Part shown: in pieces, positions 1 through 64,000 of the stretch
Layout: each line of letters starts with the position of its first letter
Numbering within the stretch: the stretch's first letter is position 1
Assembly (NCBI GenBank): GCA_963776085.1
Contig: CAVZMS010000079.1
Coordinates: 14,508 to 78,507, forward strand
Direction: 5' to 3'
From: an uncultured delta proteobacterium
Lineage (GTDB): Bacteria; Desulfobacterota; DSM-4660; Desulfatiglandales; HGW-15
Length of the DNA: 64,000 bases
The notes under the pieces: generated by a model
What the model was told of the DNA's origin: nothing
Database searches by the model: none
Seen by the model: only the letters and a program-made list of their open reading frames with translations
Translations under genes and position numbers: made by a program

Positions 1-948
1 ATGAACCAGTATAAAAATAAAAAAATAGAGATCGCCCTCCTGGCTGGAGGCTGGTCTGGGGAGAGAGATATTTCGATTAAGAGCGGTGATGCCGTTTACA
101 GGGCGCTTGATAAAAACAGATATAATGTGACCAGGTACGATCCTCGCGATGATTTGGAATCCCTGATAAAGGCCAGGAAAGGCATTGACCTGGCCTTTAT
201 ATTACTCCATGGGAAATTTGGTGAAGACGGCAGAATTCAAGGACTCCTTGATCTATTGGGCATACCTTTTGTCGGTTCAGGCGTATTAACCAGTGCCATG
301 GCCTTTAATAAAAAGGTCGCGAAGGATATATTCAAGAACGCGGGCCTGAATGTAATAAAAGACGAGATGATTTCTAAGGATAAGGAATTCTCCGTGGATC
401 AGATTATGGACAGGATCGGTCCATCAACGGTCGTAAAACCTGTAGCGGAAGGCTCCAGCCTGGGTGTTTCGATCTGCCATAACAGAGATGATCTTATAGA
501 AGGAATCAAGATGGCATTTCTGTACAATCAAGAAGTTATGGTAGAGAGTCATATTCAGGGGCGAGAGGTCACTTGCTGTGTTATCGGGGAAAAAGAACTT
601 GAAACGCTGCCAATAGTGGAAATCGTGCCTGAGCAAGGACATGAGTTTTTTGATTACAAAGCGAAATATACTGCAGGAGTTACAAAGGAGATCTGTCCGG
701 CAAGGCTGCCAACGGCCCTGAAGGTGAAGGTGGAAGATTGTGCAAAAAAGGCCCATAAAGCCCTAAAATGCAGGACTTGGAGCAGAATTGATATGATCAT
801 AAAGGGAGAAGATGTATATGTTTTAGAGATAAACACGATTCCTGGAATGACCGAGAACAGCCTTGTACCCCTCGCTGCCAAGGCGGCCGGTATCTCCATC
901 TCACAACTGCTTGATAGATTGATAGAGCTATCTTTTCCGCAGCAATAA
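1..948 (+). CDS. ddl: D-alanine--D-alanine ligase
   Basis: 315-aa ORF with ATP-grasp Ddl hallmarks (IALLAGGWSGERDISIKSG near the N-terminus, EINTIPGMTENSL near the C-terminus). The ATG sits at window position 1, so the true 5' end cannot be confirmed. Confidence 0.9.
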   Translation: MNQYKNKKIEIALLAGGWSGERDISIKSGDAVYRALDKNRYNVTRYDPRDDLESLIKARKGIDLAFILLHGKFGEDGRIQGLLDLLGIPFVGSGVLTSAMAFNKKVAKDIFKNAGLNVIKDEMISKDKEFSVDQIMDRIGPSTVVKPVAEGSSLGVSICHNRDDLIEGIKMAFLYNQEVMVESHIQGREVTCCVIGEKELETLPIVEIVPEQGHEFFDYKAKYTAGVTKEICPARLPTALKVKVEDCAKKAHKALKCRTWSRIDMIIKGEDVYVLEINTIPGMTENSLVPLAAKAAGISISQLLDRLIELSFPQQ

Positions 949-1021
949 TGTTTTTTGAAGCCACCTGTTTCATAATGATATTGTTCCTTCCCTTGTTACT
1001 ATTCTTTAAAGACCCTATCGT

Positions 1022-1150
1022 CCGGTTAGGATTTAATATTAATATTGCTTTAATGTACCATGGGGATCTCTTTTCAGAGACGAATTGTTCCCTTGCTGGG
1101 TTTTTGCCCGAATAGGTAGTATGGCGGGCGGAAGGCTTCCGAACAGATTA
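1022..1150 (+). repeat. LHR (long-hairpin repeat) family copy 1, truncated: outer IR plus 5' arm only
   Basis: CCGGTTAGGATTT..ATGTACCATGGGGATCTCTTTTCAGAGACGAA..GGCGGGCGGAAGGCTTCC matches the left half of the full copies at 5576-5857 and 40976-41258. No matching right arm follows. Confidence 0.75.
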
Positions 1151-1270
1151 ATTTATTATATAAAATCTAAGCGAACAATGCCCTCATAAAGATTAGATTT
1201 TAAAATCGACGTCTTCAAGAACTTAAAAAGTCTTTTAATATTAATATGTTATAGCATATCACAGCCTTAA

Positions 1271-1286
1271 TGTTCCACGTGAAACA
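1271..1286. promoter_or_regulatory. parS: parS centromere-like site
   Basis: TGTTCCACGTGAAACA matches the parS consensus TGTTNCACGTGAAACA. It lies 144 bp upstream of parA. Confidence 0.8.
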
Positions 1287-1429
1287 TGAAATTTCCTTTT
1301 CAAAGATCAGCTAATGTGTTATCTGATTATCCCGTTGGCTATGTCTGATGTTGGAGACAATGACAGACCAGAAATAGGGCTGTCATTTAATACATATAGA
1401 TATAACGTTCCGAGGGACAGGGTTAAGAC

Positions 1430-2194
1430 ATGGGGTGGATCATCTCTATTTCAAACCAGAAAGGCGGTGTAGGAAAAACTACAACAGCGGTAAATCTGGC
1501 GGCATCTATCGCGGCTTCGGGAAAAAAATCTCTGCTTATTGACTGCGATCCCCAGGGAAACGCCACCACAGGTCTGGGAATAGATAAATTGGAGTTACAA
1601 GCAGGTCTTTATGATTTCATGCTCGGTTCTGAACCTGAGAAGAATGTTATCATTGAAACCTGCGTGTCGAGATTGTCCCTCATAGGGGCCACGAGGGCTT
1701 TGATCGGGGCGGAAATAGAGATGTATAATGAGAGTAACAGGGAGTTTCTTTTAAAAAAGAGCCTTGTGGAGGTTAAAAATAGATATGATTATATCTTTTT
1801 AGATTGCCCTCCTTCCCTGGGGTTTCTGACCTTGAACGCCATTACGGCAGCTGATTTTGTTTTGGTCCCTCTTCAGTGTGAGTATTACGCCCTTGAAGGT
1901 TTGAGTCAACTTTTAAATACACTTAAGGCCGTCAAAAAAGGCCTTAATCCTAGCCTAAAGATTGTCGGGATAGTATTAACCATGTATGATTCCCGTAATA
2001 ATCTCTCCTCGCAGGTGGAGGAAGAGGTTCGAAGACATTTCAAAAGAACGATCTTTAATACTATCATCCCACGTAATGTTCGGTTGAGCGAAGCGCCGAG
2101 CCATGGGAAACCCATCATTCTATATGACGTAAACTCCAAAGGTGCCCAGAGTTACCTTAAATTGGCAAAGGAAGTTATCAGCCGGGGAGGTTGA
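1430..2194 (+). CDS. parA: chromosome partitioning ATPase ParA/Soj
   Basis: 254 aa with deviant Walker A NQKGGVGKTT. Full-length similarity pattern to Soj, followed directly by parB. Confidence 0.93.
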   Translation: MGWIISISNQKGGVGKTTTAVNLAASIAASGKKSLLIDCDPQGNATTGLGIDKLELQAGLYDFMLGSEPEKNVIIETCVSRLSLIGATRALIGAEIEMYNESNREFLLKKSLVEVKNRYDYIFLDCPPSLGFLTLNAITAADFVLVPLQCEYYALEGLSQLLNTLKAVKKGLNPSLKIVGIVLTMYDSRNNLSSQVEEEVRRHFKRTIFNTIIPRNVRLSEAPSHGKPIILYDVNSKGAQSYLKLAKEVISRGG

Positions 2195-2196
2195 CA

Positions 2197-3042
2197 ATGA
2201 CTAAACGAAAGGCATTGGGAAAGGGATTATCGGCCCTGATTCCAGAAGCGGATGAGTTTGAAGCGGAAGGGGGAAATTATTTTCAGTGCCCTATCGAATC
2301 AATCGAGCCAAATCCCTTACAGCCCCGCCAGGTCTTCGATAATGACGCCCTAAAAGATCTGGTACAATCAGTAAAGGAAAAAGGAATTATCACGCCTGTC
2401 ATTGTAAGCAAGGCAGAAAAAGGCTATCGTCTTATTGCAGGTGAGCGGCGCTGGAGGGCCGCTCAAAAGGCAGGATTAACAAGGATTCCCGTTGTGGTAC
2501 GAGAAACTACCCCAATTGATTCCCTTGAGCTGACCATTATCGAAAACATCCACAGAAAAGATCTGAATCCCATAGAGGAGGCCAGTGCCTATAAAAGATG
2601 GCTGGAGATCTCTAATACGACCCAGGAGGTCCTTGCAAAAAGGGTGAGCAAAGAACGATCCACGATTACAAATCTTTTAAGATTATTAACCCTGCCCAAG
2701 GCCATTCAGCAGAATATTGTCGATGGCAGCCTTTCCATGGGTCACGCGCGGGTCCTGGCCGGGATGAAGAGCGCGAGCGATCAGATTCGAGTCAGGGATA
2801 TAATCTTAAAAAAAGGGCTTTCGGTCAGGCAGACAGAGGATCTTATTAAGAAAGACCGCCCCGCAAGAAGTTCAAAAGAGAATAGATCTGAAGAGAAATA
2901 TTACCTTCAATCCCTTGCTGACAATCTAAAAAGGGTATTGGGGACAAAGGTATCAATCAAAAAGAGCGGGAAAAAAGGATATATCAATATCTATTTCTAT
3001 TCTGATGAGGAATTAGGACGCCTTCTTGATCTCTTGACTTAA
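2197..3042 (+). CDS. parB: chromosome partitioning protein ParB/Spo0J
   Basis: ParB motifs LIAGERRWRAA and an HTH region. I prefer the ATG at 2197 (GGGGAGG SD 6-7 nt upstream) over the TTG at 2191 used in the ORF track. Confidence 0.9.
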   Translation: MTKRKALGKGLSALIPEADEFEAEGGNYFQCPIESIEPNPLQPRQVFDNDALKDLVQSVKEKGIITPVIVSKAEKGYRLIAGERRWRAAQKAGLTRIPVVVRETTPIDSLELTIIENIHRKDLNPIEEASAYKRWLEISNTTQEVLAKRVSKERSTITNLLRLLTLPKAIQQNIVDGSLSMGHARVLAGMKSASDQIRVRDIILKKGLSVRQTEDLIKKDRPARSSKENRSEEKYYLQSLADNLKRVLGTKVSIKKSGKKGYINIYFYSDEELGRLLDLLT

Positions 3043-3644
3043 CGCGGCCCTTTTCTCCATCTCCTCTCTTCCCCGCTTAAAAGCCTACCGATATTTTCTT
3101 TGTGCTTGAAACATATCAGGGCTGCCATTATCAAAGAGGTGAAGATCAGATATCTCGACCCTCCGGAGAGAAATAGGATCAGTGACATGGAACAGACTGC
3201 TATCATGGAACCAAGAGAAACGAAATCTGACACATAGACTATAATGATAAAAACGGATAAGGCTATGGTTGCGGAAAGAGGTGCCAGCACAAGAAATATC
3301 CCTAAAGAGGTGGCTACCCCTTTTCCTCCATGGAACCTTTTAAATAAAGAGTATTGGTGACCAAGCAGGGTGGATAAAGACACGATAATAATTGCAGTCC
3401 CTGAGGAAGGGTTTAAATATTGATAGAAGATGTAAATCGGCATTAATCCCTTTAAAAGATCAAGGACGAGCGTAACGAGCCCCCATTTTAATCCCAGTTC
3501 TCTCGCAACATTGGTTGCGCCGATATTGCCGCTCCCCCTCCGTGTGATATCAATATGGGCAATGCCCCGGCTTATCAATACTCCAAAGGGGATAGAACCA
3601 ATAATATAGGATATGAAGGCGATAAGTATCCAGTAAAGCAGCAT
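3039..3644 (-). CDS. plsY: glycerol-3-phosphate acyltransferase PlsY
   Basis: 201-aa polytopic membrane protein with GSIPFG and SGNIGATNV motifs typical of PlsY. Its 3' end is convergent with and overlaps parB by 4 nt. Confidence 0.9.
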   Translation of the reverse strand: MLLYWILIAFISYIIGSIPFGVLISRGIAHIDITRRGSGNIGATNVARELGLKWGLVTLVLDLLKGLMPIYIFYQYLNPSSGTAIIIVSLSTLLGHQYSLFKRFHGGKGVATSLGIFLVLAPLSATIALSVFIIIVYVSDFVSLGSMIAVCSMSLILFLSGGSRYLIFTSLIMAALICFKHKENIGRLLSGEERRWRKGPR

Positions 3645-3900
3645 ACCAATAAATGATCCCTAATACGATCTGACGAGTTAAAAAACCAATTGCTGTCTAT
3701 TAAATTGCCTTGCGATTTATCGCGATATATTGGAATATAAAAGATGTTGTCCGTCTTCACAAAGGGCTATGTATCAATAAATATATATGTATTCGGATCC
3801 AGACGCAACGCTAATGTAATTGGAGTTCTTCTGTAGATTGTCAGGTTGTTGGAACAGGGTGCGCTATCATCAAAGGCGCTTCAGGAAAGGGATTATAGTC

Positions 3901-4095
3901 ATGTGTGAGGCAACAGCCTACTTTTTAAAGGATGGAAAGGAAGAAAAGCTCCTTGAGGGAGTTGATCAATTTGAATCAGGGAATGGTGAGATAAGGCTTA
4001 TTAACATCTTTGGAGAAGAAAAGAGGGTCAGGGCCAGGTTAAAAAGGCTTTCTCTGGTGGAGCATAAGATCATTCTGGAACCCATAAATGACTGA
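3901..4095 (+). CDS. CooT-family small nickel-binding protein (putative)
   Basis: 64 aa when started at MCEATAYF. The Met-Cys N-terminus and the size and pattern (..IRLINIFGEEK..) resemble the CooT family. The longer ORF from 3820 has no SD support. Confidence 0.55.
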   Translation: MCEATAYFLKDGKEEKLLEGVDQFESGNGEIRLINIFGEEKRVRARLKRLSLVEHKIILEPIND

Positions 4096-4147
4096 TAGGC
4101 TATCAAACTAGGCCCTGCTAATCCCATTTTGAAACAGGAGGCATGAG

Positions 4148-5337
4148 ATGCGTAAAAAGGGTATAAGAGATATAGATATAAAAGGAAAAAGGCTGTTGAT
4201 GAGGGTGGATTTTAACGTCCCCCTTGATGAAAACGGCAATATTACAGATGATAACAGGATACGTGAAACCCTGCCAACGATTGAATATGCCTTAGATAAA
4301 GGAGCCAAGCTGATACTCATGAGCCATCTGGGCAGGCCCAAGGGGCGAGGTAACGGATGCCTTCAGACTCACCCCTGTTGGAAAACGGTTGGAAGAGCTC
4401 CTGAAAAGGCCTGTTAAAAAACTGGATGACTGCATCGGGGCTGGAGGTTGAAAAGGCAGTCAGCGGGATGGGGTCCGGAGATATTATTTTGCTTGAGAAT
4501 CTGCGCTTCCATAAGGAAGAGGAAAAGAATAATCCTGAATTCGCAAAAAAGTTGTCCGGCCTCGCGGACATCTTTGTCAATGATGCCTTCGGCACCTGCC
4601 ACAGGGCCCATGCATCCACTGAGGGCGTAACCCACTTCCTCCCCTCTGTTGCAGGGTTCCTGGTTGAAAAGGAGATCAAATATTTTGAAAAGATAAACCA
4701 GGCCCCTGAAAGACCCTTTGTCCTGGTCCTGGGAGGGGCCAAGGTATCGGATAAGATCCCTATGATAGAAAATATGCTCTCAAAGGCGGATATCATCCTT
4801 ATCGGAGGGGCAATGGCCTATACCTTCCTTAAACAGAAGGGGACAAAGATAGGCTCATCTCGATATGAACAGGATGTGGCTGATACGGCCAGGACCATAC
4901 TGGATAAGGCAAGCTCAAGGGGCGTAGAATTGCTCCTGCCGGTTGACCATGTTGAATGTGATAATATCGAGGCCCCGAAACAGATAAAGACAACCCGTGA
5001 TGCCGAGATTGAAGAGGGATATATGGGCGTCGATATAGGTCCAAAGACCGTAGCCCTTTTTTCTGACAGGCTGAAAAAGGCAAAGACAATTGTCTGGAAC
5101 GGCCCGATGGGGATATTTGAAAGGGATCAGTTCTCAGAGGGGACAAAAAGGATTGCCGAGGCCATCGCAGGGTCTTCCGCCGTTTCTGTTGTGGGAGGCG
5201 GGGACAGCGCCGCGGCAGCAGAAAAATTCGGGGTTAAAGACAGGATTTCTCATATCTCTACAGGCGGCGGCGCATCCCTTGAATACCTTGAAGGCAAGAT
5301 CCTGCCAGGTATAGCGGCATTGGCTGATAAGGAATAA
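4148..5337 (+). pseudogene. pgk: phosphoglycerate kinase, reading frame broken twice
   Basis: The N-terminus ([18 protein letters not shown]) is in frame 2. Residues [32 protein letters not shown] are in frame 0 (about 4350-4445). The remainder (from 4426) is in frame 1. Two apparent 1-nt insertions lie near 4346 and 4447, and all three segments are well conserved. Confidence 0.9.
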
Positions 5338-5347
5338 ATTACATGAG

Positions 5348-5483
5348 GGTTCAAGGATTCAAGGGGTCCAGGTGTCGAGCGAAAAGATAAAGAAGCTCAT
5401 AGCTCATCGCGCAGAGGAATTGAATGTTGAATGTCCAATTTTGAATGATGAGTTTTGTCTCCTGTCTCCTGGCTTCTGACTCC
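5348..5483. repeat. intergenic array with 7-nt periodicity (blocks of degenerate tandem heptamers)
   Basis: Reads in heptamer phase: ggttcaa ggattca .. agctcat agctcat .. aattgaa tgttgaa tgtccaa ttttgaa tgatgag ttttgtc tcctgtc tcctggc ttctgac. Confidence 0.6.
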
Positions 5484-5575
5484 TTTTTTTTGCCCCATGT
5501 TAGGTCACAAATGATATAATCCATGATCATTACAAAGAGATTGTGAAGCAATGTGGAAATATGTATTGGCAGTAT

Positions 5576-5857
5576 CCGGTTAGGATTTTGCGTCTAATAT
5601 TGATCTAATGTCCCATGGGGGTCTCTTTTCAGAGGCGAAATAGTACAGTGCCCGGTATTTTGCATAACTCGTAGCAAAGGCGGGCGGAGGGCTTCCAGCA
5701 AATTACCCACAAAGGAGGGGTAGCTATCTACCCGGAACTCCGCCGCCCGCCTGACGACATCCTTATGCCGGTTCCTTGCAAATTATTTCTTCGCCTCTGA
5801 AAAGAGACCCCCGTGGGACATACCTGCACTTAAATCTTTATGCAAAATCCTAACGGG
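5576..5857 (+). repeat. LHR family copy 2 (full, with outer inverted repeat)
   Basis: Core is 5608-5821: ATGTCCCATGGGGGTCTCTTTTCAGAGGCGAAA ... TTCGCCTCTGAAAAGAGACCCCCGTGGGACAT. Outer IR is CCGGTTAGGATTTTGC (5576) / GCAAAATCCTAACGGG (to 5857). Confidence 0.85.
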
Positions 5858-5890
5858 ACAACCGTGAGAATATATATAAAAGGAGAAATC

Positions 5891-7130
5891 TTGTTTTTTA
5901 AGGTCAAGACAGCCGAAGAAGTCCTTGAAATTCTTAAGAGTTTCTCTCCACTGGGAGAGGAGACCGTGTCCCTTGAAGACTCCATCAACCGTGTCCTCAG
6001 TCAAAAGATCGTTAGTCAAGAGGACCTCCCCGAGTTTCCCAGGTCTTCGATGGACGGTTACGCGGTCAGGGCAAGAGACACCTTTGGCGCCACAGAAGGG
6101 CTTCCCGCATCTCTGGAACTCGCAGGGGAGATACTCATCGGCAGGACCCCTGAGATATCGGTTGGTCCGGGCAAGGCAGTCAGGATACCCACCGGAGGGA
6201 TGATGCCTGAGGGTGCGGATGCGGTAGTCATGGTTGAATACTCTCATCCCCTGGATGATAAGACCATAGAGATCAGCCGTGCCGTATCTCCACTGGAGAA
6301 TGTTATCAATACCGGCGATGATTTCAGAAAAGGCGTAATGATATTTGAAAAAGGCGTCCTGTCTGAGGCCTCAGGACCTCGGTCTCCTAGCAGGGCTTGG
6401 CATATCCGCAGTCTCAGTCTACAAAAGGGCAAGGGTCGCAATCATCCCCACTGGTGATGAGATCGTCCCGATTGATCAAAGGCCCATGCCAGGCCAGGTG
6501 CGTGATATAAACAGTTATACATTGACCGCCTTCTGCCGCCAGGCCGGGGCAATACCCATCAACTTGGGGCTATGCAAAGACAACTTCGCCATCCTGAGGG
6601 AGATGGTTAAAAGGGGCCTTGATATTGCCGACACCCTGTGGATATCCGGTGGCAGTTCCATTGGGACAAGGGATATGACTGTAAAGGTCCTGGAGTCCTT
6701 TGATGACGTGGAAATACTTGTCCATGGCATATCAATAAGTCCAGGAAAACCCACAATAATCGCGAGGATCGGCAGCAAGGCCGTGTTCGGCCTGCCGGGA
6801 CATGCCGCCTCTGCCCTGGTAGTTGCTGAAATCTTCCTGACCCCGTTTTTATCAAGGTTGTCAGGTGATATTAATGCCTTTGAGGACACCCATTTTTATA
6901 TGGATGCCGAACTCACCCAGAATATAGAATCAGCAAGCGGCAGGGATGATTATATCAGGGTAAGACTTGAAAAAAGAGACGGGCGGTTATTCGCTGAACC
7001 GATCTTCGGCAAATCTGGGCTGATATCCACCCTGGTTGAGGCCCATAGTCTATTAAAGATAGACAGGAATACAGAGGGCCTTTATAAGGGACAGGCAGTA
7101 AAGGTAATGCTTTTTAAGGGCTATTCATGA
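5891..7130 (+). pseudogene. moeA: molybdopterin molybdotransferase MoeA, one frameshift
   Basis: MoeA motifs (SSMDGYAVRA, PTGGMMPEGADAVV, ISGGSSIG, PGKP). The frame changes near 6362 (ORFs 5840-6457 and 6345-7130). The likely start is TTG 5891 behind AAGGAG, because the ATG at 5840 lies inside the LHR repeat. Confidence 0.8.
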
Positions 7131-7146
7131 TAGAGGCAGGTGCCTG

Positions 7147-9090
7147 ATGAAAAGACATGTCTATTTGTCAATGAAGGGCCTCGAAGAGGCGCGGGATATC
7201 TTTTCAAAGGTCTGGCGTAACAGAAGGACCCTTCCCGAGGAGATCAGTATTGAAGATGCCCTGGGACGGGTGACCTCGGAACCTGTATTTGCAAAGATAT
7301 CTTCACCTACCTATCACTCCGCCGCCATGGATGGCATTGCCGTCAGGGCCGAAGAGACTTACGGGACCAGTGAAAAGTCCCCCCGGTCTCTCAGGATAGG
7401 GAAAAACGCCATATGGATAAACACGGGGCAGGCCCTGCCTGAAGGCTTTAACGCCGTTATCATGGTCGAAAAACTGCATCAGCAGGATCAAGAGACTGTT
7501 GAGATCCGCTCATCTGCCTATCCATGGCAACACATAAGAAAAGTGGGCGAGGACATAGTCGCCACGCAACTCCTCTTCCCGCAAAACCATCTTGTTCGTC
7601 CCTATGATATGGGCGCCCTTATATCGGCCGGTGTCTTCTCTATCAGGGTATGGAAGAAACCTGTGGCGGCCATTATCCCAACCGGCACAGAACTTGTACA
7701 TCACAGGGGTATAAAGGACTTTGGTCAGTTAAAAACCCGTATCATTGAATCAAACTCCATTACCCTTACAGCCCTGACCAGGGAGTGCCACGCAATACCT
7801 GTTGTCTATGATATTGTCCCTGACGTTGAAAAGGATATACAGGATAGCCTGATGAAGGCGGCCGGTTCTGACGCGGACCTGATTATTATTAATGCCGGTT
7901 CCTCAGCAGGCTCAAAAGACTATACCGCCGATATCATCAGGGAGAAGGGGGAGGTCCTTGTGCATGGCGTTGCCATGATGCCGGGGAAACCCACTGTCCT
8001 GGGCGTTGTTAACGGCAAACCGGCTATCGGCGTCCCCGGTTATGCCGTCTCGGCCGTCCTGTCATTTGAACAATTTGCGAAACCATTGCTGTTCGGCCTC
8101 CAGGGCATGACTCCCCCCAAGGCCAGAACTATAGTTGTCAAACCATCCAGGGATATCCCGTCAAAATTAGGGACAGAGGAATTTATCAGGGTAAATATCG
8201 GCAAGGTCGGCGATCAAGCAATAGCAACTCCCTTGGCCAGGGCTGCGGGATCGATCACTACCCTTACAAGGGCTGAAGGTATCTTGAGGATCCCTCCCGG
8301 CGTGGAAGGGGTCTCACAGGATGAAGATATTGATGCCGAACTCCTTGTTGACGATGAAGCCCTTCTGAATACCGTTGTCATTATCGGGAGCCACGATATC
8401 ACATTAGAGATACTTGCTGATGAGATAAGGCACGGGGGCCGCAACATACGAATCTCTTCAGGTAATGTAGGCAGCCTGGGCGGGCTTATTGCCCTGAAAA
8501 AGGGGGTATGCCATCTGTCAGGGGCTCATCTACTTGATACGGCATCTGGGGAATACAACATATCATACATAAGGAGATATCTTAGAGGCCTCAAGGTAAG
8601 TGTCTTTCACCTGGTCATGAGAGATCAGGGCTTGATTGTCCCCAAGTATAATCCGAAAGACATAAAAGGCATCCATGACCTCATAAGAGACGATATCACC
8701 ATTATTAATCGTCAGGCAGGATCAGGGACACGGATACTCCTTGATTACATCCTTGAGCGGTCCGGAATCAACCCTGATTTCATAAAGGGTTATGATCGCG
8801 AAGAATATTCGCACATGGCCGTTGCCGTTGATGTCCTGAGCGGGGCAGCTGATTGTGGCATGGGCATCTTTGCCGCAGCAAAGGCCCTTGATCTGGGATT
8901 TATTTCAATGGAAAAGGAACAGTACGACCTGATTATTCCATCCTCCCTATTAAAAAATCCGAATATCCAGGCAGTCCTGGATACAATCAGCTCACGGAAC
9001 TTCCGTGAAAGGGTTAATGCCCTGGGAGGATATGACCCGTCCAAAAGCGGGCAATTATGGATGGAGGTGAATGAATATGGGACCCCTTAG
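7147..9090 (+). CDS. MoeA-like molybdopterin molybdotransferase fused to a C-terminal periplasmic-binding-protein-like domain
   Basis: 647 aa. The N-terminal ~400 aa carry MoeA motifs (SAAMDGIAVRA, INAGSSAGSKD, MMPGKP). The C-terminal ~230 aa (IGSHDITLEILA.., INRQAGSGTR) look like a type-2 PBP/LysR-substrate fold, an architecture known from methanogen MoeA paralogues. Confidence 0.8.
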   Translation: MKRHVYLSMKGLEEARDIFSKVWRNRRTLPEEISIEDALGRVTSEPVFAKISSPTYHSAAMDGIAVRAEETYGTSEKSPRSLRIGKNAIWINTGQALPEGFNAVIMVEKLHQQDQETVEIRSSAYPWQHIRKVGEDIVATQLLFPQNHLVRPYDMGALISAGVFSIRVWKKPVAAIIPTGTELVHHRGIKDFGQLKTRIIESNSITLTALTRECHAIPVVYDIVPDVEKDIQDSLMKAAGSDADLIIINAGSSAGSKDYTADIIREKGEVLVHGVAMMPGKPTVLGVVNGKPAIGVPGYAVSAVLSFEQFAKPLLFGLQGMTPPKARTIVVKPSRDIPSKLGTEEFIRVNIGKVGDQAIATPLARAAGSITTLTRAEGILRIPPGVEGVSQDEDIDAELLVDDEALLNTVVIIGSHDITLEILADEIRHGGRNIRISSGNVGSLGGLIALKKGVCHLSGAHLLDTASGEYNISYIRRYLRGLKVSVFHLVMRDQGLIVPKYNPKDIKGIHDLIRDDITIINRQAGSGTRILLDYILERSGINPDFIKGYDREEYSHMAVAVDVLSGAADCGMGIFAAAKALDLGFISMEKEQYDLIIPSSLLKNPNIQAVLDTISSRNFRERVNALGGYDPSKSGQLWMEVNEYGTP

Positions 9091-9427
9091 ACTTCTTTCA
9101 AAACAATGGATTGTAGATGAAAATAATGAGATCATCATAGGCGAAGGACGAAAAGAGATCCTTGAAACAATAGAAAGGACAGGGTCACTTAACCGGACGG
9201 CCAGGATAATGAAGATGTCCTACAAGGGTGTATGGAGTAAAATAAAGGCTACGGAGGCCCATATGAATATGAAGATACTCCATACGGATAGAAAATCGGG
9301 CTCACGCCTGACAAAAGAAGGTAAGGAGCTCCTGGAAAAATATAATATGCTGAAAAAAGAATGTCTGAAGGCGGATGACAAGATATTCAAGTCTATTTTT
9401 CAGATAGAGCAGAAACAGAATGGATAA
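9071..9427 (+). CDS. ModE-N-terminal-like winged-helix regulator (putative)
   Basis: 118 aa. GRKEILETIERTGSLNRTARIMKMSYKGVWSKI resembles the ModE/LysR-type HTH. It overlaps the upstream and downstream Mo genes, which suggests an operon. Confidence 0.55.
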   Translation: MNMGPLRLLSKQWIVDENNEIIIGEGRKEILETIERTGSLNRTARIMKMSYKGVWSKIKATEAHMNMKILHTDRKSGSRLTKEGKELLEKYNMLKKECLKADDKIFKSIFQIEQKQNG

Positions 9428-9923
9428 CCAACATCCTCCCCTTGTCATCATCGCGGGAAGATCCGGATCAGGAAAGACCTCCCTCCTGGAGAGGCTGATC
9501 CCTGAATTTAAAAAAAGAGGATTAAGGGTGGGGACCATTAAGCATCACCACGGGGATTTTGATATTGACCATCCAGGCAAGGATAGCTGGCGACATAAAA
9601 AGGCCGGCGCTGAAAAGACAGTTATTTCCTCCCCGACCCGAATAGGCCTTGTCATGGATGTGGACCATGACTATAGACCTGATGAACTGATACCCTTTTT
9701 AAATGAAATGGATATTATCCTGGTCGAGGGATATAAGGAAGAAGATCTGCCCAAGGTTGAGATATTCAGGCCGGAACTCCATGACTCCCCCTTATTTCTT
9801 AAGGATCCCGGCCTTATAGCTGTTATGACCAACTCGAGTCTGGAGACAGGGGTACCTGTCTTGGGCCTCGATGATGTAACAGGGCTTGCCGACCTGCTGG
9901 TGAGACACTTTGAGTTGAAATAG
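9420..9923 (+). CDS. mobB: molybdopterin-guanine dinucleotide biosynthesis adapter MobB
   Basis: 167 aa with P-loop GRSGSGKTS followed by VGTIKHHHGDFDIDHPGKDSWRH, typical of MobB. Confidence 0.85.
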   Translation: MDNQHPPLVIIAGRSGSGKTSLLERLIPEFKKRGLRVGTIKHHHGDFDIDHPGKDSWRHKKAGAEKTVISSPTRIGLVMDVDHDYRPDELIPFLNEMDIILVEGYKEEDLPKVEIFRPELHDSPLFLKDPGLIAVMTNSSLETGVPVLGLDDVTGLADLLVRHFELK

Positions 9924-9965
9924 TTGAGTTGAGTTGATAAGAACGCGCTTTTTGATGAACAGGAT
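9922..9965 (+). repeat. direct repeat DR-A copy 1
   Basis: GTTGATAAGAACGCGCTTTTTGATGAAC (9933-9960), preceded by TTGAGTTGA reiterations that start inside the last codons of mobB. The same core recurs at 10795-10822 and 11798-11825. Confidence 0.75.
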
Positions 9966-9993
9966 AACAAAAAATGAAAAAATAAATGAACTA

Positions 9994-10046
9994 CCCCGCA
10001 GCAAGCTACGGGGTATCTAAAATTCAAATGAACGAAGCAAGCTTCG
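9994..10046. repeat. pair of REP-like GC hairpins
   Basis: CCCCGCAGCAAGCTACGGGG (9994-10013) and CGAAGCAAGCTTCG (10033-10046), each preceded by ATGAAC. The first resembles the hairpin CCCCGCAGAAAGCTGCGGGG at 49297-49316. Confidence 0.55.
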
Positions 10047-10065
10047 GGGAATAATCCCATAGAGA

Positions 10066-10395
10066 TTAGAATGCAAATAGCCTTTGTAATACGGAAATAA
10101 CTTTCAATTGGGTCTCTGAGCCGATAATGCCAAGGTTTTTTATAAGTCGTGTCTTATCTATTGTCCGTATCTGATCTAAAACTATCTGGCCCTTTTTATT
10201 TTTAAAGTGACATGCAACCCTCGTTGGGTAATCTTTTCCCGTTGTCGTCATGGGGGCAACTATAACGGTGCGGATATGCGTATTCATTTCATCCGGTGAA
10301 ATGATCAAACAAGGGCGTGTCTTTTTAATCTCAAAACCAATAGTGGGGTCGAGATTTGCCAGGCATACATCGAATCGTTTTATTTCCATTGCCAT
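10066..10395 (-). CDS. mazF: MazF/PemK-family endoribonuclease toxin
   Basis: 109 aa. The pattern (DPTIGFEIKKTRPCLIISPD.., VAPMT) is typical of the PemK/MazF fold. It overlaps the upstream antitoxin gene by 16 nt. Confidence 0.85.
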   Translation of the reverse strand: MAMEIKRFDVCLANLDPTIGFEIKKTRPCLIISPDEMNTHIRTVIVAPMTTTGKDYPTRVACHFKNKKGQIVLDQIRTIDKTRLIKNLGIIGSETQLKVISVLQRLFAF

Positions 10396-10637
10396 TCTTC
10401 TTCATCCCAGGAATGTGATATGATTTCATTGCCATCCAATAAATCGTCATCCCCGTTCTTAGACATTGCCTTGAAGGCATTATCCCATCCTGCCCTCGGG
10501 CTTGAGATTGGCCGGATGATGATCTGAGATTTTTCTACCTCCAGCTCAACGTCATTTGTAATCCCGGTTTGGTCAAGCAATGGTTTTGGGATACGGATCC
10601 CCTGGGAATTGCCTATTTTTATTATGCTTGCTCTCAT
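10380..10637 (-). CDS. mazE: MazE/AbrB(SpoVT)-family antitoxin
   Basis: 85 aa. The N-terminal IIKIGNSQGIRIPKPLL swapped-hairpin motif is followed by an acidic C-terminal tail. Confidence 0.8.
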   Translation of the reverse strand: MRASIIKIGNSQGIRIPKPLLDQTGITNDVELEVEKSQIIIRPISSPRAGWDNAFKAMSKNGDDDLLDGNEIISHSWDEEEWQWK

Positions 10638-10788
10638 CGATCTTCTATCTCCTTAAATAATATGTAAGCACATTGTAATTACATCAGAACAAAATGTCAA
10701 CAATCCTATAGTCAAATCTCCAGAAAAAATCAGTCCGTGATGTCACCATGCTGCCGTCTGTTGTTGAGGCGATGAGGGATCGGAGAAA

Positions 10789-10850
10789 AGTTGAGTTGAT
10801 AAGAACGCGTTTTTTGATGAACGGAGCATAGAGAATTTCTCATTGCATGA
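10789..10850 (+). repeat. direct repeat DR-A copy 2 (extended form)
   Basis: AAGTTGAGTTGATAAGAACGCGTTTTTTGATGAACGGAGCATAGAGAATTTCTCATTGCATGA shares about 55 nt with copy 3. Confidence 0.75.
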
Positions 10851-11229
10851 TTTTAACAGAAAGGCTGAAGATAGAGGAAATCTGAACAAACTTATACATT
10901 CGACCCATCTTATACTTTTAGAAATCAGGCGGTATATGACTCCAGCCTCCGGCTCGGAGAGATACTCCGGGTCTACATATAGCCATTCGCTCGACCTTGA
11001 GGCCTTTCGGCCCTGAGCTCACAATGCCGAAGGGCTCTCGACAGGTTATCGGAAGCTGGGATTTGGGAGGTTGAATAGTCTATGCCGTATAAAAAGGTGA
11101 GCCTTCTTGATAAATTGGTGCTTGCCTATCAGCCTAATTTCGCCTCATTTTCCACCCAGCGAGTCCGACCAGGCCGAGGCCTAGAAGCGAGAGGGTGGAT
11201 CTGCCGCTCATCCAGCAGAGTTTACCCGT

Positions 11230-11766
11230 TTACTTCAAGGCAAGAAACTCCTCATCGGCGTTCTTCTTCATCTCGTCCGCGAGGTTCTTCTTGAGGAACG
11301 CAGTAAGCGACGCCGTCGGCGCCGTCAACACCACCTCGTCTTTCTTGCCACGCACGTAAGCCAGACCCTCTTTGCCCGCCTTCTCCCGCAACGAGCTCGA
11401 ATCCAGGAACCACATTTTCAGCGCCGCGCCGTCGAAGGACAGCGCCAGGAAATGATGCGCAGGAATACCGGCGTCGTCCTTGACCGCCATCATGTCCGCC
11501 ACCGATGTCTCGCCCAGCTTTACCACTCGCAATTTATACAGCGACGCTTCGCCTTTGTCGTCGATATAGGCGAGTCGGTACTCGCGGTCGCCCGTCAGGT
11601 TCACGAACATTTGTTCCTTGCCGTCCTTGGTCTGCCAGGCGCCCACCAGCCTTGGTTCGGCTACTGCTGTCTGGTCGGTATATAGCGGGTACACCGACGG
11701 CATTTCAAAACAGCCGCTCAATGTTAGCATCGCGGTGAAGAGCAGGATTCCCATCCAGATCTTCAT
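11230..11766 (-). CDS. hypothetical lipoprotein, strongly GC-rich relative to its surroundings
   Basis: 178 aa from MKIWMGILLFTAMLTLSGC (signal peptide plus lipobox LSGC). I recognise no family. The GC content is clearly higher than in neighbouring genes. The longer ORF extending to 12051 reads through repeat DR-A3. Confidence 0.6.
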   Translation of the reverse strand: MKIWMGILLFTAMLTLSGCFEMPSVYPLYTDQTAVAEPRLVGAWQTKDGKEQMFVNLTGDREYRLAYIDDKGEASLYKLRVVKLGETSVADMMAVKDDAGIPAHHFLALSFDGAALKMWFLDSSSLREKAGKEGLAYVRGKKDEVVLTAPTASLTAFLKKNLADEMKKNADEEFLALK

Positions 11767-11797
11767 GGCTTTCTTTGCCTCCACTGGTAAGAAGATA

Positions 11798-11853
11798 GTT
11801 GATAAGAACGCGCTTTTTGATGAACGGAGGATAGAGAATATAGCATTGTATGT
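11798..11853 (+). repeat. direct repeat DR-A copy 3 (extended form)
   Basis: GTTGATAAGAACGCGCTTTTTGATGAACGGAGGATAGAGAATATAGCATTGTATGT lies 32 nt upstream of the lipoprotein start codon. Confidence 0.75.
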
Positions 11854-11988
11854 CAATCCAAATTTAGCCGCCCCGCTTGTAGCGGGATGGCGTGGGTCTC
11901 GCCTGCCGGATTGATCAACCGTGGTTTCGATGGTGTCACAGTAAACATAATTTCTTAACTCTGATCTAGAGGTTACAAGGACATCTAT

Positions 11989-12440
11989 ATGACCCAGGAA
12001 GGTCGGCCCAAGGGTATGGAATATTTTGATTTTGTCATCAGGGAAGTCCATGGGCTTCGTGTCAAGGAACTCATAGATGAAAAGGCGGCCGGGAGAAAGG
12101 TGATCGGCTCCTTCTGTGTCTTCGTGCCTGAAGAGATTGTAAGGGCAGCAGATGCCACGCTCGTTGGCCTCTGTACAGGGGCCGATGTTGCCGTCGAAGA
12201 GGTAGAAAAACTTTTACCGAGAAACACATGCGCCCTGATCAAGTCCGCCTTCGGTTTCAAGCTGGGCAAGGTGTGCCCCTATATCGAGTCAACGGATATG
12301 ATTGTGGGAGAAAACACATGCGACGGCAAAAAGAAGTCTTATGAGATCTTAAATGACCTTGTCTCGAATCTCTATGTCATGGACCTCCCTCAGATGAAAT
12401 CTCCTGAAGGACGCGCCCTTCTTAAGGCCGAATATGCGCT
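11989..12440 (+). pseudogene. 5' fragment of a 2-hydroxyacyl-CoA dehydratase / double-cubane-cluster reductase family gene
   Basis: About 150 aa (KVIGSFCVFVPEEIVRAADA.., NTCALIKSAFG.., GENTCDGKKKSYE) match the N-terminal part of that family (normally about 380-420 aa). Similarity stops near 12440, and the purH stop codon on the other strand is at 12484. Confidence 0.6.
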
Positions 12441-12483
12441 TCAAAAAGGCTGTCTGTGCCTTAAGCCCTGCGCCTTTCTTTTA

Positions 12484-13781
12484 TCAATGCTTAAATGCCC
12501 TCTGCCCCGTAAAAACCATGGTCACCTGGGGATTGGCCTCGTTGCATGCCTCGATGACCTCAAAATCCCTCATTGAACCTCCCGGCTGTACAACGGCATT
12601 TATCCCTTCCTTGATGCCAACATCCACCCCATCCCTGAAAGGAAAGAATGCGTCAGACACCATTGTTGAACCGATGAGACCTCCCCTTGCATCTTTTGTT
12701 TCATGATCAATTTCATCTAATAATGCCTGTTTCCTTTTCTCCCTTTTTAATCATAAGCTCAAGATCTTTGTACGGCAGGCCATACCGGGTGAAACAGATA
12801 GCATCGGCATATTTGGTGTAGGCCTTGAAGACCGCGATCTCGGCAACACCCACCCTGTCCTGCTCGCCAGTGCCTATACCCACGGTCACACCGTCTTTGA
12901 CATAGATGACCGAGTTGGAGGTTATCCCCTGCTCAACCTGCCATCCAAAGAGCATGTCAGCATAATCCTTCTCCGTCGGTTTTCTTTCAATCGCATAGGT
13001 CTTTCCCTTATACTCAACAACAGCAGGGAGAAAATCAGCGGGTGTCTTTATCCTGTTGAGCGGAGACTGCTGAACTATGATACCTCCGTCAATAAGGCTC
13101 TTGAAGTCCACAAACCTGACGCTCGGAATAGTATGAGAGGTCATCGATGCGGTTTATCCGCACTATCCTGAGGTTGGCGCTCTTTGTCAGGAGGCTGATT
13201 GAACCCTCTTCAAAATCCGGGGCCGCAACCACCTCCAGGTAGTTCTGTGATACCAGCTCAGCGGTCTCTTTGTCCAAGGCGCGGTTAAATACGGCGCATC
13301 CGCCGAAGGCGGCTATCCTGTCCGCCATATTGGCCCTTGTGTAGGCATCGGAAAGGCTTGAGCCATAGGCCACGCCACAGGGATTATTGTGTTTGACGAT
13401 CACGGCCGCCGGCCTGTCTGAAAGATACTTAATTATATTAATGCCGTTGTCTATATCGGTCAGATTTGTCTTCCCCGGATGTTTTCCTGTCTGTATCATG
13501 TCCTCAACGGGGATGGAGGAAACAAGGCCCCTCCCCGGTTCAATGAACCTGCAATCGCCCAGCATCAGGTTTCCGTTGACAAGTTCATAAAGGGCTGCTT
13601 CCTGTCCCGGGTTTTCGCCATAGCGTAGTCCCTTATCAATGAGTTCCCCTGTTTTTTCATCAGGGATCATCCAACTCCTCTTTCGATAGACAAGCATCTG
13701 ATTCCCGAATGATATAGTAAACTCCGGCGGAAAATGGTCATCCATTACTGTCCGATACATCTTTTTCAGATCTTTCGTCAT
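12484..13781 (-). pseudogene. purH: AICAR formyltransferase (PurH, AICARFT-only archaeal type), two frameshifts
   Basis: Three consecutive frames: 13781-13140 (GENPGQEAALY, VKHNNPCG), 13144-12725 (GIGTGEQDRVG) and 12725-12484 ([32 protein letters not shown]). No MGS/IMP cyclohydrolase domain is present. Confidence 0.85.
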
Positions 13782-13844
13782 TTTATGTCTCCATATTATT
13801 CAGTTGACCTCTGTCAGTCGTCAGTTGATTGCTTTAAATCATTA

Positions 13845-14619
13845 TCAGGGATTTTTATGCTTCTCTATATATGCATAAGCATTGTGATTATGAATGGACT
13901 CAAAATTTTCTGACTCTACTGAAAACCAGGTAATGTTAGGGTCATCATTCAGTTTTTCAGCTATGTCTCTCACGATGTCTTCCACAAACATAGGGTGTTC
14001 ATATGCCCTCTCTGTCACGAATTTTTCGTCTTCACGTTTGAGCACCGAATAGATGTCACTTGAGGCGGATTCCTCCACAAGACTGATAAGGTCCTCTATC
14101 CAGATAAACTTCTTAAACCTGACCTGGAGAGTAACCTCTCCGCGCTGGTTATGGGCACCGAAATCGCTTATCTCCTTTGAGCAGGGGCACAGTGTTGAGA
14201 TAGGGACATGGATAACGGTTATCAGATCGCTAGCCTTTATCCAAAGACCCTTTAAAGGTGCATTTATATTCCATGAGACCTTCGCTTCCGGATACAGGGG
14301 CCTTCTTATTAATGAAATAGGGGAATGTGATCTCCATATTGGCGCTTTGGGCGTTCAACCGTTTTTTCATCTCTCTCAGTATATCTGAGAAGTTCTGAAG
14401 TGAGATTAGTTTGCTGTGTTCGTTGAGTATCTCCACGAACCGGCTCATGTGTGTGCCCTTATACTGTCTCGGCAGGTTTACATACATGTTAATGGTACCG
14501 ACCGTCTGCTGTTTTCCCATATTCTTATCAAGCACAGTGATAGGATAACGGATACCCTTTACGCCTACCTGGTCGATATCAATATTTCGATCATCTGCAT
14601 GATTCTGAATATCTTTCAT
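13845..14619 (-). pseudogene. folE2: GTP cyclohydrolase FolE2/MptA family, one frameshift
   Basis: The N-terminal part has VGVKGIRYPITV and KGTHMSRF. After a shift near 14230 come [24 protein letters not shown] and the C-terminus. The likely start is ATG 14619 (GGGGAG SD), not the TTG at 14679. Confidence 0.85.
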
Positions 14620-14697
14620 GATCTCCCCAAACTTTTTTTCTGAAGGTTTCTTTTTAAAATCACCTGGATTCAAAGTCAATAAAAAGATATAATTATC

Positions 14698-14837
14698 AGT
14701 TGTCCGTTGTCAGTTGTCAGTTGTCATTGTCAGTTGTCCGTTGTCGTTGTCCGTTGTCCATTGTTTGTTGTCAGTTGTCAGTTGTAGCTGACTTCTCATG
14801 CATGGCTTCTGGCTCCTGACTCCTGTCTTCTGTATCT
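14698..14837. repeat. tandem (A/C)GTTGTC heptamer array (~13 units) followed by a TGNCTYC heptamer block
   Basis: agttgtc cgttgtc agttgtc agttgtc attgtc agttgtc cgttgtc gttgtc cgttgtc .. then tggcttc tggctcc tgactcc tgtcttc tgtatct. Lies between the folE2 start and tRNA-Pro. Confidence 0.85.
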
Positions 14838-14844
14838 TTATCCC

Positions 14845-14873
14845 TTGCATTTATCCATGGAAAGTAATATTTA
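14845..14873 (+). promoter_or_regulatory. candidate sigma70-type promoter for tRNA-Pro
   Basis: TTGCAT (14845-14850), a 17-nt spacer, then TATTTA (14868-14873). The tRNA 5' end is 9 nt downstream. Confidence 0.4.
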
Positions 14874-14882
14874 TAAACATAT

Positions 14883-14959
<77 letters not shown>

Positions 14960-15175
14960 GTCTTCACTTTGTAATGAAGTACAGAGAGGAAGTCTATCGC
15001 CTCGACTTATCGAGCCGTAATCTCGATGAAGACGGAAGCCCTTAACGAAGGCTCCTCTTCCGTTTCGTGCTTTACTCCTTGACTTTCATACATTGTTTCA
15101 TTAATTAAGACCATACAATATAATAGATTCCAAAAAAATGAGTCTAATACTAATTACTATTAATCACTCCAAAAG

Positions 15176-15213
15176 CCTCTCTCTCAAACCGAGAGCAGGG
15201 TTTTGTGCTTTTG
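15176..15213 (+). terminator. weak intrinsic-terminator-like hairpin with T-tract
   Basis: CCTCTCTCTC-AAACC-GAGAGCAGGG followed by TTTTGTGCTTTTG. The stem is short and imperfect. Confidence 0.3.
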
Positions 15214-15258
15214 ATTTGGGATTTGACCCCCTGCCTATATAAAGAAAATAGAGGAAGC

Positions 15259-16083
15259 ATGAATAGCATAAATATCGGTTGGGATGATCTTGTTTTTGAT
15301 TACAGGCACAAAGATTATGGCGCCTATATTCTAAGATGCAACTATCCATTTAATGCAACAATGGCTGCCTTGATCGTTCTTGTGCTATTTGTATCCGGCA
15401 TGGTTGGTCTCAGATTATTTTATGCAAAAGGAACTATGGTATCAGGAACCAATATAACGAAAATCGGCTATATCGATTATGTGGATCTCAAAGCCCCGCC
15501 TCCTATTGAAAAGATTGAGCTTCCAAAACCGGCCGTTGTCAAGTATGCGTCGCCAAAGATAACCCAGGAAGAGGTAAAAGATGATGAAATGATGCCCACA
15601 ATAGATCAAGCGGCAGCAGCGCTTGAGACTGTATCGGATGTAGGTTCGGGATTTCCGGGCGGAATAAATGCCTTGATGAAATGGTTAAGTGAGAATCTAA
15701 GGTATCCGGCACTGGCTTTAAGATTGGGGATTGAGGGGAAGGTCGTGGTTGAATTTACGGTGGATGAAAACGGCAAGATCTCTGAAGCGATAGTAAGAGA
15801 GAGTCTTCATAGATTATGCGACCAGGAGGCTATACGTCTGATTAATGCTATGCCTGACTGGATACCGGCATCAAAAAAAGGGAGAAAGATTTCTAAAAAA
15901 TATATCCTTCCCATTCATTTTATTCTCCAGCAGAAGGGGAGAATGGGGGAGATCAAGACGTTTGTAATGACACATTATCCATCGCAAGGGCAGCTCGAAC
16001 GCATACATCTTGTAAAAGGGCAAGATCGCTTGATCGAAATCCATTTGGTGTTTCAAGCGAGTCAACATAGATTGCGCCTCTAA
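15259..16083 (+). CDS. TonB-family energy transducer (C-terminal TonB domain)
   Basis: N-terminal TM segment, a Pro-rich linker (KAPPPIEKIELPKP), and a TonB C-domain (YPALALRLGIEGKVVVEFTVDENGKI.., AMPDWIPA). The 3' ~50 codons after PIHFIL look non-native and overlap the convergent GAF gene by 131 bp. Confidence 0.7.
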   Translation: MNSINIGWDDLVFDYRHKDYGAYILRCNYPFNATMAALIVLVLFVSGMVGLRLFYAKGTMVSGTNITKIGYIDYVDLKAPPPIEKIELPKPAVVKYASPKITQEEVKDDEMMPTIDQAAAALETVSDVGSGFPGGINALMKWLSENLRYPALALRLGIEGKVVVEFTVDENGKISEAIVRESLHRLCDQEAIRLINAMPDWIPASKKGRKISKKYILPIHFILQQKGRMGEIKTFVMTHYPSQGQLERIHLVKGQDRLIEIHLVFQASQHRLRL

Positions 16084-16411
16084 TTCCATAACAGCCAGCT
16101 ATTGGCACTGATATAGCCGACCGGATTTTCATTAACTGTAAAGATTGGGTGATTTTCTCGTCTCCATCTTTAATATTACTTGAATCCTTTACTATTACTG
16201 GTTTATTCATCATCAAGACCTGTTCAACTAATTCCCTGTTATAAACCTGTGTGGGATCATCAATAGGTTTTCTTGACCGATATATTATATATCTAATCTC
16301 TCCCGTTTGATCATCAACCAATAGAATAACGCACCGATCAATCCTTGTTAAAAGATTAAAAATACTATTCAATAATTTTTTGGATATCTCCTTGAGATTT
16401 TTAGATTCCAT
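15953..16411 (-). CDS. GAF domain protein
   Basis: 152 aa with a GAF-like pattern (RCVILLVDDQTGEI.., SAISVPI.., GAIYVDS). Its start overlaps the stop of the upstream FHA ORF (ATGGAATCTAA). Confidence 0.65.
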   Translation of the reverse strand: MESKNLKEISKKLLNSIFNLLTRIDRCVILLVDDQTGEIRYIIYRSRKPIDDPTQVYNRELVEQVLMMNKPVIVKDSSNIKDGDEKITQSLQLMKIRSAISVPIAGCYGIRGAIYVDSLETPNGFRSSDLALLQDVCVRAALAMDNVSLQTS

Positions 16412-16853
16412 GAGGGAATAAGTCGCCGTTATAAATAAATTCCAGATTCATTTTAGTATTCCTGACTCTATATAGCTCAATATCATCTCCCTCATCACTC
16501 ATTTCGCTAAAAACCCCAGCAGAACCTAAAAATGGCTTAAGACATGATTCGCATACTTCACCAAGGCCAATGATAGTCATTCCAATCACTATCGGAACCC
16601 CTTCTCTAACTTCAGTTGCAATACCCGGGCTTAATTTCCTATCGCCAATAAAGGTCCCATTTTTACTATGGAGGTCTGTTATAAAATATTTATCTTCTTT
16701 AATCTGGATCTTGAAATGATTTCGGGAGATATTGTTATCCTCTATTCTTATGTCATTTTCTGAATGCCTGCCCACAGTATATTCCTTTCCAGGCACCAGT
16801 TTGAAGGATTCTCCCTGACCTTTTCCAACCAGTATGTATAGCTTAAGTTCCAT
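16401..16853 (-). CDS. FHA domain protein
   Basis: 150 aa with FHA signature TVGRHSENDIRIEDNNISRNHFKI..DLHSKNGTFI. Confidence 0.8.
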   Translation of the reverse strand: MELKLYILVGKGQGESFKLVPGKEYTVGRHSENDIRIEDNNISRNHFKIQIKEDKYFITDLHSKNGTFIGDRKLSPGIATEVREGVPIVIGMTIIGLGEVCESCLKPFLGSAGVFSEMSDEGDDIELYRVRNTKMNLEFIYNGDLFPHGI

Positions 16854-16947
16854 TTGGTCTTCTCCCCCCTATTCCGGAGTAACGTGCACTTTATTCTTTT
16901 AATGTCATTCCGGCCCCGCATAGAGTACGGGATTGAAATTAAATTAA

Positions 16948-19197
16948 TTAGCGCTCCTCAAGGGCCTCCAGTTCGGCATCGGTATGACGGAGGCGTTTTG
17001 CAATAGCAAGGGCCAGGCGGGCAAAAACCTGGACGCCAAAGACAGGGTCGGCATGGCTCTGTTCGTTTAAACGCGAACGGGAAAGGACATAGAGATCGGT
17101 CGGGACCTTCGCCTCAACGTCTGCCGAACGGATGCTGCCGTCTATAAACGATAGCTCACCGAAAAAGTCTCCCTGGCCAATTGTGGCAAGGTGATATTGC
17201 GTGTCCCCCTTCAGGGGCAGCAGGATCCGGACGCTGCCACGCCGTACAAGGTAGATCTTATCGCCAGGGTCACCCTGGGAGACGACCTTCTGTCCCTGCG
17301 GTACCGACACCTCCATTACACAGGCGGCCAGGCCGCTAAGCGTCTTCTCATCGAACTTTCGAAACAGTTCAAAGTCCTTCAGTTCAAGAGGTTGCGCGCT
17401 ATCTTCCATCGCCATGTTGTAGGCCTCTAAAATACGCTCCTCCATCCATTCCAGTGCGCTGTCGAGTGTCTCAGAGATCATAACGCCGCCTCCCTCCCTG
17501 ACAACACCCATCTGCGCCAGATAGCGCTCGAAGTCACGCTGGTCATGCAGGCCTGACGCCATTCCGGTGAACAAGAGACGTCCGCCGCGTTCCTCCAGCT
17601 GCGCCTGCATCTGTTCGAAGAGGTGGGCCGCGGTGTAGTCCATCGATTGGACCCGACGCATATCGAGGAGAATATAGCGCTTCGTCCTAAGATCGGTCTC
17701 CAGTTGCGTAAAAAGCTGGTCCGTGGTGCCGAAGAAGAGATTGCCCTGGAGTTCACAAAAGATCGCCTCGTCGCCATGCTGTCTAAGGACCTCTCTCTCC
17801 GCCTCAAGACGGCTGGTCTTTGAGGAGACCTGGTCCAGTCCCCTCTTCCGGCGGATGACCGAACCCCTGATCTGATCCCGGATAAACAATAAAATTGCAA
17901 GTGCTATACCAACCCCGGAAGCAGCGATCAGGTCAACGGTGACGGCGACAATGATCACCCCGGCGATCACGGCAAAGTCCAATCGCCCGGCAGGGTAGCG
18001 CAGCAGCCGTAACATGTTCCTCCAGTCAAACATCCGATAGGATATGACCAGCAGGATGCCTGCCAGTGCGCCGATTGGGACCCAGGCAACAAGTCGGCCC
18101 AGCAAGAGAAGGGTCATGACCACGAGTACGCCCTCAATCACGCCCGAACGAGGCGTTCGGCCGCCGCTGGTCACATTAACAAGGGTGGGACCCATTGTTC
18201 CGGCGCCCGGTATACCGCCGGCCATGAATGATACAAAGTTTCCGATCCCCTGACCCATAAGCTCGCGATCCGACTTGTGCCTGCTGCGTGTCAGGGCGTC
18301 GAGCACTACGCAGGTCTTCAATGTATCGATTGATAGCAGCACTGAAAGGGTAAGGGCAGGGATGAGGATGATCTGGATGGATATAAGGTCCACGGAAAGA
18401 AGGGATGTCACCCGACCCGTAACTGCCTCAAAAAAAGAGCCGGAGGTATGGATCGGCCCGATGATGAAGGGATTACCCTGCAGCTCCAGCAGCCCCGAAG
18501 AAAAAGAGGCAAGAACGAAATAGGCGAGAATCCCGCCCAAAAGGCCAAGGATGGGGGCAGGCACCTTTCTGGTAATCCTGGGTGTTGTTATCATTACCGC
18601 TATGGTGACAAGTCCGATGACTAGCCCCTGCCATTTCCATAGTTCCGGTGAGATCAACCCTTGGATAAGCGGTGTCCCTGTCGGCAGACCGAACAGTTTT
18701 GGGAGCTGGCCGAGGGCGATGATGACCCCGACCCCGGATAGATAGCCGCTAACTACCGGGTAAGGGACAAACTTGATCAATCGGCCTCCGCCTATGGCCC
18801 CGTAGAAGACCTGAAGCCCGGCTGAAAATAAAGCGGTCAGGGCCATCAAAGGAGGATATCAGCCGGATTGATACCCATTGGCACCTTCCAGCAAGAAGAC
18901 CGGCCACTAATGCGGACAGGACCGCTGCCGCCGGCGCGCAGGGGGCCGATATAAGTCCTCCTGTCCTTCCGAAAAGCGGTGCAATGAGGCCGAGTGCGGC
19001 CGCGCCAATGATCCCGGCCAAGGCCCCCTGCCCACATACTCGTTCCCCATGGCGGAGTATACGAGGACACCGAAGGCTATTGAGGATGGCAGCGCTACAA
19101 GCATGGCAGCCAGCCCGCCCCATAGATCATCGACCCATGATGATGTTATATGTTCAACCTGGGCAGTTTGATCGCTCATAAACGCATATCTCTCCAT
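16948..19197 (-). pseudogene. SulP-family anion transporter with C-terminal STAS and cyclic-nucleotide-binding domains, two N-terminal frameshifts
   Basis: Three frames: 19197-19020, 19123-18860 and 18849-16948. The SulP TM core is followed by STAS (..ILLDMRRVQSMDYTA..) and cNMP-binding (GDFFGELSFIDGSIRSADV) domains. The gene is visibly GC-richer than the flanking FHA/GAF genes. Confidence 0.85.
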
Positions 19198-19287
19198 TTA
19201 TTACAGAATACACTAATACAATCTTTTTTGGAATCCTGATAATAAATCTTTGAACTTTAGAATATTGAAGTTTATTCTTCTCTTCGA

Positions 19288-19330
19288 AATTCATCATTCA
19301 ATATTGGAAATTCAACATTCAATCCAATCC
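19288..19330. repeat. short ATTCAAN heptamer-periodic block
   Basis: attcatc attcaat attggaa attcaac attcaat ccaatcc. The reverse complement resembles 5418-5450 and the interior of LHR copy 7. Confidence 0.5.
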
Positions 19331-19493
19331 TTCTTCGCCATGCGTTCTGCCTCAATATACCAGTAAAGCAACACAGATGGAAGTGAATTTGAAAAATCAT
19401 ATCAAATTAAAATTAGAGTCTTCATATTCAGGATGGTGATCCGAAAATCGTTTAAATTTTAAAGAGTTATAAACATACATAAGAAAATTAGGG

Positions 19494-19523
19494 TTGACAT
19501 TACACCCTACTGTGATCTATTAT
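19494..19523 (+). promoter_or_regulatory. candidate sigma70-type promoter upstream of ppk1
   Basis: TTGACA (19494-19499), an 18-nt spacer, then TATTAT (19518-19523), about 190 nt upstream of the ppk1 ATG. Confidence 0.45.
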
Positions 19524-19715
19524 TTCAAAAAATTGCTGGGAAATATTTGATTTCACATCTGATTACAGCCCTGAACTCAATTCGGAATCCGTATTATTCG
19601 ATAAATCAGTATTTAATTAGTGAACTATTATCAATTCAATATTTCCCATTCCCCATTGAGTCAGTTCATTAACATGAGTCCCATTATCTGCATTGAACGG
19701 AGGATAAATGGATTT

Positions 19716-21857
19716 ATGGAAAAAGGAACCGCATCCGCGCTAAAAGAGGGAGAAATCAAACGTAATTCCCCAGATATCCTCATCAATCGCGAGTTAAGTT
19801 GGCTCAACTTCGCACGCCGCGTCCTTGCCCTGGTAGAAGACCCTAACGTCCCCCTGCTTGAGCGTGTCAAATTTGCCGGTATTATGGGCACACTATATGA
19901 TGAGTTTGCAATGAAACGTATCGGCGGGCTCAAGCGTGGGATTAAGAAAAAGAAACTATCCCACGGCGGACTGACGCCTACGGAGGAACTGCGCGCGTGC
20001 CAGAATGAATTGCACAGACAGGCTGTCCTTGTTTCCCGTCTGGTGCGTGATAAACTCCGGCCTGCTTTGGCGGAGGCAGGGATCCCTATTTTGGAATATA
20101 AGGATCTTAACAAGACCCAACGCGCACAGATGAAGCGATATTTCCGTAAATCAGTGGAGCCTATTCTTACGCCGTTAGCCGTGGACGTTTCGCATCCCTT
20201 CCCCTTAATCAGCAACCTCGGGATAAACATCGCGGTCATCGTGACGGAAAAGAAGAAAAAACGCAATCGTTTCGTGCGTATTAAAGTGCCGACAAACCGC
20301 CCTAGGTGGATTCCTATTCCCGAAAGTTCCGGTTATGTACCTTTAGAGCAGGTGATCGCATCCAACCTCAAAGTGATATTTCCCAAGGCCTCCCGAGTGA
20401 AGTATTATTTCTTCCGCTTAAACCGCGTGGTCGATGATAATCCATGGGCTCAAAGTATTCTGGATGATCCTGAAGCCGATCTTGCGCCAGGATCCCTCAT
20501 CGGTATGGTAACAAACGATCTGACGGCCCGAAAATTTGCCGGCGTGGTACGTCTCCAGGTTAGCTCAGGAATGCCTAAAAAGTTACAACGCTGGCTCGCA
20601 AAGCAGCTTAATGCCGACATAGAGGATCTTGAACAAACGGATGGCCTGTTGGGTCTTGTGGACCTGACGAAATTTCAAGTAGAGGGTCACCCGGAACTGC
20701 GCGATCCACCTCATGAACCCGTGACCCATCCTCGTCTGCGCCGTTTAGACCCCGACAATCCCTCAGAGATATTCGCTGAGATCTGTCGGGGCGATATCCT
20801 GCTTCATCATCCTTACCACAGCTTTGACACTTCCGTATTGCGTTTTCTGCAGTGCGCCGCAGTTGATCCTCAGGTGCTTGCCATCAAACTTACTATTTAT
20901 CGCACCAGCAGCCAATCTCCGATCATCCAGGCGCTGGTTGAAGCGGCTCGCCATGGCAAGCAAGTGGCAGTGCTGGTAGAGATAACCGCGCGCTTCGATG
21001 AAGAGCCCAACGTAGCATGGGGCAAATTATTGGAGAGGGAGGGGGTGCACGTCGCCTATGGTGTTGAGCGGCTAAAGACCCATGTAAAATTGGCCCTTGT
21101 CGTCCGCGAGGAAGAGGATGGTATTCGCCGCTATGTCCATGTAGGAACAGGCAATTATCACACAGTTACCGCCCGACTTTATGAAGACCTGGGCATCCTA
21201 AGCTGCGATCCGGAACTAGGCGCTGATGTCGCGACCCTATTTAATGAACTAACCGGTGCCATATCTTCTCCAGACTACAATAAGTTGATGGTGGCCCCAC
21301 ACAATATGTACGATCGATTCATCAGCTTAATCCACCGAGAGATCCAACATTGCCAAGAAGGGCGCCCTTCAGGGATTCGCGCCAAGATGAATCAGCTCCA
21401 GGACGAGCGCATCATTGGCGAACTCTATCGCGCCAGCCAGGCGGGCGTGCCGATCAGCCTCAATGTACGAGGGTTGTGCTGCCTGCGTGCAGGGGTCCCA
21501 GGGCTTTCTGAGAACATCCGCATCTTCAGCACACTCGGCCGTTTCCTGGAACACGGCCGTATATATCGCTTTGAAAATGGCGGTGAACCGGAATTCTTCA
21601 TAGGTTCGGCCGACTGGATGCGTCGCAACCTTGACCGTCGTATGGAAAGCATCATGCCCGTTACAGATCCCAAGATAAAACAGGAGTTGGAGGAGATCCT
21701 GCGCGTATTAGAGAACGACAACTATTCGGCCTGGGATATGCAGCCTGACGGCAGTTATGTGCTTCGGCATCCGCAGGAAGGCGAGGAATGTCGCGCCGCT
21801 CAAAAAGTGTTCATTGACCTTGCCAACAGGAAATCGCGGGGAAGGGGCAAGGCCTAA
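19716..21857 (+). CDS. ppk1: polyphosphate kinase 1
   Basis: The pattern NRELSWLNFARRVL.. and the two PLD-like C-terminal domains are typical of PPK1. I prefer ATG 19716 (GGAGGA upstream) over the ORF-track start at 19620. Confidence 0.92.
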   Translation: MEKGTASALKEGEIKRNSPDILINRELSWLNFARRVLALVEDPNVPLLERVKFAGIMGTLYDEFAMKRIGGLKRGIKKKKLSHGGLTPTEELRACQNELHRQAVLVSRLVRDKLRPALAEAGIPILEYKDLNKTQRAQMKRYFRKSVEPILTPLAVDVSHPFPLISNLGINIAVIVTEKKKKRNRFVRIKVPTNRPRWIPIPESSGYVPLEQVIASNLKVIFPKASRVKYYFFRLNRVVDDNPWAQSILDDPEADLAPGSLIGMVTNDLTARKFAGVVRLQVSSGMPKKLQRWLAKQLNADIEDLEQTDGLLGLVDLTKFQVEGHPELRDPPHEPVTHPRLRRLDPDNPSEIFAEICRGDILLHHPYHSFDTSVLRFLQCAAVDPQVLAIKLTIYRTSSQSPIIQALVEAARHGKQVAVLVEITARFDEEPNVAWGKLLEREGVHVAYGVERLKTHVKLALVVREEEDGIRRYVHVGTGNYHTVTARLYEDLGILSCDPELGADVATLFNELTGAISSPDYNKLMVAPHNMYDRFISLIHREIQHCQEGRPSGIRAKMNQLQDERIIGELYRASQAGVPISLNVRGLCCLRAGVPGLSENIRIFSTLGRFLEHGRIYRFENGGEPEFFIGSADWMRRNLDRRMESIMPVTDPKIKQELEEILRVLENDNYSAWDMQPDGSYVLRHPQEGEECRAAQKVFIDLANRKSRGRGKA

Positions 21858-21909
21858 CGAGTTAATTTTATACAGGCCGTCATGAACGGAATCTAATAAA
21901 AATCAAATC

Positions 21910-23494
21910 ATGCTCAAGAATATTAAATTCAATCTGCCAAGCGGATATGATCTCCAGCAATTAATCACCGGATTGGCCGATCAATATGCGATCAAAAAAG
22001 AGCCAGATCATGCTGCAATCGTCAGATTTTATGATACGTTTGACTGGCGATTATTCAACAAATCACTTGTTTTGTACACGTCCGGTGACAAGTTGTGCTT
22101 ACGCAAACTAACTAATTACGAAATTTTACACAGCGTTGAAATCACATCTCCACCCGTATTTATATGGGAGTTTCCAGATAGTGAATTAAAAAAACAACTG
22201 GCACCGATAATAGAAGTTCGGGCACTTTTAAAGCTTGTTGAGTTACGATCCCGAGCGACGCCTTATCGTATTTTAAACCAGGATGAAAAAACAGTCCTGC
22301 GATTGGCCTATGAAGAAATTCGATCCTCTCGTGATAAGAACGCCCCATCGCTGATGACTCATTTATGGCTGCAACCAGTTAAGGGATACCCCAAATATTC
22401 TCGAGAGGTAGCCAAACGATTCGAAGAAGCAGGGCTCACAATGAATAAAGAAGATGATATATATTTTAAAGGACTGGAGGCTGTTGATAGAAAACCGGGT
22501 AGTTATTCTGCAAAAATTGACATTCAACTCGATCCTGATATGCGCGCTGATAATGCAACCAGATCCATCTTGCGATTTTTATTGCGCATAATACGGATAA
22601 ACGAAACCAAGATTGAAAAGGACATTGATACGGAATTCGTTCATGATTTCCGTGTGGCTATTCGCAGAACCCACTCGGCGTTAGGCCAGATCAAATACGT
22701 CTTCCCGTCGAACATTACAAATCGTTTTAAAAAAAATTTTGCTTTTGTGGCCAACCTCTCCAATGAGTTAAGGGATCTGGATGTCTACCTTCTCAATAAG
22801 GATAAATACAAAACAAAGCTTCCACCTTTATTGCGTGACGACATTGATCCACTTTTTGACTATCTAAAGAAGAAACGATCAAAGGCGTTACAGAAACTCG
22901 TTCGCGGATTAAAGTCTAAAAAATATGCAAAGATTTTAAACGACTGGGAGGCATTTTTAAATAAACCGCAACCGGCTTCTGCAACTCAATCAAATGCTGC
23001 AGTCCACATAATTGATCTGGCACGCAAAAGAATTTATAAGAAATACCAAAGCGTTGTAAAGGCCGGCAACCTGATAAGCGAGAACACTGATGACAAGATG
23101 CTGCATGTTCTAAGAATTCATTGTAAAAAATTACGATATTTGATGGAGTTTTTCTCCGGTCTGTTTCCCTTCAAAAAGATTGACGCCTTGATTATGCAAT
23201 TAAAGAAATTACAGGACAACTTAGGGGTTTTTAACGATCTCCGTGTTCAGGAAGAACAGCTTTTGAACGATCACCAAGGAATTGCCTGTGATTAAGGGGC
23301 AGTCGGATAAAACACTTATGGCAATTGGGAGCCTTGTTGGAACCTTGGGCAGAGAAAGAAAGACAGTAAAAGATGTCTTTGCCAAGACCTTTATGGATTT
23401 CGCATCCCCGGCAAATAAAGAGTTATTCCAGGAACTTTTCGCCTCACAAACATCCAGGGTGTCTCATGACAATATTGGCCGTATACAGCAATAA
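21910..23494 (+). pseudogene. CYTH-like / CHAD two-domain protein, one frameshift near 23280
   Basis: The N-terminal ~190 aa have the CYTH-type FYDTFDWRL motif but no EXEXK. CHAD helices follow (VHDFRVAIRRTHSAL, LHVLRIHCKKLRYLMEFF). The last ~70 aa continue in another frame (23282-23494). Confidence 0.75.
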
Positions 23495-24212
23495 AGGCGG
23501 TGTTGGAAAGACCGCAGCAGCGGTGAATCTGTCCTATCTGGCATCACAGACAGGCGCTAAAACCCTCCTCTGCGATCTGGATCCTCAAGGTTCCGCAACC
23601 TATTATTTTCGGATAAAACCCAAACTTAGGTCCGGGGCAAAGGGATTGATTAAAGGAGGCAGGCAGGTTTATAAAAATGTTAAAGGCACAGATTATGAGA
23701 AACTGGATCTGCTGCCTGCGGATTTCTCCCTCCGCAATCTGGATATAACGTTTAATAAATTGAGGCGTTCAAAAAAAAGGCTGAGGAAAATCTTAACCCC
23801 GTTTAAGGGTGAATATGACCTTATCGTGCTGGACTGTCCGGTTACCATCAGCATCCTAGCTGAAAACATATTCAATGCCGTGGACTATATCCTTGTCCCC
23901 ATGATTCCAACAACGCTCTCCGTGCGCACCCATAGACAATTATTATCTTTCTGCAAAAAGAAAGGCTATAATACCAAAAAAATCTACACCTTTTTTTCAA
24001 TGGTCGATATGCACAAGAAGATGCACAAGGAACTTATGGCAACAGCATCAACGACGTTTGACAATGTCTTAGAAAACCTTATTCCTTATCTGGCACAGAT
24101 CGAAAACATGGGAATTCACCGCGAGCCGGTCGCAGTCTTCTCGCCAGCATCAACGGCTTCAAAGGCATATCAAGACCTATGGGACAGAGTTCAAAAAATT
24201 ATACTCTCTTAA
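23466..24212 (+). CDS. ParA/MinD-family P-loop ATPase (orphan, no ParB partner)
   Basis: 249 aa starting MTILAVYSNKGGVGKTAAAVNLS (deviant Walker A with signature Lys), Walker B LIVLDCP. It overlaps the CHAD gene 3' end by 29 nt. Confidence 0.85.
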   Translation: MTILAVYSNKGGVGKTAAAVNLSYLASQTGAKTLLCDLDPQGSATYYFRIKPKLRSGAKGLIKGGRQVYKNVKGTDYEKLDLLPADFSLRNLDITFNKLRRSKKRLRKILTPFKGEYDLIVLDCPVTISILAENIFNAVDYILVPMIPTTLSVRTHRQLLSFCKKKGYNTKKIYTFFSMVDMHKKMHKELMATASTTFDNVLENLIPYLAQIENMGIHREPVAVFSPASTASKAYQDLWDRVQKIILS

Positions 24213-24243
24213 AAAGTTCAAGACATCATATTATGAGGATGCT

Positions 24244-24702
24244 ATGGCCAAGGAGATCGAAAGGAAATTCCTGTTAAAGGGAGGCTTCTGGCCACATGAA
24301 ACTGTAATGAGATGTCGCCAGGGTTTTTTAAACAGCTTTAAAGAGAGGACTGTGCGTGTGCGCACCATAGGCGATAAAGGTTACTTGACCGTAAAGGGAA
24401 TTGCGGTTGGGGCATCCCGCATGGAATTTGAATATGAAATACCCTACCAAGACGCCATTACACTACTGGACATCTGTGAAAAACCCCTGATTGAGAAAAA
24501 CCGTTATAGTGTAAAGGAAGGAGATCTTATCTGGGAAATTGACGAATTCTTCGGAGAAAACCAGGGATTAATCATTGCCGAAGTGGAATTGGAGAGCGAA
24601 GATCAAGAGTTCCCCAAACCGGATTGGGTTGGGGAGGAGGTAACCGGAGACCCTCGCTATTTCAATGCCAACCTGATTAAAAATCCCTATACAAAGTGGT
24701 AG
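24244..24702 (+). CDS. CYTH-domain triphosphate tunnel metalloenzyme
   Basis: 152 aa with N-terminal EIERKFLL (EXEXK motif) and typical CYTH strand pattern (RVRTIGDKGYLTVKG.., EFEYEIP). Confidence 0.85.
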   Translation: MAKEIERKFLLKGGFWPHETVMRCRQGFLNSFKERTVRVRTIGDKGYLTVKGIAVGASRMEFEYEIPYQDAITLLDICEKPLIEKNRYSVKEGDLIWEIDEFFGENQGLIIAEVELESEDQEFPKPDWVGEEVTGDPRYFNANLIKNPYTKW

Positions 24703-24714
24703 AGGAAATAAATC

Positions 24715-25212
24715 ATGAAAATCCTTTATCTGGTCAGACATGCCAAATCAAGCTGGAAATATACCGAGCTGGACGATTTTGAGAGACCCCTAAACAGGCG
24801 TGGCAGAGAGAGTCTTATTTTAATGGGGGAATTTCTGAAAAAAGTTGAGGTGGCGCCGGACCTGATAATATCCAGCCCGGCAACAAGGGCTGCCATGACT
24901 GCAAGGATTATTGCCGATACGATCAATTACCCTCTCGAAAAAATTCTATATAACGAAACAATTTATTTATCCGATGAAGATGTCTTACTCCATGTTATTC
25001 AAGATATAAACGATGACGTGAAAAAGGCGATGTTAATCGGGCATAACCCGGCATTGACTGATTTAGGCAACTATATAAGTGACCAACGGATCAGTAATAT
25101 CCCTACCAGTGGCATATTTTGCTTGGAATTCAACATTTCATCATGGCTAAAGATTGGCGAGCGCTGCGGCAGATTGAAATTCTTTGAGTTTCCTAGGAGG
25201 CACGCTACATGA
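24715..25212 (+). CDS. SixA-type histidine phosphatase
   Basis: 165 aa with N-terminal LYLVRHAKS (RHG/RHA catalytic motif) and GHNP near residue 110. Confidence 0.8.
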   Translation: MKILYLVRHAKSSWKYTELDDFERPLNRRGRESLILMGEFLKKVEVAPDLIISSPATRAAMTARIIADTINYPLEKILYNETIYLSDEDVLLHVIQDINDDVKKAMLIGHNPALTDLGNYISDQRISNIPTSGIFCLEFNISSWLKIGERCGRLKFFEFPRRHAT

Positions 25213-25224
25213 TTTCCGCTGCAT

Positions 25225-25947
25225 TCAATTCAATTTTTTTCCCGCCCTGAACATCTTCACATAAATATCAGGAAGGTGGTGCTTTTTCAGCCCCCTAACT
25301 ACCTCTTCCACCGGATAGGGAATTCGAAAATGTTCCACGATTATATTTTTTGATGAAAGCTTAAGAACTGCAAAAGATGCCCGTGGATCCCCATCAAACA
25401 TGCGCCCTGCACTGCCGGGATTGATGAAATGAACTCCATCGACGATTTTATAATAGGGCACATGAGAATTGCCCATGATGTGAATCTGATAAGGAGAGGA
25501 TTTTGATAGTCGACGGAAACGGCTTTCAGGAGAAAAGGGGAACAGCAACTCATCCGGATCATCAATTGTCCCATGAAATACCCCGATGCGGATATGGCCT
25601 ATGATAAGATTCGTCTGTTTGGGTAAAGAGTTCAGATATGATCTATTCTCAGGAAGCAAGATGTCGGATGTCCAAAAATACATCACCCGCTTTTCTTCTT
25701 TTTTCGGGGTCTTTAACTTCTTGCCCTTTAAAATCCTTAGAACCAGCCGATCAGTATTCCCTAATATGCTGATGCTTTTCCCCTTCTCACGAAACCATTG
25801 GATCGTTTCATTGGGGAAAGTACTATAAACCGTGAAATCCCCCGTGTTAATAATCCAATCAAATCCGGCAGGCTTGATGTACTTCTCTATCGCTTTTAAG
25901 GCCGGATAATTTGCGTGAATATCGCCTAGTAAAAGTATTTTCTTCAC
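25225..25947 (-). CDS. metallophosphoesterase (calcineurin-like, YfcE/MJ0936-like)
   Basis: 240 aa with motifs LLGDIHAN, NTGDF, GNTD, HGT and GNSH. Confidence 0.8.
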   Translation of the reverse strand: MKKILLLGDIHANYPALKAIEKYIKPAGFDWIINTGDFTVYSTFPNETIQWFREKGKSISILGNTDRLVLRILKGKKLKTPKKEEKRVMYFWTSDILLPENRSYLNSLPKQTNLIIGHIRIGVFHGTIDDPDELLFPFSPESRFRRLSKSSPYQIHIMGNSHVPYYKIVDGVHFINPGSAGRMFDGDPRASFAVLKLSSKNIIVEHFRIPYPVEEVVRGLKKHHLPDIYVKMFRAGKKLN

Positions 25948-25953
25948 AACAGA

Positions 25954-26529
25954 TCAGGAGCTGGTTTTTTTGAGTATTTTAGAAAACGACTGTAGTTTCC
26001 GGGATAATTTTTTACATTTTCGCCTTTTTGGTTTTTTCCCCAAATCTTTCAACATTGCATTCAAGGCATAGGCCTTTTTGACTATATTTTTCGAATCCTT
26101 CTTGGAAAGCGTTTTATCTGTTTGATCCAATCCATCAAGCCGTTTCATGAGGGTTTTGGCCCTTTTTTTAAAATCGATATATAATTCATGATACTTCTTT
26201 TTTCCCAAGGACTTTAGATCTTCACTTGCCCGTTTTAAACTCCTTTTAAGAACCCTGATCTGTTTTTTTAAATCCTGCTTGACCTCAATACCCTTCTTCT
26301 CTCCGCCTGATACGGTATCCGGGGCTGTTTTCTCAGGTTTTTCCCCATAAGATTCACTAACGGCATCCTTTATCAATTTTGCATAATATCCGCCAATGGT
26401 TTCTATCTGGGCCAGTTTATCCAGTGGCGTTTCATAAAGCTGTTTAATGGTTGTGATCCCCAAATTATTGAGCGATTTCATACGTGAAGCACCGATATAT
26501 TTCACCTGAGTAAGATCGTCCGTCTTCAT
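25954..26529 (-). CDS. helix-hairpin-helix domain protein with long Lys/Arg-rich helical tail
   Basis: Start at MKTDDL (GGAGG SD). The N-terminus (VKYIGASRMKSLNNLGITTIKQL) is HhH-like. The C-terminal ~110 aa are extremely basic (KKQIRVLKRSLKRA.., KKPKRRKCKKLSRKL). I recognise no family. Confidence 0.6.
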   Translation of the reverse strand: MKTDDLTQVKYIGASRMKSLNNLGITTIKQLYETPLDKLAQIETIGGYYAKLIKDAVSESYGEKPEKTAPDTVSGGEKKGIEVKQDLKKQIRVLKRSLKRASEDLKSLGKKKYHELYIDFKKRAKTLMKRLDGLDQTDKTLSKKDSKNIVKKAYALNAMLKDLGKKPKRRKCKKLSRKLQSFSKILKKTSS

Positions 26530-26648
26530 AATTACCTCCTTGTGTAATGGCCGCATCCCGTAGCCGTTTTTAAAACGCCTTAGATTCTGCCAGGTCCTAT
26601 ATTATTAAAGACCGTTAGGTCCCTAATTCCATACACCCTAAATCGATA

Positions 26649-28129
26649 CTACAATGCCGCCTCAATGGTATCACACAGGGTCTTCAGAACTTTAATGCGT
26701 GCATAATATTTGCTGTTGCCTTCAACTATTGTCCATTGAGCGATATCGGTACTGGTGCGATCTACCATATCGCAGACAGCCTGTTCATAAGCATCCCATT
26801 TCTCTCGGTTACGCCAGTCTTCCTCGGTGATCTTAAAGCGCTTGAACCCGATCTTCTCCCTCTCTTTGAACCGCCGAAGTTGTTCCTCCTTGCTTATAGC
26901 CAGCCAGAATTTGACGATCAGTATATTGTTCCTCACTCAGTTGTTCCTCAAAGTCATTTATTTCGCTGTATGCCCGCATCCAGTCCGCTTCCGAACAATA
27001 TCCTTCCACCCGCTCCACGAGTACCCGGCCATACCAGGTGCGATCGAAGATGGTAACCCTCCCTTTACCGGGCACATGCCGCCAGAAACGCCACAGATAG
27101 GGCTGAACCTTTTCCTCATCGGTGGGGGCGGCAACCGGGATAATGTTGTAATATCTGGCATCGAGCGCGGCCGTGACCCTGCGTATATTTCCTCCCTTGC
27201 CGCCCGCATCGGCACCCTCATAGGCCACGACGAGCGACATCCTTTTCTTGAACTCGGGGCTCCGCATGAGTATGTTCAGCCGACCCTGGTATTTCAACAA
27301 TTCTTTCTTGTATGCCGCCTTTGTCAATGTCAGGGACATGTCCAGTGACCTGAGCATATTGAGCTTGTCGACACGGGGAGGCAAAGGTGCCGTCACGACC
27401 GCTGCCGGAGGCTTTTTATACTCCAGCCGTTTACGCAGGGTTTCAAGCAGGATCTTGCCCACTGTAAGGCTGCGATAACGTGCATCGACCCCTTCCACAA
27501 TGATCCAGGGGGCTACACCGGTGCTTGTTTCACGCAGTGTATACTCCGACCACTTGCGGAACCTATCGTATATCTTGAAACGCTCCCAGTCTGTATCGTT
27601 CACCCGCCAGCGCATCTTCGGGTCTTTTTCCAGAGCCTTCAGGCGCTTCTCCTGGGCCTTTTTAGAGAGGTGAAACCAGAATTTGATGATAACCGCCCCT
27701 TCATCCGAGAGCATCTTTTCGAAACGGTTTATCTCATCGATCCTCTGGTCAAGCTCCTCTTTCTTGCCCTTCCCGACAACACGATTGATGATGGGGTACG
27801 TGTACCAGGACCCGAAAAATATCCCGATTTTGCCCTTGGGCGGCAGGGCCTGCCAGAAACGCCACATAGGCGGCCGCTCCTTTTCCTCCGGGTTCGGCTC
27901 TCCCATGGCATGGACCTGAATATTGCGCGGATCCATCCATTCGTTGAGCAGGTTAACGGTTTCACCCCTCCCTGCGCCGTCCACACCGCCCGCCAGTATG
28001 ATCACAGGGAAGGTAGCGGTTCTCTGCCAGATCGAACTGGGCATTGAGGAGGGCTTCCCTCAGTTCAGGCACTTCCTTTTCATAAGTCTCTTTGTCAATC
28101 TTGTGTCCAAGTTCCGCTGACTCAAACAT
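26649..28129 (-). pseudogene. ppk2: two-domain polyphosphate kinase 2 (PAP/class II-like), two frameshifts
   Basis: The true start appears to be MFESAELGHKIDKETYEKEVPELREALLNAQF at 28129 (GGAGG SD), with shifts near 28020 and 26900. The N-domain P-loop is degenerate (GVDGAGRGET); the C-domain P-loop is intact (GADAGGKGGNI). Confidence 0.85.
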
Positions 28130-28491
28130 TTCAACCTCCTTGGTCTTGAATTGTTCAAAAGTAAATATGATAAATGTTTTTTGTCAAAATATCAGAAAAA
28201 TATTTATTTGTAAATAAATATAAACCTTATGTTATCTATATTACTTCTTGCCAAGACGCTCCAAATGAATGCCTGCCCACCGCTCTGAACTTTTTTATAA
28301 AATGCGTTTTTACTATCTTCCGTCGCATGTGCACAAAAAATTGTGATCCATGCACAAAATTATATGCAATATCCTCCTCTCATGAAAATCATCACTTATC
28401 ATCCTTCGTTTATTCCATGCTTAAATGTAAATCGATTCTTTCTGATAACCTTATGAAATAATGAGGGAATCAGCTTTTTTGCCCATGATGG

Positions 28492-28985
28492 GGGACGTCC
28501 TTAAATAAGTAAATAACATGACAAGATTTTATTGATATGCTATTTATTAAAGCATGCTAAGACAATCTCGATTAGAAGCACCGGGGTTTTGCACCATGCC
28601 ATTATCAGGGGCATAGAACGCCGCAAGATATTCAGTGATGACAAGGACGGGGACAACTTTATTGAACGGCTTGATATCCTCCTGCCCAAAGCCCATATCA
28701 CATGCTATGCATGGGCTCTCTTATCCAATCATGCATATTTCCTATTCAAAACCGCAAAACCCATGAAAATGGGGACGGGAGCCGGATAATGGCAAGGGTT
28801 GATGCAAGGGGTTTATATTGCTACTGGGCGGCAAGAGAGCTGAGATATCCTTTGGCAGAACTTGCCAGAAGATTGAACATAAAGGCTCCCGGAGTTGTAT
28901 ATGCTGTCAGAAGAGGCGAAAGTATCTCCAAAGAGTCTGATTACAACTTGATAGATTGAGTTAGTTACTTAATTAAGGACGTCCC
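28492..28985 (+). mobile_element. decayed RAYT/IS200-like (Y1 HUH transposase) element bounded by 26-bp inverted repeats
   Basis: Left end GGGACGTCCTTAAATAAGTAAATAAC (28492-28517) versus reverse complement of the right end GGGACGTCCTTAATTAAGTAACTAAC (28960-28985): 24 of 26 identical. Confidence 0.7.
28532..28959 (+). pseudogene. REP-associated tyrosine transposase-like gene remnant (internal deletion)
   Basis: N-terminal piece LHHAIIRGIERRKIFSDDKDGDNFIERL..CYAWALLSNHAYFLF, where the HUH position reads HAY. The C-terminal piece in another frame is GLYCYWAARELRYPLAELARRLNIKAPGVVYAVRRGE (HTH). The catalytic middle is missing. Confidence 0.7.
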
Positions 28986-29330
28986 TCTCAAGCTCATAAA
29001 AAAAGTGCTAAAGACGAAAAAACTGTTTTTTAATACATTCGGATATGCTATAGGATCAATTTAATATACATATTCATTTATATTTAATTATTTGATTCCC
29101 CTATCAATTCAAACAAATGAAAATTGTAACCCAATTTCCTGTCCACTTTTAATTGGGACCATAAATCATCAGCGGGACTGGTAGAGCTAAATTGAAAATA
29201 GCTATTTATAAATGAGTACGATTCGTCAGATTTTTTGATCTTCAATATTATATCTACCGTATCATTTTCGTATAATATGTATTAAGACGTATCAGCAATT
29301 AAGCATAAAGAACACTTTCTTCCAGGAGGA

Positions 29331-31131
29331 ATGAAAATGTGGAAGACGATCAGTTCAGGGTTGGCCGGCGTTGAACCCGCCGTAAGACAATTTCTCCCAC
29401 CCTGTCAAATACGCTGCCCAATCAACGAGGATATCCAAAGGACTAATGTCCTTATATCCCTCCTTCCCGAAGACCCGGAATTGGCTACAGAGGGGATTAT
29501 CCAGATCGGTGATTATCTTTATGAGAAAAACCCCTTCTTTCCTGTATGCGGTTACGTGTGCGGTCTGTGTGAACTGGAATGCAATTATCAGTCAAAAGGA
29601 GGTGCTATAAGGAGGAGGCTCCTCAAGAGGTTTATCGCTGATACATACATCTATCATATGGATAAAAAAGAAGAACTTTCCATAGTAAAGAACAAGGAGA
29701 ATGTCGCGGTTATTGGAGGGGGGCCAGCGGGGCTCATGTGTGCATATGACCTCAGCAAACGGGGATACAGGGTCACTATCTTTGAGGCCTCAGATCGCCT
29801 GGGAGGGGCACTATGGTTGATCCCCCGATACCGGTTGCCGGAAAAGGTGCTTTCCTCCACCCTCGAGAATATCGTCAGGCTGGTTGGGGTGGATGTCAAA
29901 TACAACACCAAGATAGGCAGAGGGCAAGTTAAACCTGGAAAAGCTCAGAAATGAGGGATATCAGGCCGTCTTTATCGCAATCGGTACCCCGGCCCCCCGG
30001 ACCCTCACCTTTGGAAGGAAAGAGGTCAAGGGCCAGGAACTCTCCGGGGTCATGTACGGCCAGACATTCCTCTACGAGGTCAGCCACGGTAATATAAAGC
30101 CCAATTATTTTAAAGGGAAAAAGGTCATGGTTATCGGCGGCGGGAACGTTGCCTTTGATGTGGCCAGGACCGCGAGAAGGCTTGGGGGAGATACGAGCAT
30201 CATCTGCCTGGAATGTGAGGACAGGAATTCCATTGACCGGATACCGGCAGACTGGGATGAGATACGTGGCGCATGGGAAGAGGGGATAAAGATCATCTAT
30301 TCCAGGGGTGTGAGCCAGATAATAGAGACAGGCGAAAAAATGCTTAAGATCGAGTGTCCCAAATGCACCAGTGTTTATGACCCAGGTTTTAACCCTAAGT
30401 TCGATATGACGGACATGATCACACTTGAAGGCGATATACTGATCATCACGGTGGGGCAAGGGCCGGATATCCAGTCTCTTAAGAAGGAGGATCTTCTCAA
30501 CGAAAGGGGGCAACTTGCCATAGACCCGCTGACCCTCCAGAGCCTTAAAAAGGAATGGGTATTTATTGGAGGGGATGTGCGTAGGATAGGTTTCATGGTG
30601 GATGCCATGAAGGATGGACTGACTGCCGCCGAATCCATTGAGAGATATCTGAAAGGGCTGCATATCAGTGAGGGGAGAAAAAGGGATTTTGAGTCTCAGG
30701 ACATCCCTAGGAGGAGATCATATGAGGCAGAACCCGAGGTGCTGTGGATCCCGCCGGAAAAGAGGATGCACTTCCAGCTCTTCGAAAAGGGCTTCACCCT
30801 GACCGAGGCTATTGAAGAGGCCAAACGTTGCCTTACATGCGGCCCTTGTATCTCATGCAAGGCATGCCTCTCCGTGGGTATCCAGGAACAGATAGCCCCT
30901 GTCGAGGTGAATCCTGACCGGTGTTGCGGGTGCGGGATATGCGTTTCTGTCTGTTACTACGGCGCGGCCCTGTCAAAAGAGATTGAATCCAAGCGGATCT
31001 CCATAACAGATACGTTTAAATGCAAATCCTGCGGCATGTGCGTTGTGGCCTGCCCTTCCAATGCAAGGAAGCTAGTGGATGACAGTTTGGAACGAAGGAC
31101 AGAAGCAGTTTACGCTGCCCTTCAGGGATAA
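29331..31131 (+). pseudogene. GltD/NfnB/HdrA-like FAD/NAD(P)-dependent oxidoreductase with C-terminal 2x[4Fe-4S] ferredoxin domain, one frameshift
   Basis: N-terminal Cys cluster (CGYVCGLCELEC), dinucleotide folds VAVIGGGPAGL and VMVIGGGNVAFD, and C-terminal CCGCGICVSVC / CKSCGMCVVACP. The frame changes near 29925. Confidence 0.75.
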
Positions 31132-31146
31132 AGGAGGAGATAGGAA

Positions 31147-31541
31147 ATGGCTGCATTTGAACCCAAAATGGTTTGCTTTTCCTGCAATTTCGGGTGGGGA
31201 TACCTGAGCGATAAGATGGAGCTATCCTCAGGCATAAAGAACTGGATTCCTGAGATATGCAGTGGAAAGATCGACACCAAACACATTCTTAATGCCTTCA
31301 GGGCAGGAGCCGACGGTGTGCTCATCCTAGGGTGTCCTGAAGGACACTGTCATTTCCAGGATGGAAACTACCAGACCAGGAAGAAGGTCTATCTTATCCA
31401 GAAGGTCATGAGGCCTTCGGTATAGAGCCTGAAAGGCTGGGTATGGACATGTCCCGCGACCCGGAAGGTAAAAATATTCCCCAGCTTGTACAGGAGATGA
31501 AGGAACGTCTGGTCAAGCTGGGACCGATCAAGAGCATGTAA
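31147..31541 (+). pseudogene. mvhD: MvhD-like hydrogenase iron-sulfur subunit, one frameshift
   Basis: VCFSCNFGWGY..ICSGKID..GADGVLILGCPEGHCHFQDGN is the MvhD/HdrA-C-terminal-like fold. The tail EAFGIEPERLGMDM.. continues in another frame after about 31408. Confidence 0.75.
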
Positions 31542-31561
31542 CCCCATAAGGAGAGACTGAG

Positions 31562-32551
31562 ATGCCGCAGAAACCCAAAGTTGCCATCTATTGGTTGGGG
31601 GCATGTGCAGGATGCGATGAGGCCATCGTTGACCTGAATGAGGCGATTTTGCCGGTAACCGATGCGATTGATATTGTCCTGTGGCCGGTGGCCATGGACT
31701 TTAAGTATGAAAAGATACGTTCCATGGAAGACGGAGAGATCGCCCTGAGCATCCTGTCGGGCTCGGTCAGGAATTCCGACCATCAGGAGATGGCCGAGTT
31801 GCTGAGAAAAAAATCGCAAATGGTCCTTGCCTTTGGTACATGCGCCTGCTTCGGCGGGACCCCGGGTCTGGCCAACTTTACCACAAGAGAGGATATATTC
31901 AACTGGGTCTACAGGGATGCCCCGACCGTTGTCAATCCGAACAACTACTTTCCCTCAACCCGAGACCGATGTGAACGGTAAAACACTAACCCTTCCCGAA
32001 TTTTTCGAACATGTCTTTACGCTGAACCAGTTCATTGATGTGGACTACTACCTTCCGGGGTGTCCACCGCCGCCGGATTTGATCTCCAATGCCATCAATT
32101 CTGTCCTTTCCGGCGCATCTTCCGCCAAAGGGCTCCACCCTGGCGCCCAGAAAGGCCCTTTGCGATACCTGCCCGAGAAACAAGAGAAAACCAAGTCGCA
32201 TGGAGATAAAGAGATTTCAAGAGGATCCATGATGTGGATGCGGATCCCGGAAGCCTGTTTTCTGGCAGCAGGGAATCATCTGTCTTGGACCTGCAACCCG
32301 TACCGGCTGCGGTGAGAGCTGCATCACGGATAAATATCCCCTGCCGCGGGTGTTTCGGCCCTGTTCCGGGCGTCGTGGGCTCCGGCCCCAAGTTCCTGTC
32401 CACATTGACCTCTCTGCTTCAGGTTGAAAAAGATGAAGACATCAGAAGAGGCCATCGACTCGATAGATGATCCTGCGGGTATCTGTATCGTTTTACCCAG
32501 CCTTCATCCATCCTGGGAAGAAGAAGCCCTAAGAAACATATGGAGGATTAA
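31562..32551 (+). pseudogene. mvhG: [NiFe] hydrogenase small subunit (MvhG-like), at least six frameshifts
   Basis: Conserved pieces occur in alternating frames: WLGACAGCDEAIVDL, AFGTCACFGG, YLPGCPPPPDLI, LPPKGSTLAPRKALCDTCPR, QGIICLGPATRTGCGESC, IPCRGCFGPVPGV, YRFTQPSSIL. Confidence 0.8.
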
Positions 32552-32554
32552 AAA

Positions 32555-34022
32555 ATGCCGGCAAGAAAGATAACTATCGATCCCATCACACGCTTGAAGG
32601 TCACGGAAAGATAGAGATCTTCCTGGATAACAAGGGGAACGTGGAGGATGCCTTCTGGCAGGTTACCGAATTGAGGGGTTTTGAACGGTTCTGCATCGGA
32701 AGGCCGGCTGAGGAGATGACGAGAATCGTCCCCAACATCTGCGGCGTGTGCCCTTCGGCCCATCATATGGCCGCCATCAAAGGCACTCGACGATCTTTAC
32801 AACGTTGAACCGACGACGACTGCAAAGCTTATAAGACAACTGGAATTCAACGCCTTCTATATCGAAGACCACTACATCCACTTCTTCTTCCTGGCGGCGC
32901 CTGATTTCGTGGTAGGCCCGGACGCGGATCCCGCTGAAAGAAACATCCTGGGCGTGATTCGGCAGGTAGGAAAGGATATCGGATCCAGGGTTATTGAGGT
33001 GAGAAAAAGGAACCGGGAGATCATCAAGCTCCTCTTCAGCAAGGCGCCTCACCCGGAAGGGGGTCTGCCCGGCGGAGTTTCGAGAGGTGTCTCCCCGGAA
33101 GAGAGAAAATGGATCAAAGAAACTGCGGACTATTCCGTTGAGTTTGCACAGTTCGCCATCGAGTTGTTCAAAGACATCGTGCTGAGGAACAAGAAATATC
33201 TCGACCTGGTCCTAAGCGACGCCTACAGTCTAAAGACCTACTATATGAGCCTGGTGGACGAAAATAACAAGGTCAATTTCTATAATGGCATGGTCAAAGT
33301 CATTGATCCGAACGGCAACGAATTTGCCCGTTTTGAACCCCGGGAATATGTTGAACACATAGCGGAATGGGTTGAGCCATGGAGTTATATCAAGTTCAGT
33401 CACCTGAGAAAAATAGGATGGAAGGGACTTATCGAGGGTGATGGGACATCCCTGTACCGCGTTGCCCCTCTTGCCCGGTTGAATGTGGCGGACGGCATGG
33501 CCACTCCACTTGCAGAGAAGGAGTATGTGCAGATGTTCGACACCCTGGGAGGAAAGCCTGCCCATCACACACTGGCCATGCACTGGGCCAGGCTGATCTG
33601 CGCTCTTCAGGCAGCCGAGCACAATCAACTGATCGCAAGCGATCCTCTTCTAACCAGCAAAGATATCCGCAACATGAATCTGCGTTTAAAAAAGGTTGGC
33701 ATCGGCTGTGTGGAGGCCCCCCGGGGGACCCTCTTCCATCACTACGAGACCGACGACCGTGGTCATTTTGACCAAGGTCAATCTGATCGTGGCCACACAG
33801 AACAACGCCGGTCCTATCTCGTTGTCCGTCAAAAAGGCGGCCAAGGAGTTTATCAAGGGAGAAAAGGTCAAGGAAGGTCTGCTCAACAGGGTGGAGATGG
33901 CCTTCCGCGCCTATGATCCCTGCCTCTCATGCGCCACACATGCCCTGCCCGGCCAGATGCCCTTGACGCTCAATATCAGGAGCCCCGACGGGACCCTCAT
34001 CAGGACAGTGAAGAGGCCTTAG
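32555..34022 (+). pseudogene. mvhA: [NiFe] hydrogenase large subunit (MvhA-like, group 3), three frameshifts
   Basis: MPARKITIDPITRLEGHGKIE (shift near 32600), NICGVCPSAHH (shift near 32790), APRGTLFHHY (shift near 33760), C-terminal DPCLSCATH. The Ni-binding Cys motifs are intact. Confidence 0.88.
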
Positions 34023-34023
34023 A

Positions 34024-34474
34024 TTGAAGACCCTCATCCTAGGAATAGGCAATCCCATCCTGTGCGATGATGGGGTGGGATTACATATCGCCTCGGAATT
34101 GGACGGGGTCTTCGATGATATTGAGATTTCCACTACAACCATGATCGACCTTAATCTCCTTGATACGCTGGCTGATTACGACAAGGCTGTTCATCATTGA
34201 TGCGATCCAGACCGGAACCTCTTGCATCGGGACAGTAAAGAGACTTTCGCCGGGAGAAGGTTCATTGCATCTATCCTCCTCCCACGGCATACATTTTTTT
34301 GAACTCCTGCAACTGGGAAGGGATCTGGGTTACAGGATCCCAGAGATAGGCGGCATATATGGAATAGAGATAGGTGAAGGATCTATCTTTGGGACAAAAC
34401 TCTCTCCGGAGCTAATAAGCAAAAAGAAAGATATAGCTCATGAGATAATCGAGGATATAAGGAAAGAGTTATAA
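34024..34474 (+). pseudogene. hydrogenase maturation endopeptidase (HycI/HoxW/FrhD family), one frameshift
   Basis: LKTLILGIGNPILCDDGVGLHIA.. then, after a shift near 34190, IIDAIQTG..HLSSSHG. A TTG start lies immediately after the mvhA stop. Confidence 0.75.
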
Positions 34475-34482
34475 TATGTTCA

Positions 34483-34688
34483 GCCGGGGGCGGGGGTCTC
34501 TTTTCAGAGGCGAAAATATAAATTGCAAGGTAATTAGCATAAGTCGTACAAGGCGGGCGGCGAAGGGTAGATAGCAAATTAGCCTCAATGGAGGATTAGC
34601 TATCTAGCCAACTTCCGCCCGCCTTTGTACGAAGTTATGCAAAATTCCTTACATAATTCGCCTCTGAAAAGAGACCCCCACCCCCGGC
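34483..34688 (-). repeat. LHR family copy 3 (divergent, more symmetric)
   Basis: GCCGGGGGCGGGGGTCTCTTTTCAGAGGCGAAA ... TTCGCCTCTGAAAAGAGACCCCCACCCCCGGC. It fills the space between the convergent protease and hypB genes. Confidence 0.85.
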
Positions 34689-34701
34689 GAAGCAACCCGG
34701 G

Positions 34702-35358
34702 CTATTTTTTTTTACTTTTTACCTGCTCCCTCAGCCAATTATACCAGTCGCCAAGCCCCTCCCCTGTCTTGCATGAGATGCGGAATATGGTCAGATCCGG
34801 ATTGATCCTTTTGGATTCTTTCTCGATACGTTCTATACTGCAATCCACATAGGGGATTAGATCTATCTTGTTTATCAGGAGCACCTTTGATTTATGAAAC
34901 ATAAGGGGATATTTGGCGGGCTTGTCGTCTCCTTCCGTGACACTCAGCATCATTATCTTGAAATCCTCGCCCATATTAAATTCCGCCGGACAGACCAAGT
35001 TCCCCACGTTTTCGATCACAAGGAGTTGAAGTCCCTTGAAATCAAAATCCTTGAATGTATCCCTGATCATGTTCCCGTCCAGGTGACATTCACCTCCGGT
35101 ATTTATCTGTACAGCCGGCACCCCTTTCCTGGCCACCCTTTCCGCATCCTGTGATGACTGGATATCCCCCTCAATAATACCCATGCTGATCTCATCCTTC
35201 AGGGCATCGATACTCCTTTCCAGCAGGCTTGTCTTCCCGGACCCGGGAGCACTCATGAGATTGATCACCAGAAGATTATTCTCATTAAAAATCTCCCTGT
35301 TCTGTCTGGCGATCCTTTCATTTGCCTCAAGGATATCCCTTACTACCGGTATCTTCAT
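34702..35358 (-). CDS. hypB: hydrogenase nickel incorporation GTPase HypB
   Basis: 218 aa with P-loop SAPGSGKTSLL and ENVGNLVCPA motif; intact frame. Confidence 0.92.
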   Translation of the reverse strand: MKIPVVRDILEANERIARQNREIFNENNLLVINLMSAPGSGKTSLLERSIDALKDEISMGIIEGDIQSSQDAERVARKGVPAVQINTGGECHLDGNMIRDTFKDFDFKGLQLLVIENVGNLVCPAEFNMGEDFKIMMLSVTEGDDKPAKYPLMFHKSKVLLINKIDLIPYVDCSIERIEKESKRINPDLTIFRISCKTGEGLGDWYNWLREQVKSKKK

Positions 35359-35392
35359 ATTGTAACTCCTTGCTTCATTTAAGGGTTGGCAT

Positions 35393-35734
35393 TCAATCCA
35401 CCTCTATCTCCACGACAGTCAGGTCCTGTCCCGAGATAGTATCGATCTTTAGGCCTCCGCAAACAGGACATAAAAAGATATAATCTTTGATCTCGAATTG
35501 ACTTTTACAAGAACTGCAACGACCCATCAAGGGGATGCTATCAATAAACAGCCTTGCACCCTCTAAGTCTGTATCCTTTGTCATTATCTCGAAACAGAAA
35601 GAAAGGGCATCCGGCACAATTGAGGAAAATCGGCCAACATTGACATGAATAGACCTCAGGACCTTGGCGTTGTGCCTTCGCATCTCATCTTCAATGATAT
35701 CGATCATGCTCTGTGCTATGGACATCTCGTGCAT
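35393..35734 (-). CDS. hypA: hydrogenase nickel insertion protein HypA
   Basis: 113 aa with N-terminal MHE and a zinc site CSSC..CPVCG. Confidence 0.92.
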   Translation of the reverse strand: MHEMSIAQSMIDIIEDEMRRHNAKVLRSIHVNVGRFSSIVPDALSFCFEIMTKDTDLEGARLFIDSIPLMGRCSSCKSQFEIKDYIFLCPVCGGLKIDTISGQDLTVVEIEVD

Positions 35735-35735
35735 C

Positions 35736-36746
35736 TTAACAGATCCTCGGAAGCGGCTCTCCGGTCAACATATCCACTATCCTTGTGCCTCCTATCTTTG
35801 TCCTCATCAAGACAGACCCCGGGTTTTCAGAAATCACCTCGCCGATAATGACCGCATCTTCTCCATACCTGTCTTCTTTCATTGCCAAAAGGATCTCTTC
35901 GACATGATGCTTCCCCACAATGGCGAGCAACTTACCCTCGTTAGCGATATATAGAGGATCTAAACCCATCAACTCGCACAAGGCTTCAACCTGTGAATTG
36001 AGCGGTATCCTGTCCTCATATATAATTATCCCCACCTTAGAACTTAGTGCAATCTCATTCAAGGCTGTCCCCACACCACCCCTAGTCGGATCACGAAGTA
36101 CATGTATATCCTTGCTCGTTAAAAGCATCCTGTTCACCATATGGTTCAAGGGTGCCGTATCGCTCATAATAGACGATTCAAATGACATTCCGGCCCTTTG
36201 CGTCATGATTGTCATTCCGTGATCGGCTATGCTTCCGCTCAAGATGACCCTGTCTCCCGGCATTGCCCTATGACCTGCAATCTCTACTCCATCCGGTATC
36301 AATCCCAGACCGGATGTATTGATAAAGATCTTGTCCGCCGCCCCTTTTGGAACGACCTTTGTATCTCCCGTGATAATCTTTACACCAGCCTCACCGGCTG
36401 CACTACCCATTGCCTCTAAGATCCGTTTGAGTTCCTCCATGGGGAAGCCCTCTTCTATCAGAAGGCCCGCGCTTAGAAACAACGGAGTTGCACCGCACAT
36501 TGAAATGTCATTTACCGTCCCGTTGACAGCAAGCTCACCAATGTTTCCACCGGGAAAGAAGATAGGGTCAACCGTGAATGTATCGGTAGAAAAGGCGATC
36601 CTCATTCCATCTATCTCAAGTATGGCGCCATCGTCCAGTTGGGACAGAATGGGGTTATCGAACAAGGGAAGCATGATATCAGTAATCAGGTTGTGCGATA
36701 TCCTCCCCCCGGCGCCATGATCCAGCATGATCTTATCATCCTTCAT
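35736..36746 (-). CDS. hypE: hydrogenase expression/formation protein HypE
   Basis: 336 aa, PurM-like fold, C-terminal PRIC motif. Confidence 0.92.
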   Translation of the reverse strand: MKDDKIMLDHGAGGRISHNLITDIMLPLFDNPILSQLDDGAILEIDGMRIAFSTDTFTVDPIFFPGGNIGELAVNGTVNDISMCGATPLFLSAGLLIEEGFPMEELKRILEAMGSAAGEAGVKIITGDTKVVPKGAADKIFINTSGLGLIPDGVEIAGHRAMPGDRVILSGSIADHGMTIMTQRAGMSFESSIMSDTAPLNHMVNRMLLTSKDIHVLRDPTRGGVGTALNEIALSSKVGIIIYEDRIPLNSQVEALCELMGLDPLYIANEGKLLAIVGKHHVEEILLAMKEDRYGEDAVIIGEVISENPGSVLMRTKIGGTRIVDMLTGEPLPRIC

Positions 36747-36825
36747 TCGTCACTCCTCTTACCATTAGCTTATATAGTGAACGCATTAAATAATTGGTTA
36801 TATTGTCCTTCATCATTATCATATT

Positions 36826-37051
36826 ATGTCCGGCATGGGTCTCTTTTCAGAGGCGAAATGTTCAGTGCCCGGTATTTTTCATAACTCGTAGCAAAGGCGT
36901 GCAGAGGGCTTCCAGCGGACTAACCACGAAGGAGAGGCAGCTATCTACCAGGAACTTCGCCGCATTGCAATACCGCTTGAGTGACCATCTCCTTATGCCG
37001 GTTCCTTGCATATCATTTCTTCGCCTCTGAAAAGAGACCTATGCCGGACAT
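36826..37051 (+). repeat. LHR family copy 4
   Basis: ATGTCCGGCATGGGTCTCTTTTCAGAGGCGAAA ... TTCGCCTCTGAAAAGAGACCTATGCCGGACAT. It lies between hypD and hypE, antisense to them, and its 3' arm carries a small insertion. Confidence 0.85.
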
Positions 37052-37083
37052 CCATGCTCGCCTTTAAAAATATGGCTACTTGT

Positions 37084-38178
37084 TTATGGCCTATGATACT
37101 TATAATAGGCCGCGCATGTCCCTTCACTTGAGACCATGCACGGTCCAACAGGTTGGACAGGGGTGCAGACCTTTTTATACAAGGGACAATCAATGGGTGT
37201 CTTCAGGCCTATTATTATATCTCCGCACGCACAACCCTTCGGCTCTTCGGGTTCCGGCACATGAAATTCCAGCATCTTTTTAGCGTCAAATTCCTTAAAA
37301 TCTTCTTTTACCGTGAGACCACTTTCAGGTATTATGCCTATTCCCCTCCAGTTCAGCATCGGTCTTCTCAAAGACATCCCCTATTATTTTTTGAGCCTTT
37401 CTATTGCCTTCTGATGTGACAATTCTCTGATATCCGTTTAATAGCTCGGCCCTTCCTCCCTCTATCTGCTCGATTAGTGAATATATCACCTGGAGAATAT
37501 CCATGGGCTCAAACCCGGAGATCACCGATGGGACGCGGTACTTATTAAAAAAAGGCCGATAACCTTCGGTCCCGATGATCACCGAGACATGCCCCGGCAG
37601 GATAAATCCGTTTACCCTTATACCAGGCTTTTCCATAAGGGCGGTTAATGCGGGCGGTATAAGTTTGTGTGCCGAATAGACATAGAAATTTTTAAGGTTC
37701 ATATTACGCGCTGATATAACTGATGGCTGCTACGGTCGGCGCTGTGGTCTCGAAACCCACACCTGCAAAGACCACCTTTTTATGCGGATTATTCCTTCGC
37801 GATCCTTAATGCGTCAGTGGTGGAATAGACCATGCGTATATCACGCCCTTTCGCACGCTCCTTCTGAAGGGATGACCTGGTCCCCGGCACCCTTATCAGG
37901 TCTCCGAAGGTCGCCAGGATAACATTATCCATCCCTGCGATCTCGATAAATGAATCAATATCCAAAAGACTTGTGACACACACGGGACAGCCAGGGCCTG
38001 AAATAAGTGAGATCGTCTCTGGCAGCAATCCCCTGATGCCGCTCCTGAAGATCGAGACCGTGTGTGTGCCGCAGACCTCCATGAGGCAGACAGGTCTCTT
38101 ACTGATCCTCTTTATATTATCGGCGATTTTCCTGCAGATATCAGGCGCCCTGTAATCCTCTAAATATTTTATGGACAT
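37084..38178 (-). pseudogene. hypD: hydrogenase maturation protein HypD, three frameshifts
   Basis: Segments are 38178-37795 (MEVCGTHT, GPGCPVCV), 37795-37705 (FAGVGFETTAP), 37702-37350 and 37377-37084 (C-terminal CxxC..PxHVS-like region). Confidence 0.88.
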
Positions 38179-38197
38179 AGATTCTCCATCCGCGTGA

Positions 38198-40495
38198 TCA
38201 TCTCCGTGCTATTGCGGCGGCGACCATTGCCTGCCCGAGGCAGATACCTCCGTCATTGGTCGGGACAATCCTGTGGCTAAAGACCTGAAGGCCTCTGTCT
38301 TCAAGTGCCTTGGTCAAACCTGTAAGCAGGATGGAATTTTGAAATACCCCTCCGCTCATTACCACCCTTTTGATATCCCTTTCCCTGCTCACAATCTCAC
38401 ATATGTCGCTAAACAACCTGATCAAGCGTGCAATGGAATTTCGCGCTGATTTCGGAAGGCCTTATCCCCTTCAGGAAATCTTCAACTACACCCCGCACAA
38501 TAGGCCGGGGCATAATCCTGTAATATTCGCCTGACTCCCATTCATAGTTATAATGTGCCTCCGTGATCTGATCCGCCGCCATCTCCAGCTCCATTGCGGC
38601 CTGACCCTCAAAATAGACCCTGCTTCTTACTCCCGTAATGGCGGCGATCCCGTCAAATAACCGGCCAAGGCTGGATGTAAGGGGCGAATTTATGCCCTTG
38701 GAGATCATCTTAATTATGGTTTCCATGCTTTTTTTCACCTGTCTCTCTTATGACAGGAATACCGAGTTCCCGCAACCCTTCCCCATAGGCGTCATAAAGG
38801 TAACTGACTGCCATCCTCCATGGTTCCTTTATAGCGGCCGCTCCTCCCGGCATAGGCGTATATGACAGAGCAGCAGCCCTTGAAAAGCCTTTCTCATCCG
38901 CAACAAGCACTTCCCCTCCCCAGATTGTACCGTCCAGTCCGTAACCTGTCCCGTCAAAGGAGAGCCCGATAACATCACCTTGCAGACTATTTTCCGCCAT
39001 ACAACTCACAATATGCGCATGGTGATGCTGGACCTGTATCTTTTTGATATCTGCCTGTTCTTCCGCATAGCGCGTGCTCAGATAATCCGGATGAAGGTCA
39101 TAGGCTATTATCTCAGGGTCTATGCGGAGTATCTGTTTCAAATGCCTGATTGTCATTTGAAAGAACTCGTAAGAAGCGAGGTTTTCCAGATCCCCGATGT
39201 GCTGGCTTAGATAGGCCTTATCCCCCTTTGCTAAGACAGACCGTATTTTTTAATTCCGCGCCGCAGGCAAGGACCGGCGGGAGATCGGCCTTTAAGAATA
39301 CAGGCATTGGCACATATCCCCTTGAACGGCGTATAACCCTTGTGGCACCTGCAGTCCGCCTTATTATGGAGTCGTCGCTTCGCAGATAGATATCCCTGTT
39401 ATGTATCAAAAAGAGATCCGCAATATTTGAAAGACGGTCAAAGGCCTCGTCGTTGTCAATGGCAATAGGCTCGTCGCTTATGTTTCCGCTTGTCATGACA
39501 AGGGCAATGAAATCATACTGCAACAGAAGGTAATGCAGCGGCGTGTAAGGCAGCATGACCCCGAAATATCTGTTCCGCGGGGCTACGTTCTCCGCGATAC
39601 GATTTGGGCGCTTTTTTCTCAGCAAGACAATGGGGCGCTGAACGGATATGAGCAGTTCCTCTTCCGCGGGATCCACATAGGCATATTTACGTATATTTTC
39701 CACATCATAGGACATTATGGCAAACGGCTTCTCTTCACGTTGTTTCCTTTCCCTGAGCAGTGCAACCGCCTCTCCATTCTCTGCATCCGCAACAAGGTGA
39801 AACCCTCCCAGACCCTTAATAGCCAAGATTTTGCCCTTTTTCACGAGTTCGATGGCCTGCCTTATGGGATCTATTGTCTCTATAGAATTTCGACGATTAT
39901 CATATAATCTGACTTGTGGACCGCACTCCCGGCAGGCATTTGGCTGGGCGTGGAACCTCCTGTTTCCCGGATCATCATATTCAGCCTGACATCTGGCGCA
40001 CATGTAAAACTTTGCCATAGAGGTGTAGGGCCGGTCATAGGGGATATTATTAATTATTGTATAACGAGGTCCGCAGTTGGTACAGTTGATGAAAGGATAT
40101 CTGTATCGGCGATCTTCAGGATCCAGCATCTCCCTGAGGCAATCTTTGCAGATTGAGATATCAGGGGATATAAGGGTGGAAAAGGCATCTCGGTTTATGC
40201 TCTTTGCAATGGCGAATTCCTTGAAATTCCTGACAGGTGCGGATTTGGATAAGATCTCCGTTATATATGCCAGCGGCGGGCGTTTTTCATGAAGGTCCCT
40301 GGAAAAGGAGTCAATATCCCCTTTAATGCCTTCAACATGCAATGAAACGCCTGTGGTCGTGTTGGATATCTTCCCCTTCAGGCCGTAATGAAGCGCAAGC
40401 CTGTAGACAAACGGACGAAACCCTATTCCCTGAACAACACCCTTTATCGTAAAACTGCGCGCAACGAAATCCTTTTTCATGGCCTCGTCCATCAC
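38198..40495 (-). pseudogene. hypF: carbamoyltransferase HypF, three frameshifts
   Basis: Acylphosphatase domain, two zinc fingers (CKDC..CTNCGPRY; CARCQAEY..CRECGP), YrdC-like and Kae1-like parts, spread over ORFs 40495-39218, 39156-38710, 38738-38409 and 38425-38198. Confidence 0.9.
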
Positions 40496-40732
40496 ATTGT
40501 CTCATCCCCATCATATCCTAAGGAAGCCATTTCTCTAAGGATTTTCAAGGACTCATTCGCCTCCGCCTCATCAATCTTCTGAATGGCAAAACCGGCATGG
40601 ACAATAACATAATCGCCTATCCTGGGGTTTTCAATAAGAAGCAGGCTTACCTCTTTCTGAACCCCTTCCACATCAATGACGCCCGATATTATCCTGTATC
40701 TTTACTATCTTTGACGGGATAGCAAGGCACAT
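40492..40732 (-). pseudogene. hypC: hydrogenase assembly chaperone HypC, one frameshift
   Basis: MCLAIPSKIVKIQDNI then, after a shift near 40680, GVIDVEGVQKEVSLLLIENPRIGDYVIVHAGFAIQKIDEAEA. The stop overlaps the hypF start. Not listed in the ORF track because both pieces are short. Confidence 0.8.
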
Positions 40733-40975
40733 GATCATCCGCTCCATTAGTATATTTTGGGTCTTCTGATAAGCTGTTTGAATCCGAGGGGATACGGTGA
40801 CCACCTCCGGATATTACAGCGGTTTAGTAATCTATCAAGGGCATGGAATCAAGTCAATGCTGCTAACAAATATATGCTGCTTTCCATAATAAGCATTGTG
40901 AAGGCCGAAATTAAGTCTCGGCATTTCGGGCAACTAGTCCATTGAGACTTGAATCTTACTCATATTCACCGATGT

Positions 40976-41258
40976 CCGGTTAGAATTTTGCATGATAAAT
41001 TTACTGTATATATGTCCGGCAGGGATCTCTTTTCAGAGGCGAAAATTTTATAAGCAAGGAATCAGCATAAGGATGTCGTCAGGCGGGCGGCGAAGTTCCG
41101 AGTAGATAGCCGGTCCTCCTTCCTGGTTAATTTGGCTGGAAGCCCTCCGCCCGCCTTGCTACGAGTTATGCAAAATACCGGGCACTGTACGATTTCGCCT
41201 TCGAAAAGAGATCCCTGCCGGACATCGGATCAATATTAGTATGCAAAATCCTAACCGG
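40976..41258 (-). repeat. LHR family copy 5 (full, perfect outer stem, with outer inverted repeat)
   Basis: Core is 41012-41225: ATGTCCGGCAGGGATCTC...GAGATCCCTGCCGGACAT. Outer IR is CCGGTTAGAATTTTGCAT / ATGCAAAATCCTAACCGG. Confidence 0.88.
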
Positions 41259-41480
41259 ATATCGCGAATCATATTTTAACCTAATGGCTATTTTTCTCCG
41301 TCTTATGAAATTTCAAATTCCCTTTTTTATTGACCATCTTTTCTTATAAATGGTATTAAGATTACAGCTTTATTGCCAAATTCCAATGCGCTCCACCAAG
41401 TCATAATTCTTACTTTAAATTGTCTGGCAACCAGATTGTTTGAGGATTATAAATCCATGATTCAATAAGGAGGCATCACT

Positions 41481-42101
41481 ATGAATATCCAAGTTGGTGC
41501 GGAGTTAATGGTCAGCCTAAAGGGCCACGAAACATCGTTCACGACCTTTTTCGTGGGAGAGAAAAAAAACGAACACATTGTCCTGGTTTTTCCAAAACAA
41601 CTATCCTTGCATAGAAAGGATCTGGACAGATTGGGTGAGGTTAGAGTGGAATACTCGGAGGGTGGGATTAGAAATGAATTCAAGACCCGAATACGTGAAA
41701 TCCTTGAAGAACCCACAGATCTCATTCTGCTGGAATACCCGACTGAAATACATCGTATCGAGAAACGGTCTCTAAATAGGATAAACTGCCTGGTTTCGGC
41801 TAAACTGGAAATAAAATTTGACAATAAAAGCCAATCGGTTGTTGGAGCCATTGAAAATATAAGCAAAACAGGATGCCTTTGCATTGTCAAAAAAATCGAA
41901 GGAGTGAAAGAACCCTTCTCCTTGGGTGATCTGATAAGCCTGAGATGTCAATTTCCTGGGCTTGTAGGAGAACAGATTGCCAATGGGGAAATCGTTCACA
42001 TTCAAGAAAAGCAAGGAGATATAGTTACGGGAATTCACTTTGATAAAAAATTATGGTGGATCCCTCCTTATGACTCAGAAGAGGAAGCTCCATCCATATG
42101 A
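41481..42101 (+). CDS. PilZ domain protein (c-di-GMP receptor candidate)
   Basis: 206 aa with RSLNR (RxxxR) and NISKTG (D/NxSxxG) motifs at the spacing expected for PilZ. First gene of the plus-strand pilus operon. Confidence 0.7.
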   Translation: MNIQVGAELMVSLKGHETSFTTFFVGEKKNEHIVLVFPKQLSLHRKDLDRLGEVRVEYSEGGIRNEFKTRIREILEEPTDLILLEYPTEIHRIEKRSLNRINCLVSAKLEIKFDNKSQSVVGAIENISKTGCLCIVKKIEGVKEPFSLGDLISLRCQFPGLVGEQIANGEIVHIQEKQGDIVTGIHFDKKLWWIPPYDSEEEAPSI

Positions 42102-42168
42102 AAATAACACCCTATTAAAACAGGATTGTGAACTACGAATTTATTATTTTAATAACATAGAGGGTTGG

Positions 42169-43827
42169 ATGAATACTTTTTTAGCAAAAGAAAAATGGCG
42201 ATCTAATTCCACTGACCAAGTTAGAGATCTTGCTAAAGAGCCCTCACCCTCCAGGATTTATCTCGATTTTTATAATCTACGCGAATCGCCATTTTCCATT
42301 ACTCCTGACCCGGAATTCCTTTATATGTCATCAAGTCACAAGGCTGTCCTTGAAAAGATATCATACGGCATTCAAGTGCGGATGGGTTTCTTGCTTTTAA
42401 TCGGTGAAGTTGGCACGGGCAAAACCACCTTGTGCCGTATGATCCTTGATGAATTGAAGGAAAAGGCAGAGACAGTATATATTATCAATCCTTCTCTTTC
42501 CGGTATGGACCTCATTCAAAGCATCCTCGACGACCTGGGAATCGGCTATCCTGCCGATGCCTCAAAAAAAGATTTATTGGATCACCTGAACCGCTTCCTG
42601 CTTACAGCCTCAAAGGAAAAACCCGTTGTTATAATTATTGATGACGCACAAACCATGACACTGGAAGGACTGGAGGCTCTGCGACTCTTATCCAACCTGG
42701 AGACCGACAAAGAAAAGCTCCTTCAACTGGTTCTTGCGGGCCAGCAGGAGTTACTTGATATTTTATCAAAACCTGAGATAAGGCAGTTGCAGCAACGCAT
42801 AGCCATCAGATGCCAATTGGAGATGCTTGAAAAGACGGAGATTCAGGGGTATATATCGCACCGCCTTTTTGTGGCCGGAGACAAGGGGAATATCAGGTTC
42901 TCTGCGGGAGCAATAAACAAAATCTATAAAGCATCCCTGGGCATACCAAGACTTATCAATAAAATATGCGATTACGCGCTCATCGCAGGCTATGTCTCCA
43001 ATAGCCTTGAAATAAAAAAAACTCACATTGAACAGGCCCTCGATGAATTAAAAAACAATCTACAAAAGGGAGAGCATAAATCTCCCTTCACCTTTTCTTT
43101 ATCTTTTAATAAAAGAATTTGGTTGGAACTTGCCCTATTAGGAATAGGCATCCTATTGCTTCTCGGATCTTTCCGCTTTAAGAATGCTGTTAATACAGAC
43201 AGTTCTAAGCCCAATCAGGTGGAAAACATTTCGCCGTCTCCATCTTCCATCCCACAGGAATCCGTCAAGGACGGATCATTGCAAGGGATAGATAATGTCA
43301 TATCTAACGTTACTGAAAAATCCTTCACGGTTTCAGAAAATGATGCGGAACAGGAGCAAGCACCAATCGCTGAGACCATGGAAAACCCTTGCAGCTTTAT
43401 CCTCCAGCTGGCATCCTTTAAAACCCTTAGAGACACTTTAAGAGCGGTTTCCATATATAAGGAAAAAAATATTGACGTACACTGGAATGCCATAGATCTT
43501 GGGGAACAGGATTTATGGTACAGGCTTTACACCGGAAGATTCCATACAAAAGAAGCGGCTGAAGAATTTAAGAGCGGGAAAGGGCTTTCCGAAGGGATCA
43601 TTCTTTACGCCCCTTGGACGATCCAGGCGGCGGTTTCAAATAACAAAACAGATCTGATAAGCAAATGCTCCGAATTGAAAAGTATGGGATTTGATTGTGT
43701 CCTTACAGGAGATGAGGCTTCAGGGTATAAGATTACAAACGGCGCCTTTAAAACCTCGGAAGGCGCAATGAAGATGGCAGGTGAACTAATTAAAAATGGA
43801 TTTGATGCAAAAATAATTTTTGAATAG
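42169..43827 (+). CDS. ExeA/MshM-like AAA ATPase fused to C-terminal SPOR-like repeats
   Basis: Walker A GEVGTGKTT, Walker B VVIIIDDAQ, a TM segment (LELALLGIGILLLLGSF), then two SPOR-like units (FILQLASFK..; WTIQAAVS..). The start is uncertain (42070 or 42169). Confidence 0.7.
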   Translation: MNTFLAKEKWRSNSTDQVRDLAKEPSPSRIYLDFYNLRESPFSITPDPEFLYMSSSHKAVLEKISYGIQVRMGFLLLIGEVGTGKTTLCRMILDELKEKAETVYIINPSLSGMDLIQSILDDLGIGYPADASKKDLLDHLNRFLLTASKEKPVVIIIDDAQTMTLEGLEALRLLSNLETDKEKLLQLVLAGQQELLDILSKPEIRQLQQRIAIRCQLEMLEKTEIQGYISHRLFVAGDKGNIRFSAGAINKIYKASLGIPRLINKICDYALIAGYVSNSLEIKKTHIEQALDELKNNLQKGEHKSPFTFSLSFNKRIWLELALLGIGILLLLGSFRFKNAVNTDSSKPNQVENISPSPSSIPQESVKDGSLQGIDNVISNVTEKSFTVSENDAEQEQAPIAETMENPCSFILQLASFKTLRDTLRAVSIYKEKNIDVHWNAIDLGEQDLWYRLYTGRFHTKEAAEEFKSGKGLSEGIILYAPWTIQAAVSNNKTDLISKCSELKSMGFDCVLTGDEASGYKITNGAFKTSEGAMKMAGELIKNGFDAKIIFE

Positions 43828-43903
43828 ATTTTTCCGCTGCATCAAACCGATAAAATGTTCTTAATATTATAACTCCGGAAAGTATTATAAGAGTGAATTC
43901 AGC

Positions 43904-45103
43904 ATGAGCCTCCTTAATGAAGCACTTAGAAAAAGCAAGTCAAAAGACCCATTCAAGGTTTCACCTGACTTCTCGCCTAAAAAGTCTTTTAAACCTAAAA
44001 AGGCGCTTCTTATTGGGGCATCTGTCGTTTTGGTGGCGGCAATCGGGCTTCTGTCTTCAATGTGGATACATAAGACAAATGTCTCAGATGAACCATTAGC
44101 CGTTCCCGCGACTCAAGAGGTCGACCAAAAGATGCCGCTTATCACAAAAGATGCGACCGGGTCTCCTTTGATGGAAACAAGTGCGGCTGAAAATAATACG
44201 CTGCCGTATAAACCGGAAAAAATACCAATCACGGCATTTGAAAAAGAAACCGCGGCCTCTCCTGCAAAGGATGCATCTATAGGGCATGCGACAGACAAGG
44301 TGACTGATAATAATCAAAAATCGATGGGGAAAAGCGTTGCCGTCAAAAAAGGCATGAGTGTTGAAGCTTCAGCGACAGTATCTAAAAAAGGAACCACTAC
44401 GCCTCTTGTAAAGGACGCTCCAAAAGCAAATGTGATAGACAAGGTTTCCGACAAAAAGGATGCATCATCGCCAAAGCCTGCTGCTTCCGAAGAAGGCATA
44501 GTTGCTGAAAATAAATTTTATCAGAAAGCCTTACAATTACACAGGGATGGTCGGTTTGTTGAAGCAATCAGCATGTATCAGGAGGTGTTAAAATATGCCC
44601 CGGATCATCCTGACGCGCTTTATAACCTCTCTTCCGCTTATATGGAGTTATCTGATTTTTCAGCCGCCTATGATATTTTAAACAAGCTTCTTGTCTCAAA
44701 TCCAACGGACCCGGAGATATTATTAAACCTCGCCATTGCTGAAACAGGCTTAGGAAGGGTCATGAATGCGATAGATCATTTAAATAGTATCCATGCTGTG
44801 GATGAGGAGTTGCAATTCAGCCGATTTTATCACCTGGGTGTGGCAATGAGCCGAATCGGGAAGCCTGAAGATGCCCTCATATATTATAAAAAGGCCGGGG
44901 AGATCAAAGAGGATTACCCTAAATTACTTTATAACATGGCAATCTTAAACGACAGGCTCGGAAGATATGCAGAAGCTGTGGATTATTATTCAAGGCTTTT
45001 GGCAAACGGATCGTCGCCGGCTGATGAAACAGAAAACGTGAAGCGCAGGCTTAGGATCCTCCAGACTTATATTTCCGGAACAGAGTTTGATAAAAAGCCC
45101 TGA
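43904..45103 (+). CDS. TPR-repeat protein (MshN-like position)
   Basis: 399 aa with an N-terminal TM segment, a low-complexity linker, and C-terminal TPR units (YQKALQLHRDGRFVEAISMYQEVL.., ALYNLSSAYMEL..). Confidence 0.65.
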   Translation: MSLLNEALRKSKSKDPFKVSPDFSPKKSFKPKKALLIGASVVLVAAIGLLSSMWIHKTNVSDEPLAVPATQEVDQKMPLITKDATGSPLMETSAAENNTLPYKPEKIPITAFEKETAASPAKDASIGHATDKVTDNNQKSMGKSVAVKKGMSVEASATVSKKGTTTPLVKDAPKANVIDKVSDKKDASSPKPAASEEGIVAENKFYQKALQLHRDGRFVEAISMYQEVLKYAPDHPDALYNLSSAYMELSDFSAAYDILNKLLVSNPTDPEILLNLAIAETGLGRVMNAIDHLNSIHAVDEELQFSRFYHLGVAMSRIGKPEDALIYYKKAGEIKEDYPKLLYNMAILNDRLGRYAEAVDYYSRLLANGSSPADETENVKRRLRILQTYISGTEFDKKP

Positions 45104-45129
45104 AGTTAAATATTCAAGAGGTAAAGAGG

Positions 45130-46779
45130 ATGAAAAAACGTATTGGTGAGATTCTTATTGAACTTGGATTTATTGATGAGAGCCAGTTGAAAATGGCCCT
45201 TGACGAAAAAAACAAGACGGGACTACTCGTTGGCGATGTGCTCCTGCGATTGGATTGGGTAACTGAAGAACAACTTCAAACGGCTCTCGCCATCCAAAGC
45301 GGGGCTAAGATACTGGATATAAAATCCATAAAAATCGATCAATCAGTAACGTGCGAGATTCCTTTAGATTTTGCAATCAACAACGGGATCTTCCCCCTTG
45401 AAAGACAAAACGACTTCCTAAGAATCGCTACTTCCAATCCCTTTGATGTTATTATCAGAGATGAACTGGCAAGGATGACCGGATCAAGGATAGAGACCTG
45501 CATCGCACCGAAAGAGTGGATTTCAAATGCCATTGATCTTTATTATAAGGTCGCTCTTACTATCGATGACAATATCGAAAAGATTACACGAACCGAACTC
45601 GACAAAGAAAATATTGATACAAATCATATTCTAAGACTCGCGGATCTCTTGATTGATAAAGGCTCAGTGCTTGAAGCGAGCGATATTCATGTCGTCGCCG
45701 ACACAAATCTTACGCGTATTTACTACCGGGTCGATGGAGTCCTGCAGCAGAGCTATCTCTTCCATAAAAGCTTCCATAAGAGTCTCGTACAGCGGTTTAA
45801 AATCATGGGTGACATGGATATCTCCAATTCGAATATCCCTCTTGACGGGCGCATCCAATATAACGGCCAGGTCGGTGAAATCGATATCAGGGTCTCCACT
45901 TTTCCGACGCAGTTCGGGGAGACCGTAGTTATGCGTCTCTTAAAATACAGCAAGGTTGTAGGGAATCTGGATCGCCTCGGTTTCGAAGAAAAAGATCTTG
46001 AAAGGTTCACTAAGGCTATCCGAAGGCCTTATGGTCTCATACTGGCCACCGGACCAACCGGTTCCGGAAAAACCTCAACACTTTATTCGGCATTAATGAC
46101 TATTCTTACTCCTGATATTAATGTGATGACCATAGAAGATCCTATTGAATATGTCATTCCAACCATCCGCCAGACCGCTGTAAATCCTAAGGCCGGGCTG
46201 ACCTTTGCAACAGCTCTGCGATCAGCCATGCGTCAGGATCCCGATGTTATTCTTGTAGGAGAAATAAGAGACCAGGAAACCACGGAACTTGCCCTAAGGG
46301 CATCTATAACAGGCCACCTTGTTCTATCTACATTGCATACCAATGATTCGGCCTCAGCCATTACCCGCCTGATGGACCTTGGCGCCAAACCGAATATTCT
46401 TGCCTCAGCCATCACTATGGTTGTCGCACAAAGACTCCTCCGAAAGGTTTGCCCGAAGTGTTTAAAAATAACCCCGATAGAGGCTAAAGAAGCCGAAATT
46501 TTTCTTAAACACGACATAGAATCCCCGCAGCATTTAGCGAGACATACCGGGTGCGAAAGTTGTCATAATACAGGCTACACAGGGCGAATCGGGATCTTTG
46601 AAACGCTCTCTGTCGACCGGGGCGTTGAAGAACTTATCTCAAGCGGGGCGCCTCTCAGGGCTATCGAGGAAAAGGCGATAAACTCAGGAACCGTGCTAAT
46701 GCTCAAACAGGCATTAAGCAAAGTATCAAATCATATTACAACACTTGAAGAGGTTTTAAGAGTAATAGCAGATGCCTAG
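45130..46779 (+). CDS. type IV pilus / T2SS assembly ATPase (GspE/PilB/MshE family) with MshEN-like N-terminus
   Basis: 549 aa with Walker A GPTGSGKTS, Asp/His boxes and a tetracysteine CPKC..CESC. The N-terminus (RIGEILIELGFIDESQLKMAL / LVGDVLLRLDWVTEEQLQTALAIQ) resembles the tandem MshEN c-di-GMP motif. Confidence 0.88.
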   Translation: MKKRIGEILIELGFIDESQLKMALDEKNKTGLLVGDVLLRLDWVTEEQLQTALAIQSGAKILDIKSIKIDQSVTCEIPLDFAINNGIFPLERQNDFLRIATSNPFDVIIRDELARMTGSRIETCIAPKEWISNAIDLYYKVALTIDDNIEKITRTELDKENIDTNHILRLADLLIDKGSVLEASDIHVVADTNLTRIYYRVDGVLQQSYLFHKSFHKSLVQRFKIMGDMDISNSNIPLDGRIQYNGQVGEIDIRVSTFPTQFGETVVMRLLKYSKVVGNLDRLGFEEKDLERFTKAIRRPYGLILATGPTGSGKTSTLYSALMTILTPDINVMTIEDPIEYVIPTIRQTAVNPKAGLTFATALRSAMRQDPDVILVGEIRDQETTELALRASITGHLVLSTLHTNDSASAITRLMDLGAKPNILASAITMVVAQRLLRKVCPKCLKITPIEAKEAEIFLKHDIESPQHLARHTGCESCHNTGYTGRIGIFETLSVDRGVEELISSGAPLRAIEEKAINSGTVLMLKQALSKVSNHITTLEEVLRVIADA

Positions 46780-47989
46780 ATACCTTTATAAGGCCGTCAA
46801 TGAAAAAGGCGATATCTTTAAAGGCTCCATAACCGCCTTTGATGAAAAGGATGTTGAACAACGCCTTCAAGATAAGGGGCTTACTTTTATATCCGGCAAA
46901 TTAAGCAGGGAGAGCCGTTTGCCCGGATTAATTAGTGGTACGAATGTAAAACCCAGGATGGTTATGGAATTCTATTACAGGTTAGCCCAGGCATCGAACC
47001 TTGGGCTGCCTATCCTGTCTTCTCTTGATGATGACTCAATGCTAATTCCCTCCAAACCGTTAAAAAAGATTATCCAGGAAATAAAAGTCGCCCTGGAAAG
47101 CGGGAAGACATTCTTTGAAGCTATGTCCCGCTTCCCGAAAGTATTCGAGAAGCTGGACCTGAGTATTATCAGGATGGGTGAAGAGACAGGGAAATTGCCG
47201 AAATGTCTAAATGACCTGGCAACCTTTTTGGAATGGAAGGAAGAAACAAGATCAGCGATTAAAAGGGCGACTATCTATCCATTGTTCACAATGCTTATAA
47301 TACTTGCGGTCATCGGAGTCTGGGTTGGCTATGTCCTGCCGCAGATGGCCTCCGTATTAACCGAGATGGACATATCTCTTCCTAAGGTTACTAAAGTCAT
47401 ACTGGCCGTAAGTCTCTTTTTGCAGACCTATTGGGGTTATATCCTTGGGCTGGTCTTTCTTGTATTTGTATCTCTGTTTCTTTTTCGAAAGACCCGTCGT
47501 GGAGGGATCATCTTCCACGAATATTTATTAAAACTTCCAATCTTAGGCGACGTAATGGCAAATGTCGCCTATGCGCGGCTCAGCCACCATTTTGCCACCA
47601 TGCATGAAGCCGGCATGAATATAAAAGGCATCTTTGATATCCTCCAGGACAATGCCCTGGGGAACCGTTACCTGGAAGACAGGCTAAAATTGGCCTATGG
47701 TCTTATCCAACAAGGGAAACCTATCGCTGAAAGCTTTGAGAGTGCCGGAGGGTTCCCATCCCTTCTCCTCGGGGCCATTAAAAACGGGGAAAAAACAGGC
47801 ACCCTGAGTTCCTCATTTAACAGACTTGGAGACTATTATGACAGGGAAGTAAAACGCTCAGTCCAGGTGATGGTAAATTCCTTTGAACCTTTAACCATTG
47901 TTATTTTAGGCGGTGTTTTCGGACTTATTATATTATCTATCATGCTGCCCCTGTATGATGTGGTCGGACAGGTTGCAAAGGCATATTGA
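46772..47989 (+). CDS. type IV pilus / T2SS platform protein (GspF/PilC/MshG family)
   Basis: 405 aa with a duplicated GspF domain and three TM segments. It overlaps the ATPase gene by 8 nt. Confidence 0.88.
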   Translation: MPRYLYKAVNEKGDIFKGSITAFDEKDVEQRLQDKGLTFISGKLSRESRLPGLISGTNVKPRMVMEFYYRLAQASNLGLPILSSLDDDSMLIPSKPLKKIIQEIKVALESGKTFFEAMSRFPKVFEKLDLSIIRMGEETGKLPKCLNDLATFLEWKEETRSAIKRATIYPLFTMLIILAVIGVWVGYVLPQMASVLTEMDISLPKVTKVILAVSLFLQTYWGYILGLVFLVFVSLFLFRKTRRGGIIFHEYLLKLPILGDVMANVAYARLSHHFATMHEAGMNIKGIFDILQDNALGNRYLEDRLKLAYGLIQQGKPIAESFESAGGFPSLLLGAIKNGEKTGTLSSSFNRLGDYYDREVKRSVQVMVNSFEPLTIVILGGVFGLIILSIMLPLYDVVGQVAKAY

Positions 47990-48130
47990 TTCTGCCTGAT
48001 CCCGACGTAAATTAACCTACCCGGTCATGTCGGCATCAAAAAGTCTACCCTTTCATAACTCTCCGAGAGGGGGATGGATCAGCAGATGAAGCCCCTTTCG
48101 GCGGAGGACCCTTGGTTCTAACTTCTACTT

Positions 48131-48311
48131 CCTCCCCTCTTAGGGGAGGATTGAGGGGGTCTCATAATATTTCCAAACCATTAAGGCCTGTTGGCTAAGG
48201 TATGCATCTCGTAACTGATCTATTCCATTTTCTTTGTTTGTACAATAATGAGGCTTTTCATGTCCCTAAACAGTTTTGTTTAGCCCCCTCCTGCCTCCCC
48301 CTAAGAGGAGG
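48131..48311. repeat. inverted pair of GC hairpin repeats at the convergence point of the two pilus operons
   Basis: CCTCCCCTCTTAGGGGAGGATTGAGGGGG (48131-48159) versus the reverse complement of 48282-48311, CCTCCTCTTAGGGGGAGGCAGGAGGGGG. About 85% identical and 122 nt apart. Confidence 0.65.
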
Positions 48312-49259
48312 AGTAAATCAACGAAACAGTTATTTCCGGCATCCTCTGGGTTAAATAGATTGAATGGACGATTAAGGCAAAACCTATGGCACTACCAGGG
48401 TTACTCCGGAACCAGCGACAATTACAGGAGTTACAGGGGTTGAAGTCACGATGATGGTCCCTACCCCCGCCGGCAGCATTCCTTAATTCTATCTGACTTC
48501 CTGATATGATTCCATAGGATAAAGTGGTCCCTTGGAGTGACAATGCCGATATCCAAACCCGTTGTCCGGTTATAGACAAATATATTGGCCCCTGTGCCTG
48601 TGCCGTTGCTTACTGCGACTTTGGGGTTGCCGCATATCTCCCCGTAAAGGACATACTCCCCAATATAAACAAGCATATCATCAAAGGTATCACTAGGGGG
48701 ATAGCGGATATAATTGGGGTTTCCGTCACGTGTTATCGCCCTGGTGAGTCCCCGCAGTCACGTCATCGAATACATTACCGTCACCGTCAGCGTCTTTCGG
48801 GCCCGCGCTTACCAGCACGGCCGCTACCGGAAATGGCGTTTGTGATCCGTCGGCATCAACCATAAGAGGAGATCCGCTAAGTCCCCCTCGCAGCGCGCTG
48901 CAACTGTTTGAGAGATCACTGCCTAAGCTACCATTAAGCTCATATCTGAGTGGTCTTTTTTCCGGATCCGTGGGACTTAATCTCAGTGTCTGGAAGGGGA
49001 ATGTCCCTATGAATGTGCTTGAGTCTTCATTCCCGTCCCCATTAGAATCCGCCCAGGGAAGTCTGCCGTTTATATTTGCGAAATTGATAAGGGATGCCTT
49101 TGTCTCACTCAGATAGTCAAGGGTCTCGTTCCTGATCTTTCTTTCCGAGAGAATGCCCATCAAGGAAACGCCGCCCCCGGCCAAAATACCGATAATTACC
49201 ATCACTATGGCGATTTCTATCAGGGTAAAACCCTTATCATCAATTTGCTTCAGCAACAT
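48301..49259 (-). pseudogene. large type IV (pseudo)pilin, at least two frameshifts, 3' end uncertain
   Basis: Prepilin leader MLLKQIDDKG/FTLIEIAIVMVIIGILAGG from ATG 49259. Consecutive ORFs 49355-48726, 48676-48461 and 48579-48301 abut without gaps. An alternative stop is at 48384. Confidence 0.55.
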
Positions 49260-49292
49260 ATGTGTATTGGAAATCCCAAGCCGTTTAATACA

Positions 49293-49320
49293 CCTTCCCC
49301 GCAGAAAGCTGCGGGGAAGG
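49293..49320 (-). terminator. strong GC stem-loop after the major pilin gene (attenuator/terminator candidate)
   Basis: On the minus strand, CCTTCCCCGCAG-CTTT-CTGCGGGGAAGG: a 12-bp perfect stem with no clear U-tract. Confidence 0.45.
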
Positions 49321-49357
49321 GAATCCTGACAGGGATTAAGAAAGTATCCAGGCAAAA

Positions 49358-49903
49358 TTAGGTATAATAGTGCCGGCGGTATATACGGCGCTTCCCCTGA
49401 TAGTCCCCGCTATTATAGACGCCATCGTCGTACTTGGTGTCAATCTCCTGACAGATTTCCGCTGGGATATTGGTGACAATGACCTTATTGTAATTAAGCG
49501 GGCTGCCGCTTACAACGATATTGCTAACACCTATTGTTCCGCCATATGCATTGGAAGGCAAAACGGTTCCAGTGCCGGAGATTAAGTTGGCCAGACGCAG
49601 ATCCTCTATTGGATTTTCAGCAGCAGTAATCAAACCGTCAAGATTTCCACTGGTTGTATCTGTGGCGGTGGGGATAGTTGCGCTGTTTTCATCACCCGGC
49701 AGCATACCGTATCGGTCCTGGAATGCAATAACCGCGGCTGTCATTCCTTCTGTATCCTTTACCAGCCTTTTAACCTTGGCATTTTGAATCATGGATTGAC
49801 CCTTTAAAACACCTCCGATCAGAAGCCCGATAATAACAAGCACAATAGCTATTTCTATCAATGTGAACCCTTTTTGATTCTTTAAAGATATCTTTTTTTT
49901 CAT
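49358..49903 (-). CDS. type IV major pilin candidate (MshA/PilA-like)
   Basis: 181 aa with leader MKKKISLKNQKG/FTLIEIAIVLVIIGLLIGG and a strong SD (AAGGAGG). The last ~15 aa look odd (possible 3' frame error). Confidence 0.8.
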   Translation of the reverse strand: MKKKISLKNQKGFTLIEIAIVLVIIGLLIGGVLKGQSMIQNAKVKRLVKDTEGMTAAVIAFQDRYGMLPGDENSATIPTATDTTSGNLDGLITAAENPIEDLRLANLISGTGTVLPSNAYGGTIGVSNIVVSGSPLNYNKVIVTNIPAEICQEIDTKYDDGVYNSGDYQGKRRIYRRHYYT

Positions 49904-50014
49904 TTTAAGCCTCCTTGTATATAAATGTTTTTAAGACTTTCGATCCTCTTTATAATTGCCGTTTGTCGACAATCCCCTATTGGCGCCTTTCATAAAAATA
50001 CTTAAGCTCAAAAT

Positions 50015-50032
50015 CAGGGTATATGTACCCTG
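50015..50032. promoter_or_regulatory. perfect palindrome in the pilin leader region
   Basis: CAGGGTA-TATG-TACCCTG, located between the sigma54-like promoter and the pilin start codon. Confidence 0.3.
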
Positions 50033-50053
50033 AATAACCGACTTCATGTTTTA

Positions 50054-50069
50054 CGCAAAATACGAACCA
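50054..50069 (-). promoter_or_regulatory. sigma54 (-24/-12) type promoter candidate for the pilin genes
   Basis: The minus strand reads TGGTTCGTATTTTGCG, matching TGGCACG-N4-TTGCW at the GG and GC positions with correct spacing. It is 151 nt upstream of the pilin ATG. Confidence 0.5.
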
Positions 50070-50150
50070 AAATAAATGATGGCCAAACATAATAATATAT
50101 ACATTTCCAAACATTGATATCATTCATGATTTTATCTGGAATAATCCCTA

Positions 50151-51637
50151 CTATTGGCGTATGATGTTGGGTGTTATAAAGATTACGAGTTCCCTGATTT
50201 CCTTTTTTTCCCCAGTGTGCTTGAATAATGAACCCAGGATCGGCAGACTTCCCAGTATGGGCAATCCCTCGTGCTCAAGTTGCGTGATCTGACTTATCAG
50301 CCCCGCAAGGACAATAGAGCGGCCCTCCCTGACACGCACGGTTGTGGCAAGCTCCTGTAAATCTATCACAGGGTTTGAAATGGCTTGCACTGCGGTTGCA
50401 GAAGTCGGCAGTTCCACCTTCTGGTCCCTCTGAATCCTTGTGATAGTAGGGACGATATTGAGTGTGATCATACCGTCTTCTGATATCCTTGCGGTAATCC
50501 CCAGTTGAAGCCCTAAGTATAGCCCGTTTGATTGTTGCATCAACGGTCACCGTATGTGACTCCTCATCTCTGGTTACACCTGAGATATCCCCATATGGGA
50601 ACTGGTATCCTACAGTCATTAAGGCGGACTGCCCGTTCATGACGGCAATATGCGGATTGGAGAGGACAGATACATCTCCCTGCGTTCGTAAAAAATCAAG
50701 GACAGTGCTGAATTTGGTATTATCCGCAAGCATAATAGTTCCGCCGCCGTTAAAACTTATGTCGAATTGATCCGGCAGTAGGCTGCCAGCGCCTTCAAAA
50801 TTCAACTCAAGTTTTGACCAGTCTATGCCGTACTGGTTATCATCACTCAACTGGACTTCAACTATTTTTGCTTCAAGAAAGATCTGGCGGTGCAGGGAAT
50901 CGGAAAGGGAATCAAGGAACTTTACCATGTCAGATATCCTCTGCGGTGTATCTGCCATGAATATGACTCCGGAATTCCGGTTTATGCGGAGAGTCCCCCC
51001 TTCCGATTTAAATCCTTCAAGGGCGGTCTGGATGCTGGCCCAGACGTCCGAATTCTCTGCCGACCGTTTTGCCTTGATCTGGAATTTCCCGCTGACTCCG
51101 GAACCCTCAACTGACGAGGCAAGCATATCCCCGCCTACTTCAATGTCAGCCTCTCCGACTATATCCATATAGTCAAAATGGTAAACTCTCTCCTCGAATC
51201 TCTTGATGTGCAGGAACGCATCCTCCAATGTCCAGGCGTATCCGGCGCCCCTTATAACAGCCATATCAAGCGCCTCTTTAAAGGTTACATTTCTCAGATT
51301 AACAGTCACAGGTCTTGCAAGATCCACCCCGTTTTCCACAACAAGATTCAGATCAGAATCCTTTGTAACCGCATAGAGAATATCTCCAATAGGCGCTTCC
51401 TGAAAAACCATTGAATATAATTTTGTCTCCTTCTCCAGATCCTTGGCATAAGGTTCAAGCTTTTCAACAAAAGGAGGGGTCCCCGGTTTATTATCTTCTT
51501 TTTGTTTTTGCAGCAATTCTCTCGCCTGGATAATATCGGCTGAATCTGTAGTTGATACAGGTCTGGGGTTGCTGACCGAACAACCTACCATAAGAAATAT
51601 TATAATAGCTGATAATCAGAAAATTAACCGGCCTCAT
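50151..51637 (-). pseudogene. secretin (MshL/PilQ/GspD family), two frameshifts
   Basis: The C-terminal secretin domain (VLSNPHIAVMNGQSA.., PILGSLPILGSLF, TPNII) is split near 50540. The probable start MRPVNFLII.. at 51637 overlaps the upstream stop (TGATG) but is out of frame with the lipobox LMVGC at 51591. Confidence 0.8.
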
Positions 51638-52164
51638 CAATCCCCCCGATCCACAGAATAATAGACTCGTGGCGCCTCAACAAACCAGCTTCTTTTTCCC
51701 TTGGTTAAATAAATCCCTTTTTCTGTTATTTCTTTAATTACAAATCCGGAGATGGTCTCGTTTTCATAAAAGAATCTATTATTAATAATGCCGGCAATAC
51801 GTGACTTTCCGTCAGAATCCAGTATGTTCATTATGCCGGTAACAGCAGGCAATACATCACTGTCATAAGCCTGTACCTGTGCATTTGTCACAACAGGAAC
51901 AGTCTCTTCAAGTTTTACTTCCTGGGCTGGGATTTCTTTTATGAAATTTTCTATATATTCATTCCAATTGATATTTTTTTTATTTAAAACGAGATCTTCA
52001 AGACGCCCCCATTTGTCGCTGGCCAATCTGGACTCCAATGAAGCACCTGTTAGCGGCCTGTCATACAGCGCCATAAACTTAAATCCATTATAACCCATCA
52101 GGATAATTGCCGATAACACAAACATCCCGATAATCATTTTTTTGTTACTGCCGATTTCCAGCAA
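51637..52164 (-). CDS. small pilus assembly protein (MshK/PilP-like position)
   Basis: 175 aa with one N-terminal TM segment. Assignment rests on position between the PilO-like and secretin genes; no diagnostic motif. Confidence 0.45.
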   Translation of the reverse strand: MLEIGSNKKMIIGMFVLSAIILMGYNGFKFMALYDRPLTGASLESRLASDKWGRLEDLVLNKKNINWNEYIENFIKEIPAQEVKLEETVPVVTNAQVQAYDSDVLPAVTGIMNILDSDGKSRIAGIINNRFFYENETISGFVIKEITEKGIYLTKGKRSWFVEAPRVYYSVDRGD

Positions 52165-52178
52165 AAGATCGCACCATA

Positions 52179-52718
52179 TTATTGTTGATCATGTACTTGT
52201 TGTCCTTGTCCTGTTACAAACTTATATCGGTAATTAACAAATATGTCAAATTTGGTCTCACCTGTTTGACTTTCAGGCAAAATGCCGACCTTCTGAAAAG
52301 AGAGGAAAGGAAATTCTATCCGGATTCTGCTAAGCGCCTCTATCCCTCCCTTTAATGGGCCCCTGAATGAAATATGAACCGGGATACTATCCCCTTGAGA
52401 TTGTTGCTTGGCATCCATTTTCAAAGACAGGTCATTAAGGCCGGATTCGCTGACAAGCTGTTTAATTTTGTCATTTAATGCCACCTGGCCAAGTTTGAGC
52501 GATTCGATCTCATGATACAATGATTTTTGCTGATCAAGGACCTTGGCTATATTATCAAAATTTCTTTGCCAGAATTCCTTATCCAGCTGAAGGATTTCTA
52601 TCCTTGATCTGTTATTAAGTATGTCCAAAATTGTATCTGAATTCCTATTTGTAAGATAGAAGACCCCTGCCCAGATCAAGATAAAAAATACCCAGCGATA
52701 TTTTATAGTGGAAATCAT
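52179..52718 (-). CDS. PilO/MshJ-like pilus assembly protein
   Basis: 179 aa with an N-terminal TM, a coiled-coil region, then an alpha/beta C-terminus. Assignment is by synteny. Confidence 0.5.
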   Translation of the reverse strand: MISTIKYRWVFFILIWAGVFYLTNRNSDTILDILNNRSRIEILQLDKEFWQRNFDNIAKVLDQQKSLYHEIESLKLGQVALNDKIKQLVSESGLNDLSLKMDAKQQSQGDSIPVHISFRGPLKGGIEALSRIRIEFPFLSFQKVGILPESQTGETKFDIFVNYRYKFVTGQGQQVHDQQ

Positions 52719-54130
52719 GACACATCCAGTTTAAATGAAATATGATAATCCTGCCCATCACCTTCCGGACGGTCTCCCTTTATCTCAATATCCACATCAT
52801 CCATGTTTAAAGGGCTGCTACTTTGAATGGTTATATTTATTCTTTCCAGAAATGCCCTTAGAGAATTGCTGAAGTCATCCACCCCATTGGCCCTGATGAC
52901 ACCGGTTAAGGAGACCGTAGTGGAGGGGTCTATTGAGACATCTACTGATTCAATCCAGATATTCCCAGATACACATGTAGCCAGGCGTCCTATTAAATCC
53001 ATAGGATCTTTTCTTTCCGCCTCTTTCGACAGGACATCAAGGGCTTCATTGTATTGGCCTATGAGTTGTGTAGGTCCTGCTTCAGTTGCTGAAAGGGAGA
53101 GTGACTCGCGCTCCCTGGCCTGAGTAAGGAACATGAATTCAAACCCTAAAACAATAAGTAATAAAACTCCTATTATGATACCGGCAAATTGTATCCTTTT
53201 CCATCCAAGGTCATTTAAAGTGGCTCGATCTGAAACACCGGGCAGGCTTAAAGGCTCAAGGATTTCCTCAGGGCTGAAATCCGCGGCAATCCCCTCTCTC
53301 AACTCCATATCAAGCAAAGGTTTACGTCGCCCTATAGTTGAGGATAGCACTAAAACTTCTCTACTCAGCATCTCTGACAATGGATCGACATCAATCTCCG
53401 TTCCCGAGGAAAAATAAATTTTATCCAGATCCGTCTTTGTCCTCTGAGAAAAATGGTAGATCGACTGATTCATCTCATAGGAGATTATCTCAAATTGTCC
53501 TGTATAATCATCCTGAAACTCCGGCAGTGATATGGCCCTTGAGAAAAGAAAGTGACCCCGGAAATAAAAGAAAAGGGAACATCTGTTTTCAAATAAATAT
53601 ATTAGCCCTAATCCGATTTTCTCAAAGATATCGATACTTTTTTTTAATTTTTGGTTCCAAAGCAGGGCAGGCGAAGAGATACGAACCGGTCTGAGATTGT
53701 TTCGGGTTAATAATTGATAAAGGTCAAAGGCCTTGGGTTCCTGAAGAAAATGCGTAACGATCTCCTGCTCACCCTTATCATTTTTCACAATATCGTAAGA
53801 AAAGAAATCTATAATTTTAGGTGTTTGAGGGAACTCTGAAGCAAGCTTCCTGCTTATGAATGCCCCGATAACTGCTTTATTATTGGAATGGAAGGGATAT
53901 ATTGAATTGCCGAACCAGAAATCTGGAACAACCAGAAGTGGAAAATCATAATTTTTTAAACTCTTAGGAAGGAAGTCAACGGTGTCCTTGCCCATAATAT
54001 TAATCAGTGGGATGCTTTGCACGCATTGCCAAATATCACGCTGATCAAGTGATACAAAAGAGAGGTTTTCATTATGGACCGAGATAAATCCAGTCCTTTT
54101 TTTCCTAAACACGTTTATTTTCCCCTGCAT
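52715..54130 (-). CDS. PilM/PilN-like fusion (MshI-like) pilus assembly protein
   Basis: 471 aa with a cytoplasmic N-terminal ~290 aa, a central TM (FAGIIIGVLLLIVLGFEFMFL) and a periplasmic C-terminus. First gene of the minus-strand pilus operon. Confidence 0.5.
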   Translation of the reverse strand: MQGKINVFRKKRTGFISVHNENLSFVSLDQRDIWQCVQSIPLINIMGKDTVDFLPKSLKNYDFPLLVVPDFWFGNSIYPFHSNNKAVIGAFISRKLASEFPQTPKIIDFFSYDIVKNDKGEQEIVTHFLQEPKAFDLYQLLTRNNLRPVRISSPALLWNQKLKKSIDIFEKIGLGLIYLFENRCSLFFYFRGHFLFSRAISLPEFQDDYTGQFEIISYEMNQSIYHFSQRTKTDLDKIYFSSGTEIDVDPLSEMLSREVLVLSSTIGRRKPLLDMELREGIAADFSPEEILEPLSLPGVSDRATLNDLGWKRIQFAGIIIGVLLLIVLGFEFMFLTQARERESLSLSATEAGPTQLIGQYNEALDVLSKEAERKDPMDLIGRLATCVSGNIWIESVDVSIDPSTTVSLTGVIRANGVDDFSNSLRAFLERINITIQSSSPLNMDDVDIEIKGDRPEGDGQDYHISFKLDVS

Positions 54131-54234
54131 TGGGCCTAATGGTTTAGGTGAATATCCCCGCCTTTATCATAAATCCTTCGACCTTATACTTTATTGACGC
54201 TTTTATGGACAAAACGAATAATTTTATAGTATTT

Positions 54235-54263
54235 TCAATACAATATTATTAAATATATGTCAA
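54235..54263 (-). promoter_or_regulatory. candidate sigma70-type promoter for the minus-strand pilus operon
   Basis: The minus strand reads TTGACA, a 17-nt spacer, then TATTGA, about 100 nt upstream of the 54130 start. Confidence 0.35.
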
Positions 54264-54362
54264 TAAAAAGAACGACAAGTGATTACTGAGTGAGAGAGCC
54301 TCCAGGTGTGGTTTCAATATCGGTAAAATAATAGAACCACTATTCGGATCGGAAGAGAAAAA

Positions 54363-56204
54363 TCATTTTGGCCCGCATCTTAAAAGGAATGTCTTTGCGA
54401 TATTGGATGAATAAACAACAATCTGTTTCAGGATATCCATCATCTCCATATGCACCTCATGTGTATTGAGCGAGTCTTGGCGTTCAAGCCTGATGCGTTG
54501 CAGATGTCGTATACGATATTGCTCCTCCAAATCCAGATATTTTTTCTCTCCCTCCATTATCTTGCGCGCCTTCTCCATATCCCGTTCGGCAAATGCCTGC
54601 TCTAGGAGATCAATTTGACGGCATACCTTTTTATGATAGATCATCAATTCCTCTTTGCCTTCATCTGAAAAATCCACATCAAGCTCCCTTTTTTTCGCAA
54701 TCAGCTTCACTAGATTTCTATGAATAAGATCCCCTATACTCTCCATGTCACTTGCGATTGTAATCATCCCATACACCTCATTTGCCTGATCTTTGGATAT
54801 CTCCTTCTTAGAGATCTTGATTAGAAATTCACCTATCCTGTCGTTTAGAAAATCAAGCTTCTCTTCCCTCATATCGATCCCTTCAAGAAGTGTGAGTTGA
54901 GGGTGACGTTCGTCCCGCGTAGGTATATCTTTTATAAGAAGTTCTATCTCCTCCTTTGTCAACGGTTTTTTCCTTATAAATTTTTCATCAGATATGAAGG
55001 GAATAATAACGGCCTTAAGCATCCTGCCGAGGGTTCCCGCCATGTGAGAGATCTCTCTTCGGGCAAGTTCAATTGCAAGGGCAGGAGAAGATAAACTGCT
55101 TTCATCAAGGAACCTCACCCTTGGTCTGATGCCTGTGTCTTCCTCTTTATCCGGAAGAAACCATACTACTAAGCGGGAAAAAAGTGCCGTAAATGGGATA
55201 AAAATTACGGCAAGGCCTACGTTGAAGATCGTGTGGGCGTTTGCGATCTGGCGGGCTATGTCTGAACCGAATTTGACGGAAAGCGCCCGGACCAGTTCCG
55301 CAAACCCGGGAATCCAGAATATAAAGAGCATCACCCCGGCAATCTTGAAGACGACATGGGCCAGTGCCACACGTTTGGCATCACGGGAGGTATTGATAGA
55401 GGCAAGGCCGGCGGTAACACAGGTGCCGATATTTGCGCCAAATATCAGGGGTATGCCGGACTCAAGGGTTATCAGGCCCTGATGCGCCAGAACAATAACC
55501 ACACCGATTGTCGCGGCGCTGCTCTGGATAAGGGCTGTAAACAACGTTCCGACCATCAGGCCCAGAAACGGATTTTCCAGTCCTTGCATTACATTGATAA
55601 AGCCTTCGTATCCACGCAGAGGTTCCATCGAATCGCTCATCAATTTCATTCCATAAAAAAGGACACCAAAACCAAATATTATTTCCCCGATGTTCCGGGT
55701 GTTATCGGCCTTAGGAATAATCTGCAGCCCAAAACCGATAGCTATCATTAAAAGGGCGTAATTACTCACATTGAAGGCGATCAACTGCGCGGTAACCGTT
55801 GTTCCGATGTCGGCGCCCAGGATGACCCCAAGGGTTTGGGTAAAATTCATCAATCCTGCGTGAACAAAACTGACCAGCATAACCGTTGTGGCGCTGCTCG
55901 ATTGAACCACCATCGTAACGAGAGCCCCTAAAATAAGCGCCGCCATCCTGTTCCGTGTTAAAGCGGACAGGATAGATCTCATCTTATTGCCGGCGGTTTT
56001 TTTCATACCGTCGCTCATCTTTATCATGCCATAAAGGAAAAAGGCCAATCCTCCTAACATGCCAATAATCAGCAGTTCCCAGCTTATAGGGCTTATAGTC
56101 GTGGAATCTCCCTGTCCGGCAAAGAGGTGTTGCGAGAAGGAGATGATTGAGAAAATGATGGCCGGCACAACTATAATCAGCTTAGGCAAGGAGTTAGTAT
56201 TCAT
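54363..56204 (-). CDS. Na+/phosphate cotransporter family protein with C-terminal PhoU-like domains
   Basis: 613 aa with a duplicated Na_Pi_cotrans core (QSSSATT / QSSAATIG repeats) and a long helical C-terminal region. Confidence 0.85.
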   Translation of the reverse strand: MNTNSLPKLIIVVPAIIFSIISFSQHLFAGQGDSTTISPISWELLIIGMLGGLAFFLYGMIKMSDGMKKTAGNKMRSILSALTRNRMAALILGALVTMVVQSSSATTVMLVSFVHAGLMNFTQTLGVILGADIGTTVTAQLIAFNVSNYALLMIAIGFGLQIIPKADNTRNIGEIIFGFGVLFYGMKLMSDSMEPLRGYEGFINVMQGLENPFLGLMVGTLFTALIQSSAATIGVVIVLAHQGLITLESGIPLIFGANIGTCVTAGLASINTSRDAKRVALAHVVFKIAGVMLFIFWIPGFAELVRALSVKFGSDIARQIANAHTIFNVGLAVIFIPFTALFSRLVVWFLPDKEEDTGIRPRVRFLDESSLSSPALAIELARREISHMAGTLGRMLKAVIIPFISDEKFIRKKPLTKEEIELLIKDIPTRDERHPQLTLLEGIDMREEKLDFLNDRIGEFLIKISKKEISKDQANEVYGMITIASDMESIGDLIHRNLVKLIAKKRELDVDFSDEGKEELMIYHKKVCRQIDLLEQAFAERDMEKARKIMEGEKKYLDLEEQYRIRHLQRIRLERQDSLNTHEVHMEMMDILKQIVVYSSNIAKTFLLRCGPK

Positions 56205-56403
56205 AAATAATTCCTTATTTAATTTTAAAAAATTTATTAAGGTATGTTATATAAACAATTTAAAAAGAAATTGCAAAGTGCCGCAAATCAGACCTGCATA
56301 GATTCCGGGCGATTACTTAACTCCTAAAATATCAAACAGATTTAAAAGTATAATTGCTTTTTAAAATCTATATAAATTAAAATTTATTTAATCCTGGTTT
56401 TAC

Positions 56404-56435
56404 TTGACATAAGAAGCTTTTTATTATTATATAAT
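56404..56435 (+). promoter_or_regulatory. candidate promoter of the RRM protein gene
   Basis: TTGACA (56404-56409) followed 17-20 nt later by TATATAAT. It predicts a leader of about 170 nt. Confidence 0.45.
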
Positions 56436-56607
56436 ATACGGTTTTTTCTTCAGCTAAGCGACCTCTTTAAAGAACAAGCCTCCCTGAGAGAAAACTTTTT
56501 TGAACTTTCCCCATCAAATCACTCTTTGCAACCAGCGATTCTTTTATGCTGTCAATATATAGGCGTTTTATAGAATCATCAATATTAACCAAACTAGGGG
56601 GACAAGA

Positions 56608-56919
56608 ATGAATATCTATGTGGGTAATCTATCATATGAGGTTACAGAAGAGGATCTGAAAGAGGCCTTTAGCGCCTTTGGTCAGGTTGAATCAGTAAAA
56701 ATTATTAAAGACAATTACAGCGACAGATCAAAAGGATTCGGTTTTGTGGAGATGCCTGCCAGAGGCGAGGCTCAAGCCGCGATCGAAGGCCTGCAAGGCA
56801 AGGATCTGAAGGGACGAGCCATTAATGTTAATGAGGCCCGCCCCCGCACCGAGGGCCGCCGGGGCGGCGGTGGAAATCGAAGGGGCGGGAGACAGGGTGG
56901 AAGGCGTGATTCCTATTAA
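56608..56919 (+). CDS. RRM-type RNA-binding protein with Arg/Gly-rich tail
   Basis: 103 aa with RNP2 IYVGNL, RNP1 KGFGFVEM, and a C-terminal RRGGGGNRRGGRQGGRR. Confidence 0.9.
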   Translation: MNIYVGNLSYEVTEEDLKEAFSAFGQVESVKIIKDNYSDRSKGFGFVEMPARGEAQAAIEGLQGKDLKGRAINVNEARPRTEGRRGGGGNRRGGRQGGRRDSY

Positions 56920-57035
56920 ACCTTGTTAAAAGATTAAGCCTAATAATCCGGACCGGCCATTAATATAGCAAGGAAGTACGGCTGATAGACTGCGTTATAG
57001 TAAGAGTAAGGGACATCTTTCTCGAAACGTAATAA

Positions 57036-57323
57036 TCATTGATTTATTAGATCTCTGGTAAATAACCGGCCTCCATGGTCTTGACCAAGTTGGTCATGGT
57101 CACATAAAAGGGGGTCGGTTATGCCCTTTTGCCGCCCATACTCAACGATCTTAGCCCCTAAAAAATCTGTCCCGTGGGCGTTTTGTTGGCATATCATAAC
57201 ACATGGCCTTGGCCACACATCTAGGGCATCTTTAAAGCAGACCTCAGTTATTATTAAGAGGTCAGCAGCCAACACGGTTCCCGCAGCCCCTATGCCCACA
57301 ACTGCAAACCGAAGATCTTCCAT
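57036..57323 (-). CDS. hypothetical protein with Rossmann-like N-terminus, possibly a gene fragment
   Basis: 95 aa. FAVVGIGAAGTVLAADL resembles a dinucleotide-binding loop. I recognise no further family signal. Confidence 0.3.
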   Translation of the reverse strand: MEDLRFAVVGIGAAGTVLAADLLIITEVCFKDALDVWPRPCVMICQQNAHGTDFLGAKIVEYGRQKGITDPLLCDHDQLGQDHGGRLFTRDLINQ

Positions 57324-57393
57324 ATCTTTATTCTCTCACCAGTTAGGGGATGGTATTCTTTTTATAATGAACATATCAAATAAGGCATATCAG

Positions 57394-57921
57394 CTATGTG
57401 TCTCCCTCAGCACATGGTATACAGACCCGCTTTCCGCTTAGTGTTCGGATCCGTGTTTCCATCACCCTTTCCCCGCAGATGTCGCAATTTACAGAGATGT
57501 GGATCCTCGCGGGTTCGGGTGTCTCGACAACTACCTCTCTCATGGACAGGATGTCCGATTCCCGTGCCTGTAAAATGAATTGGATTAGTTCCGCCCGATT
57601 CCCTTTCATATCTTTTGGGATACCCTTGCCATGCAACACAATCCTCACGCCTTTCCCTGTTGCACGTGAATATAGCGTGTAGACATGTTTTCCATAGTCT
57701 CTGAAGATGAGATTTCCTTTACCGAATGTGCATCCGGAAACGCACTGAAGGGCGTCAACTCCGCAGGCATTGTTCTCAACTATCGCGACGACCTCCTCAT
57801 CCTCGGACCTCAAGGCACTTAAAGCCTTCATCCCGGCCTGTGCCATGCGATATCCCATAGCAAGACCCGGGCAATCATGGCCATGGAACCTCACGATCTC
57901 CTGATAGTCCATCATGCACAC
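57394..57921 (-). CDS. FmdE-family protein (formylmethanofuran dehydrogenase subunit E-like)
   Basis: 175 aa with FHGHDCPGLAMGYR, a CGVDALQ..GCTFGKGNL core, and a C-terminal zinc ribbon CDICG..CIPC. Confidence 0.85.
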   Translation of the reverse strand: MCMMDYQEIVRFHGHDCPGLAMGYRMAQAGMKALSALRSEDEEVVAIVENNACGVDALQCVSGCTFGKGNLIFRDYGKHVYTLYSRATGKGVRIVLHGKGIPKDMKGNRAELIQFILQARESDILSMREVVVETPEPARIHISVNCDICGERVMETRIRTLSGKRVCIPCAEGDT

Positions 57922-57960
57922 CTCTTCATATATTTGCTAAATTTAATAGCTTTACTATAT

Positions 57961-58173
57961 TGTCCCTCAAGGATCTCTTTTTCAGGGGCGAAAATTTAAT
58001 AAGCAAGGAATCGGCATAAGGATGTCGTCAGGCGGGCGGCGAAGTTCCGAGTAGATAGCTACCCCTCCTTCCTAGTTAATTTTGCTGGAAGCCCTCCGCC
58101 CGTCTTGCTGCGAGTTATGCAAAATGCCGGGTACTGTATGATTTCGCCTTCGAAAAGAGATCCCTGAGGGACA
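57961..58173 (-). repeat. LHR family copy 6
   Basis: TGTCCCTCAAGGATCTCTTTTTCAGGGGCGAAA ... TTTCGCCTTCGAAAAGAGATCCCTGAGGGACA. The interior is nearly identical to copy 5. Confidence 0.88.
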
Positions 58174-58245
58174 CAATATCTATACGGTATTCCAATCCGA
58201 AATCGCTAACCTTACACCCTATGCCTTGCGCCCCGCTCCTATATT

Positions 58246-59061
58246 CTACTTCAATCTCAAAGATACATCTCCAGTCAATATCCTCTTCTCCTCCCCTAGA
58301 CTATCCTTCAAGATCAGTGCACCCTGGCGATCAATCCGCATTGCCTTTCCCCTGACAATCTCGTCCGGCGATATAATCTCAACATCCTTTCCAATTACCA
58401 TCGAGAGTTGATTCCATTTCATATAAAAATCTTCTACTTTCCCGGAAAGCGTTTCCTGATAATGTTCTTCAAATCTTTTCAGTATCCCTGAAAGAAGTTC
58501 ATTCCTGGAGATCATGTGCCCTGATTCGGCAAAAATGCTGGTGACGGGATACATAATATCGTCATTCCCTCCCGGCCTCCAGTTAACATTAAGACCAAGA
58601 CCGAGGATAACATGTCTCAAGCGCTTATCCCTTACTGAAAATTCCGTTAGTATGCCTCCGAGCTTCTTCTGGTGAATACAGAGGTCATTCGGCCATTTGA
58701 TCAAGATGTCAAGGCCATTCATCTCCTTTACACTATCAATCACCGCAACGGCCAGAATCATGGTCAGGATAAATGTATCATCCGGATTAAGAGTGGGTCT
58801 GAGGATGATAGTAAAGAGGAGATTGGTATGACCTGGTGAAAGCCAGACCCTGTCCAATCTACCTTTTCCGGCGGTCTGCTCTTCAGCAAGGACGACTGTC
58901 CCCTCCTCGGCGCCCTTTAAGGCGAGTTCCCTGGCAAGCCTGTTTGTAGAATCAAGCCTTTCATGAAGGATAAGGTTTTTTGAGAAAATGGTACTTCCAA
59001 GTCCTCTAATAATCGCGTCTCTATCAAGATTATCTGAAATCCTTAGTTTCACCATGCCCAT
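58246..59061 (-). CDS. birA: biotin--[acetyl-CoA-carboxylase] ligase (group I, no HTH)
   Basis: 271 aa with the GKGRLDRVW (GRGRxGR-like) motif and KWPNDL. Confidence 0.88.
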   Translation of the reverse strand: MGMVKLRISDNLDRDAIIRGLGSTIFSKNLILHERLDSTNRLARELALKGAEEGTVVLAEEQTAGKGRLDRVWLSPGHTNLLFTIILRPTLNPDDTFILTMILAVAVIDSVKEMNGLDILIKWPNDLCIHQKKLGGILTEFSVRDKRLRHVILGLGLNVNWRPGGNDDIMYPVTSIFAESGHMISRNELLSGILKRFEEHYQETLSGKVEDFYMKWNQLSMVIGKDVEIISPDEIVRGKAMRIDRQGALILKDSLGEEKRILTGDVSLRLK

Positions 59062-59277
59062 CCCCTTCTTTTGATGGATTTCGGCTGTTTTTTTCTTTTA
59101 TATAAAACGAAAGTAAATTACCCGCCGGCTGAAACCGGTAGCTTTTATTTATATAATAGTCGAACTGAAGTTTCACTTAAAGATAAGGCCGGACAATCAT
59201 GAGCATGCAAACACCTTTCAACATCCAATTGATTTATGCCGGCCATTCGGAAAGAATAATTTTGATGGATTGACTTG

Positions 59278-60302
59278 TTACTTATATGTCTCTCTTTTCA
59301 ATTCCCTTGTCATGAGTTCCCTGACCGCTGACCTTGGGTCTTTCCCCCGATAAAGGATCTCATAGACCTGATTGATGATTGGCATATCAACCCCCATCTT
59401 TTTTGCCAGACTGAAATGCGGAGATGGATGTCTTTATGCCTTCCGCCACCATATTCATATCCTTTGTTATCTCCTCCAAACCCATCCCTTTACCGATCTT
59501 CAAGCCTACCATCCTGTTCCTGCTAAGATCACCGGTACATGTCAGAACAAGATCTCCTATACCGGATAATCCTGCAAAGGTCATAGGCTTAGCCCCCATT
59601 GCTACTCCAAGTCTGGTGATCTCTGCCAAACCCCTGGTAATCAAGGCGGCCCTAGCATTAAGACCGAATCCGAGTCCATCCGCGGCACCTGATGCTATCG
59701 CTATTACGTTCTTAAGAGCCCCGCACAGCTGAACGCCCACAAGATCATCACTGATATAGACCCTGAAGAACTCTGTTGAAAAAAGTGTCTGCAGCTGTGA
59801 TGCATGGCTCATGTCCCGGCATGAGATTGTCACCGCTGTTGGCTGTTTTGCGATTACTTCCCTGGCAAAGCTCGGCCCTGCCAGGCATGCGAAAAGTCTC
59901 GAATAATCCTGTGGCAGTACCTCCTCAACAACCTGAGACATTATCTTAAGAGTTTCATTCTCTATGCCCTTGGTTGCTGATCATAAGCTTCATATTCTGT
60001 TGAAGATAAGGCCTAATATCCTGCAGCACCTCCCTGAAGACATGGGATGGAACAACCATAAGGACAAGATCTTTATCAGAGAGGGCTTCTTCAAAGGTCT
60101 TAACGGGATTAAACATGGAACCGAGCTTTATTCCTGGTAAAAAGGTCTTGTTAATTCTATCTTCCTTTATCTGGTTATATACCTCTTCCTCCCTTACCCA
60201 CAGATCTACAAAAAACCCCTTTTCCGCTAAAAGATTGGCCAGGGTAGTGCCCCAGCTGCCGGCCCCTATTACCCCTATTCTCGTGATATCCATTTTAGAC
60301 AT
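59278..60302 (-). pseudogene. gpsA: NAD(P)H-dependent glycerol-3-phosphate dehydrogenase, two frameshifts
   Basis: N-terminus IGVIGAGSWGTTLA (60302-59955), middle ALKNVIAIASG (59941-59400), and tail LAKKMGVDMPIINQVYEILYRGKDP in a third frame ending at 59278. Confidence 0.88.
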
Positions 60303-60316
60303 TAATATTTCTCTAT

Positions 60317-62734
60317 TTAATCTTCCATGAATTTTGCAACGCCAACCACCTTCTCTCCTTCACCCAGATTAATCAATTTCACCCCCTGGGTGTTGCGGCC
60401 AATGACTGAGATGTCAGCTACCCTTAACCTTATAATCTTTCCATGTTCCGTTATTATTATCACCTCTTCTGTGTCGCTTACCTGATAGGAATAAACAACC
60501 GGTCCGTTCCTCTGTGAGGTCTTGATAGTTAAAATCCCCTTCCCTCCCCTTGACTGTCTCCTGTATTCCTCCGTATTGGTCCTTTTTCCAAAACCATTCT
60601 CTGTAACGGTAAGGATAGTGGCACCTTCAAGTATCGCCTCCATGCCCACCACTTCATCTCCTGGTTCCATCCTGATCCCGATGTTACCAGCCGCGACCCG
60701 TCCCATGCCCCTCAGGTCGGTTTCCGGGAATCTGATGGACTTTCCATTGCGCGTTGCGAGAAAGATATCATGTTTGCCGCTTGTCAACCTAACGCCTATC
60801 AGCTCATCCTCTTCCATTATCTTTAGCGCTATGATCCCCATTGTCCTTGGACGGGCATAGGCCTTGAGTTCCGTCTTCTTTACCAGACCATTCTTGGTCG
60901 CCATCACAACATAGGAATCCTCATCAAATTCCTTGACCGGCAGGATAGTAGCAACCTTTTCGTCCTTCTGCAGTTCAAGGAAATTTACTATAGCCTTTCC
61001 CCTGGACATCCTTCCGGCTTCAGGTATCTCATGAACCTTTTTCCAATAGACACGTCCCTGGTTTGTGAAAAAGAGGAGGTAATTATGTGAGGAGGCAACA
61101 AAGAGATGTTCTACGAAGTCCTCTTCCTTAGGCACGACACCTGTCAGCCCTTTCCCTCCCCGTCGCTGGGCCCTGTAAAGGCTTATAGGGTTCCTCTTGA
61201 TATATCCCCTATGACTTATGGTAACAACCATATCTTCATCAGCTATCAGATCCTCAATGCCAATTTCCCCCATTTCCTGAAGTATCTCTGTCCTTCGACT
61301 GTCTCCGAATTTTTCATTGATCTCCTTCATCTCGTCCCTTATGATCTGCGACACCATGGCAGGACTTTCAAGGATGGCCTTATATCTGGATATATCCTTG
61401 ATGAGGTCCCTGTATTCAGAGTCTATCTTTTCCCTCTCGAGTCCGGTCAGCCTGTTCAATCTCATATCCAGTATGGCCTGAGACTGGACATCGGTCAGAT
61501 CAAACGTGGACATCAATCGTTCCTTCGCCTCTTTTGAATCAGAGGATGCCCTTATTAATGAGATCACATCGTCCAGAAATTCCAGGGCCTTTTTTAATCC
61601 TTCAAGAATATGCGCCCGTTCCTCGGCCTTCCTGAGGTCATACTTGGTCCTTCTTATTATTATTTCCCGCCGGTGATTAATAAAATGATCGAGTATCTCT
61701 TTAAGATTTAAGATCTGGGGCCTTCCATTTACTATGGCCAGAAAAATAATCCCAAAGGATACTTCCATCTGTGTAAACTTATATAGACGATTCATAATAA
61801 CGAGGGCATTACCATCCCTCTTCACGTCTATTACTATCCTCATCCCTTCTCTGTCAGACTCGTCTCTAATATCGGATATCTCCTCTATCTTTTTCTCCTT
61901 TACCAGTTCCGCTATACTTTCCAGAAGTTTTGTTTTATTTACCTGGTAGGGTATTTCCGAGATGATAATACTTTCCTTATTTTTACCAACCTTCTCCACA
62001 AAGGCCCTGGCCCTGATCTTTATAATGCCCCTGCCGGTCTTATAGGCATCGATGATACCCTTGTGGCCCAGTATAAATCCTGACGTAGGAAAATCAGGGG
62101 CCTTAATGACTTCCATTAGTCCTTCCACACTGATCTCTGGATTATCGATCACCCTTGTAATAGCCTCACATACCTCCGTGAGGTTATGCGGCGGTATATT
62201 TGTGGCCATACCCACGGCGATGCCGGAAGAACCATTTACCAATAGATTCGGGATATTTGTGGGCAGGATACTCGGCTCCAGGAGAGAATCGTCATAGTTG
62301 GGCGAAAAATCCACTGTCTCTTTTTCTATGTCGGAAATAAAATCCTGGGCCATGCGAGTCATCCGCACTTCAGTATATCTCATGGCCGCAGGCGGATCAC
62401 CGTCCACGGATCCAAAATTACCTTGTCCATCAATCAGAGGATACCTCAATGAAAAATCCTGGGCCATGCGTACAATGGTGTCATATACTGCCGCGTCTCC
62501 ATGTGGATGATATTTGCCTATCACATCTCCGACAACCCTCGCTGATTTTTTATATGGTCTATTGAAAAAATTTTTCAGGTCATACATCCCGTATAATACG
62601 CGCCTGTGGACCGGTTTGAGTCCATCCCTAATATCCGGAAGGGCCCGTCCGACTATAACGCTCATGGAATATTCGAGATATGATTTTTTCATCTCGTCTT
62701 CAATTTTTACAGCGGCATAATTCTTATCCGGCAT
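60317..62734 (-). CDS. gyrA: DNA gyrase subunit A
   Basis: 805 aa with DGLKPVHRR, the active-site region AAMRYTE, and C-terminal beta-pinwheel repeats; intact. Confidence 0.95.
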
Positions 62735-62810
62735 AATTCGTATTCTCCAAAAATCAAGTTATAGTGAACGACATAAATAAGTAGCTATATTTGTGAAAGC
62801 AGGCATATGG

Positions 62811-63113
62811 ATGTCCGGCATGGGTCTCTTTTCGAAGGCGAAATTGTACAGTGCCTGATATTTTGCATAACTCGTAGCAAAGGCGGGTGGAGGGTATATC
62901 GCATCACGCAAGGTGCATAGCGCGGAGAATCTCAAAAGAGAATATTGAATGATGAACATGGAATTTTAAATTTTGAATTTTGCCTCCCGCCAATATTCAA
63001 CATTCTGAAATCGATATTCAATATCATATTATATTATTTCGCCTCTAAAAAGAGACCCCATATCGGACATCTATAGAAATCACGATGGTTAAGATGCAAA
63101 ATTATTAACTCGG
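62811..63113 (+). repeat. LHR family copy 7 (chimeric: normal termini and 5' arm, replaced interior)
   Basis: ATGTCCGGCATGGGTCTCTTTTCGAAGGCGAAATTGTACAGTGCCTGATATTTTGCATAACTCGTAGCAAAGGCGGGTGGAGG, then about 140 nt of AT-rich heptamer-periodic sequence, then TTTCGCCTCTAAAAAGAGACCCCATATCGGACAT. Outer-IR-like ATGCAAAATTATTAACTCGG extends to 63113. Confidence 0.8.
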
Positions 63114-63165
63114 TCACTATATAATACCATTAGTTTGAGACGATAGGCCTTTTGCCTTTCGCCTA

Positions 63166-64000
63166 TTATATATCCAGTTCCGTAACCTCTAAGGCATTGT
63201 TCTGTATAAACTCCCGCCTTGGTTCCACCTTGTCGCCCATTAAGACTGTAAATATATCATCAGCATCAACCACATCCTCCACCCTTATCTGAAGCAAGCT
63301 CCTCTTTTCCGGGTCCATAGTAGTTGTCCATAATTGTTCGGGATTCATCTCTCCAAGGCCTTTATACCTCTGAATAGTCAGACCTTTCCTCGCCCTTTCC
63401 ATAAGCTCTGTCATAAGCTGGTGAGGGCCGTCGACCTTCTTTACTTCTTCTTCATCGGCAATCGTGTATACACCTTGCAACATGCTACTAAATTTTTCAT
63501 GGATCCCGATCATATTTCTTAATTCCTGAGAAGCCAGGAATTCCCAGTTAACAAAAGCTGACTGGCCTCCATTCTGTCTTTCGGTTATCGTAAATTCATA
63601 CTCTCCATCCTCTTCAGTTACATTGACATCACTGATGCTGAAGCCTTCCCCTTGAAGACCCTTGAAGATCTTTTCCATAAATACACGGTCTTTAAACATT
63701 GTCTGATCACTAGGTCCTTTGGAGGCCAAAGAGGTTATAAACCTGGAGATGTATCCCCGTCTTGTCAGTTTCTGAAGGTTTTTATAATATTTAATAATCG
63801 CTTTAAGGAGGGTTACCAACTTTTGCCCTTTTATCTCCTCACCTGTATCCAGTGTTACTTTTTCATTTTCAGCTATGCGACCTAAAATAAAATCATTAAA
63901 CTCATCTTCATCTTTTATATATATCTCCTTTTTATTGGATGCCACACGGTAAAGAGGCGGCTGCGCAACATATAGATGTCCGTTTTCTATCAGGTCCGGC
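63166..64000 (-). CDS. gyrB: DNA gyrase subunit B (C-terminal part; gene runs off the window)
   Basis: [21 protein letters not shown] and the C-terminal ..ALEVTELDI. The frame stays open to position 64000 ([17 protein letters not shown]). Confidence 0.93.

Follow-up and report, generated by a model that had tools for sequence, protein, structure and literature searches.

A family of nested, probably MITE-like palindromic repeats in an uncultured lineage of Thermodesulfobacteriota

Bacterial MITEs are small, non-coding elements with terminal inverted repeats and target-site duplications; they occur in multiple, mostly intergenic copies that vary between strains, and they carry no transposase of their own (PMC10969869). 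The palindromic repeats described here, at about 215-360 bp, have all of these properties. Unlike bacterial MITEs, they place one palindromic core in at least three different outer repeats, with 9-bp duplications in some cases and TA in others; the ends of the core are without a duplication, and no parent insertion sequence was found in the loci compared. In this study, an outer repeated class around the core, with its own terminal inverted repeats, is referred to as a shell (A, B or E), and the composites have a length of 214-360 bp.

The Correia elements (CREE) of Neisseria are TA-bounded hairpin MITEs that lie inside operons, and cleavage of their transcribed copies by RNase III and inversion between their terminal repeats have both been reported (PMC10969869). 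By description, our family is similar to them in forming hairpins, in the TA-bounded shell B, in its copies inside operons and in its inversion in place, but the Correia elements belong to an unrelated host phylum and are single-layered and 100-200 bp long. Moreover, neither an IHF site nor a promoter-like site was found in the element studied here. The ends of Correia elements start with TATAG, which resembles the end of shell B (TATAGTG…, with TA flanks).

REPINs are non-autonomous repeats that persist vertically as populations, each forming a long hairpin whose ends are conserved and inverted and whose stem is variable but compensated, and the family described here is like them in these respects (PMC3116915). 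Compensatory changes are common in REPINs, and REPIN singlets, to which the half copies found here are comparable, are remnants of doublets (PMC3116915). Unlike REPINs, our core is two to three times longer and has a large conserved non-palindromic interior, the shells bear target duplications, and no RAYT was found in the window, by which we mean the whole stretch of 64 kb that was analysed. Judged from the sequences, the misfit in size and interior would not allow us to claim REPIN/RAYT membership.

The ERIC/IRU, RUP and BOX repeats of enterobacteria and pneumococci are imperfect palindromic intergenic repeats of 100-130 bp, of which BOX is modular, and they are co-transcribed with genes. 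We know of no sequence relation between them and our family, and to our knowledge no nesting of several layers bearing terminal inverted repeats has been described for them. MITEs nested in MITEs occur in plants and cyanobacteria, and recurrent small hairpin-associated inversions among close relatives are seen in chloroplast spacers. Unlike nested MITEs elsewhere, the same inner element is here found in nearly every copy of each shell, and therefore shell and core amplify together. PATE elements, which are derived from IS200/IS605, have neither terminal inverted repeats nor a target duplication and insert 3' of a fixed tetra- or pentanucleotide. Our family was considered as a PATE and rejected, having long terminal inverted repeats, unconserved bases beside the core ends and shell duplications. 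Literature searches on MITEs in Desulfobacter-like bacteria and on nested bacterial MITEs returned nothing relevant.

We believe that the repeats are a lineage-restricted, non-autonomous and non-coding MITE-like family, which is composite and nested and is moved in trans; we give this reading a probability of about 0.78. As is usual for MITEs, the elements are shorter than 600 bp and non-coding, with terminal inverted repeats, target-site duplications and dispersed polymorphic copies. Terminal inverted repeats, target duplications, insertion polymorphism, nesting, inversion and decay were all observed directly. We only infer that the mobilising enzymes act in trans, because the window and about 650 kb of fetched loci yielded neither an autonomous parent nor a transposase whose ends match those of the family. 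The first-pass annotation of this DNA had likened the repeats to MITE, REPIN and Correia elements and had recognised no named family, which agrees with the lack of an Rfam match, the copies in relatives, the presence/absence polymorphism, the shell duplications and the decay. The family itself is new and unusually layered, but it belongs to a well-known kind, the MITE-like palindromic repeats of bacteria, and is not a new type of system.

Copies in the window and anatomy of the core

A repeat search and blastn with 5576-5857 as the query recovered all seven copies of the first-pass annotation at their coordinates. A profile of 52 copies (nhmmer) matched them with E values from 4e-78 (copy 5) to 7e-14 (copy 1, a half copy) and found no eighth core-bearing copy in the window (Table 1). 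The copies are dense, at approximately one for every 9 kb. The window itself is an ordinary stretch of chromosome with ddl, parAB, pgk, moeA, the hyp operon and gyrBA. The copies had been called intergenic throughout, but copy 4 is not purely so: its B shell extends over the 3' end of hypD, and the final codons of this gene, together with its stop codon, come from the shell.

Table 1. Positions in the window of the copies, of the parts of copy 2 and of related sites
Feature	Position	Strand	nhmmer match (E)	Description
Copy 1	1022..1150	+	1054-1151 (7e-14)	Half copy: left A-shell repeat and left core half; ends just beyond the GC clamp
Copy 2	5576..5857	+	5608-5821 (5e-68)	214-bp core within A shell
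A-shell left inverted repeat, copy 2	5576..5591	+		CCGGTTAGGATTTTGC
Core of copy 2	5608..5821	+	5608-5821 (5e-68)	Part conserved in all family members (nhmmer, alignment)
Core left terminal arm, copy 2	5608..5640	+		ATGTCC, variable 5-10 nt, invariant TCTCTTTTCRRAGGCGAA
GC clamp left half, copy 2	5678..5689	+		AGGCGGGCGGAG
Asymmetric centre, copy 2	5690..5737	+		GGCTTCCAGC…AAGGAGG…GCTATCTAC; sets core orientation
GC clamp right half, copy 2	5738..5752	+		CTCCGCCGCCCGCCT
Core right terminal arm, copy 2	5789..5821	+		Complementary to 5608-5640 (32 nt, 97%)
A-shell right inverted repeat, copy 2	5842..5857	+		GCAAAATCCTAACGGG
Unoccupied site	24704..24708			Insertion point in L072
Copy 3	34483..34688	-	34489-34682 (1e-37)	Downstream of hypB
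Copy 4	36773..37098	+	36826-37051 (1e-52)	Core 36826-37051 within B shell starting TATAGTGAACG; between hypD and hypE
Copy 5 target-site duplication, left	40958..40966			ACTCATATT
Copy 5	40967..41266	-	41012-41225 (4e-78)	Complete A-shell composite, core 41012-41225
Copy 5 target-site duplication, right	41267..41275			AATCATATT; 8/9 identical to left
Copy 6	57940..58209	-	57961-58173 (1e-68)	Core 57961-58173, degenerate A shell; between biotin-ligase gene and fmdE-like gene
Coreless E>A shell relic (eighth element)	59187..59226	-		Site of a complete E>A>core copy in L128 and L129
Copy 7	62760..63121	+	62812-63069 (1e-29)	B-shell composite between gyrB and gyrA

When the copies were aligned together with their flanks, the constant unit was a quasi-palindromic core of 214 bp, ATGTCC…GGACAT. 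From the outside inward, it is composed of 33-nt terminal arms, inner arms of about 40 nt, a 12-bp GC clamp and an asymmetric centre. The termini, the clamp and the asymmetric centre, which had been singled out beforehand as the conserved parts, were present and conserved across the 52 aligned copies. The terminal arms (32-33 nt) are 94-97% complementary, and the clamp helix is nearly invariant, with one pair double-changed in one sequence. The inner arms, about 40 nt on each side, are conserved in sequence, yet they are not complementary to each other. Between the core arms lies an interior of about 150 bp, which is conserved, largely unpaired and non-palindromic.

The region 5576-5857 folds as a single long hairpin, as had been proposed. 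The folding energy of the + strand RNA was -141.9 kcal/mol, compared with -80.8 ± 5.2 kcal/mol in shuffles (z = -11.8), and the z values of the - strand RNA and of single-stranded DNA were -10.4 and -10.3, respectively; both strands of the element fold about equally well. Weak local hairpins lie within each arm of this whole-element hairpin, and the arm starts have a terminator-like appearance. Covariation, which had been put forward as a check on the hairpin, was found in the terminal helix, where 14 of the 28 pairs show double changes. There were 106 double-change cells, compared with 28 ± 6 in shuffles, and the observed number was reached in 0 of 500 shuffles; 96% of cells were paired, compared with 40-56% after the partners had been shifted by one to three columns. 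G.T wobbles numbered 44 and A.C mismatches 22 on the core-forward strand, a weak excess that is the sole strand-specific hint and comes from counts that are not independent of each other. Such covariation of the terminal helix is unexpected for transposase-bound repeats and points to an added constraint or process acting on the hairpin.

The absence of coding capacity was also confirmed. The only open reading frames in the copies have about 12-19 codons, start at the palindromic ATG ends and cross covarying positions (read by eye), and no open reading frame with a Pfam domain overlaps a copy. A small peptide starting at the terminal ATG was considered and dismissed, since the positions of its third and fourth codons covary with the opposite arm.

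The core orientations assigned in the first-pass annotation (+,+,-,+,-,-,+) were reproduced, save that copy 3 is nearly symmetric in its inner arms and centre and scored 124 and 103 bits on the two strands. In this copy, one inner arm and half of the centre are duplicated onto the opposite side, and the termini are GC-rich (GCCGGGGG…) in place of ATGTCC. In copy 7, unrelated sequence has taken the place of the centre (62898-63031), between core arms at 62811-62897 and 63032-63070.

Shells, target duplications and the moving unit

The terminal inverted repeats of shells A, E and B are CAGCGATGTCCGGTTAGAATTTTGCAT, GGTAACGTTCAAAAGTGTATGCA and TATAGTGAACG…CGTTCACTATA, respectively, and beyond the shells the sequence is unique. 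The repeat of shell A contains the outer inverted repeat that had earlier been assigned to copies 1, 2 and 5 and in part to copy 7; the first three do carry shell A, whereas copy 7 has a different shell, B, which is also present on copy 4. The complete A-shell composite of copy 5 has the terminal inverted repeats CACCGATGTCCGG… and …CCGGATATCGCG. The octamer ATGTCCGG is common to the A-shell end and the core end.

Labels of the form L### denote metagenome loci fetched for comparison. A recognisable A or B flank was present in 45 of 57 unique full-length cores (approximately 80%). Both relative orientations of core and shell were found, at about 22 vs 9 copies in shell A and 11 vs 3 copies in shell B. 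Four nesting types were seen, namely B>core, A>core, E>A>core (for example L060, L088 and L128) and B>A>core (for example L076:3734-4153). In the window, copies 4 and 7 are B>core and copies 1, 5 and 6 are A>core. Copy 2 as a whole is a decayed E>A>core composite, which resembles the full composites of L060 and L088 across approximately 5535-5872.

Target duplications of approximately 9 bp flank shells A and E. The first-pass annotation had seen no obvious target-site duplication, which is wrong for the shells: copy 5, for example, spans 40967-41266 and is flanked by ACTCATATT and AATCATATT. Perfect 9/9 duplications were found by an automated test in L028 (AAGCAATGA) and L076 (TAAATCCTT) and were read by eye in L026 (GGTATGATT); those with 8/9 identity include window copy 5, L047 and L024, and by eye L027 and L074. 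The automated test scored 8/9 or better for 6 of 24 copies; among 2000 mismatched flank pairs, the rate was 0.8%. TA lies at both ends of every B shell, where a duplication and a part of the inverted repeat are indistinguishable. At the core's own ends, no target duplication beyond the palindromic AT was found at junctions with shells or with unique DNA. The bases adjoining the core ends are not conserved, and they include no conserved 5' tetranucleotide or fixed flanking base. No shell that had never held a core was seen among the loci. The transposing unit is usually the composite of about 300-360 bp, in which the core lies in an A, B or E shell, and not the hairpin of about 215 bp alone.

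In agreement with the first-pass annotation, which had reported no intact transposase, a Pfam scan of 50 open reading frames in the window found no transposase, integrase or recombinase domain, Y1_Tnp included. Pairs of core or shell ends lying 0.45-4 kb apart were considered as a possible autonomous element, and they were just adjacent separate copies. An associated protein gene was also sought by all-against-all clustering of approximately 1000 open reading frames from the loci; the clusters were mostly orthologues from overlapping contigs, and the sole other outcome was one weakly similar (approximately 28% identity), unannotated family occurring at multiple loci.

We therefore consider enzymes in trans, and the following steps would account for the composites. 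Transposases whose genes lie elsewhere in the genome may move them by cut-and-paste or by copying. Shells A and E would depend on a DDE-type enzyme that cuts with a 9-bp stagger, and shell B on a TA-targeting enzyme of the IS630/mariner type, with the core carried inside the shells as a passenger. In place, the core flips between its inverted arms, probably via recombination or template switching. After insertion, the arms are kept complementary, and the tip is prone to truncation, deletion and the capture of small palindromes, with a final decay to relics. Copies within operons would put a long hairpin into the mRNA, which is a potential target of RNase III.

It is odd that one core lies in three shells using different target duplications while having none of its own. 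This, the missing core-free shells and the octamer common to the ends of shell A and the core would allow for another possibility, which we regard as unlikely: the core may be an element in its own right, without a target duplication, that spreads along with three or more unrelated transposition systems. It might home to the middle of other small transposons or to hairpins, or the hairpin might provoke symmetric deletions that turn host insertion sequences into MITEs; hairpin-templated repair would then keep the arms complementary and flip the body. If so, the core would amount to a selfish hairpin of DNA living as a parasite of transposons.

Also unlikely is a REPIN-like core, that is, a single-stranded DNA hairpin moved by an HUH tyrosine transposase present in single copy (RAYT or IS200/IS605-like), which would recognise the conserved subterminal motif and the stem, with the shells as mere landing places. 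Two invariant motifs (ATGTCC and TCTCTTTTCRRAGGCGAA) do flank a variable but paired stem, in which half of the pairs are double-changed, and the missing core duplication, the small local hairpins in each arm, the G.T excess and the absence of a transposase nearby are all in line with such a mover. However, the core of 214 bp with its non-palindromic interior is outsized for a REPIN, the fixed bases beside its ends are lacking, no Y1 transposase was found in the window, and the G.T and A.C counts depend on each other. All datable events are whole-shell insertions accompanied by duplications of 9 bp or TA, and HUH enzymes do not behave in this way.

Distribution and polymorphism among relatives

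Further copies are plentiful in related genomes. A slightly degenerate 20-mer was found in at least 120 stretches of metagenome contigs, and nhmmer, run on the window and 127 fetched loci, detected at least 64 full-length cores of approximately 214 bp, many of which lie at contig ends. Contigs of related bacteria from sediment and soil metagenomes carry more than 60 additional full-length copies. The exact terminal 20-mer gave 3 matches in 185,579 species-representative genomes (GTDB), which we took as chance; they are single, 20-31 nt long, and have no partner arm and no other likeness to the element. Viral contigs, plasmids and phages gave no match to the element. The closest named relatives of the HypE and GyrA proteins of the window are from metagenome-assembled genomes of Deltaproteobacteria, Thermodesulfobacteriota, Desulfatiglandales and Desulfobacteraceae. 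Together with the metagenome copies, this assigns the family to an uncultured, sulfate-reducer-like lineage of Thermodesulfobacteriota.

Orthologous sites reveal gains and losses alike. In relatives, the sites of copies 4, 6 and 7 are empty or hold relics. At the copy-4 site, the hypD-hypE spacer is about 340 bp in the window and 29 bp, unoccupied, in L007 (85% HypE identity). At the copy-6 site, the spacer is 324 bp in the window and 20-71 bp in L007, L128 and L131, where the copy is absent. The gyrB-gyrA spacer, which holds copy 7, is 431 bp in the window and 100-124 bp in L128, L132 and L133; this copy is absent in L128-L130, L132, L133 and L012 and present in L131 (97% GyrA identity). Conversely, some sites are empty in the window and filled in relatives. 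In L072 (about 89% identical), an insertion of 306 bp at window 24704-24708 consists of the A-shell left arm and the core. At window 26640, which is unoccupied, a B-shell element is present in L034 with a full core and in L072 with a miniature core remnant. The gpsA-birA spacer contains a complete E>A>core composite in L128 and L129 and a 40-nt shell relic (59187-59226) in the window and L131. The presence of the element thus differs among relatives that are 96-97% identical, and the copy downstream of hypB persists in genomes that are only 83-85% identical. The motif ATGTCAT was considered as a target or footprint and rejected; it occurs at 3 of 7 unoccupied sites, just once at a junction.

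Inversion, paired arms and decay in place

For three orthologous sites, more than one occupied genome was available; at each of them the core orientation differs between strains, and the flanks or shell are not flipped. The core of copy 4 in the hypD-hypE spacer is inverted relative to L005 and L006, the core of L021 at the copy-6 site is opposite to that of the window, and the orthologous copies of L007 and L045 downstream of hypB have oppositely oriented cores. The flipped forms make up sequence sub-lineages, and therefore inversion is rare relative to copying. Downstream of hypB, L007 and the window have terminal stems with many sequence differences, and both stems still pair. These stems and the sequence duplicated in copy 3 suggest that hairpin-templated conversion may keep the arms complementary; if this is the case, covariation alone is no evidence for an RNA.

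This bears on the proposal that the copies are structured-RNA genes or cis elements, such as processing, stability or termination hairpins, conserved for their function, which we consider very improbable. The very stable hairpin (z = -11.8), the significant covariation of the terminal helix, the weak G.U excess, the terminator-like arm starts and the retention of the hypB copy at only 83-85% genome identity are what an RNA function would lead us to expect. However, folding is equally good on the two strands, the inner arms keep their sequence without pairing, the copies decay, presence varies between relatives that are 96-97% identical, and at one and the same locus the core is inverted between strains. 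Rfam, applied to the whole window at gathering thresholds, returned tRNA-Pro only, and nothing was returned for 5500-5900 even at E ≤ 10. Where the neighbouring genes are co-directional, the core points the same way as these genes in 10 cases and the opposite way in 18, and core orientation bears no relation to gene direction. A role as intrinsic terminator was rejected, as just 4 of 39 copies are between convergent genes and two window copies are inside operons. In annotation, the copies should be masked as mobile repeats, and no RNA genes or regulatory sites should be called on them.

A switch in which a site-specific recombinase flips the core to regulate neighbouring genes (an inverton) is the least credible reading: core orientation does differ between strains at the three comparable sites and both orientations occur in shells A and B, but the element is without a promoter-like site and the window without a recombinase gene, the dozens of dispersed copies with flipped sub-lineages mean that flips are rare relative to copying, and inversion between inverted arms, as reported for Correia elements (PMC10969869), needs no dedicated enzyme.

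As a MITE-like family, the repeats also affect how these genomes are read. They break metagenome assemblies, many contigs ending inside a copy; copies lie within the essential operons gyrB-gyrA and hypD-hypE; and gene-order breaks between strains coincide with copies 3 and 6. The dense copies, assembly breaks, operon insertions and gene-order breaks therefore matter for binning, strain comparison and studies of operon expression. The family is also a compact natural example of MITE nesting, in-place inversion and decay in uncultured sediment Thermodesulfobacteriota.

Decay is seen in the window in copies 1 and 7 and in the relic at 59187-59226. The centre and clamp, which form the tip of the hairpin, are a hotspot where internal truncation points cluster, and copies 1 and 7 are both broken there. 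In L016, L026 and L084, other small palindromes are inserted at the tip, and in L083 (ATGTCAT) and L023 (ATGTACCCCGGGGGACAT) only the base of the stem remains.

Sequence differences at LHR sites and elsewhere

A 6.4-kb segment (28232-34698) was missing from L005 and L006, two contigs of related bacteria with 94-97% identity, and in both of them the PPK2 region directly followed hypB. Copy 3 of the long-hairpin repeat (LHR), located downstream of hypB, formed one edge of this indel. At copy 4, between hypD and hypE, the B shell, one of the outer layers around the LHR core, contributed the final three codons of hypD together with its stop codon (37084-37098). The HypD C-terminus was …YHRP* in the window, compared with …YYRT* in L005 and …YFST* in L007, where the site is unoccupied.

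A 40-nt relic of the E>A shell lacked its core, and a complete element was found at the same site in L128 and L129. The heptamer ATGTCAT was observed at three unoccupied or emptied LHR sites; it is expected at approximately 1% per spacer, and its presence there may be due to chance. The gyrA-gpsA interval was 4 bp in the window (60310-60315), whereas relatives (L012, L021 and L128) had approximately 240 bp of extra non-LHR sequence.

Split housekeeping genes

In the window, pgk, moeA, purH, hypD, hypF and gpsA were each broken by frameshifts into two or three ORFs, and all six were unbroken in close relatives. We believe that these are probably indel errors of the long-read assembly and not real pseudogenes.

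Other repeats

A second small repeat, ATTGAATGTTGAATG…TTTTGAATGATGA, was also present in the window. LHR copies of related contigs also contained insertions of other small palindromes. These were a 39-nt hairpin (CCCTTCGAC…GTCGAACGGG), a ~270-nt palindromic centre, a unit of the GTCATTCCGGCGAAAGGCGGAATCC type and, within the A shell, a ~150-bp palindrome. Several families of small palindromic repeats are present in these genomes.

A 56-nt unit was found in three direct copies, with spacings of 862 and 1003 bp. These repeats bracketed a MazF/PemK toxin ORF (10066-10395) and a 273-aa ORF, the latter having no match in Pfam, in a layout that resembles a cassette array. Shortly upstream of tRNA-Pro, units similar to TTGTCAGTTGTCCG formed a short tandem array (14693-14780).

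Coordinates of the features (window positions unless a contig is named)
Feature	Location	Strand	Remark
Extra gyrA-gpsA sequence	L012:3106-3348; L021:2493-2726; L128:5418-5670		
E>A relic	59187-59226	-	
ATGTCAT	L083:3090		apex of B shell without core
ATGTCAT	L007:9985		hypD-hypE spacer
ATGTCAT	L128:2975		gyrB-gyrA spacer
Split genes	4148-5337; 5840-7130; 12713-13781; 37084-38178; 38409-40495; 59387-60302		
ATTGAATGTTGAATG…TTTTGAATGATGA	5419-5455		shortly upstream of LHR copy 2
ATTGAATGTTGAATG…TTTTGAATGATGA	19287-19323		inverted orientation
ATTGAATGTTGAATG…TTTTGAATGATGA	62940-63010		within replaced centre of LHR copy 7
ATTGAATGTTGAATG…TTTTGAATGATGA	L005:8130-8165		
Palindromes inserted in LHR copies	L026:3286-3538; L034; L084:1220-1511; L016:2431-2800; L099; L011:2390-2535; L038:640-900		
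AGTTGATAAGAACGCGYTTTTTGATGAACGGAG	9932-9987; 10794-10849; 11797-11852		56-nt direct repeat
tRNA-Pro	14883-14959

Follow-up and report, generated by a model that had tools for sequence, protein, structure and literature searches.

Eight genes lying between positions 19716 and 28129 of the window, i.e., the whole 64,000-nt stretch of DNA analysed here, make up a real polyphosphate (polyP) gene island, conserved in evolution, in a Desulfobacterota-like uncultured bacterium. The island is a pair of convergent operons: operon A, on the plus strand, carries ppk1, a TTM-like/CHAD gene, a parA-like gene, a CYTH gene and a SixA-like gene; operon B, on the minus strand, carries a two-domain ppk2, a gene for an HhH/Lys-rich protein and a metallophosphoesterase gene. 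An earlier note on this DNA had linked all eight to polyP, and they were found at the positions it gave, each backed by Pfam and NCBIfam. The tight packing and the convergence that it described hold as well: on the plus strand, ppk1 lies 52 nt from CHAD, CHAD and the parA-like gene share 29 nt, and gaps of 31 and 12 nt precede the CYTH and SixA-like genes (53 nt or less, or overlaps, had been claimed), and the stop codons of the convergent SixA-like and metallophosphoesterase genes are 12 nt apart. What has to be qualified is the notion of one eight-gene supercluster, as the two operons are separable (L084, L086 and L002) and do not make up a single obligate unit. Upstream of ppk1, a promoter-like site (TTGACA-18-TATTAT; 19494..19523, plus strand; 11/12 matches) is the best one within 19000-28600; it is only suggestive, because the number of such sites in the region (23) is not above that expected from shuffles (17.9 +/- 3.6). 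Elsewhere in the window, the Na/Pi cotransporter previously placed at 54363-56204 was confirmed and has a PhoU domain, and a canonical parA-parB pair lies at 1430-3042; a SulP transporter with a cNMP-binding part flanks the cluster, as it also does in the related locus L083. The window contains no ppx.

Two of the eight genes are broken as written, which had gone unmentioned when CHAD and ppk2 were first read as whole genes. The CHAD gene (21910..23494, plus strand) is split into ORFs of 461 aa and 70 aa by a 1-nt insertion near 23269, placed by comparison with the intact gene of L001, and ppk2 (26649..28129, minus strand) runs through three frames, with 1-nt insertions near 26937 and 28015-28017. 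Once the extra bases are removed, CHAD measures 527 aa and PPK2 492 aa, the intact relatives having 527 and 492/493 aa (for PPK2, 493 aa in L001 and 492 aa in L087, the latter at 96.7% DNA identity). Three uncompensated 1-nt insertions, none of them within a homopolymer run, could be taken to mean that the frameshifts are real and the genes pseudogenes, but we regard such decay as unlikely: both genes are unbroken in two close relatives whose DNA is 87-97% identical; downstream of the insertion near 26937, the last 95 aa of PPK2 are still 96.8% identical to the L001 protein (86% in DNA); neither stop codons nor larger deletions were noticed; and similar 1-nt insertions are scattered over the window, in hyp genes, a Pyr_redox gene and a FlpD gene, HypF being fragmented despite 91% DNA identity to an intact copy. 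Given the intact relatives and these scattered insertions, the three insertions in CHAD and ppk2 are probably sequencing or assembly errors.

The assignment of the first gene, ppk1 (19716..21857, plus strand; 713 aa), to polyphosphate kinase 1, the polyP synthase, is well supported: the product has the four domains PP_kinase_N, PP_kinase, PP_kinase_C_1 and PP_kinase_C (Pfam) and scores 723 bits against TIGR03705 (cutoff 466). Its ATG at 19716 has GGAGG upstream, and homology to the L083 PPK1 starts at the same point. The repaired PPK2 matches TIGR03708 over its full length (748 bits, cutoff 548) and is, as predicted from this match, class II, of the polyP:AMP phosphotransferase type. Its two domains and both P-loop strings reported for it, GAGRGET and GGKGGN, are found in the sequence; the degenerate N-domain loop is, however, peculiar to the window, the two closest relatives having GAGKGET. 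In several relatives, two separate single-domain PPK2 genes stand in place of the fused one. The metallophosphoesterase (25225..25947, minus strand; 240 aa) is a calcineurin-like phosphoesterase, as proposed, of the YfcE family (Metallophos_2, 72.5 bits; TIGR00040, 60.8 bits, cutoff 56.25), and in L001 and L083-L087 its gene immediately follows the one for the HhH/Lys-rich protein. For the SixA-like product (24715..25212, plus strand; 165 aa), a histidine phosphatase with the catalytic RH motif (LVRHAKS; His_Phos_1, 42 bits) is what remains of the proposed SixA-type phosphatase, the score against SixA TIGR00249 (57 bits) falling below the 74.5 cutoff; in Entotheonella (L012), such a phosphatase is fused to the CHAD protein.

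The stand-alone CYTH/TTM enzyme (24244..24702, plus strand; 152 aa) is recognised by Pfam CYTH (55 bits) and keeps an intact ExExK motif (EIERK), in line with its first description. Its best PDB matches are 3typ and 2fbl (NE1496), at E 1e-16, and in Nitrosomonas europaea (L026) the CYTH gene that follows CHAD-ParA is NE1496 itself (E 3e-99); by similarity and position, the window enzyme therefore has NeuTTM (NE1496) as its positional orthologue, an inorganic triphosphatase that is a specific PPPase (PMC3440374). Nothing in the literature searched linked the NE1496 neighbourhood to ParA or CHAD.

The repaired CHAD protein is a two-domain phosin, with a degenerate domain of TTM/CYTH fold (residues 1-200) followed by a polyP-binding CHAD domain (about 200-512; 170 bits), and its AlphaFold2 model has a pLDDT of 89. 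The CHAD call made earlier is upheld, CtCHAD 6qv7 and also 3e0s being matched by residues 198-512 with E about 1e-57; clustering at 50% identity gives the family (E <= 1e-30) at least 1,720 clusters. The N-terminus had been called CYTH-like, which is right at the level of the fold, Foldseek returning TTM matches that include YgiF 5a60 (E 1e-6 to 1e-5), but not at that of sequence: Pfam CYTH matched 0/47 family members, and both catalytic, metal-binding ExExK glutamates are gone. Across the family, conservation does not extend to the N-terminus of the CHAD protein. Since the glutamates are lost and conserved basic residues are kept, the tunnel domain would probably bind, but not cleave, phosphate chains or chain ends. 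A cAMP signalling role has been proposed for the Acidithiobacillus ppk-parA-(CYTH-CHAD) cluster, with CYTH domains acting as class IV adenylate cyclases under the control of polyP bound through CHAD (PMC6416229), and the cNMP-binding SulP transporter flanking the cluster here and in L083 could be invoked in its favour; yet a tunnel domain without either glutamate, next to a stand-alone CYTH whose positional orthologue is a specific inorganic triphosphatase (PMC3440374), makes such a cAMP device very hard to credit.

The parA-like gene (23466..24212, plus strand; 248 aa), whose first 29 nt still lie within the CHAD gene, encodes a ParA/MinD-family ATPase (AAA_31, 117 bits; CbiA) with the deviant Walker A SNKGGVGKT, below every NCBIfam equivalog cutoff. 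CHAD is adjacent in 48/52 orthologue loci of this ParA subfamily versus 0/30 control ParA loci (Fisher p = 2e-18); in turn, among the 64 CHAD-anchored metagenome loci whose flanks are long enough on either side, 55 have ParA adjacent, and the CHAD stop and ParA start overlap by 4 nt in 26/46 loci. Over the 477 kb of CHAD-anchored loci, ParA was counted in 55/80, SixA-like genes beside CHAD in 24/80, PPK1 in 18/80, PPK2 in 16/80 and CYTH in 13/80, whereas PPK1, PPK2, CHAD, CYTH, MPP, SixA-like and HhH/Lys-rich were all absent from the control ParA loci (446 kb). The pairing is frequent, not obligate, as about 14% of CHAD-family loci are without ParA (L108, L111, L116 and others) and 4/52 ParA-subfamily loci without CHAD, among them L054, where the ParA match is only partial. 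The ancient core of the island is a translationally coupled CHAD-ParA pair present in about ten bacterial phyla, often beside PPK1, PPK2, NeuTTM-orthologous CYTH, SixA-like or Ppx genes; PPK1, PPK2, Ppx, NUDIX, SixA-like and CYTH joined it in arrangements that differ between phyla, and in one lineage CHAD is fused to a histidine phosphatase.

Gene order is kept in L001, L083, L085, L087 and L003-L006. All eight genes are syntenic in L083, the flanking SulP gene included, and L085, L001 and L087 also support the eight-gene synteny. The set is modular, and its genes stand together without a break only within a narrow clade of Desulfobacterota, the HhH-MPP-PPK2 operon occurring by itself in L084 and L086 and only CHAD-ParA-CYTH in L002; the widely conserved core is CHAD-ParA, often with CYTH. 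The earlier note would have been refuted by a gene order not conserved in any relative and a co-occurrence no higher than chance; with the order kept and co-occurrence far above background, this refutation fails.

The HhH/Lys-rich protein (25954..26529, minus strand; 191 aa; HHH_5, 20 bits, below cutoff) is made of an N-terminal (HhH)2, a disordered linker and a Lys-rich four-helix C-terminus (34% K+R). Its 296 homologues, nearly all of 191 aa and 62-97% identical, were found only in Desulfobacterota-like loci, and the gene is always beside metallophosphoesterase and PPK2. In the AlphaFold2 model, the first ~55 residues superpose on the N-terminal domains of RadA/Rad51 and on NusA AR2 (1.3-1.7 A); no structural match was found for the whole model. 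A Colwellia CHAD-ParA-CYTH-Ppx-PPK1 cluster has an analogous HhH + (DKKVSKKA)n protein, an analogue and not a homologue, seen at one locus. From the source annotations ('chromosome partitioning protein', 'DNA repair' or 'nuclease-like') and the separation of operons A and B in some relatives, one could argue for loose adjacency in a phosphate/energy neighbourhood, the ParA-like and HhH/Lys-rich proteins being passengers devoted to chromosome/plasmid partition and DNA repair. We give scarcely any credence to this, in view of the adjacency (48/52 vs 0/30; 55/64), its spread over about ten phyla, the overlapping stop and start codons, the absence of a ParB neighbouring the ParA-like gene in a window that has its canonical parAB elsewhere, and the constant company of the HhH/Lys-rich gene.

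How polyP is positioned was still being called undiscovered in April 2026 (PMC13081873). Our overall explanation, held with moderate confidence, is a conserved polyP island encoding a granule-positioning system, the positioning itself being inferred. PPK1 would build the granules, which the phosin would coat through its CHAD domain, CHAD domains being known to bind polyP and to localise to granules (PMC6537752). The basic ParA-like protein would dimerise on ATP and bind a polyanionic matrix, the nucleoid or possibly polyP itself; coupled to the granules by the phosin, it would space and partition them as McdA-McdB does carboxysomes. In this Desulfobacterota clade, the HhH/Lys-rich protein could be a DNA-to-polyP tether, in a role comparable to that of AlgP or of PhaM, which is, with PhaF, a PHB-granule protein. 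PPK2 would use the store to turn AMP into ADP, and the CYTH enzyme would remove tripolyphosphate ends or products. By family analogy and context only, the metallophosphoesterase is a candidate polyphosphatase, since the window has no ppx, and the SixA-like protein may, on the same slender basis, reset the PPK1 phospho-histidine intermediate. Localisation, ATPase stimulation and DNA or polyP binding are all inferred for the locus proteins and their orthologues, without experimental evidence.

The charge of the ATPase leaves some room for a different role. The ParA subfamily is strongly basic (mean net charge +12 vs -1.3 for controls, p = 8e-12; pI 9.5), with a conserved K184 adjoining the canonical DNA-binding Arg position, both of which speak for the positioning reading; such a charge also suits direct polyP binding. 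No ParB lies next to the ParA-like gene, and the search for an adaptor of ParB or McdB type, with a stimulatory N-terminal peptide that could be recognised, yielded none, which counts against positioning. The protein might be an ATP-dependent switch or assembly factor on polyP, with polyP and not the nucleoid as its matrix, a possibility that we keep as a minor one; it might, equally tentatively, nucleate, cap, size or dissolve granules, or gate PPK/PPK2 access. BcsQ and FlhG, two ParA/MinD relatives, act as localisation or assembly factors, and weak BcsQ matches were obtained here. On the other side, Soj/ParA-type partition ATPases are the closest in deviant Walker A and overall similarity, and positioning systems typically show this very layout, an ATPase with its adaptor, when the gene is so tightly coupled in translation to that of a granule-surface protein. 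We, therefore, keep to granule positioning, and the CHAD-ParA core may explain how cells of about ten phyla position polyP granules; as polyP spacing in Synechococcus does not need ParA (PMC13081873), a ParA mechanism cannot be universal.

In the literature searched, the ppk-parA-CHAD neighbourhood was found only for Acidithiobacillus, with no function assigned (ppk-parA-(CYTH-)CHAD; PMC6416229, 2019; PMC10892726, 2024). There, too, ppk1, parA and CHAD are neighbours, conserved genus-wide, and the CHAD protein has an N-terminal CYTH-type domain; the description differs in covering one genus, in labelling parA as chromosome/plasmid partition without a polyP role, and in not reporting PPK2, stand-alone CYTH, SixA-like, metallophosphoesterase or HhH/Lys-rich genes. 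No Acidithiobacillus locus was in our compared set, and its parA was placed neither in the CHAD-linked subfamily nor outside it. With the McdA-McdB and other ParA/MinD cargo systems, the island shares a deviant-Walker-A ATPase encoded beside an inclusion-surface protein, but its cargo would be an inorganic polymer granule, its partner, a CHAD phosin, has no relationship to McdB or ParB, and its ATPase, of predicted function only, is far more basic than typical ParAs.

For CHAD proteins that are encoded in operons with polyP enzymes and localise to granules, PMC6537752 cites Iyer and Aravind (2002) as well as Tumlirsch and Jendrossek (2017); the window CHAD resembles these phosins in its match to CtCHAD (6QV7) and differs in its fusion to a catalytically degenerate tunnel domain and its translational coupling to a dedicated ParA. 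E. coli YgiF, a TTM-CHAD tripolyphosphatase (5A60) among the top fold matches for our N-terminal domain, has the same order, tunnel then CHAD, but its tunnel has the catalytic ExExK and is recognised by Pfam CYTH, unlike the window's CHAD family. NeuTTM (2FBL, 3TYP), the structure that the stand-alone CYTH matches best, directly follows CHAD-ParA in N. europaea too; at E 1e-16, it is a relative and not a near-identical protein, and the activity of the window CYTH is predicted only. The PPK2 shares two fused domains with class II PPK2 (TIGR03708) and departs from it by a K-to-R change in the N-domain Walker A and by its two frameshifts, probably artefacts. Finally, AlgP of Pseudomonas aeruginosa is Lys-rich and promotes even polyP-granule spacing (PMC9239181); the HhH/Lys-rich protein, like AlgP and PhaM/PhaF, is Lys-rich, of DNA-binding type and, by inference, storage-granule-associated, but it has no sequence homology with them and combines (HhH)2 with a conserved, helical Lys-rich part at a fixed 191 aa, in place of KPAA-type disordered repeats; simple Lys repeats are, however, present in the Colwellia analogue.

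All eight genes that the earlier note had placed between 19716 and 28129 and linked to polyphosphate (polyP) were found by combining the ORF listing with Pfam and NCBIfam scans. Five of them follow one another on the plus strand: PPK1 (19716-21857), with its four domains (N, middle, C1, and C2) and a TIGR03705 score of 722.7 bits for a cutoff of 465.85; a CHAD protein (21910-23494; CHAD PF05235, 170 bits for a gathering score of 25.6); a ParA/MinD-family ATPase (23466-24212; AAA_31, 117 bits); a stand-alone CYTH protein (24244-24702; PF01928, 55 bits for a cutoff of 23.2); and a SixA-like His_Phos_1 phosphatase (24715-25212; His_Phos_1, 42 bits for 21.7). Consecutive genes are separated by 52 nt, overlap by 29 nt, and are then separated by 31 and 12 nt. 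The other three lie on the minus strand and converge on the first five: a YfcE-family metallophosphoesterase (25225-25947; TIGR00040, 60.8 bits for 56.25; Metallophos_2, 72.5 bits), a 191-aa HhH/Lys-rich protein (25954-26529; HHH_5 below the gathering cutoff), and a two-domain PPK2 (26649-28129; TIGR03708 over its full length after base removal). We are highly confident that this island is real and that its assignment to polyP metabolism is right; the interpretation of the earlier note is supported, with corrections that concern the modularity of the cluster, a P-loop, the SixA label, the CYTH-like domain, and frameshifts.

The start of ppk1 is set by an ATG at 19716 with GGAGG upstream, and homology with the PPK1 of a relative begins at the same ATG. 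Position 19494, where the earlier note had started the cluster, is the best promoter-like site of the region, with site counts there not above chance; across the cluster region, the promoter and terminator scan gave counts no higher than expected from shuffled sequence, and the terminator scan found none between the two convergent operons. The Rfam scan of the window returned one tRNA and no other match, and no Ppx homologue was found within the window.

As written, the CHAD gene is split into ORFs of 461 and 70 aa and PPK2 is spread over three frames, with single inserted bases near 23269 (CHAD), 26937, and 28015-28017 (both PPK2), none of them in a homopolymer run. Our references were two metagenome contigs collinear with the window, L001 (86-89% DNA identity) and L087 (96.7% over 24709-28231). 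The CHAD gene is intact in L001 (527 aa), as is PPK2 in both L001 (493 aa) and L087 (492 aa); the 95-aa PPK2 segment past the 26937 shift is 96.8% identical to L001 as protein, for a DNA identity of 86% there. Isolated single-base insertions also affect two neighbouring genes, Pyr_redox and FlpD, and recur in the hyp genes. Given the intact relatives, the scattered similar insertions, and the high protein identity past the 26937 shift, the three CHAD/PPK2 frameshifts are most likely sequencing or assembly errors and not gene decay, as far as can be judged from sequence comparison. Programmed frameshifting in the two genes was considered as well and rejected, since close relatives are in frame at these places and similar insertions are found in unrelated genes.

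Relative to L001 and L087, which are independent short-read contigs, further isolated indels were called across the window at 29919, 31413, 31947, 32116, and within 37354-40685 (hyp genes), mostly insertions and not in homopolymers. HypF and the Pyr_redox and FlpD genes are broken up by such indels; HypF is 759 aa long in L087, and the window has no HypF ORF of at least 150 aa. This looks like the random-insertion error profile of an assembly, so that every ORF call in the window needs care. The N-terminal part of the SulP-STAS transporter gene (16948-19197, minus strand), for example, lies in overlapping ORFs of different frames and may hold another indel.

That transporter, which carries a C-terminal cyclic-nucleotide-binding domain, is divergent from ppk1 both here and in L083, a locus from a “Deltaproteobacteria bacterium” genome. 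Other features of the surroundings were noted in passing. Compared with L001, the window carries about 1 kb of inserted sequence between PPK2 and the Pyr_redox gene (28229-29259), in which two 85-aa ORFs overlap in different frames; they resemble an IS200/RAYT-type Y1 transposase (Pfam Y1_Tnp, a weak match at E 0.037). A MITE-like repeat of about 240-290 bp, bounded by terminal inverted repeats of about 30 bp (GTCCCGCAGGGATCTCTTTTCAGAGGCGAAA ... TTTCGCCTTCGAAAAGAGATCCCTGCGGGAC) around a GC-rich palindrome and without Rfam match, is present at 40972-41256, 57951-58176, and 5578-5822 (minus strand) of the window, at 5701-5897 of L087, and at 3916-4202 of L001, where it separates CYTH from the SixA-like gene within the polyP cluster. 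A Na/Pi cotransporter with a PhoU domain (54363-56204) lies 26 kb from the polyP cluster in the window, about 6.5 kb from the PPK2 genes in L087 (1-1825, with the hyp genes between), and about 1-2 kb from the PPK2 genes of the PPK2 operon in the related locus L084 (14433-16232); these distances suggest that phosphate uptake is linked to the polyP genes more loosely and in rearranged form.

The earlier note had described the eight genes as a supercluster. The cluster is real, but it is not a single unit: two operons make it up, and they adjoin each other only within a fairly narrow Desulfobacterota-like clade. In L083, all eight genes are kept in the same two convergent blocks, together with the flanking SulP-STAS-cNMP transporter gene and three small extra genes; all eight are also present in L085, with the minus-strand operon reordered to HhH-MPP-PPK2-PPK2 (MPP being the metallophosphoesterase), and five further relatives or reference contigs (L001, L003-L006) show most of them as far as their contigs extend. 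The modularity is seen in L084 and L086, which have the minus-strand operon without the plus-strand one, and in L002, where only CHAD-ParA-guanylate kinase-CYTH is found. Relatives also have two conserved small genes inside the plus-strand operon that are absent from the window: a 54-aa Lys/Cys-rich protein, between the CYTH and SixA-like genes in L083 (7667-7831) and L085 and found in L004 and L005 too, and a 200-aa protein without Pfam match, between ParA and CYTH in L083 (8415-9017) and L003. Lys-rich N-terminal extensions were seen on the single-domain PPK2 and the PPK1 of relatives (L005, 12492-14630; L083, 11593-13821), and a 104-aa ORF of almost pure Lys adjoins PPK2 in L004 (15341-15655); the Lys-rich tails may be polyP-anchoring.

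The deep core of the cluster is the CHAD-ParA pair. The ParA-like protein has homologues in the thousands, the best 120 at 75-96% identity. Keeping one genome per species gave 80 loci that fall into two groups by ParA identity, 40-73% and at most 36%; the first comprises 52 loci after addition of L001 and L002, and the second provides 30 control loci. A CHAD protein of about 510-530 aa is directly adjacent in 48 of the 52 first-group loci and in none of the 30 controls (Fisher p = 2e-18); the four loci without it include L054, whose ParA match is partial. With few exceptions the CHAD gene directly precedes the ParA gene, most commonly with a 4-nt stop/start overlap (26/46 loci). In the reverse direction, with metagenome contigs anchored on the CHAD family, 55 of the 64 loci that had enough flank on both sides showed ParA next to CHAD. 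Positive taxa include Desulfobacterota, Poribacteria, Chloroflexota, Binatia, Entotheonella, Calditrichota, Alpha-, Beta-, and Gammaproteobacteria, Pontiella (Kiritimatiellota), and Actinomycetota.

Other polyP genes accompany the pair in arrangements that vary between lineages, such as PPK2-CHAD-ParA-PPK1 in Calditrichota (L014); PPK1 divergent from CHAD-ParA in three delta proteobacteria (L016, L018, and L033); CHAD-ParA-CYTH-NUDIX(-like)-HhH/Lys-Ppx-PPK1 in Colwellia (L034, 8471-16331); ParA followed by CHAD fused to His_Phos_1 and then PPK2 in Entotheonella (L012, 10884-13067); and a NUDIX gene after ParA in Pontiella (L029, 10757-11155). No match to any of the polyP-module families that join CHAD-ParA was found in the 446 kb of control ParA loci. 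Two iterated HMMs, one for the SixA-like protein and one for the CHAD N-terminal domain, came to pick up CHAD proteins, the first because of the Entotheonella fusion and the second because it was built from full-length ORFs, and both were dropped in favor of single-pass phmmer.

The CHAD-linked ParA proteins form a distinct, basic subfamily. They carry the deviant Walker A KGGxxGK[ST] with its signature lysine (in the window protein SNKGGVGKT, residues 8-16) and a Walker B Asp (in the window protein LDCP, 122-125), with K10, K15, and D123 invariant in our ParA alignment, an FYFRvKP motif of their own, and a conserved Lys (K184) that neighbours the site of the canonical DNA-binding Arg. Their mean net charge is +12.1 (pI 9.5) against -1.3 (pI 6.7) for the controls (p = 8e-12). 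On the window protein, all NCBIfam models of the named subfamilies ParA_partition, MinD, BcsQ, RepA, and SopA scored far below cutoff (e.g., 77 vs 180 and 58 vs 158). The window also holds, at 1430-3042, a canonical chromosomal parA (AAA_31, 220 bits) and parB (ParB_N, HTH_ParB, and ParB_C), which makes the CHAD-linked ParA an additional, specialised paralogue; the net charges of the two ParA proteins are +4 and +17, respectively. A plasmid or mobile partition module could be rejected, as ParB is lacking, the surroundings are chromosomal (Mb-scale contigs), and canonical parAB lies elsewhere.

The partner of this ATPase is a putative phosin, that is, a CHAD protein binding polyP granules. Its residues 198-512 match the polyP-binding CtCHAD structures 6qv7 and 3e0s (E about 1e-57), and its own polyP binding and granule localisation are inferred from CtCHAD and other CHAD domains (PMC6537752). 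The N-terminal 200 or so residues, which the earlier note had called CYTH-like, proved more difficult to assign. Pfam CYTH (PF01928) gave no match at E <= 10, no other Pfam family matched this domain either, none of 47 family members had a Pfam match (CYTH included) in it, and hhalign against the stand-alone CYTH profile returned a probability of 0.7%. The tunnel fold was revealed only by structure prediction and fold search: the AlphaFold2 model (pLDDT 89, pTM 0.80) adopts a triphosphate-tunnel fold, and its best Foldseek matches are triphosphate tunnel metalloenzymes (TTMs; 6yp4, 8h92, 5a60, 5a64, and 7nsf; E 1e-6 to 1e-5, TM 0.5-0.6) from plants, mammals, archaea, and bacteria, including E. 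coli YgiF. The label is thus right for the predicted fold but is borne out neither by a sequence match to CYTH nor by the catalytic glutamates: strand 1 reads LKNIKF in place of ExExK, with the Lys kept and both Glu replaced, and neither family alignment used for this domain has a conserved Glu at that site. The basic residues R47, R104, K127, and R131 remain conserved. With at least 1,720 clusters at 50% identity (E <= 1e-30) and lengths mostly of 505-530 aa among its best 150 members, the locus defines a large phosin family with a degenerate tunnel domain.

The stand-alone CYTH protein keeps an intact ExExK (EIERK, within the N-terminus MAKEIERKF). Its best PDB relatives, 3TYP and 2FBL, are NE1496 (NeuTTM) of Nitrosomonas europaea, described as a specific inorganic triphosphatase (PMC3440374), and the CYTH gene directly after CHAD-ParA in N. 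europaea, at the same position as in the window, is NE1496 itself. With its two single-base insertions removed, PPK2 scores 747.6 bits against TIGR03708, the polyP:AMP phosphotransferase equivalog (cutoff 547.65), over profile positions 1-493. Its C-domain Walker A, GGKGG, is intact; the degenerate N-domain P-loop reported earlier, GAGRGET, is confined to the window, L001 and L083 having GAGKGET, and therefore does not hold as a family trait. This Arg could be genuine variation or one more base error. As for the “SixA-type” phosphatase, it is a His_Phos_1 member with the RH motif but stays below the SixA equivalog cutoff (TIGR00249, 57.2 bits for 74.5).

The HhH/Lys-rich proteins have an almost fixed length of 191 aa and are 62-97% identical. 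HHH_5 (PF14520) reaches only 20.3 bits on the window protein for a gathering cutoff of 27, and some homologues have a precomputed PF14520 match. In the predicted structure, what looks like an (HhH)2 domain is followed by a disordered linker and four Lys-rich helices. Foldseek with the whole model found nothing significant and aligned the N-terminal HhH part only; this part (residues 6-61) can be laid over the N-terminal domains of RadA/Rad51 and over NusA AR2 with about 55 residues fitting at 1.3-1.7 A (Foldseek E about 1). The Colwellia cluster has a non-homologous analogue, with an HHH_5 domain (E 6e-9) followed by DKKVSKKA repeats.

The identity of the genes, their conserved linkage, the folds assigned to them, and the properties of their families we consider established; from these a mechanism can be inferred. 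PPK1 would synthesise the polymer and the phosin would coat the granule through its CHAD domain, while its dead tunnel domain may hold the ends of polyP chains; the ParA-like ATPase, which is basic and would be coupled to the phosin, would spread granules across the nucleoid, much as McdAB or ParABS do with their cargo. The adjacency of CHAD and ParA (48/52 and 55/64 loci) meets a criterion for positioning systems, that of an adjacent, co-inherited gene for the cargo-bound partner. The main rival explanation is that the ATPase acts directly on polyP instead of spreading granules over the nucleoid. For nucleoid binding, stimulation of the ATPase by the phosin, and cargo mispositioning, the basic charge and K184 are the only hints, and indirect ones. 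We regard a positioning role for this ParA as a nearly balanced question, without quite leaning towards it.

In the positioning scheme, the HhH/Lys-rich protein would be a DNA-polyP tether, with a role comparable to that of AlgP (PMC9239181). PPK2 would regenerate ADP from AMP, and the NeuTTM-type CYTH enzyme would clear tripolyphosphate. The metallophosphoesterase is a candidate polyphosphatase, on the precedent of yeast Ppn2, an endopolyphosphatase of the metallophosphatase family. For the SixA-like enzyme, a possible substrate is the phospho-histidine intermediate that PPK1 forms (documented by Ahn and Kornberg 1990, cited in PMC6537752). Taken in full, the proposal is that CHAD-ParA is a dedicated polyP-granule partition or positioning system found in about ten bacterial phyla, with the dead tunnel/CHAD phosin as cargo adaptor and the HhH/Lys-rich nucleoid-to-polyP tether supplementing it in some lineages; we advance it tentatively, as a possibility with slightly less than even odds. 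If true, it would be the first ParA/MinD system with an inorganic polymer inclusion as cargo.

The placement and inheritance of polyP granules in bacteria is an open question, for which this locus offers a widespread candidate, a ParA-type ATPase coupled to CHAD. In polyP-granule reviews and primary papers up to 2026, we found no polyP-linked ParA, and the positioning mechanism is called unknown (PMC11894788, PMC13081873); a 2026 preprint from authors studying carboxysome positioning by McdAB describes the polyP mechanism as yet undiscovered (PMC13081873), and CHAD-ParA, if the proposal is true, would supply it. The sole known positioning factor for polyP granules is AlgP in Pseudomonas (PMC9239181). 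The module is present in cultivable organisms (Nitrosomonas europaea, roseobacters, Colwellia, and Desulfobacter latus), and probably also in Acidithiobacillus, which makes the positioning idea directly testable. The locus also gives the orphan enzyme NeuTTM a polyP context, and sulfate-reducer-type bacteria a fuller list of polyP parts, covering synthesis, AMP rephosphorylation, end-trimming, a candidate phosphatase, tethering, and positioning.

The following seem to be new: the wide occurrence and closeness of the coupling between CHAD and ParA, the degenerate tunnel domain of the phosin, the placement of NeuTTM in the CHAD-ParA module, the basic ParA subfamily, and the HhH/Lys-rich family. 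On a polyP-dedicated ParA, the literature yielded only passing Acidithiobacillus mentions: a ppk-parA-CHAD neighbourhood was drawn in 2019 and 2024, with parA as a partition gene without a polyP role (PMC6416229, PMC10892726). That CHAD genes occur in polyP operons was recognised as early as 2002 (Iyer and Aravind, cited in PMC6537752). The locus is related to two known kinds of systems, polyP operons on the one hand and ParA-type positioning systems on the other.

Follow-up and report, generated by a model that had tools for sequence, protein, structure and literature searches.

The ParA-type ATPase gene at 23466-24212 of the window (here, the whole 64,000-nt stretch of DNA from an uncultured delta proteobacterium) represents a distinct, sharply separated and very basic subfamily, and across several phyla the genes of this subfamily are almost always paired with an upstream gene for a CYTH-like/CHAD protein, usually with an overlap. 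Polyphosphate is bound by CHAD proteins, which are found on its granules (PMC6537752), and for this reason the CHAD protein is a plausible granule cargo mark and partner of the ATPase. We lean towards the view that the two genes form a module, the CHAD protein tying the ATPase to polyphosphate granules for their positioning or inheritance. This reading, put forward in the original prediction, is supported by the synteny and subfamily checks described below; positioning itself we infer from association.

The ParA-type ATPase

The gene and its nucleotide-binding motif are located as follows:
23466..24212, plus strand: ParA-type ATPase of the CHAD-linked subfamily, 248 aa (Pfam AAA_31 8.6e-34; start conserved in relatives)
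23487..23534, plus strand: deviant Walker A, SNKGGVGKTAAAVNLS, residues 8-23, read directly (signature Lys10, plus Lys15/Thr16)

The open reading frame (ORF) ending at 24212 is longest when begun at 23373; homology favours the ATG at 23466, since a start codon occupies the equivalent position, nine codons before the Walker A lysine, in 120 of 120 relatives, and the gene call in a 98%-identical relative (L086) is likewise of 248 aa. The gene is thus real and ParA-type, as originally described, and it encodes 248 aa followed by a stop codon where 249 aa had been stated. The protein matches Pfam AAA_31 (8.6e-34) and CbiA (1.1e-13). The deviant Walker A with its signature lysine, also named beforehand, is in place: the KGGxxK[ST] pattern reads SNKGGVGKT at residues 8-16, does not vary among 68 close homologues and is kept in 44 diverse subfamily members, and the extended form YSNKGGVGKT is conserved at no less than 90% across the subfamily. 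The Walker A' aspartates D37 and D39 lie in CDLDPQG and the Walker B D123 in LDCP; together with K10, K15 and T16 they are invariant in the subfamily. With a dN/dS of 0.066 against the relative L084, the gene is under strong purifying selection and its ATPase motifs are intact, and from its sequence the product looks like a competent ATPase.

The AlphaFold model of the protein is moderate (pLDDT 68.5; residues 40-104 below 50) and was used for fold assignment alone, never for surface mapping. Foldseek placed this model closest to solved chromosomal ParA/Soj proteins (TM 0.73-0.75, 22-27% identity). By its deviant Walker A, its Walker A' and B aspartates and its ParA/Soj fold, the protein is a member of the ParA/MinD superfamily.

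The polyphosphate gene cluster and its frame breaks

The ParA gene lies in a plus-strand run ordered ppk1, CYTH-like/CHAD, ParA, CYTH and SixA-like, with genes for a phosphoesterase, an HhH protein and a PPK2 on the opposite strand:
19494..19523, plus strand: promoter-like site 5' of ppk1 (TTGACA, 18-nt spacer, TATTAT; consensus scan, 11 of 12 positions)
19620..21857, plus strand: polyphosphate kinase 1 (ppk1), 745 aa, first of the run (all four PPK1 Pfam domains)
21910..23494, plus strand: CYTH-like/CHAD protein gene, 527 aa once repaired (Pfam CHAD 8.7e-50; CtCHAD, PDB 6QV7, 2.3e-48)
23466..23494, plus strand: 29-nt overlap of the CHAD and ParA genes in the repaired CHAD frame
24244..24702, plus strand: stand-alone CYTH protein, 152 aa (Pfam CYTH 1.1e-14; NE1496, PDB 3TYP/2FBL, 1e-16)
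24715..25212, plus strand: SixA-like histidine phosphatase, 165 aa, last of the run (Pfam His_Phos_1 7.8e-11)
25225..25947, minus strand: YfcE-type metallophosphoesterase, 240 aa (Pfam Metallophos_2 5.1e-20; NCBIfam yfcE 60.8 bits against a cut-off of 56.25)
25954..26529, minus strand: HhH and Lys-rich protein, 191 aa (weak Pfam HHH_5 match, 8e-4, below cut-off)
26649..28129, minus strand: two-domain PPK2, split into three frames (Pfam PPK2 9.5e-95 and 1.6e-33 on two ORFs)

A gap of 52 nt separates ppk1 from the CHAD gene. The promoter-like site is treated as a lead and not as evidence, because such sites are in total no more numerous than expected from shuffled sequence. The CYTH gene that had been said to follow ParA is indeed present, and its product is related to the inorganic triphosphatase NeuTTM. 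The SixA-like protein reaches 57 bits with NCBIfam sixA, under the cut-off of 74.5. The HhH protein, 98% identical to a 191-aa gene of L086, is a possible lineage-specific link between nucleoid and polyphosphate.

The CHAD domain match covers profile positions 2-227 of 228. As sequenced, the CHAD ORF that starts at 21910 ends at 23295, and a 70-codon ORF in another frame, matching the C-terminus of full-length CHAD homologues, continues up to 23494. Comparison with L086 and L084 places the cause in a single additional G at 23269, which shifts the frame relative to L086; with this base removed the gene encodes 527 aa that are 97% identical to L086 from end to end, including the part after the shift. 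At 21607-21875 the window and L086 differ in length, owing to a run of N in L086. The frameshift escaped the original prediction, whose 29-nt overlap of ParA with the CHAD gene is found in the repaired frame and equally in L086 and L084, and not in the CHAD ORF of the window as it stands. Since the CHAD gene is intact in those two relatives, the coupling is the ancestral state; it holds in this window only if the frameshift at 23269 is a sequencing error.

The N-terminal 215 aa of the CHAD protein give no Pfam CYTH match. Pfam CYTH was absent even at E <= 1 from 10 of 10 diverse CHAD-protein N-terminal domains, and hhalign of the N-terminus against NeuTTM-type CYTH returned nothing. An AlphaFold model of this region (pLDDT 85.3) matched triphosphate-tunnel enzymes with a Foldseek probability of 1.0 (thiamine triphosphatase, SaTTM, AtTTM3 and YgiF; TM 0.43-0.56), and the modelled N-terminus has a TTM beta-barrel fold, an assignment settled by the structure model and Foldseek only. 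No ExExK catalytic motif lies in strand 1 and none is conserved among 41 CHAD-protein sequences, so the domain is probably no enzyme that could be regulated. ParB, McdB and ParG activate their ATPases by a free N-terminal peptide; a peptide of this kind was sought in the CHAD proteins and not found, their N-termini being variable and the CYTH-like fold beginning at about residue 4. A conserved C-terminal tail (GaL...F..F...lf) was considered as a ParA-specific motif and set aside: it probably represents the last helices of the CHAD fold, because CtCHAD also runs about 60 residues beyond the matched region.

The PPK2 gene is intact (493 aa) in L084 and L085. In the window its frame changes at an extra T near 26937 and a second time near 28004-28014. 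Both the CHAD and the PPK2 genes are thus frameshifted as sequenced, an observation that counts against a module in this window. If these shifts were real, the module would be decaying in this genome, with pseudogenes forming and the ParA left without a working partner. The insertions at 23269 and near 26937 are single bases relative to the 98%-identical relative and neither lies in a homopolymer run, and more frame breaks are found within about 14 kb, in a SulP transporter gene, the PPK2 gene and a flavoprotein gene, all of which would fit decay. The breaks are placed at 23269 and at about 18850-19040, 26937, 28010 and 29920. However, 14 kb hold six frame breaks or more, two of them compensating each other about 200 nt apart in one gene, and this looks more like assembly indel error. 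The identity of the repaired CHAD protein to L086 is kept past the shift, and the ParA, CYTH, SixA-like, phosphoesterase and HhH genes are intact at 96-100% identity. Decay is in our judgement quite improbable.

Conservation of the CHAD-ParA pair

Three sets of loci were compared: a genome sample of 42 loci, with 40% or more ParA identity to the window protein; an independent metagenome sample of 80 loci (78 informative), seeded from a 43%-identical subfamily member; and a control set of 38 ParA loci caught by the same Walker A peptide pattern and at most 33% identical. A CYTH-like/CHAD gene lies directly upstream of ParA in 41/42 genome loci and 78/78 informative metagenome loci, against 0/38 controls, and the synteny that the original prediction had called for is therefore present. 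Overlap is found in 94 of 120 CHAD-ParA pairs (4 nt in 75 of them, 1 nt in 12 and more in 7), and 117 of the 120 lie within 21 nt. The hosts of the 41 genome loci with the CHAD gene include Desulfobacteraceae, Desulfocapsaceae, Poribacteria, Chloroflexi-type MAGs, Rhodobacterales and other Alphaproteobacteria, as well as Nitrosomonas, Candidimonas, Pusillimonas, Colwellia and Pontiella. Against the module stand two ParAs of subfamily level that have no CHAD neighbour, those of locus L039 and of Marinobacter pMAQU02 (39.6% identity).

A gene for PPK1 or PPK2 is present within 10 kb in 11/42 subfamily loci, compared with 0/38 controls. Downstream of ParA the genes belong to many unrelated groups, and no second conserved partner was found there. 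A stand-alone CYTH gene occurs in 19/42 genome loci, and the SixA-like gene in 8/42 genome and 11/80 metagenome loci; the YfcE-type phosphoesterase gene is confined to Desulfobacterota-type loci. The CHAD and HhH proteins had both been proposed as adaptors. As the only invariant neighbour of ParA, the CHAD protein is backed in this role, but the HhH protein is not, because its gene is limited to close Desulfobacteraceae-type loci (3/42 in the genome sample, plus L084, L085 and L086).

In Nitrosomonas europaea (L022), NE1496 lies directly 3' of a subfamily ParA with a 4-nt overlap (2FBL match, E 2.7e-99). ParA-CYTH fusion proteins form six separate 50%-identity clusters, one of which (L087) sits downstream of a CHAD gene; their CYTH domains were detected by Pfam and missed by a local NeuTTM-type CYTH profile. 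CHAD is fused to ParA in one cluster, and there is one fusion of ParA with a HAD phosphatase.

A distinct and very basic subfamily

Inside the CHAD-linked subfamily, which comprises about 367 clusters at E <= 1e-30, ParA identity is 37-90%, against 18-36% to other ParAs. The window ParA reaches no curated NCBIfam cut-off: it scores 77 bits for ParA_partition (cut-off 180), 59 for RepA (348), 31 for SopA (725), 58.5 for BcsQ (157.85) and 46 for MinD (minD_bact; 213). The subfamily check thus sets it apart from other ParAs. Public annotations of its relatives read 'chromosome partitioning protein' or, as a JGI label, 'cellulose biosynthesis protein BcsQ'; the latter label is supported neither by the BcsQ score nor by the neighbourhood, which holds no bcs genes.

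The median pI is 9.7 in the CHAD-linked subfamily and 6.2 in other ParAs, and twelve basic positions are a conserved feature peculiar to the subfamily; together, these sequence features point to some polyanion-binding surface. At four Soj-type DNA-binding positions (PRNVR and SKG regions), K or R is found in 0-5% of subfamily members. To place these positions, the subfamily was aligned with the chromosomal ParA of the window, and they are taken as equivalent to the DNA-binding residues of Soj and of the M. xanthus protein. In M. xanthus, R238 is an experimentally tested DNA-binding residue (PMC12462528). Because the Soj-type basic residues are absent, the classical mechanism with the nucleoid as matrix should not be assumed.

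The window also carries a canonical partition locus:
1271..1286: parS, perfect match to TGTTCCACGTGAAACA, the only match within the 64-kb window
1430..2194: chromosomal parA, beside parS and parB
2191..3042: chromosomal parB (ParB_N, HTH_ParB, ParB_C)

The polyphosphate cluster itself holds no ParB-domain gene, and no parS lies near 23466. The ParA studied here is thus distinct from the chromosomal parA, and the earlier statement that it has no ParB or parS nearby is borne out. Could it still be an ordinary DNA-partition ParA, of a chromosome, plasmid or integrated element, that stands in a polyphosphate cluster by chance? Its closest solved structures are chromosomal ParA/Soj proteins and the public partitioning annotations would agree. 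Against this stand the complete parS-parA-parB set elsewhere in the window, the ParA_partition score far under its cut-off and the missing Soj-type DNA-binding residues, and CHAD adjacency conserved across phyla contradicts it. Moreover, ParAs of subfamily level (at least 39.6% identity) occur on only 9 of 72,556 plasmid records, and the Paracoccus one examined lies with CHAD and CYTH genes beside pstB-phoU-phoB on a large non-mobilisable replicon. We find chance placement of a partition ParA scarcely credible.

A MinD-like membrane ATPase that positions another structure, its link to CHAD being secondary, is very improbable. Models and structures of MinD, FlhG and BcsQ do match the protein weakly, as they would any superfamily member, but the MinD model scores are far under their cut-offs. 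The last core helix (residues 230-247) closes the protein, and no amphipathic C-terminal segment of the MinD type follows it. In no locus is ParA flanked by minC, minE or by flagellar or chemotaxis genes, and McdB or carboxysome genes were absent beside ParA in the approximately 120 loci examined.

A proposed role at polyphosphate granules

Polyphosphate granules are among the most widespread inclusions of bacteria, and several species show them at even spacing or at quarter-cell positions. In the granule-positioning module that we favour, the window ParA would act with the upstream CYTH-like/CHAD protein as an ATP-dependent dimerising switch. The CHAD protein would mark the granule as cargo and serve as partner of the ATPase; ATP binding would lead to association with a polyanionic surface and then to partner-stimulated hydrolysis, in cycles that would spread the granules and give each daughter cell a share. 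Cycles of this kind serve other ParA systems in the handling of plasmids and carboxysomes. That CHAD touches ParA and stimulates its ATPase activity, that nucleoid DNA or polyphosphate itself serves as the surface, and that granule number, spacing and inheritance are affected are steps that we infer. The adjacent dedicated partner of a cargo-positioning ATPase is found in the upstream CHAD gene, its binding to the cargo being taken from published work (PMC6537752).

Some observations run against positioning. The ParA structure model is poor over residues 40-104. The CHAD proteins are without a free N-terminal activating peptide and the Soj-type basic residues are absent, and the enzyme fusions (CYTH and, in one case, a HAD phosphatase) suit a scaffolding or regulatory role at least equally.

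Such a role would place the ATPase at the granule surface as a scaffold or regulator: an ATP-bound dimer, recruited by CHAD or bound to polyphosphate, would assemble or gate the CYTH triphosphatase, PPK2 and the phosphatases, and granule position would be independent of it. BcsQ and FlhG would offer an analogy, each organising its own machinery. The recurrent ParA-CYTH fusions and the single ParA-HAD phosphatase fusion argue for this possibility, as do the CYTH genes often coupled directly 3' of ParA (for example by the 4-nt overlap in L022), the very basic pI without Soj-type DNA-binding residues and the partner without an activating N-terminal peptide. On the other hand, the CYTH, PPK and phosphatase genes are each found in a minority of loci where CHAD is invariant, the CYTH-like domain of the partner, lacking ExExK, is probably no enzyme to regulate, and the nearest relatives in sequence and fold are partition ParAs, not BcsQ or FlhG. 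We hold this scaffolding role as a tentative possibility.

A further variant, which we regard as unlikely, is that the basic ParA when ATP-bound binds polyphosphate itself and not DNA, and that the catalytically dead CYTH-like/CHAD protein switches it off. An ATP-driven cycle on the polyphosphate surface would then set granule number, size and spacing. If the matrix were indeed polyphosphate and not DNA, the range of surfaces read by ParA-type switches would be wider.

Relation to published work

The mechanism that positions polyphosphate granules is stated to be undefined, and their spacing has been likened to ParA-mediated patterns with no ParA implicated (PMC13081873, PMC11894788). As summarised in PMC13081873, phosin deletions reportedly alter granule formation little, which counts against the positioning module. 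Polyphosphate is absent from the list of cargos in a 2024 review of ParA/MinD systems, and among the papers searched we found no ParA assigned to polyphosphate granules. The original prediction's view that such a member had not been described holds for the granule role, of which we found no published account, but a conserved ppk-parA-CHAD cluster had already been drawn in Acidithiobacillus (PMC10892726, PMC6416229).

With the positioning module, the question of granule organisation gains a specific and testable two-gene candidate, whose hosts include organisms that can be grown in culture (Nitrosomonas europaea, Tritonibacter, Paracoccus marcusii, Desulfobacter latus and apparently Acidithiobacillus). 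The CHAD 'phosins' would gain a function beyond polyphosphate binding and the structurally solved triphosphatase NeuTTM a physiological context, and the misleading labels of relatives as 'chromosome partitioning protein' and 'BcsQ' would be corrected.

Comparison with known systems

McdA/McdB is the carboxysome positioning system of the ParA/MinD family. The present pair resembles it in that a small ParA-type ATPase gene stands beside the gene of a cargo-bound partner, that the cargo would be a cytoplasmic body other than DNA, and that even spacing and inheritance would be the expected outcome. The similarity is at superfamily level only (PDB McdA E ~5e-7, Foldseek rank below Soj); the partner here is a CYTH-like/CHAD protein and not McdB, and a granule of inorganic polymer would take the place of the carboxysome. 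The matrix of McdA is the nucleoid, whereas the window ParA belongs to a subfamily without Soj-type DNA-binding residues.

Chromosomal ParA/Soj proteins are the closest in both sequence and fold (M. xanthus ParA, 8RAY, 1.2e-18, TM 0.74) and share with the window ParA the deviant Walker A with signature lysine and the Walker A' and B aspartates. They differ from it in that identity is 22-27%, and the window ParA has no ParB or parS nearby, has non-basic residues at the DNA-binding arginine positions and belongs to a subfamily with a pI of about 9.7 against about 6.

The same problem, the even spacing of storage granules, is solved differently by AlgP of P. aeruginosa and by PhaF. These proteins resemble histone H1 and keep polyphosphate or PHA granules apart on the nucleoid; among them is the only published polyphosphate spacing factor that we found (PMC9239181, PMC11894788). 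These are passive, lysine-rich DNA-binding tethers without an ATPase, and their nearest analogue in the window is the HhH protein at 25954-26529, not the ParA.

In Acidithiobacillus, a folD-ppk-parA-CHAD cluster has been drawn as conserved throughout the genus, its parA being labelled as plasmid or chromosome partition and no granule role being proposed for it (PMC10892726, PMC6416229). With parA beside a CYTH-CHAD gene and ppk1 it appears, compared by description only, to be the same module. Finally, NeuTTM (NE1496) has been studied as an isolated enzyme, with no mention of ParA or CHAD in PMC3440374; it is itself the CYTH gene 3' of the subfamily ParA in Nitrosomonas europaea, an accessory gene to the module and one that most loci lack.

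The ParA gene run

The ParA-type ATPase gene lies in a tight same-strand run that opens with ppk1. Gaps along the run are 52 nt (ppk1 to CHAD), 31 nt (ParA to CYTH) and 12 nt (CYTH to SixA-like), and CHAD overlaps ParA once its frame is repaired. Desulfobacteraceae MAGs are the closest relatives. The genes of this run and of the canonical chromosomal partition locus (1271-3042) are as follows.

1271-1286, perfect parS (TGTTCCACGTGAAACA)
1430-2194, chromosomal parA
2191-3042, parB, overlapping the chromosomal parA by 4 nt
19620-21857, plus strand, ppk1, first in the run
from 21910, plus strand, CYTH-like/CHAD gene, between ppk1 and ParA
23466-24212, plus strand, ParA-type ATPase, 248 aa (Pfam AAA_31 8.6e-34, CbiA 1.1e-13)
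24244-24702, plus strand, CYTH gene, after ParA
24715-25212, plus strand, SixA-like phosphatase gene, last of the run

The original prediction was of a 249-aa ParA distinct from the chromosomal parA. The ORF and its deviant Walker A with the signature lysine (SNKGGVGKTAAAVNLS, residues 8-23) were borne out, as was the distinction, a complete parS-parA-parB lying 20 kb away; the length required correction to 248 aa. The longest form of the ORF begins at 23373, and we place the start at ATG 23466 because a start codon occupies the equivalent position in 120/120 relatives examined and the gene call in L086, a 98%-identical relative, is also 248 aa.

On the minus strand, convergent with the ppk1 run, are genes for a YfcE-type phosphoesterase, a Lys-rich protein with an HhH motif and a two-domain PPK2. 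The HhH protein (25954-26529, minus strand, 191 aa) is kept solely in Desulfobacteraceae-type loci (L004-L006 and L084-L086); alongside ParA, it could have a function analogous to that of AlgP/PhaF, which tether granules and are histone-like. A SulP-family permease that combines STAS and cyclic-nucleotide-binding domains is encoded divergently from ppk1 (16948-19104, minus strand); a similar transporter adjoins the polyphosphate cluster in L085, and a SulP-STAS protein with no cNMP-binding domain on record that in L002. The permease may belong to the polyphosphate cluster as a regulated transporter of anions (phosphate?). A tRNA gene (14883-14956, plus strand) is the sole Rfam match in the window at the gathering threshold.

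Frame breaks and the putative CHAD partner

As sequenced, the CHAD ORF ends at 23295, and the piece overlapping the ParA start (23282-23494) is in a different frame and matches the C-terminus of full-length homologues. Compared with L086 (98% DNA identity), the window carries two single-base insertions, a G at 23269 (CHAD) and a T near 26937 (PPK2). Removal of the G yields a CHAD gene of 527 aa, 97% identical to that of L086 along its whole length, which overlaps ParA by 29 nt; the overlap is identical in L086 and L084. The predicted 29-nt overlap thus holds for the repaired gene and for L086 and L084, and not for the window as sequenced. PPK2 has a second shift near 28004-28014, the SulP transporter has two compensating shifts (about 18850 to 19040), and an Fe-S flavoprotein gene, 597 aa in L084, is split at about 29918-29996. 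At least six frame disruptions thus fall within about 14 kb (16948-31131, against close relatives), with the smaller genes intact, and from the sequence they look like assembly indel errors.

A full CHAD domain makes up the C-terminal two thirds of the partner protein (Pfam 8.7e-50; CtCHAD 6QV7 at 2e-48). For the N-terminal 200 aa or so, neither Pfam nor profile comparison gave a match to CYTH; an AlphaFold model of this part (pLDDT 85) resembles triphosphate tunnel enzymes with probability 1.0, so the label 'CYTH-like' is right as far as fold goes. The domain lacks the ExExK catalytic motif and is probably not catalytic.

ParA is paired with CHAD

ORFs were called in every locus retrieved, and profiles made from proteins of the window were run against them. 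A CYTH-like/CHAD gene of about 505-530 aa lies directly upstream of the family-level ParA in 41/42 genome loci, while in 38 control loci with other ParAs, caught by the same NKGGVGKT pattern, no CHAD, CYTH, PPK1, PPK2 or SixA-like gene occurs within 10 kb (0/38). Another 80 loci were sampled independently from metagenomes, with the ParA-CYTH fusion P0178 (43% identical to the window ParA) as seed; the CHAD gene was upstream in 78/78 of those with any upstream sequence, and loci from an exact-protein look-up agree. The proposed synteny was therefore upheld. Among 120 CHAD-ParA pairs the genes overlap by 4 nt in 75, by 1 nt in 12 and by more in 7; 23 pairs are 0-21 nt apart and 3 farther. Hosts include Desulfobacterota, Poribacteria, Chloroflexi-type MAGs, Alpha-, Beta- and Gammaproteobacteria and Pontiella. 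No second neighbour is conserved: downstream of ParA the genes are of many unrelated kinds, with NeuTTM-like CYTH as the largest group.

Two genes lack the CHAD neighbour, L039:3090-4481 (Burkholderiaceae MAG, 42% identity) and L168:5001-5747 (Marinobacter nauticus VT8 pMAQU02, 39.6% identity). A UPF0149 gene follows one of them, and the other adjoins genes for pyruvate kinase, acetyl-CoA transferase and PHB synthesis (phbB). Both stand at the edge of the family and may be re-deployed members.

A separate ParA subfamily

The best 120 matches listed from a collection of 5.8 billion proteins are 75-96% identical to the window ParA, and an exhaustive search of 50%-identity representatives gave about 367 clusters at E <= 1e-30. 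Identities in the genome scan are bimodal (42 loci at 40-73%, the remainder at most 33%); in the alignment they are 37-90% inside the family (median 57%) and 18-36% to other ParAs. No NCBIfam model reached its cut-off with the window ParA, and the nearest solved structures are chromosomal ParA/Soj (E 1e-18, 22-27% identity). Judged by sequence, the window ParA is a member of a distinct subfamily set apart from other ParAs, an outcome in favour of the original prediction.

Catalytic residues are invariant across the family, and dN/dS against L084 is lower for ParA (0.066) than for the CHAD gene (0.23) or CYTH (0.20). Throughout the family the proteins are basic (median pI 9.7 vs 6.2 for other ParAs), and 12 basic positions are conserved specifically in it; in its alignment K/R is conserved at none of the four positions that bind DNA in Soj-type ParAs, and neither alignment nor model has a MinD-like C-terminal extension. 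Several other members, of 390-520 aa, carry C-terminal extensions without a Pfam match.

Fusions, NeuTTM and function

ParA is fused to a CYTH domain of roughly 210 aa in six separate representative clusters (P0124, P0145, P0178, P0187, P0214, P0268), and L087:4334-7566 has a CHAD gene followed by such a fusion. Single clusters join CHAD to ParA (P0159, possibly a frameshift artefact) and ParA to a sucrose-6F-phosphate-phosphohydrolase-like HAD phosphatase domain (P0129). In Nitrosomonas europaea, NE1496 (NeuTTM, a solved inorganic triphosphatase related to the window CYTH protein) lies directly 3' of a family ParA; in strain ATCC 25978 (L022:8484-11202) it (PDB 2FBL/3TYP) is third in a CHAD-ParA-CYTH run whose stop and start codons overlap, a context unmentioned in the one NeuTTM paper searched (PMC3440374). 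Family-level matches (at least 39.6% identity) occur in 9/72,556 plasmid records. In the record examined, the large non-mobilisable replicon pCP157_03 of Paracoccus marcusii (L167:1-7249), pstB-phoU-phoB lies about 1.5 kb upstream of a CHAD-ParA-CYTH-NUDIX-CYTH module, an arrangement suggesting that the module is under the phosphate-starvation regulon.

CHAD domains are polyphosphate-binding and are found at granules (PMC6537752). Since this ParA essentially never occurs without CHAD, the two genes mostly overlap and fusions sometimes join ParA to relatives of the CHAD domain, gene association indicates that ParA most plausibly acts on polyphosphate granules, the CHAD protein serving as adaptor between the ParA-type switch and the granule. 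By analogy with ParABS/McdAB, the ATPase would be expected to ensure granule spacing and inheritance, a role towards which we lean, with reserve, from the association. The main rival, that the ATPase scaffolds or regulates enzymes bound to the granule in an ATP-dependent way, is favoured by the fusions to enzymes and by the missing DNA-binding residues; we regard it as less likely.

Comparison with known systems

Polyphosphate is not listed as a cargo in a 2024 ParA/MinD review. Granule positioning is treated as unexplained by a 2025 review and a 2026 paper (PMC11894788, PMC13081873), the latter calling it outright unexplained, with a pattern resembling ParA-mediated positioning. What would be new here for a ParA system, going by association, is the cargo and the class of adaptor. 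Two Acidithiobacillus papers describe a conserved folD-ppk-parA-CHAD cluster, whose description suggests the module seen here; parA is labelled there as a partition gene, and no granule role is proposed for it (PMC10892726, PMC6416229). The sole granule-spacing factor found in the literature, AlgP, is a passive histone-like tether (PMC9239181), whereas the system in the window has a ParA-type ATPase.

Follow-up and report, generated by a model that had tools for sequence, protein, structure and literature searches.

A mobile long-hairpin repeat in an uncultured delta proteobacterium, with co-varying arms whose pairing is probably kept at the single-strand level

Results

Long-hairpin repeats in the window

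The window, which is the whole 64 kb stretch of DNA that was analysed, contains six full copies and one half copy of a long-hairpin repeat (LHR). They always lie between ordinary genes, including sites within the hyp operon and in the gyrB-gyrA interval. GyrA places the host, a bacterium of the sulfate-reducer type, among uncultured Thermodesulfobacteriota/'Deltaproteobacteria', and its closest GyrA relatives (96-97%) are known from short contigs only. The strand of the repeat that reads ...GCATAACTCGTAGCAAAGGCGGGCGGAGGGCTTCCAGC..AAGGAGG..GCTATCTAC... is referred to as fwd. The copies, together with the parts of copy 6, are as follows.

Copy 1, 1053-1151, + strand: left half only (model positions 1-99), with unrelated AT-rich DNA in place of the right half.
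Copy 2, core 5608-5821, + strand: mismatch T5616·G5813; lodged in an F2 host hairpin (about 5573-5862), at its loop.
Copy 3, 34483-34688, strand undefined: mismatch C34491·A34680; arms palindromised and mosaic, apex inverted.
Copy 4, core 36826-37051, + strand: mismatch G36837·T37040; in an X/Y host hairpin with its left end TATAGTGAACG at 36773 and its right end truncated near 37090.
Copy 5, core 41012-41225, - strand: perfect outer stem; inside an F2 host hairpin, 40971-41263.
Copy 6, core 57961-58173, - strand (fwd is the minus strand of the window): 213 nt, near-perfect hairpin; nhmmer score 237 bits on - and 37 on +.
Copy 6 outer-stem arm, 57961-57977: TGTCCCTCAAGGATCTC, partner of 58157-58173; sole mismatch A57970·C58164, read as A·C from the + strand and as G·U from the - strand.
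Copy 6 outer-stem arm, 58157-58173: GAGATCCCTGAGGGACA.
Copy 6 conserved arm block, 57974-57992: TCTCTTTT(T)-N4-GGCGAA; partner TTCGCC-N4-AAAAGAGA at 58143-58160.
Copy 6 inner stem, 58031-58104: GGCGGGCGG (58031-58039) paired with CCGCCCGTC (58096-58104), the asymmetric apex lying inside.
Copy 6 apex, read on +: GTAGATAGC at 58051-58059 and CCTCCTT at 58064-58070.
Copy 7, 62811-63069, + strand: degenerate core with an internal insertion; inside an X/Y host hairpin, 62760-63121.

A sequence-only reading of this DNA had described the outer stems of these copies, and its description agrees with what we found. Copies 2, 3, 4 and 6 each contain one mismatch in the outer 17-18 bp, all four being transitions (the pairs listed above), copy 5 has a perfect outer stem, copy 7 carries both types of mismatch (a G·T and a C·A, together with an indel), and the arm sequences given are those present. 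The four mismatches are substitutions and come from one assembly, which may carry indel errors because at least six housekeeping genes of the window are split or truncated.

Anatomy and coding capacity of the repeat

The LHR core is about 214 bp long (206-226 nt) and forms one long hairpin. From the outside in, the outer stem consists of ATGTCC and a variable box of 4-8 nt, which can have any sequence but is paired. It is followed by the invariant blocks TCTCTTTT-N4-GGCGAA / TTCGCC-N4-AAAAGAGA, in which N4 is an unpaired bubble. Further inward lie mid-sections that pair in part, then a GGCGGGCGG/CCGCCCGCC stem that does not vary and, innermost, the asymmetric apex. The arm blocks and their partner are invariant in 44 copies and common to a sister family. 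The terminal arms of 32-33 nt are 94-97% complementary, and the local mini-hairpin seen in the arms by reading the sequence comprises only 3-4 bp (CTCT-TTTC-AGAG). Predicted hairpin energies range from -84 to -138 kcal/mol, those of copy 6 being -83.6 (fwd) and -92.0 (rev) kcal/mol. The outer 8 bp of copy 3 (GCCGGGGG...) are unlike those of all other copies.

The repeat is non-coding, with no ORFs inside LHR cores. Rfam searches returned only a tRNA at gathering thresholds and only two chance-level short matches in E-value mode. A T run directly after the hairpin is absent in copies 2, 4, 5, 6 and 7, and that of copy 3 (T9) lies 16 nt downstream. This absence of a T run immediately 3' of the hairpin speaks against an intrinsic terminator. 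A terminator scan of the copy 6 region gave one chance-level site (0.4 expected), and no promoter or terminator signal rose above shuffled background.

Further copies in metagenomes

A two-arm pattern search yielded 94 metagenome stretches, which were subjected to a profile search together with the window. This found 111 full-length places in 708 kb, from which 90 non-redundant copies were retained. Group A (49 copies) is the family of the window, whilst group B (41 copies) is mostly a sister family from other samples with a different interior. Families A and B share the same invariant blocks and diverge by about 35-40% elsewhere. The metagenome copies are not phylogenetically independent; they were collapsed at 97% identity, and distinct states and singletons were also counted. 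A one-arm motif scan of genome contigs gave 71 single matches, about the number expected by chance, and two archaeal matches proved on inspection to be coding sequence. The arm motif had no match in viral contigs, plasmids or a full-text literature search, and exact-protein look-ups of the neighbouring FmdE, BPL and MobB matched no record.

Mobility and nesting

Comparison with related loci reveals that the repeats come and go. In a relative whose GyrA is 96% identical, the copy 6 site is empty and the intergenic gap measures 61 nt. The copy 7 site is empty in loci L167 and L168 and is a 100-nt gap in the same 96%-GyrA relative, which itself harbours an LHR between gpsA and BPL, a gap that is free of LHRs in the window. 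In L170, a strain with identical HypA, the core of copy 4 and half of Y are gone and ATGCCCGG is left as a scar; since ATGCCCGG is kept and half of Y is lost, this site represents a deletion. The copy 3 site of L170 has the same outer stem around a different interior. Moreover, truncated and solo LHR remnants were found. Over short time spans the LHR is thus mobile, or in any case unstable.

A frequent arrangement is for the core to be nested at the loop centre of a smaller hairpin repeat. The F2 host hairpin (GATGTCCGGTTAGAATTTTGCAT...) harbours copies 2 and 5, and the X/Y host hairpin (TATAGTGAACG...CGTTCACTATA) harbours copies 4 and 7, the core of copy 7 being in the opposite orientation relative to X/Y to that of copy 4. 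A host hairpin end of family B (TTCATCCGGTTAATGA...) resembles F2, and so the host-plus-core architecture is conserved in two lineages. A further host hairpin was found in L167. Solo palindromes at sites where the core is missing (ATGGCCCATGGGCCAT, ATGTCCTGCAGGGACAT and ATGTCAT) are rare.

No direct target-site duplication flanks the copies, and models of 2-8 bp fit only self-complementary boxes. The duplication-like motifs observed are confined to the self-complementary AT, CATG, TGCA and CCGG, with copy 6 and a GGGAGGG box having none of them. Mobilising genes were sought by clustering all locus ORFs of at least 150 aa and by Pfam searches of the window ORFs, which returned housekeeping families only; neither the window nor the 708 kb of related loci yielded a transposase, RAYT or integrase, or a cognate autonomous insertion sequence (IS) with the same ends. 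A 1.1-kb gap between two half copies in locus L085 contains a kinase-like ORF and no transposase.

The nesting is also what would be expected if the outer stem lay outside the mobile unit, with a shorter core (about RGGGRTCTC...GAGAYCCCY) entering the dyad of pre-existing palindromes or hairpin loops and the arms representing the two halves of the target. The outer 8-10 bp of copy 3 are unrelated to those of other copies yet perfectly paired, and L170 keeps them round another interior. At least four kinds of host hairpin, which are unrelated or only distantly related to one another (F2, X/Y, the group-B host and the one in L167), carry a core in the centre of their loop, and the group-B host has also been seen with just a 16-bp perfect palindrome, ATGGCCCATGGGCCAT, replacing the core. 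However, about 4 solo palindromes stand against 111 filled sites, and the window has none. The solo ATGTCCTGCAGGGACAT of L085 carries an extra G, as predicted by deletion between direct repeats CCTGCAGG(G)A, which arise from the self-complementary box, and is not the predicted empty target; the L170 copy 4 site is plainly a deletion as well. Columns 9-11 and 14 of the alignment, which fall inside any plausible core end, co-vary too (see below). No target duplication is consistent for all copies, copy 6 and the GGGAGGG box being without even a palindromic dinucleotide. Moreover, placing the outer stem outside the unit merely shifts the question to why target palindromes co-vary. We regard this arrangement as quite improbable.

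Arm co-variation and the limits of arm-to-arm copying

That the arms change together between copies, as had been proposed from the window alone, holds in the larger set and is highly non-random. Across 13 outer-stem pairs of a 44-copy alignment, 93.5% of cells were paired, compared with 81.4% in column-preserving shuffles, and double changes occurred in 9 of the 13 pairs (75 cells). None of 500 shuffles reached the observed values, and slid registers came nowhere near them. Within the LHR, variability peaks in the box (columns 7-14), with columns 7 and 214 exceeding all others; this pair is G:C in 19 copies, C:G in 9, U:A in 7 and A:U in 3. Changes in length are compensated in both arms as well, by +2 in L095 (two extra G:C pairs) and +1 in L159. 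This evidence comes from the outer stem only, since the conserved stems never vary and are uninformative on co-variation.

Pairing is position-specific. The N4 bubble, 9 bp inward of the box in the same stem, is complementary in only 3/44 and 6/39 copies. Likewise, the asymmetric mid-sections have been kept asymmetric between families A and B. Next to TCTC, family B has an ancestral T·G that has changed to C:G seven times, to T:A six times and to a non-pair once, these changes being scattered on a tree of the core interior. The view that the outer stem is more than a palindrome in passive decay is therefore upheld, given that pairing is kept in the most variable segment, N4 stays open and T·G was resolved to a pair in 13 of 14 cases. 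Since pairing is favoured at some positions and not at others, these data point to a constraint on the folded single strand.

It had also been suggested that the co-variation might stem from recent copying of a few master copies. Parsimony on the interior tree rejects this, because the box states are nearly random on it: columns 7/214 require 20 changes, compared with 23 for shuffled states, and other columns are similar. Exchange or recombination between copies could also scatter box states in this way.

A further alternative is that the arms are kept alike purely by template switching or intramolecular gene conversion, with no structural selection. Correction of quasi-palindromes is reportedly an established mutational route, known from Ripley in 1982 and from work of the Lovett laboratory. 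Several features of the LHR bear its marks: the two-arm compensated indels in L095 and L159, the inversions, in which the interior is flipped against the arms or the core against its X/Y or F2 host, the resolution of T·G about equally both ways (7 and 6), and the solo palindromes and deletions with junctions at short direct repeats. In copy 3 in particular, pieces of the two canonical arms form a palindromised mosaic, while the L170 orthologue has canonical, asymmetric arms. Copy 3 demonstrates that a copy can be palindromised by nothing more than copying from arm to arm; mutation may therefore account for part of the co-variation. However, blind homogenisation should have erased N4, yet the bubble is open in 41/44 and 33/39 copies, and the asymmetry of the mid-sections should also be gone, yet it is conserved between A and B. 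Most orthologous pairs, moreover, differ by uncompensated single-arm changes; the orthologue of copy 5 in L171, for instance, has T·T in place of the window's G:C at the pair that varies most. Blind arm-to-arm copying clearly happens but cannot be the whole story, and as a sole explanation we consider it doubtful.

Orientation of copies and the G:U strand

The sequence-only reading had further claimed that the mismatches of copies 2, 3, 4 and 6 are all G:U-compatible on the same strand of the element, with a chance probability of roughly 1 in 16. Orientation by nhmmer is unambiguous for copies 2 and 4 (fwd on +) and for copies 5 and 6 (fwd on -), at about 240 vs about 50 bits, and copies 2, 4 and 6 are accordingly G:U-compatible on fwd. 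Copy 3 scores 93.6 and 95.5 bits on the two strands. Its apex aligns as '+' and its mid-sections as '-', and its orthologue in L170 has a canonical interior in the '+' sense and an N4 bubble in the '-' sense; with apex, mid-sections and orthologue in conflict, copy 3 is not orientable. Taken by its asymmetric centre, copy 3 has the A:C form on fwd, and the count becomes 3/4 instead of 4/4. The claim thus stands for copies 2, 4 and 6 and falls for copy 3. Because the strand was not named in advance, 4/4 corresponds to 1 in 8 and 3/3 to 1 in 4, and not to 1 in 16. By themselves, the window copies show no strand pattern beyond chance.

A tally was then made over the outer 14 bp of 80 further non-redundant copies, with the discovery copies removed and one ancestral T·G column of family B omitted. 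Counts of G:U-type to A:C-type mismatches on fwd were as follows.

Family A, cells: 17:13.
Family B, cells: 14:4.
Families A and B, cells: 31:17 (p=0.059).
Families A and B, distinct column/state combinations: 19:11 (p=0.20).
Families A and B, singletons: 13:6 (p=0.17).

Over more copies there is therefore a lean towards G:U on fwd (31:17), but it does not reach significance (p=0.06 to 0.2). Orientation in this tally was taken from the interior of the element, in which flips exist (L170); in the 44-copy alignment it was coherent with the N4 marker, no copy having a reversed N4 configuration. A strand-neutral arm-vs-arm alignment of whole group-A hairpins, including the window copies, gave 18:15.

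These counts bear on whether the LHR is a strand-specific structured RNA, of which one strand is transcribed, the hairpin is selected as RNA and G:U is tolerated on that strand only. The shared strand of copies 2, 4 and 6, the similar lean of the independent copies (in cells, states and singletons alike) and the strong co-variation of the outer stem would all fit such an RNA, as would two consensus G:U pairs that adjoin the inner stem on fwd. Nor does a replication- or transcription-strand mutation bias account for the window pattern. The copies share one replichore, the window being adjacent to dnaA-dnaN-gyrB, and G:U falls on + in copies 2 and 4 but on - in copy 6; with copies in both orientations, sense or antisense to their neighbours, such a bias does not fit. 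However, no tally is significant, and transversions are not depleted among outer-stem mismatches (49, against 48 transitions). As this ratio matches that of unpaired columns (355 transitions to 356 transversions), wobble-compatible mismatches have not been selectively kept. As RNA, the opposite strand is predicted to be the more stable one in 36 of 44 copies (mean difference 4 kcal/mol), and it also yields the better consensus fold (-54.0 vs -52.1 kcal/mol, 45 vs 38 pairs, 5 vs 2 consensus G:U). Orientation relative to co-directional neighbour genes is random, with sense:antisense counts of 8:6 in family A and 5:9 in family B. Such an RNA is also at odds with the lack of an Rfam family and of promoter or terminator signal above shuffled background, with an interior that is invertible relative to the arms (L170, copy 3), and with copies that are gained and lost between near-identical strains. 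A count of G:U pairs in the inner helix from RNAalifold (80 vs 2) was dropped as circular, because the structure came from a prediction that was run on this strand and permitted G:U.

The earlier reading of the four copies pointed to selection on one strand, at the level of RNA or single-stranded DNA; the tallies do not bear out a single selected strand, or an RNA in particular, and the folding energies and gene orientations speak against it. We consider a strand-specific RNA unlikely. The single G:U-compatible mismatches of the window copies are ordinary recent transitions, and a strand preference of the LHR is possible but unproven.

Discussion

Taken together, the data are better explained by mobile DNA than by an RNA gene: the LHR is non-coding and mobile, and is probably a non-autonomous, MITE/REPIN-like hairpin whose pairing is kept at the single-strand level, and not a strand-specific RNA gene. 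In such an element the invariant blocks would be contacted by a mobilising protein that acts in trans. The box would only have to pair, because the LHR would be used in a folded single-stranded form. This form would most probably be single-stranded DNA or a cruciform that arises during mobilisation, as has been proposed for REPINs and IS200/IS605-type ends. Mismatches would arise in place and be filtered when copies spread, those that cannot pair no longer spreading, which fits the uncompensated single-arm differences between orthologues. DNA-level arm-to-arm copying, by template switching in quasi-palindromes, contributes as well, as probably does exchange between copies. The fold is likely to serve the LHR's own propagation, as copies are dispersed in both orientations and rapidly turned over. 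The mobilising enzyme and the single-strand intermediate are conjectural, since the 708 kb yielded no transposase, RAYT or integrase. The weak G:U excess (31:17) leaves room for an effect at the level of RNA or of strand-specific single-stranded DNA.

Among known systems, the closest parallels are with REPINs (Bertels & Rainey 2011, PMC3116915). These have invariant ends and form a hairpin, the 'critical features' of the spacer are its length and pairing capacity, and compensatory changes are common (PMC3116915). Both REPIN and LHR are non-coding, intergenic, multi-copy hairpins with two invariant inverted blocks, a less conserved spacer between them and compensatory changes; both show excision or absence polymorphism, and for both a single-stranded folded intermediate is proposed. 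They differ in size, the LHR core of 214 bp (about 290-360 bp with the host hairpin) being 2-3 times larger than a REPIN (about 70-110 bp). REPINs are built from REP palindromes of about 20-35 nt, whereas the LHR is not, and no REP-like GTAG foot was recognised in it. For the RAYT tyrosine (Y1/HUH) transposase that mobilises REPINs, no counterpart gene was seen in the window or the 708 kb of loci, none of which is a complete genome. Three-tier nesting and an asymmetric apex within a second invariant GC stem further set the LHR apart.

Hairpin MITEs such as Correia, ERIC, bcr1 and Geobacter Chunjie (Delihas 2011, PMC3184786) are similar to the LHR in size class (100-250 bp), in their long terminal inverted repeats and in intergenic and intra-operon insertion. 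The bcr1 and Chunjie MITEs fold as long hairpins, compensatory changes have been reported for bcr1, and the predicted stability of Chunjie (-98 to -130 kcal/mol) is comparable with that of the LHR (-84 to -138) (PMC3184786). Unlike hairpin MITEs, the LHR lacks a recognisable direct target duplication, and neither in the window nor in the 708 kb of loci was a cognate IS detected whose ends match. Its variable but compensated box inside the terminal repeat would be unusual for a repeat bound as duplex DNA. In its inverted ends, small size, absence of coding capacity, multiple copies and insertion polymorphism the LHR corresponds to a MITE, and in its two inverted blocks with a spacer hairpin and compensatory changes it corresponds structurally to a REPIN.

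Integron attC sites and IS200/IS605 ends share with the LHR paired stems that are free in sequence next to short conserved boxes, and an unpaired bubble or extrahelical bases. Strand-specific use of such ends would predict an asymmetry between G·T and A·C. The LHR is far longer than attC sites or IS200-type hairpins and, unlike attC, has no GTTRRRY core sites, cassette array or nearby integrase, its copies being dispersed. Its ends are ATGTCC/GGACAT and not RYYYAAC / GTTRRRY, and its neighbours are housekeeping genes in both orientations; an attC site was rejected on these grounds. Elements of the IS1397/ISKpn1 type are coding insertion sequences that enter palindromic units with a defined target duplication. 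They resemble the LHR as mobile DNA at the centre of pre-existing hairpin repeats, producing nested palindromes. However, the LHR is non-coding, and its targeting would follow from the nesting only.

What is unusual in the LHR is the combination of a compensated variable box inside the terminal repeat, a conserved bubble and hairpin-in-hairpin nesting. A more speculative possibility, which we hold to be doubtful at present, is that these features mark an undescribed class of fold-dependent mobile DNA. A candidate single-strand enzyme of HUH/Y1 or tyrosine-recombinase type would read TCTCTTTT/GGCGAA and GGCGGGCGG and ignore the sequence of the box as long as it is paired; N4 would tell the arms or strands apart, and insertion would occur at the dyad or loop of other hairpins. 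If so, the hairpin-in-hairpin arrangement would be explained, and the weak G·T excess would be the footprint of the processed strand.

LHRs can be mistaken for structured RNA genes, and the comparison of G:U with A:C mismatches, with de-duplication and orientation controls, revealed the weakness of a G:U signal drawn from four copies. Their density, about one per 9 kb, accounts for the fragmented assemblies of this lineage. If the structural reading of a MITE/REPIN-like hairpin holds, the LHR would offer a clean natural experiment, combining in one stem invariant protein-contact blocks, a box that is free but paired and a bubble without constraint. To our knowledge, no system that moves long-hairpin repeats has been described in Desulfobacterota-type bacteria, and on the same condition the LHR would be well suited to a search for the enzyme that mobilises such repeats in these organisms.

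Gene content and the right end of the window

Six or seven housekeeping genes in the window, if not more, are truncated or broken into two ORFs.

Split or truncated genes in the window
4426-5337, pgk
5840-7130, moeA
12713-13781, purH
29331-31131, pyridine-nucleotide oxidoreductase
37325-38178, hypD
38710-40495, hypF
59387-59941, gpsA

By comparison, gpsA is whole (340 aa) in L167, a relative with a 96% identical GyrA. Either pseudogenes are common in this stretch, or the breaks stem from a long-read assembly with indel errors. The sole Rfam match in the window is a tRNA gene (14883-14956, 64.9 bits). The window ends on the right in gyrB (63166-63945 and beyond), where GC skew reaches its most negative value. 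In the related locus L166 the gene order is dnaA-dnaN-gyrB-gyrA, and therefore the replication origin probably lies close to this end.

Host hairpins of the core

The core, the mobile long-hairpin repeat of this stretch, is often nested at the loop centre of host hairpin repeats, two of which occur in the window. The first, F2, is a separate small repeat that measures ~80 nt when the core is not counted, with GATGTCCGGTTAGAATTTTGCAT / ATGCAAAATTCTAACCGGACATC at its two ends. Compensated changes are also found in its own stem, for example GATTTCC/GGAAATC in L119 versus GATGTCC/GGACATC. The second, X/Y, measures ~107 nt without the core, is bounded by TATAGTGAACG...CGTTCACTATA and carries the core in both orientations. 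A triple nesting was found in L119, where a composite of F2 and core sits inside X/Y.

Host repeats and solo palindromes in the window and in related metagenome loci
Window 40971-41263 and about 5573-5862, F2 hairpin repeat; also in L102, L108, L109, L119, L149 and others
Window 36773-37090 and 62760-63121, X/Y hairpin repeat; also in L081, L083, L088, L095, L097, L099, L100, L110 and L151
L115:4889-4904, L127:8042-8057, L085:3837-3853 and L123 (complement strand), solo short palindromes

The solo palindromes (ATGGCCCATGGGCCAT, ATGGCCCATGGCCCAT, ATGTCCTGCAGGGACAT and ATGTCAT) occupy the exact position of the core within host repeats and are probably deletion scars; for the L123 site, read on the reverse complement, the X motif begins ~470 nt in from the 5′ end. 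Separately, short inverted repeats (GGCGAA...TTCGCC) and ATGGCGCATGGGCC-like motifs were observed between gyrB and gyrA, both in the window and in its relatives. These look like old, eroded pieces of the same repeat superfamily as the core.

Possible eroded repeat motifs in gyrB-gyrA spacers
Window 62735-62760, complement strand
L167:3249-3348
L166:9877-10000

Orthologous copies and their surroundings

Copy 3 of the core is flanked by the convergent genes hycI and hypB, and its long hairpin may therefore have inserted in or beside a terminator region. A run of nine T lies on the + strand 16 nt downstream of this copy, past a palindromic CCCGGG. Two copies were compared with their counterparts in close strains.

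T run and orthologous locus pairs
Window 34689-34730, + strand, T run near copy 3
Window 40740-41481 and L171:590-1325, copy-5 locus, intergenic region ~95% identical
Window 34475-34701 and L170:2468-2707, copy-3 locus, with shared outer stem

At the copy-5 locus the most variable base pair of the outer stem (alignment columns 7/214) is G:C in the window versus T·T in L171, both partners being different. This pair would seem to be a hotspot, with both arms changing even within short times. At the copy-3 locus the window and L170, from a strain with identical HypA, share the outer stem, but the interior is a palindromised mosaic in the window and a canonical core of group A, the family of the window, in L170. 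A single pair differs between the two, with compensation (A:T versus G:C). The outer stem of a copy can stay while its interior is rebuilt or replaced.
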